A stretch of DNA of 60,939 bases, the filler included, from Dugesia japonica (Eukaryota), in the NCBI GenBank assembly GCA_001938525.1. It is 5 parts of 5 records of this genome, joined end to end, with 100 filler letters (N's around TTAATTAATTAA, not from the genome) between each part and the next. Parts side by side here need not be neighbours in the genome. Positions count along the whole stretch, not along the records: positions 45,734 to 60,939 come from MQRL01590621.1; 4 more parts are not named here. One strand, 5' to 3'. The position numbers were made by a program, and so were the translations under genes. This document shows positions 1-60,939 of the stretch, piece by piece. The notes below the pieces were generated by a model, which worked only from the letters and a program-made list of their open reading frames with translations, was not told where the DNA came from and did no database searches. Within the stretch, counting starts at the first letter, position 1; every line of letters starts with the position of its first letter.

Positions 1-120
1 AGTGGATATTGGTTATTGATAGTAGATAGTGGATATTGATAATGATAGATGATAGTGGATATTGATAGTGGATAGATGAAAGATGAAAGATGATAGATGA
101 AAGATGAAAGATGATATTGT
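1..120. repeat. Low-complexity short tandem repeats (gatagtggatatt / gatgaaa) next to the pPolB 3' end; possibly subterminal repeats of Polinton copy A
   Basis: Repeated units gatagtggatattgat and agatgaaa are visible directly. Confidence 0.6.
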
Positions 121-129
121 TTTTTCTAA

Positions 130-3100
130 GTCAAAATAAAAATTATTATAAATAACTATGAGGAAAAGTAGTTATTCCATCTGATAAAATGTAGCGCTTG
201 TCATCAAATGGAGTAAGTGCTTTTTTCTCTTGTTTAGTTTGTTTTACTTCATGAAGTTTAGAATTTATTGAATAATTAGTACCAGTTATTGTTGAATTAT
301 TATACAAAACACTTTAATATTGTTGTGCAGTTATATTATTAGTATTACATATTCCCTTGTGTTTTTTTAAATTTTTTCTTTCTTTAACAAGATAATATGA
401 TTTTTCCTTAATGAAAAATGCTTCTGTAATTATTTCATCAGGATATTCATCCTTCATTTGAAATAAATTATTGCCAAATAAATGTTGAATTTTTAATTTA
501 AATTCACTCCATGTTTTCGAAGGATGAATAAATTCAATCATTAAGGAATCTGTATCACTGTAATGAATTGATTAGGAATTAGTACATCTACTTTGTTATA
601 AACAAAATCATACATTATTAATTTTGCATAATCCAATACAAACAAACCAATATATTGGAATTTATTATACAAAATTAAAGATTTAAAGGTTTTTATTAAA
701 GCAACTTATTCATTGATTATTGTAGAAGATTTATTTCCAAGTTTAGAAACTTGATTTAATATTTTCTTTTTAGATTTTGCCAAAAGTAAATTAAATCTAT
801 TTCTAACATTTTCAGGTGTTTTTCCAAAAAAGGCATTATTTAATAGTTTGAAAAATGAATTACCAAAGTCATTATTATTTACTTTTGCTTCCTCTCTTGA
901 ATTTATATTTGAAATGATATAATTCTTGAGCCAATATTTAGTAGGGATATTTATTTTACTATGAACTTTTTCAATAATCACTCCATGATCAACATAAAAG
1001 TCCAAAACTTGACCAAGTACAACATAATTGTATTTATTTTTCTGATTCATTATTAGTTTTTCAAATTAAGATTGCTTTTGATTAGATTGTTTAAATAAAT
1101 CTTTTTGATAATCACTTAGTTCATTATATTTTACTGTTTGTTTATTAACTGCTAATGTATAGTATTTAGTTTTATCTTTAATACTTTCAGGATAAATCTA
1201 CAGTATAAATGTGATCCATATAAATCTTTTCACCATTTACTACAGTGTAATTATCAGTAGTTCTAGTATAAGTTTTATTCAAATACCAACTCATTTCACC
1301 CCATCGTAATCGTTTAGTCATTGAAGCTGCATATAAAATTTTTTCATCAAGACATTTAATTGTGTGATTTGCATCAGCTATTACATGAAGATTTCCACAT
1401 ATTCCTGAAAATCCTCCTCTAATGATGGTTCGATAGTTAGAAACATGTCAAAGTTATCTCCATTTGCATTTATAAATTCAATGTTTGAAACTTTTATTCC
1501 AATTTCCCAAGTGAGTCCTGGTGCACCATAACAATAAATTGGATCAATTTCATTTCTATCCATTGATAATTTTCTGAAATTCTCAAAGAAATCAGCTAGA
1601 ATTAATACATCAAGTTTTAAATAATGCATTGTGTAATTCATCAAGTTGGGGAATTTAGCATACTCTATTAAAATATATATCATAATCAGATTCAGATAAT
1701 TTGCTTTGTCTTAGTACATTATGAAAGTGATTAATGTTTGGAGTATAATTTAATAGTTTAGTTTTTACTTCAGAATAATCTTTACCAGTTTCAAAGTCAT
1801 ATGGATAGAAAGCTTTACAAGGAGCAAGAGAAAATGAAGAAAGATGAGGATGATTTCTACTTTTTAATAAATCTTGATCCATTTTCTCTACAGAATGTCC
1901 ACTACACATTCTAAGTGAATCTAGAAATCTTAATCTATCAACTGTAAAAGAAATGTAGACATCATCATTTAAAGGAATTAGATTACTTATTTTATTTGGA
2001 CATTTTTCACATAATTTAGTAAAAACAAAATGATTATCAAATTTTGAAGCATTGTGAGCATAAACTGGAAGAAAATACTTTTTAGGAGATTCATATTTCT
2101 TGATGCATTCTTGATGACAATATCCTTGAAAATCAACATTCCAAGGATTAATTGATTTGTATATATCATCATGATTATCTTGTAAATTTAAATTACAATA
2201 ACATTTTTCAAGAATTAAATCCTAACTAGTTGGATTAATAATAACAAATTCATCTTCCAAATTTTCAGATTTAAATCTATTATTAATTAAAGTTTCAAAA
2301 ATATCATTAAACTTGAATAACCAATCAATAAATTCAGAAATACAATCTATTCCTTTAAAACATTTATAGATATTTCCCAATTTAGGATGTCTACTTACTA
2401 GATATAATCCCAAACAAAATGGAATCAATTCTTGGGTATTAGAATCTTTAAAAGTTTCAATATCAAAGTAAATAGTAAATGGATTCCAGTTTTTCATGTA
2501 AAATTTCCTAAACTTGTATATTTTGTCATTGGTAAATTTTATATCTGAAGATTTTTGTTTTAAACACAAGTTTTGATGATTAATTAATGATTCCTTTTTT
2601 CTTTATCCAGTCATACAATTAATACATAATTCTTGAGTGTGATTTGCTTTTAATTTTATCTTGTTTAGATTTCGAATTAAAATGTAGTGGTTATTCCAAA
2701 AGAGTAAATTACATTTATTATGTAAATGAGAAGGATTAGTATCGAAGTGAGAACAATAAAGTTTTAGAATTCTAGGTTCCCAATTAATTGGAGAATTCTT
2801 TGAGTGCATTACTTGGAAAACATTAACTTTAAAGTTATTTAATTTCTCAAACTTGGATAAATCTTTAATATTCATTGGCATAGTAATACCTTTCCAGTTA
2901 ATTGCTTGAATCTATAATTAAAAACTGAATCTCCTAGTTTAATGTCAAGATGAGCCATTATACAATATTTAAAACAATTAAAATCATCTTTTGGATTTTT
3001 TATGTTTAAAATTCTTGGAATATTATTCCATTCACTAGGTAAAGGAGAATAACCCTGTCCAGTTAACTGGCCAGCTAAAGACTCATAATCTGAAAGTTCA

Positions 3101-3846
3101 ATTGTAAAAGAATTAAACTTTTCAAAAGACCAACCTGATCCTTGAGTTTCAGTTGTAAATATATCTTCTGATAATTGATCCAACATGTTGTTAATAACTA
3201 GATTAATTTGACTAGACATTGTTATTTTTTCAGAATGAACATCATAATCTTTAATCCAGTTTTGAGGATTAGAAGTATTATCACCAGAAAAGTCTTTTGT
3301 ATAACTAGTTGAACATGTTAATAAAACTGCAACCTTTTGAAATTTATTTAAAAACAAATTAACCATTTCCTTTATTTCTAAAGAATAATCTTTTAATAAA
3401 TTAAAATTTATTCTATGGTTAAATTGATAAATATGCTGTTGTTCATTTTTAGAAATGTTAAAGTTTCTCTTTAGTTTAATCATTGTTTCTTGACAAGTTT
3501 CAATTTCATAATCTGGATAATCTTTAAATAAATCTCTTAGATTTGAATTATTATCATCTTAATCATCTGAATCATTATTATTATCCCAGCTAGCTGGATT
3601 ATCCAAATCACCTACTTTCATGACATGATTACGACCTTGTAAATGTCTATTATAATTAACTAAATTATCAAAATTAATATTACAAATATGACATCTTCGC
3701 CAAACATTTCCCATTCTACTTTGTTTAACTTTTCTTAAATGAGGTTTTCCTCTAAGATGAGTTTCTAGATGAGTAAAGCTTTTAAAATATTGATTACACA
3801 ATTCACAAAATTTTGAAGCAGTTGAAGAAACACTAGCTTGTGCCAT
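130..3846 (-). pseudogene. polB: Protein-primed family B DNA polymerase with N-terminal zinc fingers, fragmented
   Basis: Fragments in order: two C2H2 fingers (3559-3846, same frame as 2872-3483), QGSGWSF, YFDIETF (ExoI), KAFYPYDF, YLKLDVLIL (ExoIII), KLLNNAFFGKT (motif B), IHYSDTDSL (motif C, 542-568), FDDKRY. Confidence 0.93.
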
Positions 3847-3883
3847 TTTTAATATAGAAATAATTTGACCTATTTACTTTATT

Positions 3884-4597
3884 TTATTTTTTTATATTTC
3901 TCCAGTTAACTGGAGTCCAGGTAGCTGGTATCTGGAACTGACTCAACAACTTTGGATATGTTTGAGCCAACTCTTGAAGTTGAATTTGAATATCATTTTG
4001 AAAATTCTTATCTTGTTGCTGAACATTGTTATGTTGGTCTTTACCATGAACATTATTACCACTTCCAGTTAACTGGAGTTGATTTTTTACACTATTAATC
4101 ATATCCTTTGAAGTATTAATTTCTTCATTACTCAATTCATTATCCTCTAAAGCTTTTACATGAAAGATGAATAATTTATTTTTAGTTTCTTCCAATAGTT
4201 TAATTTTTGCTGTATATTTAATTATTCTATTTTTAATTAAACTAATACGCAATGAACCATGAGCTATTGAATAAATTATGGGAATTCCAGTTTTTATTCC
4301 TGTTCCTATTATTGGAATAGTAAAAGATAAAGTAGTCATTAAAATTATACTACCAGAAGCTATTCCTACTATTGTTTATATTCCAACATCAGTAAATCTT
4401 ATTCCATTATCAAATCTAGACCATCTTTTTAATAATTTGTTGTAATGTTTTAATTTTTCTTTAACCCATTCCAAATAACTTTGAAAATCTTTAATTCTTG
4501 TTTTGTTTAATTTAATTTTTAAATCTTGTTTAGTCTCTTCATATTCACTATTGGATAAATCAGGATAAAGTTTTTCACCAATTGATTGGATTGACAT
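3884..4597 (-). pseudogene. Conserved Polinton membrane protein (coiled coil plus hydrophobic hairpin), one in-frame stop
   Basis: ORFs 4376-4597 and 3884-4339 are in one frame; homologous to 19330-19988 and 51777-52377 (RIKDF, RW..FD, EE..TSK motifs). Confidence 0.75.
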
Positions 4598-5266
4598 TTT
4601 TTAAATAATTTATTTTGGATCAAGTTATCTATATATTTGATTATCCGTTTTTTAAAATTTTATACAAATATTTTGCATCTTTTAAATTTGTTAATATTAG
4701 AAAACTTTCAAGATAAAACCCCTTTGAAATGAATAATGAAAAATTACTATATTCTTTTAAATGAACTAATGATAAATTAATTGAAAATTTAAATGTTCCT
4801 TTTAATAATACATCATCATAACTAAAAGTTTTGTATATTGATGGATTATTATATAATATTAAGAAAAATTCAATTTTAGGATTTTCAACATATCAATTAA
4901 TTATAAAATACAAAACACTAGTAGTTTTTACCATTTCAAATTTTAATTCCAATCTTCCCAAGAGATGATAATATTTAATATTATCCTTTTCTATAATTTC
5001 TTCTTTTCTAACAAATGACATTTTTTATTTTAGTTTTATTCCAAAGATTTATAGTTGGTAAATTATCCTCCAATAAATCTTTTGTTGATAGGGAGAATAT
5101 AATATTTTCTTCATTCTTTTTCTTTACCCTATAATCACTTGTCCACTGATATAAAAAATAATTATTAATAAGGATATTTACTTCATTCAACAAATCTTTT
5201 GAATAAACTTGTTTTTCAAGTCTTTGCTTTTCCAACTTTTTAATTATAGTATTTAAGTTTTCATTA

Positions 5267-5863
5267 TCATGATGAAAAGGTGAAATTTTTTACCTTGTTT
5301 GATAATTGAGGTAAAGGATCATTTTGACATTGTAGATAAAAATCAAATTCATATTTTATTTTATCAATTTGTTGTTTTAACTTGCTACATTTTTCTTGAC
5401 TACAATTACTTGTTAATTTTTCAACTTGTTTCTTTAAATTTTCAACTTGATTCTTTAAATCTTCAACTTGATTATCAATATCACTTTTGGTTTGTTTTAA
5501 ATCATTAAGTATAATTAACATTTCACTTTTTTGTTTTATAAATTCTTTTTTACTTTCACTCAAGTGTAATTTATTACTTTCCATCAAAGTATCAATTATT
5601 ACTTGTTGTCTAGTTACAATTTTATTTTTTCTAATCAACTTTGTTTCTAATTTCATTTCCAACTTGTTGATTTCAGTTTGAATAAATTTCTTGTCATCAT
5701 ATTTACTATTTTTAATTTCTTCTTCATATTCATGTATTTTTAATTTGATATTAATTTTACTTTCTACTTTTCCATCAAATGCTTCAAGTATTTGAGAAGT
5801 ATTTTTATTTTCAAGTGTTTCACCAAATCTATTCATTATTAAATTTGAAAAGCTATGAGTCAT
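5267..5863 (-). CDS. Coiled-coil protein, positional homologue of 25274-25750 and 54238-54828
   Basis: MNRFGE versus MNKFGE/MNKFGQ N-termini; heptad repeats; lies directly downstream of the protease in all three copies. Confidence 0.65.
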   Translation of the reverse strand: MTHSFSNLIMNRFGETLENKNTSQILEAFDGKVESKINIKLKIHEYEEEIKNSKYDDKKFIQTEINKLEMKLETKLIRKNKIVTRQQVIIDTLMESNKLHLSESKKEFIKQKSEMLIILNDLKQTKSDIDNQVEDLKNQVENLKKQVEKLTSNCSQEKCSKLKQQIDKIKYEFDFYLQCQNDPLPQLSNKVKNFTFSS

Positions 5864-6353
5864 TTTTAATCATTTCTTTTTTAAGTAAGTCTTTAAATGT
5901 TTTTTTTAATTCTTTTATTACATCATCAAATAGAACATTATTTATCATTTTGTATAAAAAGTAAATACAAAAAATTCCACATATTCTTGTTCCCCAAGGT
6001 TGAACTTGAACTTAGTTCCATTTAATAACATCTGGGATACAATCAATTGGAGGTAAACTATAAGAATCAAAATAGTAACCTTTGTTATTAACCCCGGAAT
6101 AAGCAACCCAATGAGAACCTTTTTGTTTTGTATTTTGATAATTAATAATCCAATTTCCTCCAGGTGAAGTCCAACTAGCTGAGGTAGGAAACTCATTACT
6201 CATTACAACATTAATATCCAAGTTGAGAAATTCAGCTATTTCCATTAAATCAAAATTAGTCATTGTTGATATTCCAAATGTTTTAAAAAAATCTAAAATA
6301 TTCCAACCAACTTCCAGTTGACTGGGTTTGTTTGAATTAGTTTCTCTATTCAT
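5853..6353 (-). pseudogene. Adenain-like cysteine maturation protease, one in-frame stop
   Basis: GSHWVAY and YYFDSY, then after TAA at 6012-6014 VQVQPWGTRICG (His/Asp/Cys triad with oxyanion Gln). Confidence 0.88.
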
Positions 6354-7092
6354 TTCTTTGTCTAACCATTTTGTCTAAGATGTAATAGTATACTTATTTT
6401 TTCACCATCAAAATCTATAGTATTAAAATTTTCATCAAAAATATTTAATTTTATCCTAGACAAGAAATTTGTATTTACTCTAGAATATATTGGGTTTGCT
6501 GGTCTATCAGAATTTCTATATCCATATGGAACTGTTCCCATAGGAAGACAATGTAATAAATTATATTCTTTATTATTTAAATAATTACCTTGAACAATGT
6601 TACAAATAATATTAATTGTATTTACATCAATAATATTTATTTTATTTTGCTAAATCCAACTAGTTTCTTTATTAATTTTATAACCTGTTGTCAAAACATC
6701 ATATCCTAAAATTGTATGAAAAATGAAGTTTGGTCAAATTCAAGTAATAAAGAATTATTTTTTAGTTTATCTTTATCGCTGTGGTTAACTCCAACTAGTT
6801 GGGGAATATACAAAGTCATTATTGCTTTTCCTGTAGAAACATGAAATGTTAATAGTATTCCAGTTCCTGTTAATTTTTCTGCAATCTGTTTAATTTCATA
6901 TGCTCCTGGTGTTAATGATTTTTCAACATTATTAATTTTTTATTTATTATTTTTAATATTAATATTTAAAATCATGTTTGAAGTTGTAAACCAAATTAAA
7001 CCAATTTCACATCTTCCTTGTAATTCTAAACTTGTTGATAAAGTTGTTTCTAATTCTCCTTCTTTTCCAAATATTAAAAATTGATGAGACAT
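6345..7092 (-). pseudogene. Minor capsid protein (penton), decayed
   Basis: MSHQFLIFG start, PGAYEIKQI, IDFDGEKISILLHLR; aligns by eye to 26222-26899. Confidence 0.8.
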
Positions 7093-7166
7093 AAACCGAA
7101 CAAGTGAGCGTAGCGAACGAAGTGAGGTTTCTATTTATTATAGTTTTAGTTTAACCTTGTTGATGA

Positions 7167-8053
7167 TTAAGCACTCGCTAGATATTTTTCCACCAACCAA
7201 GAATATTTTACTTGATCTATAATCTTTGATTGTAGAAGTTGATTAATTATATTTTTAAATTCTTCTTCAAGATTATCATGTCCTGCTTTAATAGCTGAAG
7301 TTATCTTTACAAATTCTTCAATTAATTTTATTGGATTTCCCCAGTTAACTGGAACTTGTAAACCATATCCATAACTTGCTTCTCCTTTTTGTTCTTCATC
7401 TAGTTTTCCAGTTAGTATCAAATCTGTTTTAAATAAATTTTTTGGATTCTTCAAACTTTGAAATGTTTGGTCAAAAGGTGAATCTGTTTTACAAACTTTA
7501 ACATAGTTACTAGTAAGATAAAATTTTATATCAAAATCATTCAAATAAGATTTTCTAGCAATTAAATCATTAGAACCATATCCAAACATTAAATTTAATA
7601 CTTCTTGATTAAAAAGAATTTCTTTATTATTATTTTCAACAAGGAAATATTTTTTTCCTTGTCTTTCAATTGTTTTAATATTTATTTTTCCAATACTAAA
7701 TTGAGAAAAAACTTCATTTCCTCTAATATAAGGAGTTATAGATAAAGGTAAGTTATATTTTTTATTAATTTGAATAGAATTAAAAAAGTCTTCATTTTTA
7801 ATATCATCATTTTTAATATCATCATTTTTAATATCATTTTTAATATCATCATTTTTAATATCATCATTTTTAATATCATCATTTTTAATATCATCATTTT
7901 TAATATCATTTTTAATATCATGTTTAATATCTTCTTTTATTACATCTTTTATAGCTGGAAACTAACTTGTTGAAGAATTAAATTATTATATTTTTCTTGA
8001 GCATTAATTTGTTTCTTTAAAATTTTTATTCTATCTTCCATCCACGTATCCAT
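7167..8053 (-). pseudogene. Conserved Polinton protein with C-terminal SAxxAGHxN motif
   Basis: SAIKAGHDNLEEEFKNII, homologous to 26935-27768 and 49833-50780. Confidence 0.7.
7795..7935. repeat. 12-15 bp tandem repeat (atcatcatttttaat) encoding DIKND(D) repeats on the minus strand
   Basis: Directly visible; it generates the spurious MILK and NIIIF ORFs. Confidence 0.9.
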
Positions 8054-8065
8054 TTTATAAAAAAC

Positions 8066-8631
8066 TTATTTTCCTTGATAAGGATAAGGTTCTCCATCAT
8101 AAGGATAAGGATTTAAATATAAACCTTGACCAGATGGAATAATTTCTATTCCTTGTTTAAATTTCTTTTTACTCCAGTTAACTCCAACTAGTTGGGGCTT
8201 TCCTATAAAAGATTTTAAATACTTATGAATAGCTGTTCCTTGATATGAATTTAAATATAAACCAGCTCCTTGTGTTTCTACAATAGGTTGTTTTGCTTTA
8301 TTTAATTGAATATCTAATAATTCATTTATTTTATTAACATTAACAGCTTCACATGCATTGGAAACTGCTTTTGCAATCCCAGCGGCTGCACCAGCTACAC
8401 CTGCAGCTGCAGTTCCCGCTGCACCTATTCCTGCTAAAATTCCTGGTATTAAAGCTAATAGTGGAAATACTCCACCTTCTTTCTTTTCCTTTAATATTTC
8501 TTTAGTCTTTTTACCTATCTAATAATTTTTACCATTTATTTTTATTGATTTACACTTGTCACTATTTATCAATTCTAGTAATTCTTTTTTGCGGTGTTTG
8601 TTAATATGTTGCTTTGCATGTTGCTTGTCAT
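8066..8631 (-). pseudogene. Adenovirus pX-like core/membrane-active precursor
   Basis: EGGVFPLLALIPGILAGIGAAGTAAAGVAG followed by GAGLYL and GQGLYL motifs; one internal stop. Confidence 0.75.
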
Positions 8632-8686
8632 TTTTAATAAACCTAGTTTGAAGCTAGTTGAATATAGAAATCTCACTTCGTTCGGT

Positions 8687-8970
8687 TTAGAATAAACTAT
8701 CAATCAACATTTCCTTTTCCTTGTCTAGATAAAAATAATTGTATTTTGTTTTTCAATGATGATTAGTTTCAAAATCATATTCTTCTTTATTATTAAAAAT
8801 ATTACTAAAAAAATCATGATAAACATTATCCTTGTCTCTTTTACCCAATTTAAAAAATACAAAACAATTACTATTATTTCTTATAGAATTTTTATCCAAA
8901 TCGTAATATGTTTGAGATATATAAATTACATTCAATTGTTATGTCTTCCTCTAGTGAAATAACTTTTTTA
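8687..8970 (-). pseudogene. Packaging ATPase, C-terminal fragment, truncated by unrelated sequence at about 8970
   Basis: SYFTRGRH and NVIYISQTYYDLDKNSIRNNSN, near-identical to the ATPase C-termini in contigs 3 and 5. Confidence 0.85.
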
Positions 8971-9111
8971 AAAAATGACCGATACGAAAAATCCAACAAA
9001 CATTAAATTTATTCCACCAAAAAACAATGCATTAAAGTATCCGATAAGTCGAAATTAAATCCACGAGAAAGGAATGAGGTAAGCTTTCTGCCAATATTCT
9101 ATTAGAATAGT

Positions 9112-9211
9112 NNNNNNNNNNNNNNNNNNNNNNNNNNNNNNNNNNNNNNNNNNNNTTAATTAATTAANNNNNNNNNNNNNNNNNNNNNNNNNNNNNNNNN
9201 NNNNNNNNNNN
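9112..9211. other. Artificial contig linker (44N-TTAATTAATTAA-44N)
   Basis: Six-frame stop spacer; identical structure occurs four times. Confidence 0.97.
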
Positions 9212-11092
9212 GTTTATATAAAAATAGTAATAGAGGAAACGCGAAAAGCCAAAGAACTGTGCAAAGAATTAAAGGAAAAACTCTTAAAAAGAGTCCTAGA
9301 AGTAGCCAAACCTAAAATTAGGCCAGGAGTGATAATTCCAGTTGAAATTATGATAAAAGATGTTGGAGAAATGAAAGTTGTGGTGGTTAAAAGAGAAATG
9401 CTTATCGCAAAACAAACGAGAAAATACGTAGATGATTCCCCAGAAATAATGAATGCTACATTGGCACTGGATAAAGCCAAACAGTGGCGAAACCTGATAA
9501 CAACAGAAACTTACAAGAAGTTATTATTTAATGTTGAGGAATTATGCCGACACTATGCAGTAGCATTACCAGTTAAATCAAATTGGGCGGCCTCAGTAAA
9601 AGATTACAGACATAAAATATTTTCAATAACCAGGCCCAGTGGATTCAAAATCACGGTGGAATATGCAAAAGAAAGCCAACGAATCGAACTGGACTCTGTT
9701 TTAATATGTAGACTAAGAAACAAGGCTCATGTTAATACATCTTGATGAATTTCCCGACACATCAGCGGATTTGTGGAAACGATTTTCCATTCATAGCGTA
9801 TTAGAAATAAACGACGATATACGAAATATCTCCGAAACAGAAATTAAAACAAAGATAACAACTACAACGGCAACAGTAAACATGCTGCAAAGCACAATTC
9901 AAACAACAAAGTCAACGAATGACATTAGAAAAAATCTAGAAGAAGGATCAAGCGACGAAGATGAATCAAAAACTAGTAAACGGAAATTGCAGATAAAACC
10001 TGCTGAAACATACAATATGGACTCGGAAGAAATTAAAGAAATACTAACCTCTTTAGGTTATACTCAAATGGTTAAGAGTCAATCAGTCAAAAGAAAGATC
10101 CCAAAAGCGATGTATTGGGAAATTATGAATGTCCAGAACAATCCAATCATCATTGAATCGATCTTTATACGCGATTGCAATGGGCAGACATGCTAAAGAA
10201 ATATAAAGAGGATTTGCGTCAAAACACTACAGGTGACGACTATAAAATTATTCTACGATTTGGACAAGAATATTAAGTAATCGAAAAGCTACCATCGACA
10301 AGATCCGAAGATTTAATATCAATAATCAAAGATCTCCCGCAACAACTAAAAGAAAATGTAGACGGTGTAGAAGCGGGAAGTAATGAGAACTTACTTGATT
10401 TATATGTAGAGGATCAACATTTAGTTGATATGGGAATATGGCCAGGCACTAGTATCATTTATGTATGAAGAAGAGGAGATATGGAAAGCAGAAAAACAGC
10501 TCATCGATATTTTACACCAAGAATAGTACCAGCCATTTTAAAACCAGTAAATGATAGTTGTGATAGAGTAATTAAAGCTCGTAAAAGAAAAACGTTGGTC
10601 CCACTACAAGAAATATACGAAACAGCAGAATTGGATCAGCCACAGGATCAAAAGTTAGCTCGAATCGTGTTGACACTTTTATATAATTTTAACAGTTTAA
10701 AGGAAAAAAATATCCTTAAAATCATTGACCGATTCAATGAAATCAAAGCACATAAAGGAAAGTAATATCGGAAGGCAATCAACGATTTAGTATCAGTATA
10801 TGGTGAAGAGATTCAGGAAACCACAAGTTTTGAAATGCAACTGAAATATCCAAATGAATCAGAAGATACATTGATCATTAACGAAAATAACACTTGGAGC
10901 CAAGTTAAAAAATATATAGTTGAAGCCATTAATATTAGATACGAAAACGAACAAGCCGAGAGATCAGATGATGATGATATACAAGTAATATCACTAACAG
11001 AGAAATATATCTCGATATTTTACGGTCAAGAGATAACAGAAAATCACGATAAAGTACCAGTTTAATTATTAGGACTATGGAAAGGGTCGAAG

Positions 11093-14000
11093 TTGAAACT
11101 ATATGTAAACAGTAGTGAAGAGCCACAAAAAACCCTTATATATCCAAATCTAGAATCTCAGAATTATCAGAGAAATGAACAACGAAAAATGATACTTATC
11201 AGTGATCAAACAGTTAGAGCAGTAGATGGAGTATCAGTCAATTTAATCGTAAAACTACCATGTGAGGTATCTTACAAGGGAAAAACAGTATTACACTATA
11301 TGCCAGTAATGGATACAACTGAAACATGTATGTTGAGAACAGATATACTACCTCAACTATTAGCGAACGGGTTAATCGAATTATCAACGTTAAAAGTCAA
11401 AGATAAAAGGAGAGATCGGTACTCAAATAACTATCAGGTATTTAATTCTGAAAAAATGATCATATCAAGAAAAAGCCAAGTGTGCTATCTCACAGATACA
11501 AAGACTCTACAGAGAGGAACAATGTTATTTGAACCATATTATGGCTTCTCACAGAAATATAAATTGTCTCAGCAGGAGAACTCATGACAGTAAAAGACGA
11601 TGGGAAAGTGCCGGTCAATGTAGTAAATTTCTCAAATAAAGATATCATAATTCATCTAAATTCAAGATTAAGAGCATTGACACCCGTATTAAATATCATC
11701 CAGTAAGAAAAAGGCAAAACTACAGAAGACGACTCGAAATTAAAGTGCTTGGTAGAGGATTGTAAACGTTATATACCAGAAAGTAAACCGACAGAGATAG
11801 ACAGATCATTTTAAGTCAATTCTGAAAACATATCAGCGGAACAAAAGAAACAACTACTAAATCTCTTGGAAGAGTATAGATATATATTTGCGTGGATGGA
11901 CGATAAATTAGGCGAATGTGGCGTCACAATGCATACGATTCCATTAATCAATGAAAACCCAGTAAAACTAAAAGCATACATAATTGCACAATCTGAGAAA
12001 GAAATTTGTGATGCAGAAATTAAGAAATTGTTAGACGCAAAAGTAATTCAACCTAGCTGTTCCCCTTGGCAATTTCGAGTAGTATTGGTTAAAAAGAAAG
12101 ATGGAACCACACGTCTTGGTATGGATTACAGACAATTAAATGCCAAAACAAAAAACGACACCTATCTTTTGCCTGAAATAAACGAATTATTACAATTGTT
12201 GTAGAGTGCAATAATATATTTAACATTTGATCTAAGAAGTGAATATTGGCGATTAAAAATCAAACGAGAAGATAAGAAAAAGACAGCATTTACAGCAGGA
12301 CACGATCTATATCAATTTATTCGAATGCCATTCGATCTAACTAACACACCAGCATCATTTCAGAGATGCATGAGTTTTGTCACACATGGTATAGCACATT
12401 ATATGGTATATATAGACGATCTATTAATATTCTCAACATCGTTTTAAGAACACATAGAGGATTTTCGAACAGTTTTCGTTAGAATTCGACACTGGAATTT
12501 AAAATTCAAACCGACTAAATGCGATTGGGCTAAGAATAAAGTCACCTTCTTAGGACACCAAATATCAGATAAGGTTGGAGAACCAGACCCGAGGAAAACA
12601 GAAAAAATAAAAGAATTTCCAGTGCCTAAATGTGTCAAAGCAATACAAGAATTTCTTAGATTATGCGGATATTACAGGAAATTTATTAAAGGTTATGCAA
12701 CGATTGCAAAACCCATGCAAGATCATGTAAAGCAAGATACAGCCTTTATATGGACAGATGAACAACAAAACCATTCGAATCTCTCAGAGATCAATTACTA
12801 AAAGCACCAATTTTGGCTCATCCAAATTTTGAAAAACCATTTTTACTTGCAACTGATACAAGCGGATACGCAACAGGAGCTGTATTGGGCCAGTATGATG
12901 ATTAACTGCTAGAACACGTTATAGCGTATTTCAGCAAAACATTCCAAGGAGCTGAGAAAAATTACAGCACAACAGAAAGAGAAGCTCTTGCGATAGTAAA
13001 AGCAATTAAATATTTTAGACATTTACTTCTCGGACATGAGGTCATTATATTTTCAGATCATGAATCACTAACTTTGATTGGCCAGAAACCATTATGAACT
13101 CTCAGACTTGCGAAATAGGGCCATGAGTTTACAAGAATACATGCCAAAAATAAAATTCAGGAGCAGCAAAGCAAATTCTAATGCAGATTGTCTATCATGG
13201 GCAATATTTCCAGAACTTGTAAACGAACAAACAGAAGCTATCTATTTCTTATTATCAGAAGACATAGATTTTGAACAATTTAAGGAAAATCAGAAGGAAG
13301 ACTCGAAAGCAAAAATTATTCAGGAATATCTAATGGCAAAGCAAAGTGATGCACTAAAAGACGACCAAGAAATGAGAGAACACTTACTGAAAAATGGATG
13401 TCGTTATACAATAGAAAAGGGATGGTTAATTGCACAGAATGGAAATAAAAAGGCGATATTTGTACCGATACAGCACAGAGAACGAATTTTACAGCAATAC
13501 CATAATGGAATTCTCGGATAACATATGTCAGCAAGAAAAACAGAAACCAAATTAAGACATAAATACTATTGGCCAAGAATCGCTCAAGATGTAAAGGATT
13601 GCATAGCACATTGTCAGATATGCGCTTCTAGAAGAGGAACAGGAGCTTCAGAAAAAGCACCATTAAAACCAATGCCAATACCAACCAAACCAAAAGAGAT
13701 CATGGCGATGGACGTATTCGGAACATTACCCAAAACTGTAGATATAAACTAATACATTTTAGTATGTACGGATTATCTGTCTAAGTATCATGAAGCATTC
13801 CCGATGAAAAATCAAAAAGCCACAACAATAGCAGAAATTTTTGTAAAGGAAATTTGCAGCAAATATGGTACACTAAAGAAAATCCTAACGGATCAAGGCA
13901 GAAATTTTATGAGTGACATTTTTACAGAAGTCAGTAGATACTTCCAAATACTAAAATTAAGAACATCACCGTACCATCCACAGACAGACGGACTAGTAGA

Positions 14001-14500
14001 AAGGTTTAACAGAACCTTAATTAATATGATATCTTGTTATGTCGACAGAAAGCAGAAAGACTTGGATCAATTTATACACTTTGTACTATTTGCTTATCGA
14101 ACACAAGTACGCCCAGCTACTAATTATACTCCATTTTTCCTCATGTAGGTAAGAGAATGTAATTTATCAATCGATTTAGAATATCAACCTCCAATATTAC
14201 AATATATGGAATAAGAAGAGTATGTCATTCGAATAAAAGAGGAAATTCAAGAGATCTGGAATAAAGCAAGATCAAATATTAAATATTATCAAGAAAGTGT
14301 CAAAGATTATCATGACAAGAAAGCAAAAGTAAAATAAAGTAATAGTTAATACTCGAGAAATAGAGATCAGAACAATAGCAAAGTTAAAAAGACCTGGCAA
14401 AGGACCTGTCGAAGTATTAGCAGTCACAGAAACCAATGCAAAAGTCAGATTAGTTGGTAAAATACTTCAGAAATCACTTTGGATTCATGTGAATCGATGT
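11093..14500 (+). pseudogene. pol: Gypsy pol: C-terminal half of protease, RT, RNase H, integrase
   Basis: SCSPWQFRVVLVKKKDGTTRLGMDYRQLN; YIDD at 12409-12420; TDTSGYATGAVL; YSTTEREALAI; HHCC remnant with CQIC; MDVFG, TDQGRNF, PQTDGLVERFNRTL. Confidence 0.95.
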
Positions 14501-15362
14501 AAAAAAGTAGCTTTAACAAAAGTGACAGATGAGCAAATCATCACGGAAACTCAGGAAACAGAAGTACAAGAATCGGAAGGAACACAACCAACTCAAGAAG
14601 TATCGAGTGATTCGGAGGATGAACAAAAACTGCCATCCAAACGATTAAACGTGGACGAAAATCACGAGAAATACGAATTCAACCACCAACAGAAGTTAAA
14701 GATTATCATCTCAGATCTCAACCAGAACAAATTTGTATGTTGCAAATCAGCAAAGATTTAGAAACAAACTCTTGTAAAAATGTGGTGTCACACAAAGAAA
14801 CACAATACTAATAGATCAAAGACCAGCACGGTTTGACTGTTACTAATTTAATATTGTTTTTCAAAATGAATTAATGGTATCAGAGGCAACAGTAGCCCTG
14901 GAATTGAGAGAATTGTTCCGCACGCAGGATAAAAACAGACACTAATGCAGAGACAGTAAAGATTTTAAATACGGCAAAGTACCTATCTCCATATCAACAA
15001 GGAAAGTATACAGAATTATTGTGCTTACTGTCTATCAACAATGAAAACGGAAATAATTACAGCAGCTAATTTCATGCGAACAAAGTACCAAAGAATTGGA
15101 GCAGTTGGATTTAAACAGGCAAAATGGTATCTGAACTATAAGCAGTCAAAGGTTTAAGAAAACAGAGCAGTCGACGTCAGCTAAAAAGAATGGTATTATT
15201 CTAATTACTTCAGGTATCAACCAGGCAGCAACTCACAACAGAAAACCAAAGATCGACAAAATAAAAAAGAAAATAAAATAGAAAAATTAATTGGATCAAA
15301 GCACATCAAATGTCTAGTTTGTAAAAGAGTACAACCTTCAGCATTAGCAGTCAGAGAAGAAT

Positions 15363-15444
15363 TTTGGCGGGAAATTCAAAAACAAATCTTTTTGGTGGGA
15401 AATTCAAAAAAAACAAAAAAAATCTTTTTGGCGGGAAATTTAAA
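15363..15444 (+). promoter_or_regulatory. Three tandem E2F/CHR-like (DREAM-type) motifs TTTGG(C/T)GGGAAATT(C/T)AAA
   Basis: Copies at 15363-15380, 15391-15408 and 15427-15444. Confidence 0.5.
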
Positions 15445-15959
15445 CGAATTTATGATGGAAATGGACAAAAGAAAGGATGTCCTCATGAGTATTCAACAAT
15501 TAAAAAACCACCAATAACTATGAAAGACGCAAAAGAAATGTGCATGAACTGTCTAGAAAACACGACCGAAATGATACTACGAATTGAACGATCTATTAAT
15601 GTAAAATTGGAAAAAGTGAGCATGGAACATCCATTGCACCAAAGAGAACTTCTAAGGAAATAAAGAGCAAGAAAGTCGAAGATCAAGAAACTCAAAGAGT
15701 GTCAGCATGCATAAAAGAAACGAAAATAATGCGAACCGGAATTCGTAAATCCAACAAGAAACAGTCATTCGAAAAACAAGACAATGAATATTAACATCAA
15801 AAAGATTTAGAATTATAGAATCTAGTTGCGCCAAAAATTATTGGGCATCAACAAGTAGATGTTTTCTTACTAGAATAGCAGGTATATTGCCTCCACGAAC
15901 GTTAGATTTAATCAAAAATTTAAATATAAATAAAATATAAATACAGAAATAACTAAGGC

Positions 15960-17900
15960 AGAAGATTAAATATAGAATACTAGATTCTTGATATAGTTTC
16001 TCCCGTTTTATTATTCAAACTAATTTTAAAAAAAGGAGTATACCATACGAGTGGATTGATAATCCATCAAAATATAATGAAATTCATTATGATAAAAATG
16101 ATAGATTTCTTTCTCTATCATTAAAATGGTTTTATTCATCATTACACGGAAAAGGAATAACTGAAGCTGAATATCTAAAATATAAACATGTTTATCAAAT
16201 ATTTAGATGACGAAATTTCCTTGATTACACAACCCTTAATAATAAAGTAGACATATATAATATGGCTGACGCAATAGAAAGATTTAGACAAATAAATGAA
16301 TTAGATCTAACTTATTTTGTCTCAGCTTCTGCTTTAACATAAAAAAACAATTTAGAAACCCATAGAAATTACATTAGATTTATTACAAATTATTCAAATA
16401 TTTGAAAATAGGAATAAGAGAAGGAATTTCTACGGTAATACGAGATAAATATGTTAAAGCAAATAATAAATATACTAATAGAGATTTGGCATATTATAGT
16501 TATCCAGATAAAATAGAATTTCAAAATATATTAAATGATTTCAAAATGTGTGGAAAAAATACAATTAAACTTAAAGAGTGTTTAGAATCCATTTTGCTAT
16601 TATATATCGATGCAAATCATTTATACGGACATTCAATGAGCCAACCTTTACCTTAAAGTAATTTTGAACAAGCCGGGAGAGAAGTAATTAATTGTATAAA
16701 TCGAAATTCAATGCACACATTACAATTTATGTTTAATAAAGCAAAAGAAATACATAATAACGAGTTTAATGTAGGTTATGATTTTAAGGTTGATATACAA
16801 TATAAAGATGATGCAGCAAAATTAGATAATAAGAAATATCCATAAGCTCGTGAAAAAAAAGAAAGATAAAATTAAATGAATTATCTAATTATCAAAAAAC
16901 ATTATAAAATCAATCCAGAAAAAGTTTTTTAAAATAGAAAAATTAGTTTTAAATTTAAATCCAAATAAAAATTACGTTGTATATTGGAAAAATCTAGAAT
17001 ATTATATTCAGAGAGAAATGGTTGTAACAAAGATACACGAAATAGTCTCGTTTGAAGAAAACCCTTGGTTAAAATATTACATATATTATAATAAAAGAAA
17101 AAGAACTGTTGCTACAACTGAGTTTGAGAAAGAGTTGTAGGAATTAATGAATAACGGTTTCTTCGGTAAAACAATGGAGAATATAAGATTGAGAAAAAAC
17201 AGTTAATACACCAGAATAATTTATAACAAGAACTTCTATACTAACATTTAAAAGTTTAAAACAATTTGATGAGAATCTTTTTGCTTTTCATGTTACAAGG
17301 AAACAAATACAAAGGAATAAACCAATTTACATTGGATTTGTTATATTAGAATTATCAAAGTCACATATGTATTAAACTTTCTGTGAAGAATTAAATCCTA
17401 AATTAGGTATCACATCATTATATTGTGACATGGATTCTTGGGTGTTTAAAATTAAATCAGATTATTTATATAAAGAAATAATAGAAATGAATTTAAAAGA
17501 TATATTCAACTTCAGTAATTATGATATAAATAGTAATACTGCAAGAGAATTGCAATTAATTCCTGATGATTTAACTAAGCACAAAAATGTAATTGGTTAT
17601 TTTACAGATGAATTGGGATGTAAAATAATATTAGAATTCTGTGCTTTTAAATCAAAATCATATTGTTTTATAAATGAAGATAAGAAAGAGAAAGATGGAA
17701 TTAAAGAGAAAAAGAAAAAGTGTTGTTTGATGAAGAAATAGATATGAGTAATTACAAGAACTCAATAAAGAACGGTAATTTACAATATAATATTAATTAT
17801 AATATTAGATCAAAATTACATAATATTAATATAGTAAAAAAAATAAAACATTTTTAAATATATATGATGATAAAACATTTTATTACAATAATATAATTAA
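15960..17900 (+). pseudogene. polB: Protein-primed DNA polymerase B, 5'-truncated and decayed
   Basis: KGVYPYEW-like motif, GIREGIS, YIDANHLYGHSM (motif A), LMNNGFFGKTMENIR (motif B), YCDMDS at 17421-17438 (degenerate motif C, no intein). Confidence 0.9.
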
Positions 17901-18129
17901 CACTCCATATTGTAATGGTAATTATTTATAAAAAATTAATTATATAAAAACGCTTCAAGTAAAATATACTATTAAACAAATACATAATACAATAAAAGAT
18001 TTTTATATTTTCTATACAAATTACATAACTAGTCTTCTTATTAGAAACATTTTTATCCAACTATTTCTCAATTCTTAGAAATGTATTCACAACAATAAAA
18101 TTTCAAAGATCATTCACAACATTCTCTTT

Positions 18130-18620
18130 GATTCATACGCTGAAAATGGAAAAAAAGCAAAGTAAGCAACTTGATATTCACAGCTATTCAAATTAGCCCT
18201 ATTATTAATGAAATTATTTTCAAAAGTCACCTCAATGAATTTCAGTGGAATTTCATTCACAGTGTACGAACAAACTCTCTATCAATACGTGGAAGATCAT
18301 TTTATTAAATACAAAACTGTCGGCGCTGCTTTACTGAAAATGAATCTTTATCACATGTTCTTCAAAAATGCAAAATGAATGAGGCAATACCTACTAAAAG
18401 ACATAATGCTTGCCTTGATATTATTGTCAGCAAACTAAAGACCTCAAATGCTATTGTTGAGTTTAATAGAATAAATAAATATATTTCGGATTCTATGGAA
18501 AGAATGGGTGTTACAGTAACTAATTGGGAAATAAAAGCAATATTTAATTGATCTCAAATGCCCAGACTTTGAACAACTCTAGTCAGGCTACGAGTTTCTA
18601 CAACAGCACACAGACTCAGA
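18130..18620 (+). mobile_element. Fragment of an R2/NeSL-type (RLE) non-LTR retrotransposon C-terminus
   Basis: CRRCFTENESLSHVLQKC...KRHN zinc knuckle starting at 18318; frameshifted LIDLKCP (18544-18564) of the restriction-like endonuclease; not in the ORF track. Confidence 0.8.
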
Positions 18621-19329
18621 AAGTCAGGCAGACTTAAGCTCCAAATTTTTAAACATAGAAAAAAGCATGATTATCTTAATAAATTTCATTTTTAACTATA
18701 AAGACGATGAAAAATTAATGAATATATTTACAAAGTATAAAAATAAACATGAAGACTTATTCTTTTTCATGAATAATATTGAATTATTTAAATCTATTAT
18801 TGATTATGATAATTTTATATTTAATTTTATAATACTCAAGAATAAAAAGATAATAGAATATATAAACAAGTATAAAAAAATAAAGAATTATTATGGTTAA
18901 TAGTAAAATATCCAGCGACTGAATATGTTAATTAAATATATTGATAATGAAAGTAGATTGAATTATTTTTCATAGAATAGAAATGATAAAAAACTATTAG
19001 ATAGTTATTGTATATTTTAATTTAGTTGATCAGTTAATCTTTTATTAGTCTTTTCTTCAATTATTTTATCATTTTCATTACCCAAATCATAAATAGTATC
19101 ACCCATTATTTTAATACACCATGTATATTTTTCAAGCTTAATAAAAATTTCTAAACATAATACAGATCTATTCATTATAGATAGCTGTTGAACTTTATCA
19201 AATTTATCTTTTATTTTATTTTTTAACTCATCAGTATTAGTTAGTTCTTCAATAAATTCATTCATTTTTATATTTAATTTTTATAATTGATTTTTAATTT
19301 TATACAATTAAAACCATTATAATCTATTT

Positions 19330-19988
19330 CTAATTTACTTTTTTTCTTACTTTTGGAGTAGGTTGATTTATTAAAGTTTCCATTTCTTTAGTTTTGTTAA
19401 TGAAAAAAGTATTATCTATTTCTTTTTCTTTATTATCTTTATTTACACTATCTATTTTTATCTTTAATATTTTATTTTTGATTTCATTAACAATTGCTTT
19501 ACTAGTATTTATTTCTTCTTTAGTTAAAATATTATCATGCAAGCATTTCTGATGATATAGAAAAATTTTATTTTTACTAGTTTATAATTCTTTAATTAAA
19601 TCATTATATTTCTTCTTTCTTTTTTAAAATAAACCAATGTTTAATATACCATGAATAATTGAATTTATTAAAGGAAATGTACTAATTGAAATAGTAGGTA
19701 AAGTTAAAATAAATATACCACTTTTAGCCAAAACAGTTAATGTTATAGCTGCTGCACCAAATAAAGTTCCTATTAAAATATCAACATATTTTACACCTGT
19801 GTTAAACATTTTCCATCTTCTATATAACTTATTAAAATGATTTATTTTATCAGTCAAGAATGTTAAATCATTTTCAAAATCTTTAATTCTTACTCTTATA
19901 ATCGGCTAAAGATACAGTTCTTATTGGTTGATCCAAATCTTTATCTGTTTCATTTATATCATGATAAATTGGTTGGTATTCTTTTCAT
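19330..19988 (-). pseudogene. Conserved Polinton membrane protein
   Basis: RRWKMFNTGVKYVDILIG hydrophobic segment and LTKEEINTSK; homologous to 3884-4597. Confidence 0.72.
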
Positions 19989-20859
19989 TTTTAAAATAAT
20001 ATTTTTTTAATAATATTTCAATTTTATAATTGAACATCTTTTGTTTCATTTTTATTATTAACATCACGAGTTACTCTTTTTTCTCTTTATTGAAAAATAA
20101 TTCTTGATATAATGAGTTATTAGTTAATTTATCTTTATCAAGTTCATAACAAAAGCATTCATAAATAGAACCACTTGTATACTTATCATCTATAACTAGT
20201 TTACCAAATTCAAAGTCTTTCCTTATAACAACGAATTTCGTAAGGGCTACTTTATTTTGATTAAAAACAATTTGATTTCCTCTCTTTTCAAAGAATAATA
20301 AATTAGGATGTTGTTTAGGAGGGATAATGAAAGTTAAATTAACTTTTTGATTCATATATAATTATTCTTTACTTAATTGTACATAGTTTATATATCCTTT
20401 ATATTTACTTAATATGCTTAATTTAATTCATCTCCTTTAATAATAAACTGATCACTTCTATTTAAATAAATAATTTATTGTGGATTAAAGGAGCACTTTC
20501 ATCTGTTTTAAATCGATCTAAATTCAGGTTTACCTTTTATATTTAATCGATTACCACTAAAATCTAAACCAAAAGGAAAATTATGTGATAACCAAAGTTT
20601 TATGTTCAAATTTTAAAATTTTTCAAACTGCTTTATTACATTAATTCTTCTTTAAAAATCCATATTAAAAGTAGTAATATATAAATAATTAAAGAAAGGT
20701 AATCGTGAATCAATATTATTTAATTTATCGCTAAACTCTGTTTGCAGGCTTCTTAGAGCCACATCTTGCTTCTGTTTTAAAGAATTAAATGTAAGTTGAT
20801 TAACATTATTGTTTGATATTAACTCAACTTGTCTTACTGTATCTTTTAAAGATTTCAAT

Positions 20860-21434
20860 TCTTTATCTAGGCATTAGAGAATAGGATTAGACATTCAACA
20901 AACTTATATCTATAAGTCATAACGCTTATAGAAAATGAATATAAAACATTTTCTTTTTTCCCGTTAACATAACAATCTTTAATTAAATCACAGGTAATAT
21001 TTATTGTAGAAATGTATATTATTTGAATCTTATTAGGACTAGTATACTTTCCTTCTTTATTATAAACACCTGGATTAAATCCTAGAATTGTATGAAAAAT
21101 AATGTGTTTACAATAAGTAATGTTTGATCTTTTGGAATAGTCAATTCACATTTAGCTGTAAATAATTCAGCTTTAATTTCTATTTTATTTAATTTAAGCT
21201 TTCCATTTAATTATTTAATTTTAAAAGCACCAGGATTAATAGCAATTACTTTACCATTTAATTGAAATTTATTATTTGAATTATTTATATTAAAAATAGT
21301 ATTATAACAACTAAACCATAATAATCCTAATTCATAATTAAATTCTTTATTTAATTCTATAGGTGTATGGAAATCAATTTTAAATTCTGATGTTTTGCTT
21401 GTGCTGATATAGTTGTTGAGAATTTAGAGCTCAT
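20860..21434 (-). pseudogene. Minor capsid (penton) remnant
   Basis: YELGLLWFSCYNTIFNI, INPGAFKI, FHTILGFNPG read from the minus strand. Confidence 0.75.
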
Positions 21435-21479
21435 TAAGTTAATTAGTTTTTCCATTTTCTTTTCCATTTTATTTTATTT

Positions 21480-22281
21480 TTTTTAACAGATGATTATATT
21501 TATCTGCTGAAATCAAATGATTAATTCTTAATTTACTAAGAATTTTTTTATTTGTTCATCAACATTATTATGACCAGCTATTTGTGCAGCAAATAATTTA
21601 TTTGATTCTATAAATAGATCAATAGGATTGCCATTATCATAATCATCACTAATTGAATTAAGATAACTTATTCCTCTTCCTTTTTGAATTATTGGACCAT
21701 CATTAGATAAAGCATATTGTTTTAAACTTCTAGTATAATTACCTGAAGTTGATTTACATAACTTTCTTAAATTTAAATATTTTTTAATTTAATTTTTATT
21801 ACTTGAGTTTTTACCTAAAATGAAATTCTCTAAATCATTTGTAGATTAAATTTATAAGTGATATGTTTTAGAATATAATATGCCGTTCCATTTCTTTTAT
21901 AAAGCATAAAGAAATATTAATTAATATTCTAAATTATTTATTTTTTCTTTTTTGAATACATGGCAAATTGTTTTCTTTATTGAATTAGTAATATCTTTAT
22001 TAATATCAATTGGTTCAAAATTATCAGAATTAATTAATAGTGGTTGTTCATCTTTTTTTATTCTTCATAGGTGATTTAGTTTTAGTATTTTTAATTGAAG
22101 TTAGTTGAGTTGTTAATAATGTTTTATCTATTCTTTCTAATGTTTTTAATGTATGGGTTAATTGTTGAGTTAAAGCATAATTTAGAATTATTGATTCTGT
22201 TTTTTCAGATAATTCGTTTTTATTATATTTATCTTGTTCTTTGATTAATTTTTTTAATAAAGTAATTCTATCTTCATACAT
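21480..22281 (-). pseudogene. AGH-motif conserved protein remnant
   Basis: MYEDRITLLKKLIKEQDKY N-terminus; AAQIAGHNNVDEQIK near 21560-21590. Confidence 0.65.
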
Positions 22282-22339
22282 TTTTAAATATCTAATAATG
22301 CTTATTGAGTTTAATAACGTCTCATGTACAAAATTATAT

Positions 22340-22829
22340 ACCTAAACCGTGCTTTGATTCTTTTATTTTAACAATAACACCTAATTTTAATTATCTACCT
22401 TTTTCATTTATTACTGATTTTACTGAGTTAGGTAAGCTTGGTTGATTAATTAAATTCTTTATAAAATTATATACATCTTTTGCTTGATAAAAATTTAAAT
22501 AAATACCGTTACCCTTGAGTGTTTTTATTTCCTACTTTTTTTAATTGTCTTAATTATTCTTCAACCTTTTGTCTTTCAACACCTAACTTTGAAGCTTCTC
22601 TAGCTTTAGAAACAGCTGTTGCTATTCCTCCAGCAATACCAACAGCACAAAATAATCCAACGATTATTGCAGGAATTAATGTTAGTAATGGTAATATTCC
22701 ACCTTTTTTAATCTCTTCATTTGTAATGGCTTTTTTAACCTTCTTACCAATCCAGTACGTTTTATTATCTATTAAAAAAGATTTTGATTTACTAGAATCT
22801 ATTTATTTTTTTAATTCAGTTTTAGTCAT
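22340..22829 (-). pseudogene. pX-like precursor remnant
   Basis: KGGILPLLTLIPAIIVGLFCAVGIAGGIATAVSK and GNGIYLNF on the minus strand. Confidence 0.72.
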
Positions 22830-22848
22830 TATTATTTATTATAATAAA

Positions 22849-23247
22849 ATAAGTAGTGACTTACCAATTTGGAATAAAAATAAAACATTATTTAATAATC
22901 ATGTTTTACCGAATAATTTTAGATTATTAATTATATGATCTTCTGGTTGTGGAAAGAATGTATTATTAATGAAGATGTTATTAGCTGATAATTTTATGGA
23001 TTATAACAATTTACTATTTTATTCTACAACTATTGAATTACAAATATTAAAAGAAGGTTTAGAGAATAATTTAATTAAGAAAGCTATTTTAAATATATTT
23101 ATTAATTTAGATAAAATACTAGATGGAATACCAGATGGAATGAATACTGCGTATAGTATTGTTGAACTGTATAAAGAAAATATAAACAATTCTGATATAA
23201 AAAATAAAGATGAATATATAAATGAAGAAAATAAAATAATTAAATAA
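22849..23247 (+). pseudogene. Packaging ATPase N-terminal part, inverted relative to its neighbours
   Basis: WNKNKTLFNNHVLPNNFRLLII*SSGCGKNVLLMKML, collinear with 29279-30034. Confidence 0.85.
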
Positions 23248-23479
23248 TTATTTTAATTTATTATTTAAATCAGTTATTCCGTATCTAATTAGTTTAGTAT
23301 GATAAATTTTAGTTATTATAATTATTTCATTAATAAATTTTTTTGTTTATTCTTTTTCAAATTTATTGTTATATTTGAGTATTCTAACTTTATCACTTAT
23401 TCGAAACTTTTATTTATTTATGATTTCATCGTTTTCATGATTATGCTTATTAATTATATCTTTTATTTTCTGATGCTTC

Positions 23480-24707
23480 TTTTGGTGATTACTTAATAAT
23501 TGAATAAATTGAATTATTATATCCATTAACTACTTTATATAATAATGCTTTATTTTTAATACTGTTTCCCAATTAATGTAAAATATTTAAACATTTTACT
23601 TTTAAAGTTTTTATTAGTCTTTCAGCAAAAACTCATTTACTTTCATTATTTGTGTGATATAATTTAATATTATTTTCATTTAGAAATTTAACAAAGTATT
23701 TTGATTTTATTGCTGATTCTTTATCAAATCAAATATAATGAGGTAATCTATTATTTTCTTCAAATATATTTTCATAAGTTTCTCTTAAAGATTCTTGACT
23801 TTTTTTTATCATTGGAATGGAAAAATATATCTAGTATATAAATCAATACAAACCAAAATATATCAAAACTTTTCTTGAACAGTAGATTTTCTAACCATAT
23901 ATGCAATATCACATCCCAATGTGTGATATTTATTATGTATGTGTACTTTTAAAAGTCTTTTAGTTTTTCTATATTCATGATGTAATTCAGCTGTATAATT
24001 TATTTGATATTCTGGAGGTTCCCAAATTAATTGTATTATTATCTTCATCTTTTTCTATGCGTTCTTGCGTGGCCTGTTCAATAATCTTTAGATTTGCTAT
24101 ATTTTTAGCAGACCTAGTTCTAAGGTGCTTCAATACACTCTGACTATTTAATCCTCATCCAACTAAAATTTTACTTTTCATAGCTAATTTAACTAAAGCT
24201 CTTTGTATCTTTTCTTTAAATAAAGGACTTACTATATCATTTAAGTCATGAATTAAATTAACTCCAGCGATATGTCTATCTCTTAAATCTTTTGATTTAT
24301 ATGCACTATAATGTTTTAATGTTGCAGCGTCAACTTTATTTGTTGGTTCTTCTCCTGGTAAAGGATTATTATTTTCATCTGATTTAATATTTAATCTTGT
24401 ATTTGAAACAGTATAATTATGTCTAAATAAATGTCTTTCGCCAGGATATTTTTCGAATTTAAATGGTCTTAATGATAATAAAGTAACTTTAAAAGATTGA
24501 ATATCTCCACCAGTTTTCTCCCACGGAAAATAATTAGTTAAATTATTATTTACTGGTTTATCTATTGGTTTATTTGATTGTTTTCTATTTATTTTTTCGG
24601 CAGCTGAATTAAGATTTCTAATACGTTTATCTGTTCTTTCATGTCTAGCTTTGTTTACGTAAACTAGAAGAATTACATACATTACAGTACCAATTTAGAT
24701 CACTCAT
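23480..24707 (-). pseudogene. ZnF-PLA2-integrase gene, decayed
   Basis: WYCNVC..ARH finger; degenerate PLA2 (HNYTVSNT, DAATLKHYSAY); ELHHEYRK; integrase core remnants (FDKES, AERLIKTLK). Confidence 0.8.
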
Positions 24708-24749
24708 TTTTATTTATTTATTTATAAAAATTAGGCATCTCCTCTGACG

Positions 24750-36052: not shown

Positions 36053-36865
36053 TTAGAAAAGCGCCTGTAAATTTTGACTAGTTTTTAAAAAGTTATAGTA
36101 ACTTTCGCTAGCAATGTGTCCATATCTTTCACAGTTAAAGCAGTTTTGATTACACGCTGATTGCCAATTATTTTGTCTACCATTACTTTCTCTTCTACAG
36201 TTATTAAATTGTCCTTTTTTATCCGATTGATTCTGATCTGGAGTCAACGATCTCAACAATGGTTGTGTATTGGCTGGTATAAAATCAGTTATATTTGCAA
36301 CTTTCTTTTCCTTCGCTTCCTCAATTTTGGAAATGCTTGCCTGTTTCTGTGAGGCTTTTACCTTTTGTGATTTTCCTGCTTCATTTATAGCTTCATCCAC
36401 CATTTTTGGTTGTCTTAAGTTTACCCATTTACGCACTTCTGCATTTCCTAGACCTTTAATAAATATTCCAAGAATTACTTTATCTTGGACATCTTCTCCA
36501 AGCGCTAATTTTCCGAGTCTTCATAGTTCTGTTGCAAAAGCCTCTAATGATTCGTCCTTTAGTTGTATTCTTGCCGTAAAATCTTGAACTTCCTGTCCTT
36601 GTAATGTCAATGGTTTGAAGTTAATTTCTAATAGCTTCTTCGCTGCTACCCATGTCTTTATTCCATCTTTGACCAACTTCGCTTTATATCAATATATCAA
36701 CTTTGCCGATCCTTTTAAATATAAGTGTAGTCGATCTACTGCCCTTTCCTTACACCATCTACATGCCTTTCGATGAATTTCGTAAGCCGCTATGAAACTC
36801 TCTAATTTCTCTGGAATGCCCGAAAAATGCTCATCATTGAACTCCGTCTTCAAATTCCGATCCAT
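36053..36865 (-). pseudogene. gag: Gypsy-type Gag (capsid domain plus degenerate zinc knuckle)
   Basis: FSGIPEKLESFIAAYE, LHLYLKGSAK, RIQLKDESLEAFATEL, FIKGL, CFNCERYGHIASES; no pol follows. Confidence 0.82.
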
Positions 36866-38600
36866 GTTTACTTTTAGTTCCGCTCATACGAATATTGTCA
36901 TTGTTCAACGTTTCATTTAGGTTTTTCGTCTCGTTATCAGACATATTTGAGTCGTCACTTGATTCTGAACTGTCACTGCAGAAATTATCCAATTGACTTT
37001 TCGGTCGATAAATTGTTATTACGCTGATATCTCCTTAATGCTCTGATGTCATAGGATTTGCTCTTCCTGAATTGGATTTGCTCAATGATATAGTACTGTA
37101 ATTGTATTTCGAATTGTCGATCGGATTTGTTTCTGTTTCACTAGTTTCGTATAAATTGTCTGCCGATTTCACTGAAGTTGATTGAGTTCCTGGTTCCGTT
37201 AAGAATGATTTATCGTATAGATTTCTGCTTTGTGGATTGAGCAATACTGATCTCTGTGTCTTGGCTGGATGTGAATTTTACTCGAATAAGATTTCTGATC
37301 CTTTGTTATATTTTGTAGATTGTATCTGTCAGTTTGGTTATCAATAATGAATTATCTGATTGAGTTCTCGATCGTTTGATTTACTGAATAACCCGAAAGT
37401 AAACTATAAAACACTCCAATTACATTACTTTTTTATGCATTTATCATTAATTTGCGTTAGCTTGTTATCCATTCATACACACTCTTTTTACACATACACT
37501 TTATTAATTATACACATTCTACACACTCTATTAATTCTTAACACATACTTTATTATTTCATAACACATACTTAGTTAACTCTCAATACATAATTTGTTAT
37601 CTCACTAGCAATTATTGCCGTTTACTTCATTACATACAGATACGTCTACTTGTTAATCACGTCTATTCATACCAAATTTTTATTTTTACATACTGCAAAC
37701 TTGTCTGATTTATTAATTTTACTTTACTCTCTAAATTTGCTATGCAGACCTTTAACCTTATTCATTTCACACTTTTGTTTACTACTCCACACACTCGAAG
37801 TTAACTTTTATACTTTATTCACACTCGTTTAACTATTTTTTAATTCTTGCACACGCGATATCTACTTTGTCGACTTACCTTACGCTTTAGAACCTTACGC
37901 TTTAGAATCATTTACTTTATCACAATATTTGAATTACATTTGGTCCACTTCGGCCATACTTATCCCATCTATACTTCACATTAGTACACATTAGTATCTC
38001 TACATAACTACAAATTTCCACAATACTCTATCCAATTTATCCATAATACTCTTCATATTCCACTACAACAATTATTTCACTACAATTCAATATCTCCAAT
38101 ATCTCGAATAACTTTTACTATCTCTTCGAAATAATCTCGTTTAATTTCGCTGCTAAATGTCATCAATACAATTTCATCTCTAATTTCATACCATTTATCA
38201 TTGTCTCAATGCTATTTCATTATTATCGATTTGATCTTCAACCGTGTTCTCCTTCCGTTGGCCAACCAGTAAGGTTCCAAGCATTTATTCCTGATCGCTT
38301 GCTCTGATTGGTGGTCGCGGTGACTCCAACCATGCAATATCACTACTAAAATCTCCTTTAAAATCTCTGCTAATCCTCTAAACAATTATCTCATTAAATA
38401 CTTAGTAACCGGTAGTCTATTACTTCAGTTCCGATTATCACATTCCACTTTCAATAACTCTAAGTAATCGATAGTCTATTATTTCAGCTTCGATTATCGT
38501 TTCCCTAATTTATAATCTCATGGAGTAGCTAGTAGTCTATTTCAATTCAGCTCTAGGCTCTCCAACTAATGTGTCACACTCTCAACTGTAATCTCTAGAA

Positions 38601-40330
38601 CAATGGTTCTCAACCTTTGTGAGGCCATGCCCCATCAAAGTCTCTTTAAAATCCAGATGTCCCCCATATACACAACAGATCGGAAAAGTTCCATAATCTT
38701 AGTACAAGTAATGTATTTTATAAAAAACAGAAACTACAGAATCAAGGTATGCAAAGCAAAACTAAACTTCATAAATATAAAACACATTTATTAAAAGCAT
38801 TTCAATAACCCGTCATAATTTTAATTATTCTTCACTAAATTGTACACAGCTAGTGAGATCCTTGTGCTTGATGCTTACNNNNNNGAGATCTTATATTAGA
38901 TACCAGTTTAGACAATTTTAGTCTTAAGTCTCCCCTTTCAGTGATATTCAATCGATTTTTTTTCTTCAGTAGCAAATCAGTAACAGCACTAAAGCCACAT
39001 TCAGCTAGATATGAAGATGGAAATGGCAGCAACAATTTCCTTGAAAATTTGGTTAAATTTGGATATTTAACCTCTGTCTCATGACACAACCATGCAATTG
39101 CTTCATTCATACTGAACAAAGTTTTCACTGAATCATCATTCTGCATGTCTGAAAATTATTCTTGGTACTGTATTGAAACATTAGTTACATTCACGTGCAT
39201 TGTTTGCATCACCCATGATGGTAAATCAATTTGCTTCAAATCAGAAAATTTTTCATTGAAATCAAATGCCAATATTTTCAGATGGTCCACAATGACAAGC
39301 ACAACAGCATCAGTTACCTCACACTTTTTTAGCCAATGAAGCAGTTCAAAGTTTCTTTCAGAAATATGTTTTTGACNNNNNNNNNNNNNNNNNNNNNNNN
39401 NNNNNNNNNNNNNNNNNNNNNNNNNNNNNNNNNNNNNNNNNNNNNNNNNNNNNNNNNTCCGAAAATATCTGCCAAGTAACTGACAAATGCTTTACCATCA
39501 GTGGTTAGTAGATTTTTCATTTCAGTCTTGTGCCTTAAAAATTCACCAAGAACATCAAATAGTTCCATGAATCTATTTAAGCAATTCCCCTTCGACAGCC
39601 ACCTGACCTCAGTGTGAAGTAAAAGTCTTACATGGTCTGCATTCTCATCTTTACAAAACTGCTTGAAGAGACGCTGACATTTGGCATTGGCTTTAATGGC
39701 ATTGATACATTTTATTACTGATTCCATAATATCATTAAGCACAGGAGAACCATTTTTGGCCACTAAGTTCTCTCTATGAATAACACAGTGCATTCTGAAG
39801 CATGTCAGGATTCGCATCTTTCATTAATTTTAAGCAACTCGATTTCTTCCCCATCATAGCCGGAGCACCATCTGCAGCACAAGATGTTATGTTTTCCATT
39901 GGTATGTTATTGGCATCCAAATAGTCTTTGAACTTTTTGTATATATCAGAGGCCGTAGTGGTGGTCTGTAAAGATTTGCAAAAAAATAGTTTTTCAGCAA
40001 ATTCATCTTTATCAATATATCTTACATTGACCTCATTATCCCTTACAGTTGATTTATCCAGCTGTAGCGAGAAATTTCTNNNNNNNNNNNNNNNNNNNNN
40101 NNNNGTTTCAATGTCATCACTCATTTCATCTATTCTTCTGACAGTATCATTACTAAGTGGCATGGCTTTCACATCTCTGTCATCTTTTTCCAGAACTGTT
40201 TTAATATATGCAGATATTGCCGGTTTAAGTAATTTCTCCCCTATAGTATGATTTTTCCCAGATTTAGAAATGAGTAGGAAAATTTCATAGCTAGCCTCAA
40301 GAATACGACTGATCGAAACAGTTTGTGCAG
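38601..40330 (-). mobile_element. Buster-group hAT DNA transposon (ZBED5/8-like transposase), 5'-truncated and frameshifted
   Basis: FSLQLDKST, ADGAPAMMG, HCVIHRENL, EVRWLSKG, PFPSSYLAECGFS, QAQGSH; TIR-like CAATGGTTCTCAACCTT at 38601, flanked by 8-mer CTCTAGAA (nnnTAnnn). Confidence 0.92.
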
Positions 40331-42502
40331 TTAACCAATCGCTTCGTTTATCTTTGGCATCATTAATTCTCATGCATTAATCTCGCCATAATATCTCTTT
40401 TTATCCTCATTATTTCTCTTCGTTATTACTCATATTTCATCAATCATTAATCCCCATTCAATATCCTTATTTTGTTTCCTCATCATTTTAATCTATTACA
40501 CCTTTAACTTTATTAATCCAATCAATTGTCTTTTAATTCAACTTCTCAAATCTTTTAATTCCTTGTCAATTGTCATCATTATCCGCTTCCTTTGTCATTG
40601 TATTTCTAGTTCACTCATTATACATTCAAATTATTCATATTGATTCTTCATTTAATCATCTTCATTTCCATTTAAATCTTCCATATTCCTTATCATTTTA
40701 ATCATATTCACCATTTTTTACGTGTGTGATTTATCTCCATTATCATCGCGTGTACTTTTACTAATTATTTCCTTGTTTTGATTTAATTTCTTTGATTTTC
40801 CTCCTGATGTTCTTTGCTGAGCATTTTATCTGAATTCCGTAATCATTATTATCGTTGACGTTTCTTTTTATTTCTCGCATAACACTTGATTTTCTCTTTG
40901 ATTTCCTCGTAATCCTTTGTATCTCAGAGACTATTGCATCTACTCCTTTGTTAATTTAAATTACCTTTTATTCATTTCATCTTGTAGATATCCTGATTTT
41001 TATTCGCACTTCTAGTGTAAAAAGCAATTAAAAATCAACTCATTATTTTTCCTGACTTCCAAATTGCTTACCACTGACTCATTCAAATTTATCTCATTTA
41101 CTCGATGTTTAATCGATGTTCTTGATAGAGGGAGAAACAAAAATNNNNNNNNNNNNNNNNNNNNNNNNNNNNNNNNNNNNNNNNNNNNNNNNNNNNNNNN
41201 NNNNNNNNNNNNNNNNNNNNNNNNNNNACAAGTCACTTTTAATTTCTTTGACCATGGACAATCCATGTCATGATTTACTCGATTTCTTTGTAATTACTGA
41301 TGTTCATTGTCGTTTCATCTCAGTGGTCGATCCGAATCAGCCGTTGACAANTCCTTCGATTCAACCACTTTGATTTACTCAGACTTTCATTTAACAATTA
41401 TTAATTTAGTTGATTGTACGATCATTGAGTCCAGAGTCCACGAATATCCACTTCCATGATTGTTCATAGTGGGCGCTCGTATACTCTAACTTTTTCCACC
41501 GTTTAATTAACTTATCTTTATCATTATTTCCATCATATTGTTGTTAATTGTGTCTCAATCCCATAACCAATCGTGCTTGAGCTCTGCATTTCTAACTCCG
41601 ACATGATTGATAACTCAATCTTACACTTCTCTTTCATTATCTAGATGTTNAAATGTGTCTTGATCTTGTTACACGATCCAGAACAGTNTTTATCATTCTA
41701 ACTTTTCCGGACCCGCCAATACGATGTTGCACTTCTCTTTTGATATAACGATGTTTAAATTTCACTTTCATTGCTTGTTCGAGGTTTACGACAAATCCCA
41801 TTTATCATCACTTATATAATAGTGTTTTGATTGAACTCTCGAGCCAAGTGTGATAACTCTGAATCTGTCTTGTTAATTCATTATCTTGCAATAATTTCCT
41901 TGTTTCTGACACTGAAGTTATTGAAATGTAATATTGTAATTATCTCCACTTAATTATATCATTAATTAAAAGATTATTATAAAAATTCATTATTGCTATC
42001 GACACCAGATTTTATTTATTAATCATTGTTATTTATGTTTATCATATTCATCAAATCATAAAATTGGATTACACTCAATTTAACTTTATAACAAATTTTC
42101 CTTTAACCATTTTTGAACAGGCAAGTAGTGTATAATATGATTGTTAAACATAGAAATAAGAAAATTGATGGTACGAAAATTGTATTGTTGCTAACACAAA
42201 TATTTACACAATAGTCTCCTGGATATCAATGGTTTCATCAAGTGGTAACAGAATTTGCTGTAGTGTAACCTTGATTTTAGCACTTAATCGCTCCGACATT
42301 TTAGCAAATTCTTCTACTTTAATTTGCGTAGAACGTACTTTCGGCAGTAGTTGTTGTTGATACGGATTCAACTCGGTAGATCTGATAAGCAGAGACATCA
42401 ATTCTTCTTCTCGTTGTTCTTGTCTGAATATCACCTTCGAGAGTCGATCGTTGTACAGCTTTTCTTTCGATTTTCTTTTCGATACCGATAAAAATATTTA
42501 TT

Positions 42503-44375
42503 GTGCGCATAATACCAATAGTAGCAATGGCATGGCCTACAAAGATTGGAATTCAGACGGCAAAATTATATGAAATAAACAAGACTACAACAGCAACCAG
42601 TGGAGCAAATAAAACAGTCAAAATGATGGATAAATGGCTATATGTAGTACTAGCATTAGTAATGGTAAAAGTGACTCATAGCGAAAATATGTGGACAACG
42701 GTTCCAACAATAATAACGGATCAAAGTAAAGATGAGAGCAGCAAGCATTGGATAATAATACTATCAGTAGATATAATAACGTCCATAATAATGGCATTGA
42801 TTTTAATAACGATCGCGTCAAAAGGAGAAAAAGCGGATAAACGAAGGGCAATTGAAATGGAAGTGCCCAGAGGAACAAGTTTAATGCTGATTCCAGGAAA
42901 ATTATGGATATATATGATAATAATTGTGATTATGCTACGAGTCATCAATTGGGATGAATGCTACGATTATGAGGATGTACATACAGAGCATCGACTATAA
43001 ATAACGAAATTTGAAGTAAAATTACAGACGGTATCGAGAAAAGGATGGCAAAGAATTATGACAACAGGAGGTCAATACGAGAAAACAGAAAACTATACGT
43101 GGGTAGAACCAGGTATAAAGGTCCAAGGACGAGCGATGAGAGTCAAGATATTCCAAGACTCAGAGCGAGTAACTATTGATTTACAGTAGATATAACAACA
43201 ACAGGAAGTACAATAAATACCATATGGAACAAGAATAGGGGAACCGGGGAGAGAAGGAAGAGAAATATTATACCATCAAAAACCAGTCGGGCTATTCGAG
43301 TTATCCCGAGTTTTTCTTCTACAGCACTATAAACACTTCCATATAACTGAATTAAGAAATTAGCAAAGATCAGTATGGGACGAAAAGGAGCACCATTGTC
43401 AAAGAAAACAAATATCATACGTATCGCACACATGGGTATTTGACCCTTACGGATTTTTGAAGCATTATGGATAAAAAGAAGTCAGAAAATTGAAGAAAAA
43501 GAGACATACTATCCTATGTAGAATGAAGCTCCTCTGGAATTCAGATAAATGCGATATGAAACCTCATCGAATTATCAGTGTTACGTAAAAGAAATCAAAA
43601 CATGCGAATCGGACATTATGGATCACCTCGAGACTGGGTAAATGGTGATTTATGAATAGCATATCAGTGGGGTGAAAAGCAACAAGAATTAAAACATGAA
43701 ATAAACTTAAATAATGGAATATGGTGTGAATTAGAATATATGATAGTATGGGAGCTACTACCAGATAAAACGGTGAAACAAGTCACTAAAACAAGAATTA
43801 CAAAAAAGATAATAAGTACCCCAGAAACAATCACAAAGTTAATCAGCAAACAGAAAACGACAAGATATCGAGAAACGACAAAGTCAGCAACAACGAAAAG
43901 GAGTAGTATAAATAATATCACAGAAATCAACACTATTAGTAAAGGAGAAATGATCAAAGTGAATCAACACAAAAACAGAAAGAAAACGAACAAAAAATCC
44001 GAAACCTCGATAAGAGTGCTGAATCAAGAGGAAAACGAAATGATTGAAAGATTAATGGTAAAGATAGCAAAAGCTAACGATATAAAAATCCAACCAGGTG
44101 AGCTAAAGCAATTCGAGGATAAAACGACGACAACGACAATACCGGAAACCGATAATGGATGGTCAATGAGACTCATCGGAGGAGTCGGCGGAATAATAGC
44201 AGCAATGGTGTTAGTAATTACATTTATTTTGTGTGTCAAAGCGAGAAAATTACAATATGCGAGGCCAAAGATTAGTAATGAGTTATTAGAATTAACCGAC
44301 AAATATTTACATTCACCTAAAGGGATGGTGAGAACCAGTGCCTCTGAGAGAAAGGCCGGCGGAGATATGAGGTAA
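42503..44375 (+). pseudogene. Type I membrane glycoprotein-like (env-like) reading frame, decayed
   Basis: Signal-like KWLYVVLALVMVKVTHS, further hydrophobic stretches, Thr-rich stalk, TM IGGVGGIIAAMVLVITFILCV; followed by a purine tract (44377-44391) and TG. Confidence 0.45.
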
Positions 44376-45633
44376 TGAGAGAGGAGAAAAGTTGTGTAAA
44401 TAGTTAAAACTCGAAATGTAATAGTAGAGTTTCATGTAGCGAATTCAATGGATCACAAGTATTACGGAAAATTGAGAGGTATGTGAGTAAAGTGAAATCG
44501 AGGCGACAATCCCAGATACCTAAATTCCTATATATTAAATAATGAAAGACAGTTCGAGTAAAACGTAAAGTATAAAATACCCAAATAAAAGCTACCTAAA
44601 ACAAAAGAGATACAATGCTAGCCCAGCTCAATAAATCTAATAAATAATCTGATTATACCTTTAAATGCCTATTATATTACAATAAAGAGAACTAAAATTA
44701 ATAATTATAATTCTCAGAAATGTCATCGATAAATAAATTCAAATACCCAGTTCACCAACAAGCAGTCCAAAGAACAGAGGAAGAATTTCGAGAAGAAAAG
44801 ATGAGTTGTTCCATCAAACACAACATTGGAAGAACCCGTGTTATCAAGCACAAATAGAACGAAAAGAAGTTATACAGGAACTGCGAAATAAACGAAAACG
44901 ACTAAATATGATGTTAGAGGACCGAAAGACGGAGATAAAATGGAATTAGAAAAAAGTAATAATGCTAGAAGCTACCATCGAAAACAATAATTTAGCCAGA
45001 ATCCAGGCTCATGGATCCATTTCGAACGGATCCACAGAGAAATACAAGATAAAGAAAGTTACGAATATGAGAGTCGAAAATGGAAAGAGGTTTACGAGGA
45101 AAGCTTGCTAACTATTCAGAATCTGGATAATGGCACAAAACATCTTATCAATGAGAATGAAAGGCTAGAAAATGAAAGCGTTACGTATGAACTAAATCAT
45201 TATATCTTCTCAGCATTTTTTTTGGCAGTATTATGCTGCATCGCATGTTTAATTCTAGTAGTTCTACGCTGCATTTTATTCAATCAGAAAATCTCTAAAC
45301 CGAATCTCGACTGCATTCCAATCAATCTGCGATAATCATCTTCGATAGACTAAAATTCAATAGTTTTTGATAAACAGTAACATTATTTGTTTTTGTGATC
45401 CAGTTGAAAATAACTATTTTGTGATCCAGTTGACAATAATTAATTTGTGATCCTTAACTATTAAATAATGTTAACATATATGTAGAATAAAAGTATTTTT
45501 ATTAATTGCTTATTTCTAATGTTTTTTCTCTCTGTTCTGACTAATGAGTGTCTTGCCTTGTTCTGATGAAAATTATAGAAGGAAATAAATTAAAGAGTAA
45601 TAAGAAAATGAATAAAAATATAAATAAATAAAT

Positions 45634-45733
45634 NNNNNNNNNNNNNNNNNNNNNNNNNNNNNNNNNNNNNNNNNNNNTTAATTAATTAANNNNNNNNNNN
45701 NNNNNNNNNNNNNNNNNNNNNNNNNNNNNNNNN
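45634..45733. other. Artificial contig linker
   Basis: 44N-TTAATTAATTAA-44N. Confidence 0.97.
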
Positions 45734-45745
45734 AATGTTTTTGAA

Positions 45746-48700
45746 GTGGATAATAAACAAAAAATAAAACCACTTTTAATTAATCATTATGAAACAAAAC
45801 CTAAACCTGAAGAAAATAAGTGTAATTTATTATTTTACAAAAATCATTATATCCTTTGTAGAGATGTTAATGTTTTTGTTCGAAATGGAACCAATTCCAA
45901 TCATTACTGTTTAGGGTGTATGAATGCTTATAAAAATACATTAACATTAGAAGAACATCAAAAAGAATGCATTCATCAAGAACCAGCTGCCATTACATTT
46001 CCAAAAGATGAATATTATCAATTTAAAGATTTCGATTTCGTAAATAAAATTCCATTTACACTTTATGGGGATTATGAAACTTACACCGATACCAAGACTA
46101 AAAAACAAAAACCATTATGTATGGGGGTTCAAATTGTAAGTCAATATCCGGATTTAATTCCAAATAAATATTTAAACTTTCCTGGTGAAAATACTATTGA
46201 TTTATTTTTAAAATTTCTAAAGATATTTAACAACTTAGTCGATACTATTTTAGAAAAAAATTAATAGAAACATACACTGGAACTGACCACCCAGCATTCA
46301 CTCCAGAAACTAAATGTAGATATTGTGATGAAATAATATTAGAAAATCCAGTAATTGATCATGACCATTTTAATGGAAAATTTCGTGGATATGCACATTC
46401 AGTTTGTAACATTAATGATCGATCAATAAAAAATTTATTCATACCATTTTATTTCCACAATGGAGCGGGGTATGATAATCATTTATTCTTTACGGAATTA
46501 ATGACAAAATATCCCGATGATGTTATAAAAATAATACCCCATTCCGATGAAGAATACATTTCCTTTCATTATAGAAAAATAAGGTTTCTAGATTCAAATA
46601 AATTATGTCCATTTACACCTGTTGAAAAAATGGGTCAAATGTTATTAAAAGCAAATAGATTTCCAATTACACAATCTCATGGACTAATACCAAAGAAAGC
46701 GCATTATCCTTATTCCTATGTAAAAGGAAAAGATATTCATGAAGTTCAAAAATTATTAAAAAGAAATCAAACCCCAACAAAAGATGATTTCTATAATGAT
46801 TTAAGAGAATCCCCAATGTCCGAAAGTGATTATCAAGAATTTTTAATTGACTACAATCAAGTTCAAGAAGGTGGGCAAAGGAAATTTAAAAACATGTTAA
46901 AATATACTTACCATTATAATAAATTAGACGTAACCATACTTGCAGATTTTATAGAAACACTCCGTGACTTTTCCCTAAAATTTTATAAAATAGATCCATG
47001 CTATTGCTATACCGCACCAGGTTTAACTTGGAGAGCGGGAATGCGATTTACCAAGGCGAAATTAAAATATGCTAAGCCGTGGACCTACGACATCTTTTTA
47101 ATGATCGAACGTGGAATTCGTGGAGGGTATTCCGGATTATGCGGCAGCAGATTGGTATTACCCTTTAACGAAAAGACGCCACATAAATCATTTACCAAGG
47201 ATGAAATGGAAGAACTCCAGAAATTAGCGCGGGAAGGAAAACCAATGGATGATTTAATGCGGGAATCATATTTAAAATATATCGATGCAAATTCTCTATA
47301 TGCAAGCGCCATGACCAAACCCCTTCCAACAGGCGAGATTCACGAAGTAAAACCAGAAATGGAACCAAGTGGCGCATTAACATATGAACCCGCAACTCCA
47401 GAAATGAATTTTATTTATGCCGTCGATCTAGAATATCCACCAGAGATTCATGATAAAACTTATGATTATCCACTAGCGCCAGAAGTATTAAATATTAGGG
47501 AAGAAATGTTAGGACCCTATCAAAAGTCTTTTAAGAAAAAATTACAAAAAGAAAATATAAAACTTACACTAAACCAGTATGATAAAAAAAATTATGTCAT
47601 ACTTGGAAGTACACTAGATCTCTATGTCCAATTAGGAATTAAAATAACTAAAATTCATAGGAAATGTTACATGCCAACATCCCAATGGCTAAAACCCTAT
47701 ATTGAATTCAACATTGAGCAAAGGAAAATTGCCAAGGAAAATCACGATGATTTCGGTGATCATTTCTTTAAATTGTTGAATAATTCGTTCTATGGGAAGA
47801 CCCTAGAAAATATAAGGAATCGATGTGATGTGCAAATTGTTGCAACCGATAAAAAAATTAGGAAATTGGCATCAAAACCCTCATATATTGGATGCAAAGT
47901 TTTTACTAAAGATGGCGAACGCGTTGGCCACGTTGTGGAAATGCATATGCGCAAGCCAAATCTGAAGTATAATAAATTTCAATATATCGGTTTTACGGTT
48001 TTGGAATATGCTAAAGAAATAATGTACAATTACGTTTATAATGAAATGCAAGAAAAATTAGGTAGAAAAAATTATGATATTCATTATTCAGATTCTGTAA
48101 CTCATGATACTCCAATAATTTTACGGAACAAAACCTACCCGGAGGGTGGTGATAGTGAACCAGAAATTAAAATGATTTCAGAAATTACAGAAGATTTTAT
48201 ACCAAGACCAGACGGCAAAGAATATGCAGAAATAAATGATTATGAAATATGGGCAAAATCTGGATGGGTGAAATTAAATAAAGTCATCAGACATTTTACA
48301 AATAAAAAGATTTATAGAGTCACAACAAAAATGGGGGTAGTTGATGTAACTGAAGATCATTCATTATTAGATGAAGAGTCTGAACAAATAAAACCAAGTG
48401 CGTTAACCCCGGAAACAAAATTACTACATAATAGAATGTTTAAATTAACTACTAAATATTGTTTTCAAAGTATAAATCGAATTATAGAAGATAAAGTATC
48501 ACTTGCAAAACTATACCATATTGGATCATCATTAGGAATGAATTTATTTATTGAAGAAGAAGAAAATGGATTTAATATTTCAAAATTAAAAATAAAATTT
48601 GAAATTCCAACAAATGTACAAAGTGTTAAATTTTTAAGAGAGGGACCGGAATGGGTTTACGACATCGAAACCCAAGATGGGACATTTAATTGTGGATTCC

Positions 48701-49191
48701 CCCTAATAATTAAAAATACTGATTCACTATTTGTTCAAGTTTATGGAAAAGAAAATTTAGTAAAATTTGAAAGTACTTTAGGTGATGAACTTTTCCAAAT
48801 GAAAGACGAGTTAAAAGATTCCACTATAACCAAAGCATGTTTCATCAAGGCAAAAAGTTATGCATATTAACACATTAAAAATGATAATCTAGTTTTTAGT
48901 AAAAAACATAAAGGACTTCAATCTTTTAATAAAATTAAAATGGAACAATTTGAACAAGTATTAAATACCCCAGGGGCAGTAGTTATGGGAAAAAATCATT
49001 CTATAAGATCAAGAAATCATGAACTTGAGGTTATTAATCAAGATAAGATAGCATTTGGAGCTTATGATGATAAAAGATTATTATCCAAACATGGGACTAA
49101 ATCATGGCCAGCAGGAAATAAATTTTATTGTGAAAAATGTCACATTTTTCATTTGAGAGTTGATTTATTAAATGGAAAATTAGTATGCTAA
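45746..49191 (+). pseudogene. polB: Protein-primed DNA polymerase B with EndoVII-like insert and an intein; frameshift at the A-run 46254-46260 and in-frame TAA at 48868
   Basis: YGDYETY, CRYC..DHDHFNGKFRGYAHSVCN, FHNGAGYD, YNKLDV, YIDANSLYASAM, KLLNNSFYGKT, YSD//TDS, KHKG, YDDKR. Confidence 0.96.
48094..48717 (+). mobile_element. Intein (208 aa, no intact homing endonuclease) inserted in pPolB motif C
   Basis: Block A SVTHDTPIILR, block B DVTEDHSLL, block F WVYDIETQDGTF, block G LIIKN followed by +1 Thr; removal restores HYSDTDSL. Confidence 0.95.
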
Positions 49192-49231
49192 TATTTTAAT
49201 ATTTTTATACTTCAATTTATTTATAATTAAA

Positions 49232-49909
49232 ATGAGTAACATTACAAAAAATAATATTATAAAAAATAACATCACAGAAGAATCGTTAGCAAAATTAATA
49301 AATTCTGATAAATGTAGAACTGTTAAAATTGATGGTAAAAATTATTGGGTTAGTAAAAAAGTAAAGGATTTAGCTAAATCACGAAAGGAAATGGCAAAAG
49401 ATGAGGGATTTGCATTCCTAGCCGCAATTACAGCAATTATTGCCGGGTTGGCTGGAACTGCCGGAATCGCATCAGGAATTGCAAGTACCGTTGCAAGTTC
49501 AAAACAAGCAATTAAAACTCAAAAAGAAACAGAACGATTGGGAAGCGAAGCCCATAAAGGTACTGGTTTATATTTAAAAACTGATGAAAATCTTGGTAAA
49601 GGTTTATATTTAAAAAAAGACGAAGGATCTGGATTATATTTAAAATCAGATTTAGGTGATAAACTTCAAGGATCGGGATTATATTTAAAACCATATGAAG
49701 GTTCAGCAATTCATAAATATTTTAAAAACATTTTCGATGATTTAAAATTAAAAGATTCAACTAAAAAATTTAAAGATGGAATTGAGATTGAGATTAGTGG
49801 TGATGGACTTTATTTAAAACCTTATAATTATTATGACAAAAATAGTACAAGCCAAAATAGTACAAGCCAAAATAGTCCTAGTAAAAATGGACCTTCGGAA
49901 GAGGATTAA
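49232..49909 (+). CDS. Adenovirus pX-like precursor with five GxGLYLK repeats
   Basis: EGFAFLAAITAIIAGLAGTAGIASGIAS; GTGLYLK, GKGLYLK, GSGLYLK twice, GDGLYLK. Confidence 0.8.
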   Translation: MSNITKNNIIKNNITEESLAKLINSDKCRTVKIDGKNYWVSKKVKDLAKSRKEMAKDEGFAFLAAITAIIAGLAGTAGIASGIASTVASSKQAIKTQKETERLGSEAHKGTGLYLKTDENLGKGLYLKKDEGSGLYLKSDLGDKLQGSGLYLKPYEGSAIHKYFKNIFDDLKLKDSTKKFKDGIEIEISGDGLYLKPYNYYDKNSTSQNSTSQNSPSKNGPSEED

Positions 49910-50780
49910 GGAATTAGAAGAATTAATAAAAGTTCGAAAAAAATATGATGATAAATTTACTGCCAGTGTCCTTAATAGTAGAGGTTTACAAAGTGACTTA
50001 TCAATATTACAAAAACCAATTATTGATACAATTAAAACTGATATTGAAAAAGATAAACTTGAACCAAAAGAAATAAAACCTGAACCAAAAGAAATTAAAC
50101 CTGAACTAAAACCTGAAATAAAACCTGAAGTAAAAACCAACAAATTTGTTATTCCAATAGATGATGATATTGCTAAACATTTAAAACAAAAAAATACAAA
50201 AGCATATTATCCAAAGAATGAAGTTATTTATGCAAGTCAATTAGGTCCAAATTTAACACCCCAAGAACATACATATGAAGTAAATGGGGAAAAATATCGA
50301 ATATTACATTATCCAATTTCAAAAGTAAATGTTATTTTTTTTAATGATGGCGCCTATTCAAAAATCGCAATTAATGATTATATTTTAAATTATAATGAAA
50401 CATTATTAAATATAATTTTAGGGGATAAAGCTAGAATAAAAAATAATAAAGAAACAAAAAAATATCTTGAAATATATTTTGATAAAATAGTAGTTAATAA
50501 AGATGTAAATAATCCCTATTATAATTTTTTAGAAAATAAATTAAACCCCCCAAAGCCTCGTTCTAAAAGTGTTCCGAAAACAGGCACCGCAGCTAAGAAA
50601 GGTAAAGGATTTAATAATCCATTAAATTTATTTGAAAAATTAACATTACTAATTTCAGCAGCAAAATCCGGACACGATAACGTAGAAAATGATATTAAAA
50701 AAGTTTGTAAAAAATTAAAGATGATGGGATTAATTTCTGATAAAATTTATGAAAAATATAAGGGTAAGTATTTTAAATAA
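49833..50780 (+). CDS. AGH-motif conserved protein; true start probably MDLRKRIKELE
   Basis: KLTLLISAAKSGHDNVENDIKKVCKKLKMMGLIS, near-identical to the copy C C-terminus. Confidence 0.75.
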   Translation: MTKIVQAKIVQAKIVLVKMDLRKRIKELEELIKVRKKYDDKFTASVLNSRGLQSDLSILQKPIIDTIKTDIEKDKLEPKEIKPEPKEIKPELKPEIKPEVKTNKFVIPIDDDIAKHLKQKNTKAYYPKNEVIYASQLGPNLTPQEHTYEVNGEKYRILHYPISKVNVIFFNDGAYSKIAINDYILNYNETLLNIILGDKARIKNNKETKKYLEIYFDKIVVNKDVNNPYYNFLENKLNPPKPRSKSVPKTGTAAKKGKGFNNPLNLFEKLTLLISAAKSGHDNVENDIKKVCKKLKMMGLISDKIYEKYKGKYFK

Positions 50781-50915
50781 ATATGGAAGCGAAGCTTCCT
50801 CTGTTAAATCCCAAATGTCAATGCAAAGGTTAGGTGCGAAATGTTAGTGCGATTAATCGTATTGGAAATATAAATTTAAATATGATATTAATAAGGCCCA
50901 CTTCGTGGACCAAAT

Positions 50916-51569
50916 CTAAAGTCTATATCTTCGTAAATGTACTAAAATTGAAATTGGCTCTTGGTTAAAATCTATTGGTCTGAAATCTTGATCTACAACT
51001 TTAAATTCTAAATCTGTAATAAATTTTGTATTTAATTTTGAATAAACAGGAGTATAAGGTCTTTCAATAATTTTATAACCAAAATCAACAGTATTTGATG
51101 GAAATGAATATAATAAATTTACTGGCACTCCATTAATATAATTTGGTTGAATGATATTACAAGTTATATTTATCATGCTAACACTAGAAATGTCACATTT
51201 ATTTTCTGAAACATAATTTCCTGGTTTATAAGTTCCTGGGGCAAAACCTGTNNNNNNNNNNNNNNNNNNNNNNNNNNNNNNNNNNNNNNNNNNNNNNNNN
51301 NNNNNNNNNNNNNNNNNNNNNNNNNNNNNNNNNNNNNNNNNNNNNNNNNNNNNNNNNNNNNNNNNNNNNNNNNNNNNNNNNNNNNNNNNNNNNNNNNNNN
51401 NNNNNNNNNNNNNNTTAAATTTATTATTTTCCACAGTGACATTAAAAATGATATTGTAACATGCGAAACACAATAACCCTAATTCATAATCCGCATCTAA
51501 TTCTATAGGATAAGTTAAATGCATTCTTAAATTACTTTCTTTATTAACTATTAAAAACTGGTTTGACAT
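50916..51569 (-). CDS. Minor capsid protein (penton), spans an N gap
   Basis: PIELDADYELGLLCFACYNIIFNVT; IDFNQEPISILVHLR. Confidence 0.85.
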   Translation of the reverse strand: MSNQFLIVNKESNLRMHLTYPIELDADYELGLLCFACYNIIFNVTVENNKFXXXXXXXXXXXXXXXXXXXXXXXXXXXXXXXXXXXXXXXXXXXXXXXXXXXXXXXTGFAPGTYKPGNYVSENKCDISSVSMINITCNIIQPNYINGVPVNLLYSFPSNTVDFGYKIIERPYTPVYSKLNTKFITDLEFKVVDQDFRPIDFNQEPISILVHLRRYRL

Positions 51570-51776
51570 TATGCTACTTGTTACTATTATGCAATATGCT
51601 ATTTTATAAATAAATAAAATATGGATATTTGTCGCGCCCGCAGGGCGCTATTTAATGTTAGTATTTAGATTTAGTATTTAAATGTTGAATGCTAGTACGA
51701 AATGTTAATGCGAAATGTTAAATGCGATTAATCGCACTTGGGTTTCGCACATTGTTCCGATCGGAACATTTCAAAT

Positions 51777-52377
51777 TTACATTCCTAACTTTGTTTTCAT
51801 TTCATTAACAATTTTTCTTAAATCTTCTTCTTCATTAGTTTTATTATTAATTTTAACATGTCTATTCCTGGAAATTATTTCATGAACTTCATTAACCATA
51901 CTCTTGCTTGTTGCTAATTCTTCATCAGTTAATATTTCATCATTGACAGCTTTCTGTTGAAATAGAAATAATTTATTTTTAACAGCTTCAAGTTTTTTAA
52001 TTANNTTTTTCATATCTCTCTTTTCTACTTTTTATTACTGATGAATTTATTGTCCCTATTACAGGCAGGACTGAAATTGCCCCAGTCAAGATTGGAATTC
52101 CGATTGTTGCCAAAGGCACTCCAATTGGGGCAATCAATACGACACCGGCAATCCCCATTCCTGCAGAAACTACTATCTGTGTAATTTTAATACTTGAATC
52201 AATTCTATTCCATCTTCTATGAATTTTTTTATAATGGTTAATTTTATCTTTTATAAAAAATAAATCATTCTCAAAATCCTTAATCCTAGATAATGCTAAT
52301 TTATTTTTTAAATCTAAAATTGTGTAATTTTTAATCTCATCAAGATTTGGATATAAACTTTCTGAATACTCGCCCAT
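51777..52377 (-). CDS. Conserved Polinton membrane protein; apparent break coincides with Ns
   Basis: LYPNL, RIKDF, RRWNRID, hydrophobic hairpin, DEELATSK. Confidence 0.75.
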
Positions 52378-52427
52378 TTATTATTAATAAAAATTTAAGT
52401 TATCGATAAGATACCGATAAGATATCG

Positions 52428-54224
52428 TTAAGTTATCGTTAAGAATAATAAATTAAATTTTTCTGGTAAATTTATTTCAATAAAATTAATATTCAAATCT
52501 TTACTAATTTCTGTGCTTTCTTTAATAATATCAAAGCTAATAGTGGGAGTACTAAAAAATTTAAATACTTTTATAATTTTATTAATACAAATGGAATATA
52601 CAAATTCATTTATTTCAGAATAACCCTTAATATTTATTTTAAATGCTCCACTAATTCTTGCATCTAAACTAATTTTGTAAACATTTTTATTTTTTCTTTT
52701 AAAATTAAAATCTTTAATATATTCCATTGAAATACTAAACTGTGGAAGTTCACCTTTAACTTCTTTAAGTGTAAATTTAAAATTTGAATTTGAATAATGA
52801 GGTAAGTAATTTCGAAGTATTTCACTGGCACCTATAAAATCTATACAATCTTTATCTTTATTATCTTTATTATCTTTATTATCTTTATTATATTTATTAT
52901 CTTTATTATNNNNNNNNNNNNNNNNNNNNNNNNNNNNNNNNNNNNNTTTATTATCTTTATTATATTTATTATATTTTTCTAACTCTATAAACTGTACTAA
53001 CATACTATCTTTATTATATTTGTTGAGCATATTATATCTTAATAAACGATTAATTTTATTAATATAATTTTGGTGTAAAATTGATTTTATTCTTTCATAT
53101 TCAAATGATGTTGGAATAAGTTGAATAATTATTTTCTCAAGAAAAATTCCTTTTGGTAAATATATTGAAATATAATTTATATTTTCATCTTTACTAATTT
53201 CTTCACTTTTACGTAAAATACTCATAATATTATCATTGGGTTTCACAAATAAAAATGACACTGCAATATTATTAATTTTAATAACATAATCAAATTTGGG
53301 AACTTCACAAAAACCTTCTATATTTATAGTAAATGCAAATTTTAATTTTACATCTAAAGAAATATTTAAATAATTTTTAATATTAAAATAATGATCATTA
53401 AATGTTGTATGCTTTATCCCACCCTTACGAACAAAATCTAAATCGTGTACAAAATAATCCATAATCGTATATTGGGGTAAAGCATCATTTTTTGACATTG
53501 GAATTAATGAAAATAACATTTCTTCAGATTGCGTATGGTTATAAGGTAAATAATTATCAAGTAAATTTCTTATTTTAGGATGGTCATATTTTACAAATAA
53601 AAAATTAAATTTATTTATAAAAATTTTATGTAGTAGTGATTTTATTATTTCAAATTCTAGTTTTAAATCATCATTAACTTTAAATTGATATGTTTTAATT
53701 ATTAATTCATGTAAATAAATTTGTTCGGGTAAAATTATTTTAATATATTTTATTTTTGATTCTCGACTTTCCTGATAAATTATTATTTTTTGAGTATCGG
53801 GTGTAAAATAATATTCTCTTGATAATGCCAGCTCATTAATTCTAATGATGTAAGTAAATCTTTTTTCATGAATCCCATTTATAAATATACAAATTTTATC
53901 ATCAATATTTACATTTAATTCAATAAAAAATAATTCTTCAAATAAAAAACCTTTTAGTGTCATAATACCTTTTCTTTTAAACCCAATATTATTAACATAT
54001 TTTTCATTAATATAAAATTGTGGAAGAGTTTGATCTTTTTTACAATTAATTGTTAATATTGAATTATTATCTGGCATAAAAATATAAGGNNNNNNNNNNN
54101 NNNNNNNNNNNNNNNNNNNNNNNNNNNNNNNNNNNNNNNNNAAATCTTCAAATAAATTATTAATTTTATTAATCTGAAATTTATGAAGTCTAGATTTTAT
54201 CAATTCAATTTCTTTCATCACCAT
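52428..54224 (-). CDS. Protein with three tandem copies of an unknown domain; candidate receptor-binding/fibre protein
   Basis: IKSxLH..INK, (YL)PY/H, LPQ(F/Y) and F.RK motifs each recur three times. Confidence 0.7.
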   Translation of the reverse strand: MVMKEIELIKSRLHKFQINKINNLFEDXXXXXXXXXXXXXXXXXXPYIFMPDNNSILTINCKKDQTLPQFYINEKYVNNIGFKRKGIMTLKGFLFEELFFIELNVNIDDKICIFINGIHEKRFTYIIRINELALSREYYFTPDTQKIIIYQESRESKIKYIKIILPEQIYLHELIIKTYQFKVNDDLKLEFEIIKSLLHKIFINKFNFLFVKYDHPKIRNLLDNYLPYNHTQSEEMLFSLIPMSKNDALPQYTIMDYFVHDLDFVRKGGIKHTTFNDHYFNIKNYLNISLDVKLKFAFTINIEGFCEVPKFDYVIKINNIAVSFLFVKPNDNIMSILRKSEEISKDENINYISIYLPKGIFLEKIIIQLIPTSFEYERIKSILHQNYINKINRLLRYNMLNKYNKDSMLVQFIELEKYNKYNKDNKXXXXXXXXXXXXXNKDNKYNKDNKDNKDNKDKDCIDFIGASEILRNYLPHYSNSNFKFTLKEVKGELPQFSISMEYIKDFNFKRKNKNVYKISLDARISGAFKINIKGYSEINEFVYSICINKIIKVFKFFSTPTISFDIIKESTEISKDLNINFIEINLPEKFNLLFLTIT

Positions 54225-54237
54225 GGTAAATGTAACT

Positions 54238-54828
54238 TTAAATTTTTCTATTTTTTTTTAATAAATTAATCTTATCCACATAGTCATCAAATGTTTTTTT
54301 ACTCAAATCATAAGATAAGTTAATAATGGTGATATTTAATATTTCAAGATCTTTTGTAAGTTTTTTATTTAAACCTCCTGTATCAATTTCTTTTAATTTA
54401 ACTAGTAATTCACTTCTTTTATGTGGAAAAACTTCTAGCAATAATCTTTTAATTTCATTATTAATATTAATATATTTTTCCTGATCACAAGTTTTTGTTA
54501 GGCCTTTGATTTTATCATCTATTTCTTTATTATTTAGATCTTTAGCTATATACTCAAAATAAAATTTATTAATATTTAATTTCATAACATTAGTAAAAAT
54601 AAATTCATGGGTTTTTATTTTATCCTCTAATTTTTTAACATAATCTAAATTAACAGCATCATTTAAATGTATAGGATCTTCTAGTATTTTTAAACATGTT
54701 ATTGTATCTCCAGTTTCATTAACAAATTTACTTTCATTCTTTATATCTGAAATTTTAAATTTAGCATCAATTTTTTTTAATATTTGTCTCGAGTTTATAT
54801 TTTTATTAGTTTGACCAAATTTATTCAT
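54238..54828 (-). CDS. Fibre-like protein with DAVN motif
   Basis: GDTITCLKILEDPIHLNDAVNLDYVKKLE. Confidence 0.6.
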   Translation of the reverse strand: MNKFGQTNKNINSRQILKKIDAKFKISDIKNESKFVNETGDTITCLKILEDPIHLNDAVNLDYVKKLEDKIKTHEFIFTNVMKLNINKFYFEYIAKDLNNKEIDDKIKGLTKTCDQEKYININNEIKRLLLEVFPHKRSELLVKLKEIDTGGLNKKLTKDLEILNITIINLSYDLSKKTFDDYVDKINLLKKNRKI

Positions 54829-54924
54829 ATGCTTTTTTTAAATCTCAAATTTAAGTGTGAAATGTCAAGTGTGAAATGTAAGTGCGGAATGTCAAGTGTG
54901 AAATGTAAGTGCGAAATGTTAGAT

Positions 54925-55383
54925 TTAAATACTGGGGATTAATTTATGATACAAATTTTTCATTTCTGAAATTATTACATCAAAATCAGTATCTTTAATC
55001 TTATATAAAAAATAAATGCATAAAATTCCACATATTCTAGTACCAAAATGTTGAACCTGAATTTCATTATATTTCTTTGTAAATTTTTCAATATTTTCTA
55101 AGGGTTTTAATCCAAAAGAATCAAAATAAAATCCATTAAAAAAACATGTCCAATGTGTTCCTTTTTGATTTTGATTTTGGTAATTAAATATTATGGCATC
55201 CTTTAGGATGTCAATGTTTTCCAAACATTTAATAATTTCATTCTTCATACAAATCTCTAAATCTAAATTTAAAAACTCAGCTATTGAATATAAATCAAAA
55301 TTTGTAGTTGTATTAATTCCAAAAGTTTTTAGGAAATCTATTAAATTGAATTCCATTTTCAAGATGTAATTTTTAGTATGCAA
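54925..55383 (-). CDS. Adenain-like cysteine protease, intact ORF
   Basis: GTHWTCF, FYFDSFG, QVQHFGTRICG. Confidence 0.92.
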   Translation of the reverse strand: MHTKNYILKMEFNLIDFLKTFGINTTTNFDLYSIAEFLNLDLEICMKNEIIKCLENIDILKDAIIFNYQNQNQKGTHWTCFFNGFYFDSFGLKPLENIEKFTKKYNEIQVQHFGTRICGILCIYFLYKIKDTDFDVIISEMKNLYHKLIPSI

Positions 55384-55508
55384 ATTTTAATGTGGCAACC
55401 CCTATTGTGAAATCGCACTTAGGTTTCGCATTTGGATTTCGCACTTAGGTTTCATATCGGAATGCCACATTTAGATTTAACCCAAAATATTTATTATAAT
55501 AAATAGTA

Positions 55509-55856
55509 GTGAAAATTATGGAGCAAATGAAAAATAATGAAAAAAATATAATAAAAAATAATAACGAAAATAACAAAAATAATATAATAAAAAATAATAA
55601 CGAAAATAACAAAAAAAATAACAAAATAATTTTTGGATCAATATTTGAAAATGAAAATGAAATTCAAAATAATAACAAAAATAATAAAAATAATAAAAAT
55701 AACAAAAAAAATAACAAAAATAACAAAAATAATAGCAAAAATAACAAAAATAATAACAAAATAATTTTTGGATCAATATTTGAAAATGAATTTTGAATTT
55801 TTTGAATTTTTGAATTTTTTGAATTTTGGAATTTTTGAATTTTGGAATTTTTGAAA
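55509..55856. repeat. AT-rich tandem repeats (aataacaaa; tttttgaa) with a duplicated block, between divergent genes
   Basis: Directly visible; aataatttttggatcaatatttgaaaatga occurs twice. Confidence 0.85.
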
Positions 55857-55906
55857 ACGGCTCGCATGCGAGCCTTTTTTTATGATTAAAATAATTCTAT
55901 AGAAAA

Positions 55907-57502
55907 ATGGTATCATCAGATGAAAGTGGCTGTGAGTGTGTTAGTGAGTGTGAATGTGGTGATCATAAAAAAGATACAAGAATTGATAAAAAATTTAATA
56001 AAATTCGTAATGCGTTGAAAAAATTATATGAAGTAGTAGAAAATCCAAAAGCATGGTTACATATTAAAATGAGTGGTTATAAAATGTTTGGGGTGGTAAT
56101 TTATTATGATAGACCATGTATAGAAGATTTAATATTTCAAAAAAAACTTGGAATTGAATTGAAAAAAGATAAAATTAAAGAAAAAAAATCTGCATTGGAA
56201 ATTAAAAGAATTTTAAGAAAACTCCATTCAAAATATTATTTAGATGCTGCTTCACTATATTTAGAAACTTTTTGTTGTGAACATGATAAAAAAAATGGGT
56301 ACCTAAAGGATAAATTTTTCCCTTCACCATGTGTAATTTGTTTTGAGGAATTTGAAGATCATTATCTAAATATTGAACGCGCTTCGGGAGTTTTAAATAA
56401 TATAAACCATTGGAGAAATGAAAAATTAAAAAAAAATCTACTAAACAAAGATCGAATAAAAAAAGATTTAACATTACAATATTTTAGCAAAAAAGATTTA
56501 ACCAAAAAACTTAAACCAAAAATTATACCAAAAGAAAATATAGCAATATAAGATATAGCAATACAAGATATAGCAATACAAGATATAACAATACAAGTTA
56601 TACCAAAACAAAATATGTTAAAAGAAAATATAACATTCAAAACTATATCAGAAAGAAGATTAACCAAAAAAGTTATACCAAAAAAAGATATACCAAAAAC
56701 AGATATGTTAAAACAAGTTATACCAAAACAAAATATAGCAATACAAGTTATACCAAAACAAAATATATCAGAAAGAAGATTAACATTCATGGAAGAATTA
56801 GCAGATATTGAAATGGAAAACAAAATAAATTCAAATGCGCAAATAAATTCAAATGCGCAAATAAATTCAAATGCGCAAATAAATTCAGAAACGCAAACAT
56901 TTGAAGAAAATATTCAAACTGGGGATGATAATGAAACTGCAAATACTGATATTGAATTTTATGAAAAGTTTTCTAAATCACTTGTAAATGAAATTAATCT
57001 AGAAACATTTAATTTAGATAATACAATAACAATGCCAGAAAAAGAATTTAAAATTGAAAATATGGAACTAGAAAATATAACTCAAAATATTAAAATTTGG
57101 TATAATAATTTTAATATAGGGAAACGAATTACTTTAATAAGTCTTTTTAATTTAGGATATTTTTTCAGTTTATTAAAATTAAAATTAAAAAGTAATAAAG
57201 TAATTAAATATTTAAATGAAATTGGAATTACTTATAAAAAAGCTTATGTAAATAGAATTATATGTTTTTATAAACTGGCAAATGAAAATCCAGATATTTT
57301 AAGATCGAATTGGTCACATAGAACAATAGAAAGAGAGATTAAAAGAATTAAAATATATTTTGATGAAAAAAAATATCAAATTCAAAATTGGGTTGACAAT
57401 ATTAGAGACCCATGGATGATAAAAAATATGGCACATGAAGGTATTGATGAATATAATGCAATTAAAAATTTAACAAATGAACAATTAAGATTACTTATTT
57501 AG
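55907..57502 (+). pseudogene. Cys-containing, repeat-rich protein with a conserved C-terminal domain; one in-frame stop
   Basis: 55907-56551 and 56615-57502 are in one frame; the TAA replaces CAA in an IAIQD repeat; QINSNA repeats; C-terminus homologous to 28660-29282. Confidence 0.7.
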
Positions 57503-57584
57503 GAGGACCCCTAGCGGGGTCCATTTAGATTTAACATTTGGATTTAACATTTGGATTTAACATTAACACAGAAAACTTCGTTTC

Positions 57585-58345
57585 CTAGAATAAATCATCT
57601 AACAGTTCATCACTTTCTTTATTTAAATAAAAATAATTATACTTGGTCTTCCAGTGAAGATTAACTTCGTGATCATACTCTAACTTATCATTAAAAATAT
57701 TTGAAAATAATTCATAATAAACATTATCTCTATCAGTTTTATTTAANTTAAAAAATATGTAACAATTAGAATTATTTCTGATAGAGTTTTTATCCAAATG
57801 ATAATAAGTTTGAGAAATATAAATCACATTACAATTTGAATGACGACCTCGAGTAAAATAACTTTTTTGTATTGATTGATTTTTCTCATTGACAACATCG
57901 TCGAAAATTATTAAATTTTTCTTATCTTTAGAAAGTTTATCACAAGGAACAATTTCATTAGGTTTATTACTTAAAGTAACATTAATGGATCTTGATTTTT
58001 TAGTTATCATTTTTTTAGAAATATNNNNNNNNNNNNNNNNNNNNNNNNNNNNNNNNNNNNNNNNNNNNNNNNNNNNNNNNNNNNNNNNNNNNNNNNNNNN
58101 NNNNNNNNNNNNNNNNNNNNNNNNNNNNNNNNNNNNNNNNNNNNNNNNNNNNNNNNNNNNNNNNNNNNNNNNNNNNNNNNNNNNNNNNNNNNNNNNNNNN
58201 NNNNNNNNNNNNNNNNNNNNNNNNNNNNNNNNNNNNNNNNNNNNNNNNNNNNNNNNNNNNNNNNNNNNNNNNNNNTATTTGGAAGGACTTTATTATTAAA
58301 ATTAGTAATATTTTTATTCCATATGAGATTTGGTACTTGCATCAT
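57585..58345 (-). CDS. Packaging ATPase; Walker A hidden in the N gap
   Basis: WNKNITNFNNKVLPN, LIIFDDVV, FTRGRHSN, YISQTYY. Confidence 0.9.
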
Positions 58346-58590
58346 TTTTCTATTATTAAATTATAATATTATTACTATTATGCTTGCGTAGCAAGCTTTA
58401 ATAATGTTAATTCCTTGATTTTGAATTTAGATTTTAATGTTAGATTTTAGATTCCATTGCNNNNNNNNNNNNNNNNNNNNNGCATTTGGATTTTATATTT
58501 AGATTTAACAAAGGAAGCTTCGCTTCCTAATTTATTTATAAATTTAGATTTTAGATTTAACATTTCGCATTTAACATTTCGCATTTACAT

Positions 58591-58800
58591 TTATTCCTTT
58601 TCCATAAATCTATAAGATTCATATGCCAAACTTGTAATTTTTTTTTCTGCTAATAGTTCATTTATTTCATCCATTAATCCTTCTAATTTCCATTCAAGAG
58701 AATTAAGTTCTTCTGGATTATTATTATTACTAAGTTCTAGTATTTTTTCTTTTAGTATTATTATTTGTGTTTGAAGCTCTAAACAATACTCTGAATCCAT
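58591..58800 (-). CDS. Small hypothetical coiled-coil protein
   Basis: Clean ORF with A-rich start context like neighbouring genes. Confidence 0.45.
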   Translation of the reverse strand: MDSEYCLELQTQIIILKEKILELSNNNNPEELNSLEWKLEGLMDEINELLAEKKITSLAYESYRFMEKE

Positions 58801-59223
58801 TTTTATTATCTAAATTATTATATTATTTAAATTGTTAGATTTTAGATTTTGGGATTTACATTTGGATTTGAATTTTGGATTTATATCCTATATTTTCAAC
58901 TTTAATAAGCTTGCTTAGTGGATTTAATTTATCCATTAATTTTCTTGATAATTTTCTATAACGATAAAAATCATACTCTTGACCAATTAAAAATAATTCA
59001 TACTCAATTTCTTCAGAATAATCATCAATATTTTTAAAAGTTATTTCATCTTTATTAATTTCATCAATAATAATAAAATNNNNNNNNNNNNNNNNNNNNN
59101 NNNNNNNNNNNNNNNNNNNNNNNNNTAAAAATTTTTAATTATAGGATTTGAGATTTAGATTTAAGATTTAAGATTTTAGATTTAACATTCCGCATTGACA
59201 TTCCGCATTTGAGATTTAAAGAT

Positions 59224-60738
59224 TTAATAGCTCGTTTTCTGAAGTTCATTACTATAAAATCTTCCAACAATTTCTTCACCATTTAAATTACTAACTTGGT
59301 ATGTGTATGGTTTTGTTTTATAAATTTTTGTAACAATATAAATTCTCTTTGACCATTTTAAAGTATAAGACTTGGCAAATGTTTTCTTGATAATAAAAAT
59401 CCTTACCCGATCCCCGATCTTAAATTTTGCTTTTTCTTTTAAATCATAATTTTCAGTCATATTTTTTTCATTTTGAATCCGGATAATTTCTGGATTTATT
59501 GATGCCGCTTGGGGTGTTGCTTTTATTGATGAATGAATTGTATTGTTGTAATCATTTACAATTTCTTTTAATAATTCTGATGTTATAACCTGATTCCCAA
59601 CGGCAGTAAAATGTTTAAAGAGTCTGTGTTTAAGAGTTCTGTTAAATCTTTCAATAACAACTGCTTTACCATCATTTTCAGTTGAGTATAAATTTATATG
59701 ATTTTTATCACAAAATTGTTTAAATTTTTCATTATAAAATTCTGTACCTTTATCAACCCATAAATTATTAGAAGTTCTATGAGTGTCATTAAAAATTTTT
59801 TGAAATGCATTTATTACATTTACTGCTAATTTTTTTTTAAAAGTTTCAATAAATGCAAAACGAGTATAGAGATCAATTACTGTTAATATTACATGTTTAT
59901 TTGCATGTTCTGGGCCATGAAATATTAAATCTGCTGACCAAATGTCATCTTTATCATGAACTACTACTTTTAAAAAATGTTTTGGTTTTCTATATTCTTT
60001 ATGAAGTTCATTAACTAAATTTTTATTAGTGGAAACTAATGAGGGGACTACGTCCCCAGATTCATTATTATTAGTGGAAACTAATGAAGCAGCTGCGCTG
60101 CTATTATCCTTGGGTTTTTCGGGATACTCATATTTTTGTTTATTAATTACACTTTTTTTAATTGCCTGTCCAATTACTATTTTACCTTTCATTGCTAATT
60201 TTACTAAAGTTCTTTGTATTTTTTCTGAAGTAGTAGGATCTGGAATATTATTTAAATCATGAATTAAATTTACATCTGCGATATGACGATCGCGTATTTA
60301 GTTAGATGCATACGCTATGTCATGTTTCAATGCTGCTGCGTCAACTCGATTAATTGGTTCTTCTCCTGGTTTTGGATTATTATCAGAATCTAATCTAATA
60401 TCAAGTCTAGTACCTGGTCCTGTGTAATTGTGTTTAAATAAATGTCTTTCACCTGGATATTTTTCTGTAGTAAATGGTTTTAATAAAGTTGATGTAATTT
60501 TACTAGATTGTAAATCTCCTCCTTTATGGGGGCCTCCTTCGATGGATTTTATATCTTTATTGGGGCCTCCAGATTTATCTTTATTGGATTTCAATTTCGG
60601 ATACTGTTTCTGTTTTACATTATTTAAACATAAATCTAAATGTCTCNATCTATTTTTCATCATTACAATTTTACCACAATTTTCACACATGTATTTTTTA
60701 TATGTTTTTGATACTGGTGCTTCCGAAGGATGCGCCAT
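59224..60738 (-). pseudogene. int: ZnF-PLA2-rve integrase gene, single frame with one in-frame TAA
   Basis: CENC..RHLDLC; HNYTGPGT..DAAALKHDIAY; TAA at 60298-60300; IRDRHIADV..LAMKGK; WSADL, WVDKGTEF, IERFNRTLK. Confidence 0.92.
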
Positions 60739-60816
60739 TTATTTAATTTTAAATTTGAATCTTAATTTTAACATTTTAAATTCGAATTTTAATTTTAATA
60801 TAAGGATAAAAACATC

Positions 60817-60939
60817 TTATCTATTAACATCAGTTCCTTTAAGGTTATCAATCATAACAACTCTGCCACCTGATAATCTCATTTCAATATGTTTCTCTTC
60901 AAGAATACACCAACATAAACTTCCTTGGAATTGGGGATC
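60817..60939 (-). CDS. Major capsid protein C-terminus, running off the window end
   Basis: FQGSLCWCILEEKHIEMRL matches FRGTVHWCILEEKHVEMKL of copy C. Confidence 0.85.
   Translation of the reverse strand, partial: DPQFQGSLCWCILEEKHIEMRLSGGRVVMIDNLKGTDVNR

What the first reader, a model, noticed from the sequence alone, without database searches (positions are those of the whole stretch)
48094..48717. Intein in the catalytic motif of a Polinton/Maverick protein-primed DNA polymerase
Seen: a stop-free 624-nt (208-aa) in-frame insert splits HYSD|TDSL. It has Ser1, block B TEDH, block F VYDIET, a terminal Lys-Asn and +1 Thr. Established: this is the PolB motif C insertion site used by archaeal and giant-virus inteins. 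From memory, the Mimivirus PolB intein has the same style (SVTxDTPI, VIRH.T.KKIYRV, DVTEDHSLL, VKN/TDS). Self-splicing inteins are not considered part of animal nuclear genes. Inference: an intein moved between an RNA-primed giant-virus PolB and a protein-primed Polinton PolB and was carried into a probably animal genome, making polymerase activity depend on protein splicing. I know of no description of this but cannot search the literature.
Basis: partly seen in the sequence, partly recalled or inferred. Interest (0 to 1): 0.93.

Follow-up and report, generated by a model that had tools for sequence, protein, structure and literature searches.

The report
Mini-intein splitting a Polinton DNA polymerase
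A 208-residue self-splicing protein element (intein) of the kind common in giant-virus DNA polymerases sits exactly in the catalytic motif of the protein-primed polymerase of a Polinton-like virus element, which points to intein traffic between giant viruses and these small elements; this copy of the polymerase gene is broken, and an animal host is not shown.

Summary
Positions 48094-48717 are a stop-free, in-frame 208-codon insert between the D and T of polymerase motif C (Y-S-D | T-D-S) of a protein-primed family B polymerase. It has Ser1, T-E-D-H, V-Y-D-I-E-T, terminal Lys-Asn and +1 Thr. The closest intein-less polymerases have the motif uninterrupted.

The insert is a true member of the "pol-c" intein family:
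- Best E 6e-27 to inteins at the same D|S...N|TDS junction in giant-virus-type (Pol-delta-like) polymerases.
- AlphaFold pLDDT 92.9, and all top PDB fold matches are inteins.
- Named viral matches are Megavirus, Klosneuvirus, Heterosigma akashiwo virus and other giant-virus polymerases.

It is a mini-intein; both LAGLIDADG endonuclease motifs are gone.

It is not unique. Five unannotated public sequences carry a larger intein at the same site of Polinton-type polymerases. I found no description in the searchable literature.

As assembled, this polymerase gene has one frameshift and one premature stop, and the PLA2-integrase gene has one stop. The copy is probably decaying.

The piece is cut inside the element at both ends, so the host is unknown. 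An animal host is unsupported, and I judge a protist more likely.

The parts
45734..49191 (+). [quoted passage not shown] Its 5' part is cut off by the edge of the piece. As assembled it is broken by 1 frameshift and 1 premature in-frame stop.
   Evidence: Pfam DNA_pol_B_2 E 4.7e-14. 3689 homologues, best E 1.9e-124. tblastn with six full-length pPolBs covers 45734-49116 in two frames with one internal stop, and reaches the last residues of the homologues.
48094..48717 (+). Mini-intein, 208 residues (Ser1 to Asn208), pol-c family, no homing endonuclease.
   Evidence: reading; 322 hits, best E 5.7e-27; same D|S...N|TDS junction in 119 of 120 hits; invariant family positions kept; pLDDT 92.9; fold matches are inteins and giant-virus PolBs.
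48085..48093 (+). N-extein half of polymerase motif C (Y-S-D).
   Evidence: Homologues have the contiguous x-S-D-T-D-S. The pol-c site is defined in PMC549080.
48718..48726 (+). C-extein half of motif C (T-D-S); Thr+1 is the second nucleophile.
48349..48360 (+). Intein block B, T-E-D-H (residues 86-89).
   Evidence: T86 is shared by 93% and E87, D88 and H89 by 100% of 55 small relatives. E87, D88 and H89 are invariant in alignment A1.
48655..48717 (+). Intein blocks F and G (V-Y-D-I-E-T ... F-N-C-G-F-P-L-I-I-K-N).
   Evidence: Y189, D190, T193, F198, G201 and N208 are shared by 100% of the family. The hexapeptide F-N-C-G-F-P is shared only with the other pPolB-borne inteins and five mimivirid-sized rPolB inteins.
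48478..48588 (+). Helix and two strands in the middle of the intein: the only remnant of the LAGLIDADG endonuclease domain.
   Evidence: In alignment A2 this stretch aligns with the last part of the endonuclease of four larger pPolB-borne inteins. The roughly 150 residues holding both G-D-G motifs are absent. The model shows H134-146, E151-156 and E159-164. No LAGLIDADG Pfam hit.
54925..55383 (-). Candidate Polinton cysteine protease.
   Evidence: tblastn similarity to ORFs of the two intein-bearing Polinton loci L002 and L003 (E 4e-13 and 7e-15). No Pfam or PDB sequence hit, so the assignment is tentative.
57585..58345 (-). A32-like packaging ATPase gene, partly hidden by a run of N.
   Evidence: Pfam Pox_A32 E 2.3e-07 on the readable C-terminal part. 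Similar to the L003 ATPase ORF. Its integrity cannot be judged because of the N run.
59224..60738 (-). PLA2-like domain plus rve integrase. Relatives have one fusion gene; here it is interrupted by 1 in-frame stop.
   Evidence: Pfam rve E 5.6e-09 and Phospholip_A2_4 E 2.4e-07. Relatives are single 380-465 aa proteins carrying both domains. The PLA2 part is 86% identical to P0253. Both parts are in the same frame with one TAA between them.
60835..60939 (-). 3' end of a double-jelly-roll major capsid protein gene, cut by the right edge of the piece.
   Evidence: The last 35 residues of the L163 capsid protein (Pfam DJR-like_dom, adjacent to its PLA2-integrase gene) match here at 46% identity, E 1e-6.

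Best explanation
The insert is a class-1, endonuclease-less mini-intein of the pol-c family, the family that occupies the Y-G-D|T-D-S site of giant-virus and archaeal family B polymerases. Here it sits at the homologous Y-S-D|T-D-S site of the protein-primed polymerase of a Polinton/Maverick-like element.

How it would work in an intact gene copy (inferred from established intein chemistry):
1. The precursor is translated with the palm-domain motif C split between its two catalytic aspartates.
2. Ser1 makes the N-O acyl shift, helped by block B Thr86/His89.
3. Thr+1 attacks.
4. Asn208 cyclises and releases the intein.
5. The D-T peptide bond forms and restores motif C.

The intein most likely reached the pPolB lineage by homing or illegitimate transfer from a giant-virus PolB, or between Polinton-type polymerases that already carried it, in a cell where both replicate. 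It then lost its LAGLIDADG endonuclease. The direction of transfer is unresolved.

The copy in this window is most likely an integrated, decaying one. The intein reading frame is whole, but the polymerase gene around it is broken as assembled, so nothing here currently 'depends on splicing'.

Shown: position, family membership, conserved residues, fold, loss of the endonuclease, and breaks in the host gene. Inferred: splicing competence (about 0.6), route of transfer, and integrated state.
For: - **Exact in-frame insertion in motif C**. Homologues have the motif uninterrupted.
- **Family membership.** 322 hits in the 5.8-billion-protein set, best E 5.7e-27. 1585 cluster representatives at E<=1e-3 and 806 at <=1e-10. 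119 of 120 hits have the same junction. Their exteins are Pol-delta-like (profile versus PDB E 4e-214).
- **Giant-virus relatives.** In IMG/VR, 500 of the 546 pattern-matched stretches encode relatives, mostly giant-virus MAG contigs. Of 159 environmental loci, 135 are rPolB-type and 1 is pPolB-type.
- **Conserved residues.** All invariant family positions are kept, including S1, the block B residues (T86 is 93% conserved; E87, D88 and H89 are invariant), D190, T193 and N208. The penultimate Lys is the family norm.
- **Fold.** pLDDT 92.9. The top 50 PDB fold matches are all inteins or intein-like Hint domains. The top viral matches are giant-virus DNA polymerases: Megavirus courdo11 TM 0.88, Heterosigma akashiwo virus 0.89, Klosneuvirus at 32% identity.
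- **Same arrangement elsewhere.** P0003, P0008, P0021, P0027 and L083 are Polinton-type pPolBs with a 333-348-residue LAGLIDADG intein at the same site.
- **Long residence.** Intein composition and codon use match the host gene (GC 0.295 versus 0.328 and 0.274; codon-frequency r = 0.84).
- **Element identity.** rve integrase, A32 ATPase, end of a DJR capsid gene.
- **Breaks.**
Against: - Alone, the insert reaches only 15.8 bits on Pfam Intein_splicing (cut-off 35.8).
- It departs from 11 of 56 highly conserved family columns, more than any of 55 small relatives (median 3, maximum 10). This could mean relaxed constraint.
- There is no penultimate His.
- Splicing has not been observed.
- Intein trees are poorly supported (bootstraps 9-35%). 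Single versus multiple entry into pPolBs, and the direction of transfer, are open.
- The frameshift lies in a 31-nt overlap of the two frames that holds a 7-nt homopolymer, so it may be an assembly error. The gene could be less broken than it looks.
- The flanking 12-mers are only 6/12 (left) and 8/12 (right) identical at the median to giant-virus target sites.
Confidence: 0.88

Rival explanations
1. It is a dead fossil: an intein-derived insert that no longer splices, carried in a pseudogene.
For: The host gene has 1 frameshift and 1 premature stop, and the neighbouring PLA2-integrase gene has 1 stop. The insert deviates at 11 of 56 conserved columns, the most in its size class. The endonuclease is lost. 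The pPolB genes of the three relatives with DNA in hand are also interrupted: L002 at least 1 frameshift, L003 at least 2 frameshifts, and L083 2 stops within its endonuclease part.
Against: All catalytic and invariant positions are intact. The frame is open over 208 codons in DNA with 7.6% stop trinucleotides. The model is very confident. The breaks in the host gene are few, and one may be a homopolymer error. The polymerase motifs Exo I, A, B and KxY are readable.
Confidence: 0.35
2. The element sits in an animal nuclear genome, which would make this the first intein in a metazoan genome.
For: Named pPolB relatives at 33-34% identity come from molluscs and a sea anemone: Argopecten, Pinctada, Actinia. 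Polintons are common in animals (PMC11161782).
Against: There is no host flank. The piece is cut inside the pPolB gene on the left and inside the capsid gene on the right. The closest pPolB relatives (P0121-P0123, 39-47%), the closest PLA2-integrase relative (P0253) and all other intein-bearing pPolBs are unnamed and come from metagenome or short contigs. Relatives of the intein live in giant viruses, whose isolated members infect protists and algae. Inteins are reported absent from metazoan genomes (PMC5784728). GC of 25% fits many protists as well as some animals.
Confidence: 0.15
3. It is an assembly chimera that joined giant-virus PolB reads into a Polinton polymerase.
For: The piece has 574 N and at least one possible homopolymer indel. 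Giant-virus inteins of this family are abundant in environmental DNA.
Against: Both junctions are exact to the codon and in frame. No giant-virus extein sequence accompanies the insert. Composition and codon use match the host gene. The same architecture recurs in five independent public sequences. The best giant-virus intein is only about 40-60% identical, so it is not a recent graft.
Confidence: 0.02
4. It is a non-intein nuclease or other domain insertion, like the HNH, VSR or endonuclease-VII inserts known in Polinton polymerases, which stays in the mature enzyme.
For: Polinton pPolBs do carry such inserts (PMC10748475). Many relatives here carry Pfam Endonuclease_7.
Against: The fold and the sequence family are those of inteins. 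No nuclease domain is detectable. A 208-residue domain left between the two catalytic aspartates of motif C is hard to reconcile with catalysis (inference).
Confidence: 0.02

Closest known systems
Mimivirus / Megavirus-type PolB intein (pol-c allele; Ogata et al. 2005, PMC549080)
   Same: It has the same insertion point between D and T of the Y-x-D-T-D-S motif, and the same Ser1, terminal Asn and Thr+1. It is the same sequence family: giant-virus contigs and a 1.02-Mb genome in IMG/VR match at 30-48% identity; five mimivirid-sized PolBs match at 50-63% identity over the N-terminal half and share the F-N-C-G-F-P-x-I-I-K-N end; and the Megavirus PolB is a top fold match.
   Different: The host enzyme here is a protein-primed PolB of a Polinton-like element, not an RNA-primed Pol-delta-like enzyme. 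This intein has 208 residues without LAGLIDADG motifs, against 351 residues with an endonuclease in Mimivirus.
Small (199-260 residue) pol-c inteins of environmental giant-virus PolBs
   Same: They have the same size class and the same architecture across the whole length (97-100% coverage, 30-41% identity).
   Different: Their exteins are rPolB. The window intein is the most divergent of this class at conserved columns.
Unannotated Polinton-type pPolBs with a large intein at the same site (P0003, P0008, P0021, P0027, L083)
   Same: They share the host gene family (33-39% extein identity), the insertion site and the intein subgroup, including the F-N-C-G-F-P signature. Their loci hold rve, A32, a DJR capsid gene and Endonuclease_7-pPolB.
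   Different: They keep a LAGLIDADG endonuclease domain (333-348 residues), which the window has lost. They are not the closest pPolBs to the window's; the closest (P0121-P0123) either have an uninterrupted motif C (P0122, P0123) or end before it (P0121).
HNH / VSR nuclease-domain insertions in Polinton pPolBs (Jeong et al. 2023, PMC10748475; read as possible 'intein invasions' by Krupovic et al. 2024, PMC11161782)
   Same: These are also selfish-element-type insertions within Polinton polymerases that mark horizontal exchange between elements.
   Different: They are nuclease domains without a demonstrated Hint splicing domain and lie at other positions. Here a complete Hint domain is present and the nuclease is absent.
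Cysteine-less Aes123 PolB1 split intein (PDB 9hth)
   Same: It is the nearest solved structure by sequence (E 9e-4) and among the top fold matches. It is also a Ser1 intein of a family B polymerase.
   Different: It is naturally split, comes from a bacteriophage polymerase, and is only about 16% identical.
Intein-bearing viral-like DNA polymerases on nuclear scaffolds of Klebsormidium, Tetrabaena and Hondaea (Gallot-Lavallee et al. 2023, PMC10710043)
   Same: Each is an intein carried into a eukaryotic genome inside an endogenised viral polymerase gene.
   Different: Those are described as viral-like DNA polymerases; that paper does not mention Polintons or protein-primed polymerases.

Membership tests
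Intein (self-splicing Hint-domain element, class 1) | In-frame insertion whose removal restores a conserved host motif | tested here: met
   Y-S-D | 208 residues | T-D-S. Homologues have the contiguous x-S-D-T-D-S.
Intein (self-splicing Hint-domain element, class 1) | Nucleophile (Ser/Cys) at position 1 and Ser/Thr/Cys at +1 | tested here: met
   Ser1 and Thr+1. Ser1 is 100% conserved in the family.
Intein (self-splicing Hint-domain element, class 1) | Block B T-x-x-H | tested here: met
   T86-E-D-H89. H89 is invariant.
Intein (self-splicing Hint-domain element, class 1) | C-terminal Asn, usually preceded by His | tested here: inconclusive
   Asn208 is present and invariant. The penultimate residue is Lys, not His, but K-N is the commonest ending in this family.
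Intein (self-splicing Hint-domain element, class 1) | Hint fold | tested here: met
   AlphaFold model pLDDT 92.9, pTM 0.88. The 50 best PDB matches are all inteins or intein-like Hint domains; best E 3e-8.
Intein (self-splicing Hint-domain element, class 1) | Pfam Intein_splicing (PF14890) above the gathering score | tested here: not met
   15.8 bits against a cut-off of 35.8 for the window sequence alone. Many relatives do carry PF14890 in the precomputed annotation.
Intein (self-splicing Hint-domain element, class 1) | Protein splicing actually occurs | not testable with these tools
   No expression or proteome data are available here.
pol-c allele of family B polymerase inteins | Insertion between D and T of motif C (Y-x-D|T-D-S) | tested here: met
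   The site is defined in PMC549080. The window junction is identical in register.
pol-c allele of family B polymerase inteins | Closer in sequence to inteins at this site than to other inteins | tested here: met
   119 of the 120 best hits share the D|S...N|TDS junction. Weaker relatives occur at a D-Q-D|...|T-D-G site of other proteins.
Homing (endonuclease-bearing) intein | LAGLIDADG or other endonuclease domain | tested here: not met
   There is no Pfam endonuclease hit. Both G-D-G motif blocks present in the four larger pPolB-borne inteins are absent.
Polinton / Maverick (Polintoviricetes) | Protein-primed family B polymerase | tested here: met
   Pfam DNA_pol_B_2. Thousands of Polinton-type homologues.
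Polinton / Maverick (Polintoviricetes) | Retrovirus-like (rve) integrase | tested here: met
   Pfam rve E 5.6e-09. Relatives are PLA2-rve fusions. The gene carries 1 in-frame stop.
Polinton / Maverick (Polintoviricetes) | A32-like packaging ATPase | tested here: met
   Pfam Pox_A32 E 2.3e-07 on the readable part. The rest is hidden by N.
Polinton / Maverick (Polintoviricetes) | Double-jelly-roll major capsid protein (and penton) | tested here: inconclusive
   Only the last 35 residues of a DJR capsid gene lie within the piece (E 1e-6). No penton protein was recognised.
Polinton / Maverick (Polintoviricetes) | Adenain/Ulp1-like cysteine protease | tested here: inconclusive
   The ORF at 54925-55383 resembles ORFs of loci L002 and L003 but has no Pfam or PDB hit.
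Polinton / Maverick (Polintoviricetes) | Terminal inverted repeats and 6-bp target-site duplication (integration in a host genome) | not testable with these tools
   Both ends of the element lie outside the piece. No long inverted repeats lie inside it.
Gene of an animal nuclear genome | Physical linkage to animal host genes | not testable with these tools
   There is no host flank in the piece, and no named close relative.

The most novel reading that the evidence does not exclude
One lineage of pol-c inteins circulates between giant-virus RNA-primed polymerases and the protein-primed polymerases of Polinton-like elements, using the shared Y-x-D|T-D-S motif as a common landing site. This intein would then be a molecular trace that this Polinton lineage replicates alongside giant viruses in the same cells, as virophages do. 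Such an exchange is not described in the literature I could search. The stronger version, that the carrier genome is an animal's, would make it the first intein in a metazoan genome. I give that version only about 0.15.
Probability: 0.4. Interest if true: 0.7.

Novelty: new variant of a known kind. Interest (0 to 1): 0.5.

Why it matters
Inteins at the pol-c site are textbook for archaeal and giant-virus polymerases. For Polinton polymerases, the literature I could search reports only nuclease-domain inserts and a conjecture of 'intein invasions'.

A complete Hint domain in motif C of a pPolB, clearly related to giant-virus inteins, adds three things:
- It documents that an intein can cross between polymerase classes that share little beyond a few motifs.
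- It gives a datable marker for contact between Polinton-like elements and giant viruses.
- It adds a class of eukaryotic genome-resident inteins that intein surveys have missed (PMC5784728 and PMC10710043 do not mention Polintons).

It also shows that the public protein collections already hold several unannotated cases. The matter could therefore be settled by a systematic survey.

Tried and rejected
**Searches that gave little**
- Pfam on the insert alone gave only a sub-threshold Intein_splicing hit. A PDB sequence search was weak (E 9e-4). Family searches and the fold settled the question instead.
- An exact look-up of the window's polymerase product found no record, so the source assembly was not identified.
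- The IMG/VR scan with the single sequence found no close relative. The alignment-based scans worked.
- The literature searches for inteins in Polintons, Mavericks, adintoviruses or protein-primed polymerases found no description of one. Kapitonov & Jurka 2006 and Krupovic & Koonin 2015 are not held.
- Pfam, PDB and tblastn searches for the capsid, penton and protease genes gave only the capsid 3' end and a tentative protease.

**Explanations considered and rejected**
- A reassigned genetic code as the cause of the in-frame stops. Both are TAA, which is also the usual terminator (11 of 15 ORFs), and long TAA-free ORFs exist.
- An intron at the frame change. The best homologue leaves no room for one (2 residues against less than 1 residue-equivalent).

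**Analyses that failed or stayed unresolved**
- A regular-expression survey of junctions in the environmental loci was faulty. I do not use it.
- Neighbour-joining trees of the inteins place the window in a mixed rPolB/pPolB subgroup of 19. Bootstraps are 9-35%, so I draw no conclusion on one versus several invasions.
- The listing of cluster members gave no names or organisms.

**Step not taken**
Full report
**1. The observation**

The piece (45734-60939) has 25% GC and contains 574 N. [quoted passage not shown]

In the longest open stretch of that gene, the text H-Y-S-D is followed by 208 codons and then T-D-S-L-F-V. Reading the DNA places the landmarks as follows:

| Feature | Coordinates |
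|---|---|
| Ser1 | 48094-48096 |
| Asn208 | 48715-48717 |
| Thr+1 | 48718-48720 |

A stop-free run of 208 codons in this DNA has a chance of about 7e-8.

The nearest polymerases have an uninterrupted motif C (for example F-S-D-T-D-S in P0122 and P0123). tblastn with five full-length homologues shows 165-247 extra residue-equivalents in the window at exactly this point.

**2. What the insert is**

*Sequence.* Searched alone, the insert scores poorly against curated libraries: Pfam Intein_splicing 15.8 bits against a cut-off of 35.8, and the PDB chain 9hth at E 9e-4. Against the large protein collections it is clearly a member of a big family:
- 322 hits with best E 5.7e-27, at 30-49% identity and often full-length.
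- 1585 cluster representatives at E<=1e-3 and 806 at <=1e-10.

In 119 of the 120 best hits the relative lies between ...Y-G-D and T-D-S..., starts with S-V-T-x-D-T-P and usually ends in ...I-V-K-N. The family therefore shares the insertion site, and the penultimate Lys is its norm rather than a defect. The exteins of these hits are Pol-delta-like RNA-primed polymerases (Pfam PF00136; profile versus PDB E 4e-214).

*Size classes.* Sizes are bimodal. About half are 199-260 residues; the rest are 300 residues or more and carry LAGLIDADG domains.

*Conservation.* The window keeps every invariant position of 39 aligned relatives: S1, P7, W53, W58, H67, K71, E87, D88, H89, S90, L91, P101, L110, Y189, D190, E192, T193, F198, G201 and N208. 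It departs at 11 of 56 columns that are at least 80% conserved, more than any other small member (median 3, maximum 10). None of these columns is catalytic.

*Fold.*
- An AlphaFold model built on that alignment has pLDDT 92.9 and pTM 0.88.
- Its 50 best PDB matches are all inteins or intein-like Hint domains: TFIIB, VMA, RadA, PolII, the Aes123 PolB1 split intein and others.
- Its best matches among viral proteins are DNA polymerases of giant viruses. These include Pithovirus LCPAC302, Megavirus courdo11 (TM 0.88), Marseillevirus LCMAC201, Heterosigma akashiwo virus 01 (TM 0.89), Klosneuvirus KNV1 and a Pandoravirus.

The pol-c site itself, Y-G-D|T-D-S, is documented for Mimivirus and archaea in PMC549080.

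**3. Mini-intein**

I aligned the window with four larger inteins that sit at the same site of Polinton-type polymerases. The window lacks about 150 residues that hold both LAGLIDADG (G-D-G) motifs. It keeps only the last helix and two strands of that domain (residues about 129-165). No endonuclease domain is detectable. It can therefore no longer home by itself.

**4. The host gene and the element**

*The polymerase gene.* Homology to full-length pPolBs runs from the left edge of the piece to 49116 and reaches the last residues of the homologues. The gene's 5' third lies outside the piece.

As assembled, the gene has one frameshift and one premature in-frame stop.
- The frame change leaves no room for an intron.
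- It lies in a 31-nt overlap of the two frames that holds a 7-nt homopolymer, so an assembly error cannot be excluded.
- The stop is TAA, the usual terminator here. A reassigned code is therefore not the explanation.
- The polymerase motifs that can be read (Exo I, A, B, KxY) look normal.

*Other genes in the piece.*
- An A32-like ATPase, partly masked by N.
- A gene that in relatives is a single PLA2-like + rve integrase fusion and here carries one in-frame stop.
- A tentative protease.
- At the very right edge, the last 35 codons of a double-jelly-roll capsid gene. It lies next to the PLA2-integrase gene, as in locus L163, which carries the closest PLA2-integrase relative (P0253).

This is a Polinton/Maverick-type element, cut on both sides inside its genes. 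No ends, target duplication or host DNA are available. Three breaks in two genes suggest an integrated, decaying copy.

**5. Relatives with the same arrangement**

- Four of the 120 best intein hits (P0003 with 121 member sequences, P0008, P0021 with 17 members, P0027) are pPolB fragments. They are 33-39% identical to the window in the extein and carry a 333-348-residue LAGLIDADG intein at the same junction.
- Two of their loci show Polinton gene sets. L002 lies inside a 760-kb metagenome contig with a DJR capsid gene, rve and an Endonuclease_7-pPolB. L003 has an A32 ATPase.
- A metagenome scan added L083, a pPolB with a large intein whose endonuclease part has two in-frame stops.
- The pPolB genes of L002 and L003 are also interrupted, by at least 1 and at least 2 frameshifts respectively.
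- The arrangement is rare. Of 159 environmental loci with a relative of the intein, 135 are rPolB-type and one is pPolB-type. None of the 143 further cluster representatives is pPolB-type.
- The closest pPolBs to the window's either lack the intein or, like P0121, end before motif C. Its presence is therefore patchy.

**6. Where the intein came from**

- The intein is 30-63% identical to giant-virus PolB inteins. The exteins share no BLAST-detectable similarity outside the motifs (only the four pPolB fragments align in the extein). A transfer between polymerase classes is the simplest reading.
- The hexapeptide F-N-C-G-F-P before the C-terminal junction is shared by three groups: the window; all five other pPolB-borne inteins; and five rPolBs of mimivirid size (1640-1885 residues). 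Those five are 50-63% identical to the window over the N-terminal half. None of the other 116 hits has the hexapeptide.
- Neighbour-joining trees place the window in a subgroup of 19 inteins that mixes both host classes. Bootstraps are 9-35%. The number of invasions and their direction are therefore open.
- The 12-nt flanks are 6/12 (left) and 8/12 (right) identical at the median to giant-virus sites, with maxima of 9 and 11. The landing site is similar but not identical.
- Weaker relatives occupy a D-Q-D|...|T-D-G site in other large proteins, so this family has moved between genes before.
- The intein's GC (0.295; GC3 0.168) and codon use (r = 0.84 with the N-extein) match the element. It is not a recent arrival.

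**7. Host**

Nothing in the piece links it to any host.

For an animal host:
- Named pPolB relatives at 33-34% identity are from bivalves and a sea anemone.

Against an animal host:
- All closer relatives, and all intein-bearing ones, are unnamed. They come from metagenome or short contigs.
- Relatives of the intein live in giant viruses.
- Inteins are reported absent from metazoan genomes (PMC5784728).

I put an animal host at about 0.15.

**8. Literature**

| Source | What it says |
|---|---|
| PMC549080 | Defines the pol-c allele. |
| PMC10748475 | Describes HNH and VSR nuclease inserts in Polinton pPolBs. |
| PMC11161782 | Only suggests that such inserts 'result from intein invasions'. |
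| PMC5784728 | The eukaryotic intein survey does not mention Polintons. |
| PMC10710043 | The Anaeramoeba study does not mention Polintons. It states that inteins in DNA polymerases had not been reported in eukaryotes before, apart from the endogenised viral-like polymerases it describes. |

I recall, without being able to check, that Kapitonov & Jurka 2006 may mention inteins in some Polinton polymerases. The paper is not held. I give that about one chance in three, and it limits the novelty claim.

**9. Verdict**

It is a real intein at the stated coordinates. It belongs to the known pol-c family and sits in an unusual host gene, a Polinton-type protein-primed polymerase. It has no endonuclease, and it lies in a gene copy that is broken as assembled. 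The giant-virus connection is well supported. The animal-genome claim is not, and functional dependence on splicing applies at best to intact sister copies. I rate it a new variant of a known kind, of moderate interest.

I noticed it late, have deleted nothing, and do not repeat those numbers here. No repaired, joined, consensus or ancestral sequence was built. Conservation is given as shares and counts only, and no letters recalled from memory were used.

Noticed in passing
window 51694-51750, 54840-54924, 55404-55479, 57511-57572, 58485-58592, 58825-58883, 59145-59210, 60745-60782: Most intergenic gaps hold tandem or dispersed copies of a roughly 13-nt unit (...TTTAGATTTAACATTTCGCATT... and its reverse complement), in both orientations. 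This may be a shared promoter or regulatory motif of the element.
   Followed up: no
window 59224-60738 (-); P0253 and about 80 further hits; L163: In relatives the integrase is a single protein with an N-terminal parvovirus-type PLA2-like domain (Pfam PF08398) fused to rve. The PLA2 part is 86% identical between the window and P0253, while the integrase part is only 47% identical. PLA2-rve fusions come mostly from short metagenome contigs. Relatives from megabase contigs mostly lack the PLA2 domain.
   Followed up: partly
window 52428-54224 (-): A 598-codon ORF in the most AT-rich part (18-19% GC) is built of about three internal repeats spaced 555 nt apart, with a 9-nt tandem repeat and N runs inside. 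It has no Pfam hit. It occupies the place where a structural gene might be expected.
   Followed up: no
window 49232-49909 (+): This ORF has five G-x-G-L-Y-L-K repeats. They may be repeated protease cleavage sites of a core or minor virion protein, but that is speculation.
   Followed up: no
P0418, P0480, P0496 and some 15 other representatives: Weaker relatives of the same intein family sit in other large proteins at junctions such as T-D-Q-D|S-V-T-G-D-T...I-V-H-N|T-D-G. From memory this looks like the TOPRIM motif of type II topoisomerases. The family seems to favour D|T-D-x sites in several replication genes.
   Followed up: partly
P0124-P0150 and many others; L002 8673-9932; L003 6780-8720: Many of the pPolBs nearest to the window's carry a Pfam Endonuclease_7 (PF02945) domain in their N-terminal half. 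This is a different nuclease insert from the HNH and VSR inserts described in PMC10748475. The corresponding part of the window's gene lies mostly outside the piece.
   Followed up: no
L002 (ENA ERZ26859043, contig of 760,855 bp, range 358153-380420): An intein-bearing Polinton-like element lies in the middle of a 760-kb metagenome contig (31% GC), with few called genes downstream. It is integrated either in a protist genome or in a very large virus genome. The contig was not examined beyond 10 kb of flank.
   Followed up: no
L001 44-406 (-) versus 431-1951 (+): The contig holding the closest pPolB relative (P0121, GCA_043755215.1) has an inverted duplicate of the first about 120 residues of the matched region. 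The homology stops just before motif C, which suggests a rearranged copy.
   Followed up: no
window 56488-56834 and 55489-55806: There are long arrays of 15-nt and 12-nt tandem repeats, partly inside ORFs on both strands.
   Followed up: no

What the first reader, a model, noticed from the sequence alone, without database searches (positions are those of the whole stretch)
59224..60738. Zinc finger-phospholipase A2-integrase encoded as one polyprotein
Seen: 60738 to 59224 is a single frame of 504 codons with one TAA inside the PLA2 domain (AYASN*IRDRH, where the other copies have N or D). Copy C is also single-frame with its stop at a different place, and copy B shows the same domain order. 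Stops at different positions imply independent decay of a fused ancestral gene. Established: YxGPG...DxxAxxHDxxY is the parvovirus VP1 PLA2 used for endosomal escape, and PLA2-like genes occur in adintoviruses. Inference: a virion-packaged protein coupling membrane penetration to delivery of the integrase, possibly separated by the element protease.
Basis: partly seen in the sequence, partly recalled or inferred. Interest (0 to 1): 0.75.

Follow-up and report, generated by a model that had tools for sequence, protein, structure and literature searches.

The report
Polinton phospholipase–integrase Gag-Pol-like fusion gene
This is a broken gene of a virus-like Polinton element that joins a parvovirus-type phospholipase domain to a retrovirus-type integrase; intact relatives keep the two joined, in one frame or across a likely ribosomal frameshift, which would let the virus load its integrase into particles the way retroviruses do with Gag-Pol.

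Summary
60738-59224 (-) is one frame: zinc-finger-like leader, parvovirus-type PLA2, linker, DDE integrase, with one stop inside the PLA2. It lies between the capsid and ATPase genes of a decayed Polinton (adintovirus).

The fusion is a real family: 110 of the 120 best relatives are stop-free PLA2-integrase proteins with catalytic residues kept. Gly-Gly or Gly-x-Gly motifs, the kind the related mavirus protease cuts, flank the PLA2.

The unexpected part came from DNA loci. Of 35 stop-free PLA2/integrase pairs, 16 are in frame, 15 are in -1 and 4 in +1, and 17 of the 19 shifted ones have no AUG before the first catalytic Asp. One lineage has A_AAA_AAC, a 5-nt spacer and a 12-bp hairpin kept by a compensatory change. 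One locus has UAG-CAA-UUA at the junction.

The window's own clade is hard-fused. Packaging, cleavage, recoding and enzyme activity are all inferred, not shown. My nine paper searches found no description of the fusion or of the frameshift, though automatic database clusters already carry the domain pair. The zinc finger is optional, and copy C is not single-frame throughout.

The parts
59224..60738 (-). Decayed leader-PLA2-integrase fusion gene of a Polinton/adintovirus (504 codons, one internal stop)
   Evidence: 56% identical over 441 columns to stop-free relative P0002
60628..60687 (-). C2HC zinc-finger-like motif in the N-terminal leader; optional in the family
   Evidence: sequence; below Pfam cut-offs; 11 of 110 relatives have C2H2/C2HC and 10 of 110 a C4/DUF5679-like finger
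60508..60522 (-). GG|DLQ: predicted protease site at the start of the PLA2 domain
   Evidence: GG within 6 residues before the DxQ start in 58 of 70 relatives with a leader of 8 aa or more, and 7 of 17 with a shorter leader; position
60163..60516 (-). Parvovirus-VP1u-type PLA2 domain: calcium-loop YTGPG 60426-60412, catalytic His-Asp in KHDIAY 60327-60310, second Asp in IADV 60282-60271
   Evidence: Pfam PF08398; family profile matches residues 44-83 of ~724-aa 'Capsid protein' PDB chains at E 0.008; residue counts
60298..60300 (-). Internal TAA that breaks the PLA2 between the His-Asp pair and the second Asp; read as decay
   Evidence: relatives are open here; pPolB of the same contig also has a premature stop
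60163..60177 (-). VIGQA: position of the family's G-x-G/GG motif that ends the PLA2 (predicted protease site); this copy has G-Q-A, off the consensus
   Evidence: GxG 88 + GG 12 of 110 relatives against 4 of 1524 background windows in the integrase
60013..60162 (-). Low-complexity in-frame linker (about 50 codons); contains an A7 run but no in-phase slippery heptamer
   Evidence: sequence; 30% aa identity to copy C
59224..60012 (-). rve integrase: D270, D329, E363, then an SH3-like tail (label recalled, not tested); no chromodomain
   Evidence: Pfam rve; HTLV-2 integrase core E 6e-4; PFV integrase E 1e-10 with the family profile; DDE in 109 of 111 relatives
60838..60939 (-). C-terminal tail of the major capsid gene directly upstream (contig ends here)
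   Evidence: matches the tail of the contig-3 capsid gene by eye, which hits Pfam DJR-like_dom
57585..58289 (-). A32-type packaging ATPase downstream (partly N)
   Evidence: Pfam Pox_A32
54925..55386 (-). Adenain-type maturation protease of the same element
   Evidence: tblastn to the protease ORFs of L087 and L018, E about 1e-11 to 1e-12; H, D, Q, C motifs seen
50916..51647 (-). Penton (minor capsid)-like gene
   Evidence: tblastn to L018/L087 ORFs; the label is by gene order and resemblance
45734..49191 (+). Protein-primed PolB, 5' end cut by the contig, with an intein and a premature stop at 48868-48870
   Evidence: Pfam DNA_pol_B_2; TIGR01445
30331..31736 (-). Second element's fusion gene ('copy C'): frame change inside the zinc finger, one stop in the linker (31191-31189); lies between capsid and ATPase genes
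23257..24707 (-). Third, heavily decayed fusion gene ('copy B')

Best explanation
This is a decayed copy of a Polinton (adintovirus) gene in which the element's only PLA2 domain is fused in frame to its DDE integrase, and the intact product likely works as a Gag-Pol-like precursor that is predicted to be packed into the particle and cut by the element's own protease at the Gly motifs flanking the PLA2. Shown: one frame, domain order, kept catalytic residues, purifying selection on both domains, position between capsid and ATPase genes, and many stop-free fused relatives. Inferred steps: (1) the precursor is made with the capsid genes; (2) its PLA2 part, a virion protein in parvoviruses and a presumed one in Polintons, drags the integrase into the particle; (3) the protease cuts at GG|D and at G-x-G, freeing a PLA2 that breaches the endosome and an integrase that inserts the incoming genome before viral genes need to be expressed. 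The window's clade makes the two 1:1. Other clades likely set the ratio by recoding: a -1 ribosomal frameshift (A_AAA_AAC plus hairpin in L084/L087/L088; bare A-tracts in a large, apparently marine clade), and in one locus a possible stop read-through.
For: 110 of 120 best hits are single stop-free proteins with both domains (111 by alignment columns). PLA2 His 110/111, Asp 109/111, second Asp 111/111; DDE 109/111. dN/dS target vs copy C is 0.21 in PLA2 and 0.46 in integrase. In the long loci mapped that hold both genes, one PLA2 was found and it sits directly before the integrase; the exception is L102, where the two are far apart. GxG/GG after PLA2 in 100 of 110 against 4 of 1524 background windows; GG before the PLA2 in 58 of 70 with a leader. 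The mavirus protease cuts GG|X and GX|G, and mavirus virions hold both the integrase and a cleaved lipase-like protein (PMC6048507 passages). Junction frame changes: 35 over 3,424 nt, against 12 over 71,023 nt inside the domains. In stop-free loci, A6+ runs at the junction go with a shift in 18 of 23, against at most 5 of 57 inside domains; -1 outnumbers +1 15 to 4; an in-phase heptamer is present in 13 of 15 (-1) and 6 of 16 (in-frame). The L084/L087 hairpin has z -2.8 and -5.2, all 12 pairs are kept with one two-sided and two one-sided changes at about 73% DNA identity, and the first AUG lies after the first catalytic Asp. L087 has all core genes as open frames and L088 has terminal inverted repeats.
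Against: No particle, protein or activity data exist for any member. The same Gly motif ends stand-alone PLA2 relatives before a short tail, so it predates the fusion and need not have been kept to release the integrase. The target has G-Q-A at that site, and 10 of 110 relatives lack the motif. The 110/120 count is enriched by the fused query and the 277-882 aa window. Most Polinton integrases are stand-alone: 43 of 110 loci had no adjacent PLA2 end (some cut by contig ends), and one contaminated genome holds dozens of integrase-only matches. The A-tract clade has no downstream structure (z about 0), shows +1 and in-frame alleles too, and one assembly holds both fused and PLA2-only forms. Loci are not independent, so the p-values overstate. 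The hairpin rests on two distinct sequences and the read-through on one. RNA reads show no expression of this copy.
Confidence: 0.65

Rival explanations
1. The fusion is packaged but stays uncut: one bifunctional protein rides on the genome ends, and the PLA2 acts while tethered.
For: The target's downstream site is off consensus, and 10 of 110 relatives lack it. 39 of 110 have a linker of 6 residues or fewer, which may hinder protease access.
Against: 100 of 110 keep GxG/GG exactly at the junction against 4 of 1524 background windows. The related mavirus protease cuts these motifs.
Confidence: 0.15
2. The link is only a way to express the integrase from the PLA2 gene's promoter and start codon. 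The integrase works in the cell that made it and is not packaged.
For: Most Polintons keep the two genes apart (L102; literature passages). A DNA genome can be transcribed after entry, so packaging is not strictly needed (general knowledge).
Against: The link is kept in three different forms always at the same point, right after the PLA2's Gly motif. Integrase is packaged in mavirus.
Confidence: 0.13
3. The frame-shifted junctions of the A-tract clade are mutation or assembly noise in a homopolymer of an in-frame gene, not recoding. This concerns the relatives, not the window's copy.
For: No stimulatory structure there. 0, -1 and +1 alleles are mixed within clades and within single assemblies. 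L001's shift lies downstream of its A-tract (by eye).
Against: A6+ runs inside the domains almost never go with a shift (at most 5 of 57, against 18 of 23 at the junction); -1 outnumbers +1 15 to 4. Both scored L067 units are -1 with only A6. It cannot explain the conserved hairpin of L084/L087. I put it at about 0.3 for the A-tract clade and 0.05 for the hairpin lineage.
Confidence: 0.25
4. The internal TAA of the window's copy is functional (read-through or a deliberate split).
For: A read-through-type junction exists in one relative (L071).
Against: The stop cuts the PLA2 between catalytic residues, where all 111 aligned relatives continue to the second Asp. Its context is not UAG-CAR-YYA. 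The other two window elements are broken at other places, and pPolB of the same contig also carries a premature stop.
Confidence: 0.02

Closest known systems
Adintovirus/Polinton PLA2X (Starrett et al. 2021, PMC8502044, section 3.2 read whole; Geisler 2018 'CAP', PMC5803895, passages)
   Same: Parvovirus-VP1u-like PLA2 in a Polinton, presumed to be a virion entry factor.
   Different: Described as a stand-alone gene with a short pX-like tail, typical of Alpha virion modules. Here the integrase follows the PLA2 in place of that tail. Neighbouring genes look like the Beta-module accessory genes (by motif resemblance only, not tested by profile).
Mavirus MV02 integrase, MV13 hydrolase and MVP protease (Born et al. 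2018, PMC6048507, passages)
   Same: rve integrase and a lipase-like protein are both in the virion; the clan-CE protease cuts GG|X and GX|G.
   Different: Separate genes there, and MV13 is an alpha/beta hydrolase, not a PLA2; no fusion or recoding in the passages seen.
Retroviral and LTR-retrotransposon Gag-Pol (established knowledge, recalled)
   Same: Integrase sits downstream of a particle protein, linked in frame, by -1 frameshift at an X_XXY_YYZ heptamer with a 3' structure, or by UAG read-through, and is released by the element's protease.
   Different: Here it is a dsDNA jelly-roll virus; the carrier is a small PLA2, not a capsid polyprotein; the protease is a separate papain-like adenain; no RT.
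Parvovirus VP1-unique PLA2
   Same: Same domain and catalytic motifs (Pfam PF08398; PDB capsid chains).
   Different: Fused to the capsid protein in parvoviruses, to an integrase here.
ESM Atlas automatic clusters 'Phospholipase A2-like/Integrase core domain-containing protein'
   Same: Same domain pair; clusters of 184, 111 and 72 members (scores 0.82-0.85, leads only).
   Different: Machine names only: no function, context or recoding described.

Membership tests
Polinton/Maverick (adintovirus) | protein-primed family B polymerase | tested here: met
   Pfam DNA_pol_B_2, E 3e-16, at 46231-48870
Polinton/Maverick (adintovirus) | rve integrase with DDE | tested here: met
   Pfam rve above cut-off; D270, D329, E363
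Polinton/Maverick (adintovirus) | double jelly-roll major capsid and penton genes | tested here: met
   DJR-like_dom in contig 3; only the capsid tail is left in contig 5; penton-like gene by tblastn
Polinton/Maverick (adintovirus) | A32-type ATPase and adenain protease | tested here: met
   Pox_A32; protease by tblastn to L087/L018 ORFs
Polinton/Maverick (adintovirus) | terminal inverted repeats and target-site duplication | tested here: inconclusive
   contig 5 is cut at both ends and shows none; relative L088 has TIRs; target-site duplications not tested
Adintovirus as defined by Buck et al. 2024 | integrase with C-terminal chromodomain | tested here: not met
   no Chromo hit in the target or P0002/P0004/P0006; the target ends where P0002 ends; PF00385 is listed for 10 of 120 hits and for L087
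Adintovirus as defined by Buck et al. 2024 | OTU-like domain at the PolB N-terminus | not tested
   the contig starts inside PolB
Parvovirus-type PLA2 | calcium loop, His-Asp dyad, second Asp | tested here: met
   Pfam above cut-off; all motifs are present, but the stop separates the second Asp in this copy
Parvovirus-type PLA2 | calcium-dependent phospholipid hydrolysis | not testable with these tools
   needs an assay
PLA2X gene (Starrett 2021) | stand-alone ORF with pX-like C-terminal tail | tested here: not met
   the frame continues into the integrase; stand-alone relatives with short tails exist
Programmed -1 frameshift cassette | in-phase slippery heptamer, overlap in -1 frame, 3' structure: window's copy | tested here: not met
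   junction is in frame and has no X_XXY_YYZ in phase (sequence)
Programmed -1 frameshift cassette | same features in relatives L084, L087, L088 | tested here: met
   A_AAA_AAC, 5-nt spacer, 12-bp stem, z -2.8 to -5.2, pairing kept through changes, no AUG before the first Asp; frameshifting itself not measured
Programmed -1 frameshift cassette | same features in the A-tract clade | tested here: inconclusive
   heptamer usually present, structure absent, +1 and 0 alleles also seen
Protease-processed polyprotein | cleavage by the element's protease; packaging in particles | not testable with these tools
   only motif conservation and the mavirus precedent

The most novel reading that the evidence does not exclude
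A large group of Polintons has independently evolved a Gag-Pol strategy. The integrase is made only as a C-terminal extension of the virion PLA2, so it is packaged and then released by the maturation protease. Different lineages set the PLA2:integrase ratio by all three retroelement solutions: in-frame fusion (the window's clade), -1 frameshift, and stop read-through.
Probability: 0.5. Interest if true: 0.85.

Novelty: new variant of a known kind. Interest (0 to 1): 0.7.

Why it matters
How Polintons get their integrase to the incoming genome is open. This gene names a packaging route and a protease site that can be tested on isolated proteins and reporters. It would be a case of convergence on Gag-Pol in a dsDNA jelly-roll virus. 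It also means that many 'PLA2-only' and N-truncated 'integrase' gene calls in databases are two halves of one recoded gene, and that copies scored as frame-shifted pseudogenes may be intact.

Tried and rejected
No host genome was available for copy counting. No RNA holder was listed by index; this says nothing on expression. Laying two RNA runs gave 1 and 35 reads, all fitting only in part and none 99% alike or better: no sign of this copy's transcript and no read across the junction.

The junction DNA pattern scan of IMG/VR gave 50 matches, none with PLA2 or integrase. A second viral scan returned only the contig already held. No terminal inverted repeats were found in the window contigs or in L001, L018 and L083; L087's top inverted repeats were internal simple repeats. 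Folding 60 nt downstream of the heptamer showed no structure in the A-tract clade; pseudoknots were not tested.

An intron across the junction was considered and not supported: junctions of about 30-75 nt and no common splice signals by eye. Separate AUG starts were rejected for 17 of 19 shifted loci. Look-ups in earlier scan notes found nothing on this fusion.

Full report
OBSERVATION. The - strand from 60738 to 59224 is one frame of 504 codons with a single internal TAA at codon 147 and one N in codon 31. The order is a basic leader with C-x2-C-x11-H-x3-C, a PLA2 (Pfam PF08398, 31.4 bits, cut-off 23.9), a linker of about 50 residues, and an rve integrase (PF00665, 36.3 bits, cut-off 32.6) with D270, D329 and E363. 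The leader motif reaches no Pfam cut-off. Copy C has a frame change inside its finger and a stop in the linker; copy B is spread over three frames.

CONTEXT. The gene follows the tail of the major capsid gene and precedes an A32-type ATPase. The contig also holds an adenain-type protease, a penton-like gene and a protein-primed PolB. Contig 3 has the same order, capsid, fusion, ATPase. PolB on the target's contig has its own premature stop, so the element is decayed. Sequencing runs of one coded organism hold the family in very high number: 8,107 and 7,301 contig records lay on 1.8 kb in two runs. That the host is an animal is my inference (poly-A libraries, 0.7-0.9 Gb of contigs in the best-holding runs, relatives in a limpet); it is not shown. 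Two RNA runs gave 1 and 35 partly fitting reads, none 99% alike.

THE FUSION IS A FAMILY. A search with residues 80-504 (X at the stop) gave 658 hits; the best 120 were listed. 110 of these 120 match both a PLA2 and an integrase profile in one stop-free protein. Of 111 that cover both key columns, His is kept in 110, the next Asp in 109, the second Asp in 111, and DDE in 109. This count is enriched by the fused query and the length window, so it shows existence, not frequency. Between the target and copy C, dN/dS is 0.21 over 116 PLA2 codons and 0.46 over 260 integrase codons (simple counting method on AT-rich DNA, decay included). A family profile hits foamy-virus and other retroviral integrases (E 1e-10) and residues 44-83 of ~724-aa capsid chains (E 0.008) in the PDB. 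The finger is optional: 11 of 110 have C2H2/C2HC, 10 a C4 type, 68 a short leader without one, and 21 another leader.

PREDICTED PROTEASE SITES. GxG (88) or GG (12) closes the PLA2 in 100 of 110 relatives, against 4 of 1,524 equal windows in the integrase. GG precedes the PLA2's DxQ start in 58 of 70 proteins with a leader of 8 or more residues, and in 7 of 17 with a shorter one. Born et al. 2018 (PMC6048507, passages) show that the related mavirus protease cuts GG|X and GX|G, and that mavirus virions contain the integrase and a cleaved lipase-like protein; PMC6428243 (passages) repeats that the integrase is packaged. Against this: the target itself has G-Q-A, 10 of 110 lack the motif, and stand-alone PLA2 relatives end in the same motif followed by a short tail. 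The site is therefore older than the fusion, and the integrase took the place of the tail.

THE JUNCTION IN DNA LOCI. Scans that need no open frame fetched L001-L110. I dropped L082 (same contig as L001) and added L171. Of these 110, 67 have a PLA2 end next to an integrase start: 32 in frame, 26 in -1, 9 in +1. The other 43 have no adjacent PLA2 end or are cut by a contig end. Frame changes number 35 over 3,424 junction bases and 12 over 71,023 domain bases. Among 35 loci without stops in the PLA2 or the first integrase segment (L088 dropped as identical at the junction to L087), 16 are in frame, 15 in -1 and 4 in +1; the 16 include L071 and L072, which have stops in the junction. Only 2 of the 19 shifted loci have an AUG before the first catalytic Asp. 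An in-phase slippery heptamer is present in 13 of 15 (-1) and 6 of 16 (in-frame). A6+ runs go with a shift in 18 of 23 junctions and at most 5 of 57 places inside the domains. These loci are related and several come from the same samples, so the p-values (0.009 and 2e-9) overstate the case.

THREE KINDS OF LINK. On an integrase tree (216 sequences, FastTree, midpoint root not tested) the three window elements fall in a clade (support 0.97) whose five DNA loci are all in frame. Complete-looking L018, outside that clade, is also in frame. L084, L087 and L088 form another lineage with A_AAA_AAC, a 5-nt spacer and a 12-bp stem (z -2.8, -5.2, -4.4). All 12 pairs are kept between L084 and L087, with one two-sided and two one-sided changes, at about 73% DNA identity, and the first AUG lies after the first catalytic Asp. 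L087 has all core genes open and L088 has terminal inverted repeats. A third, large clade has bare A-tracts after G-L-G, mostly -1, with no detectable structure and mixed alleles; there, ribosomal slippage, polymerase slippage and plain homopolymer mutation cannot be told apart. L071 has UAG-CAA-UUA between the two frames, a single case. In the long loci mapped that hold both genes, one PLA2 was found, directly before the integrase, except L102 where they are apart.

MECHANISM. Shown: fused frame, motifs, selection, gene order, junction statistics. Inferred: late expression, packaging through the PLA2 part, cutting by the element's protease, endosome breach by the PLA2, early integration by the delivered integrase, and ratio control by recoding in other clades. 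I put the whole chain at 0.65, and the statement that this is a decayed copy of a real fused gene at about 0.95. No structure model was obtained.

WHAT IS IN PRINT. Nine searches of open-access full text found PLA2 in Polintons only as a separate gene or without any stated link to the integrase. Seen: Starrett 2021 (PMC8502044; passages, section 3.2 whole; one supplement, cut and mostly pictures, with one map row showing Integrase and PLA2X apart); Geisler 2018 (PMC5803895, passages); Yutin 2013 and 2015 (PMC3671162, PMC4642659, passages); two 2026 preprints (passages). Buck 2024 (PMC11071296; passages, section 16 whole) predicts -1 frameshifts for Penton and a Hexon-Adenain fusion, not for PLA2-integrase. 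The coral polintovirus paper has no 'phospholip' or 'lipase' in its main text (PMC11131425). PMC12567637 and PMC11161782 (passages) add nothing on the fusion. Repbase reports, subscription journals, figure maps and most supplements were not visible and may mention it. Automatic clusters in the ESM Atlas already pair the two Pfam domains. The Gag-Pol comparison and the read-through label are recalled knowledge.

VERDICT. A real but dead copy of a widespread Polinton gene variant that I did not find described. The fusion is well supported, the -1 frameshift is strong in one lineage and plausible in another, and delivery in the particle is an inference with a close precedent. New variant of a known kind; interest 0.70.

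Noticed in passing
window about 48094-48717 (+), inside pPolB: An intein sits in the polymerase at YSD|S...N|TDS (TIGR01445 25.6 bits, cut-off 24.5). Krupovic 2024 (passage) infers intein invasions of polinton pPolB from homing endonucleases; this one shows the splicing ends. Unusual if the host is an animal.
   Followed up: partly
L071:7500-7509: PLA2 and a standard integrase are in one frame, separated by TAG CAA TTA, a plant-virus-type read-through context (label recalled); no AUG precedes the first catalytic Asp. Single case.
   Followed up: partly
window 49184-49909 (+) and 27743-28201 (-): Small proteins with a hydrophobic helix and several repeats of G-x-G-L-Y-L, candidate multiple protease sites.
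   Followed up: no
window 9112-9211, 24923-25022, 34868-34967, 45634-45733: N44-TTAATTAATTAA-N44 spacers join five separate contigs; four hold Polinton pieces.
   Followed up: yes
window 36053-40376 (-): Contig 4 is not a Polinton: it holds what look like hAT-type transposase and gag-like remnants (by eye; no Pfam hit for the two pieces scanned).
   Followed up: no
window 13753-14145 (+) and 16384-17827 (+): A second, distant integrase remnant and PolB fragments lie in contig 2.
   Followed up: no
L067:1-6005: Three tandem PLA2/integrase units in one contig; the two scored are -1 with the same A6 junction.
   Followed up: partly
proteins P0097, P0118 and cluster members P0160-P0185: Long-contig assemblies hold both fused 460-470 aa proteins and 166-169 aa PLA2-only proteins ending just after the Lys run: real alleles or homopolymer errors.
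   Followed up: partly
proteins P0084, P0114: About 650 aa relatives with a roughly 250-residue insert between PLA2 and integrase.
   Followed up: no
L087, L088, L083, L106: Whole or near-whole Polintons sit inside bacterial MAGs of GTDB, evidently as contamination.
   Followed up: partly
proteins P0213, P0232: Lottia gigantea gene models end a few residues into the integrase after an in-frame junction, so the in-frame form occurs in a mollusc.
   Followed up: no
window 50771-50827 and 58485-58541: An inverted pair sharing a short palindromic motif at gene ends in contig 5; unexplained.
   Followed up: no
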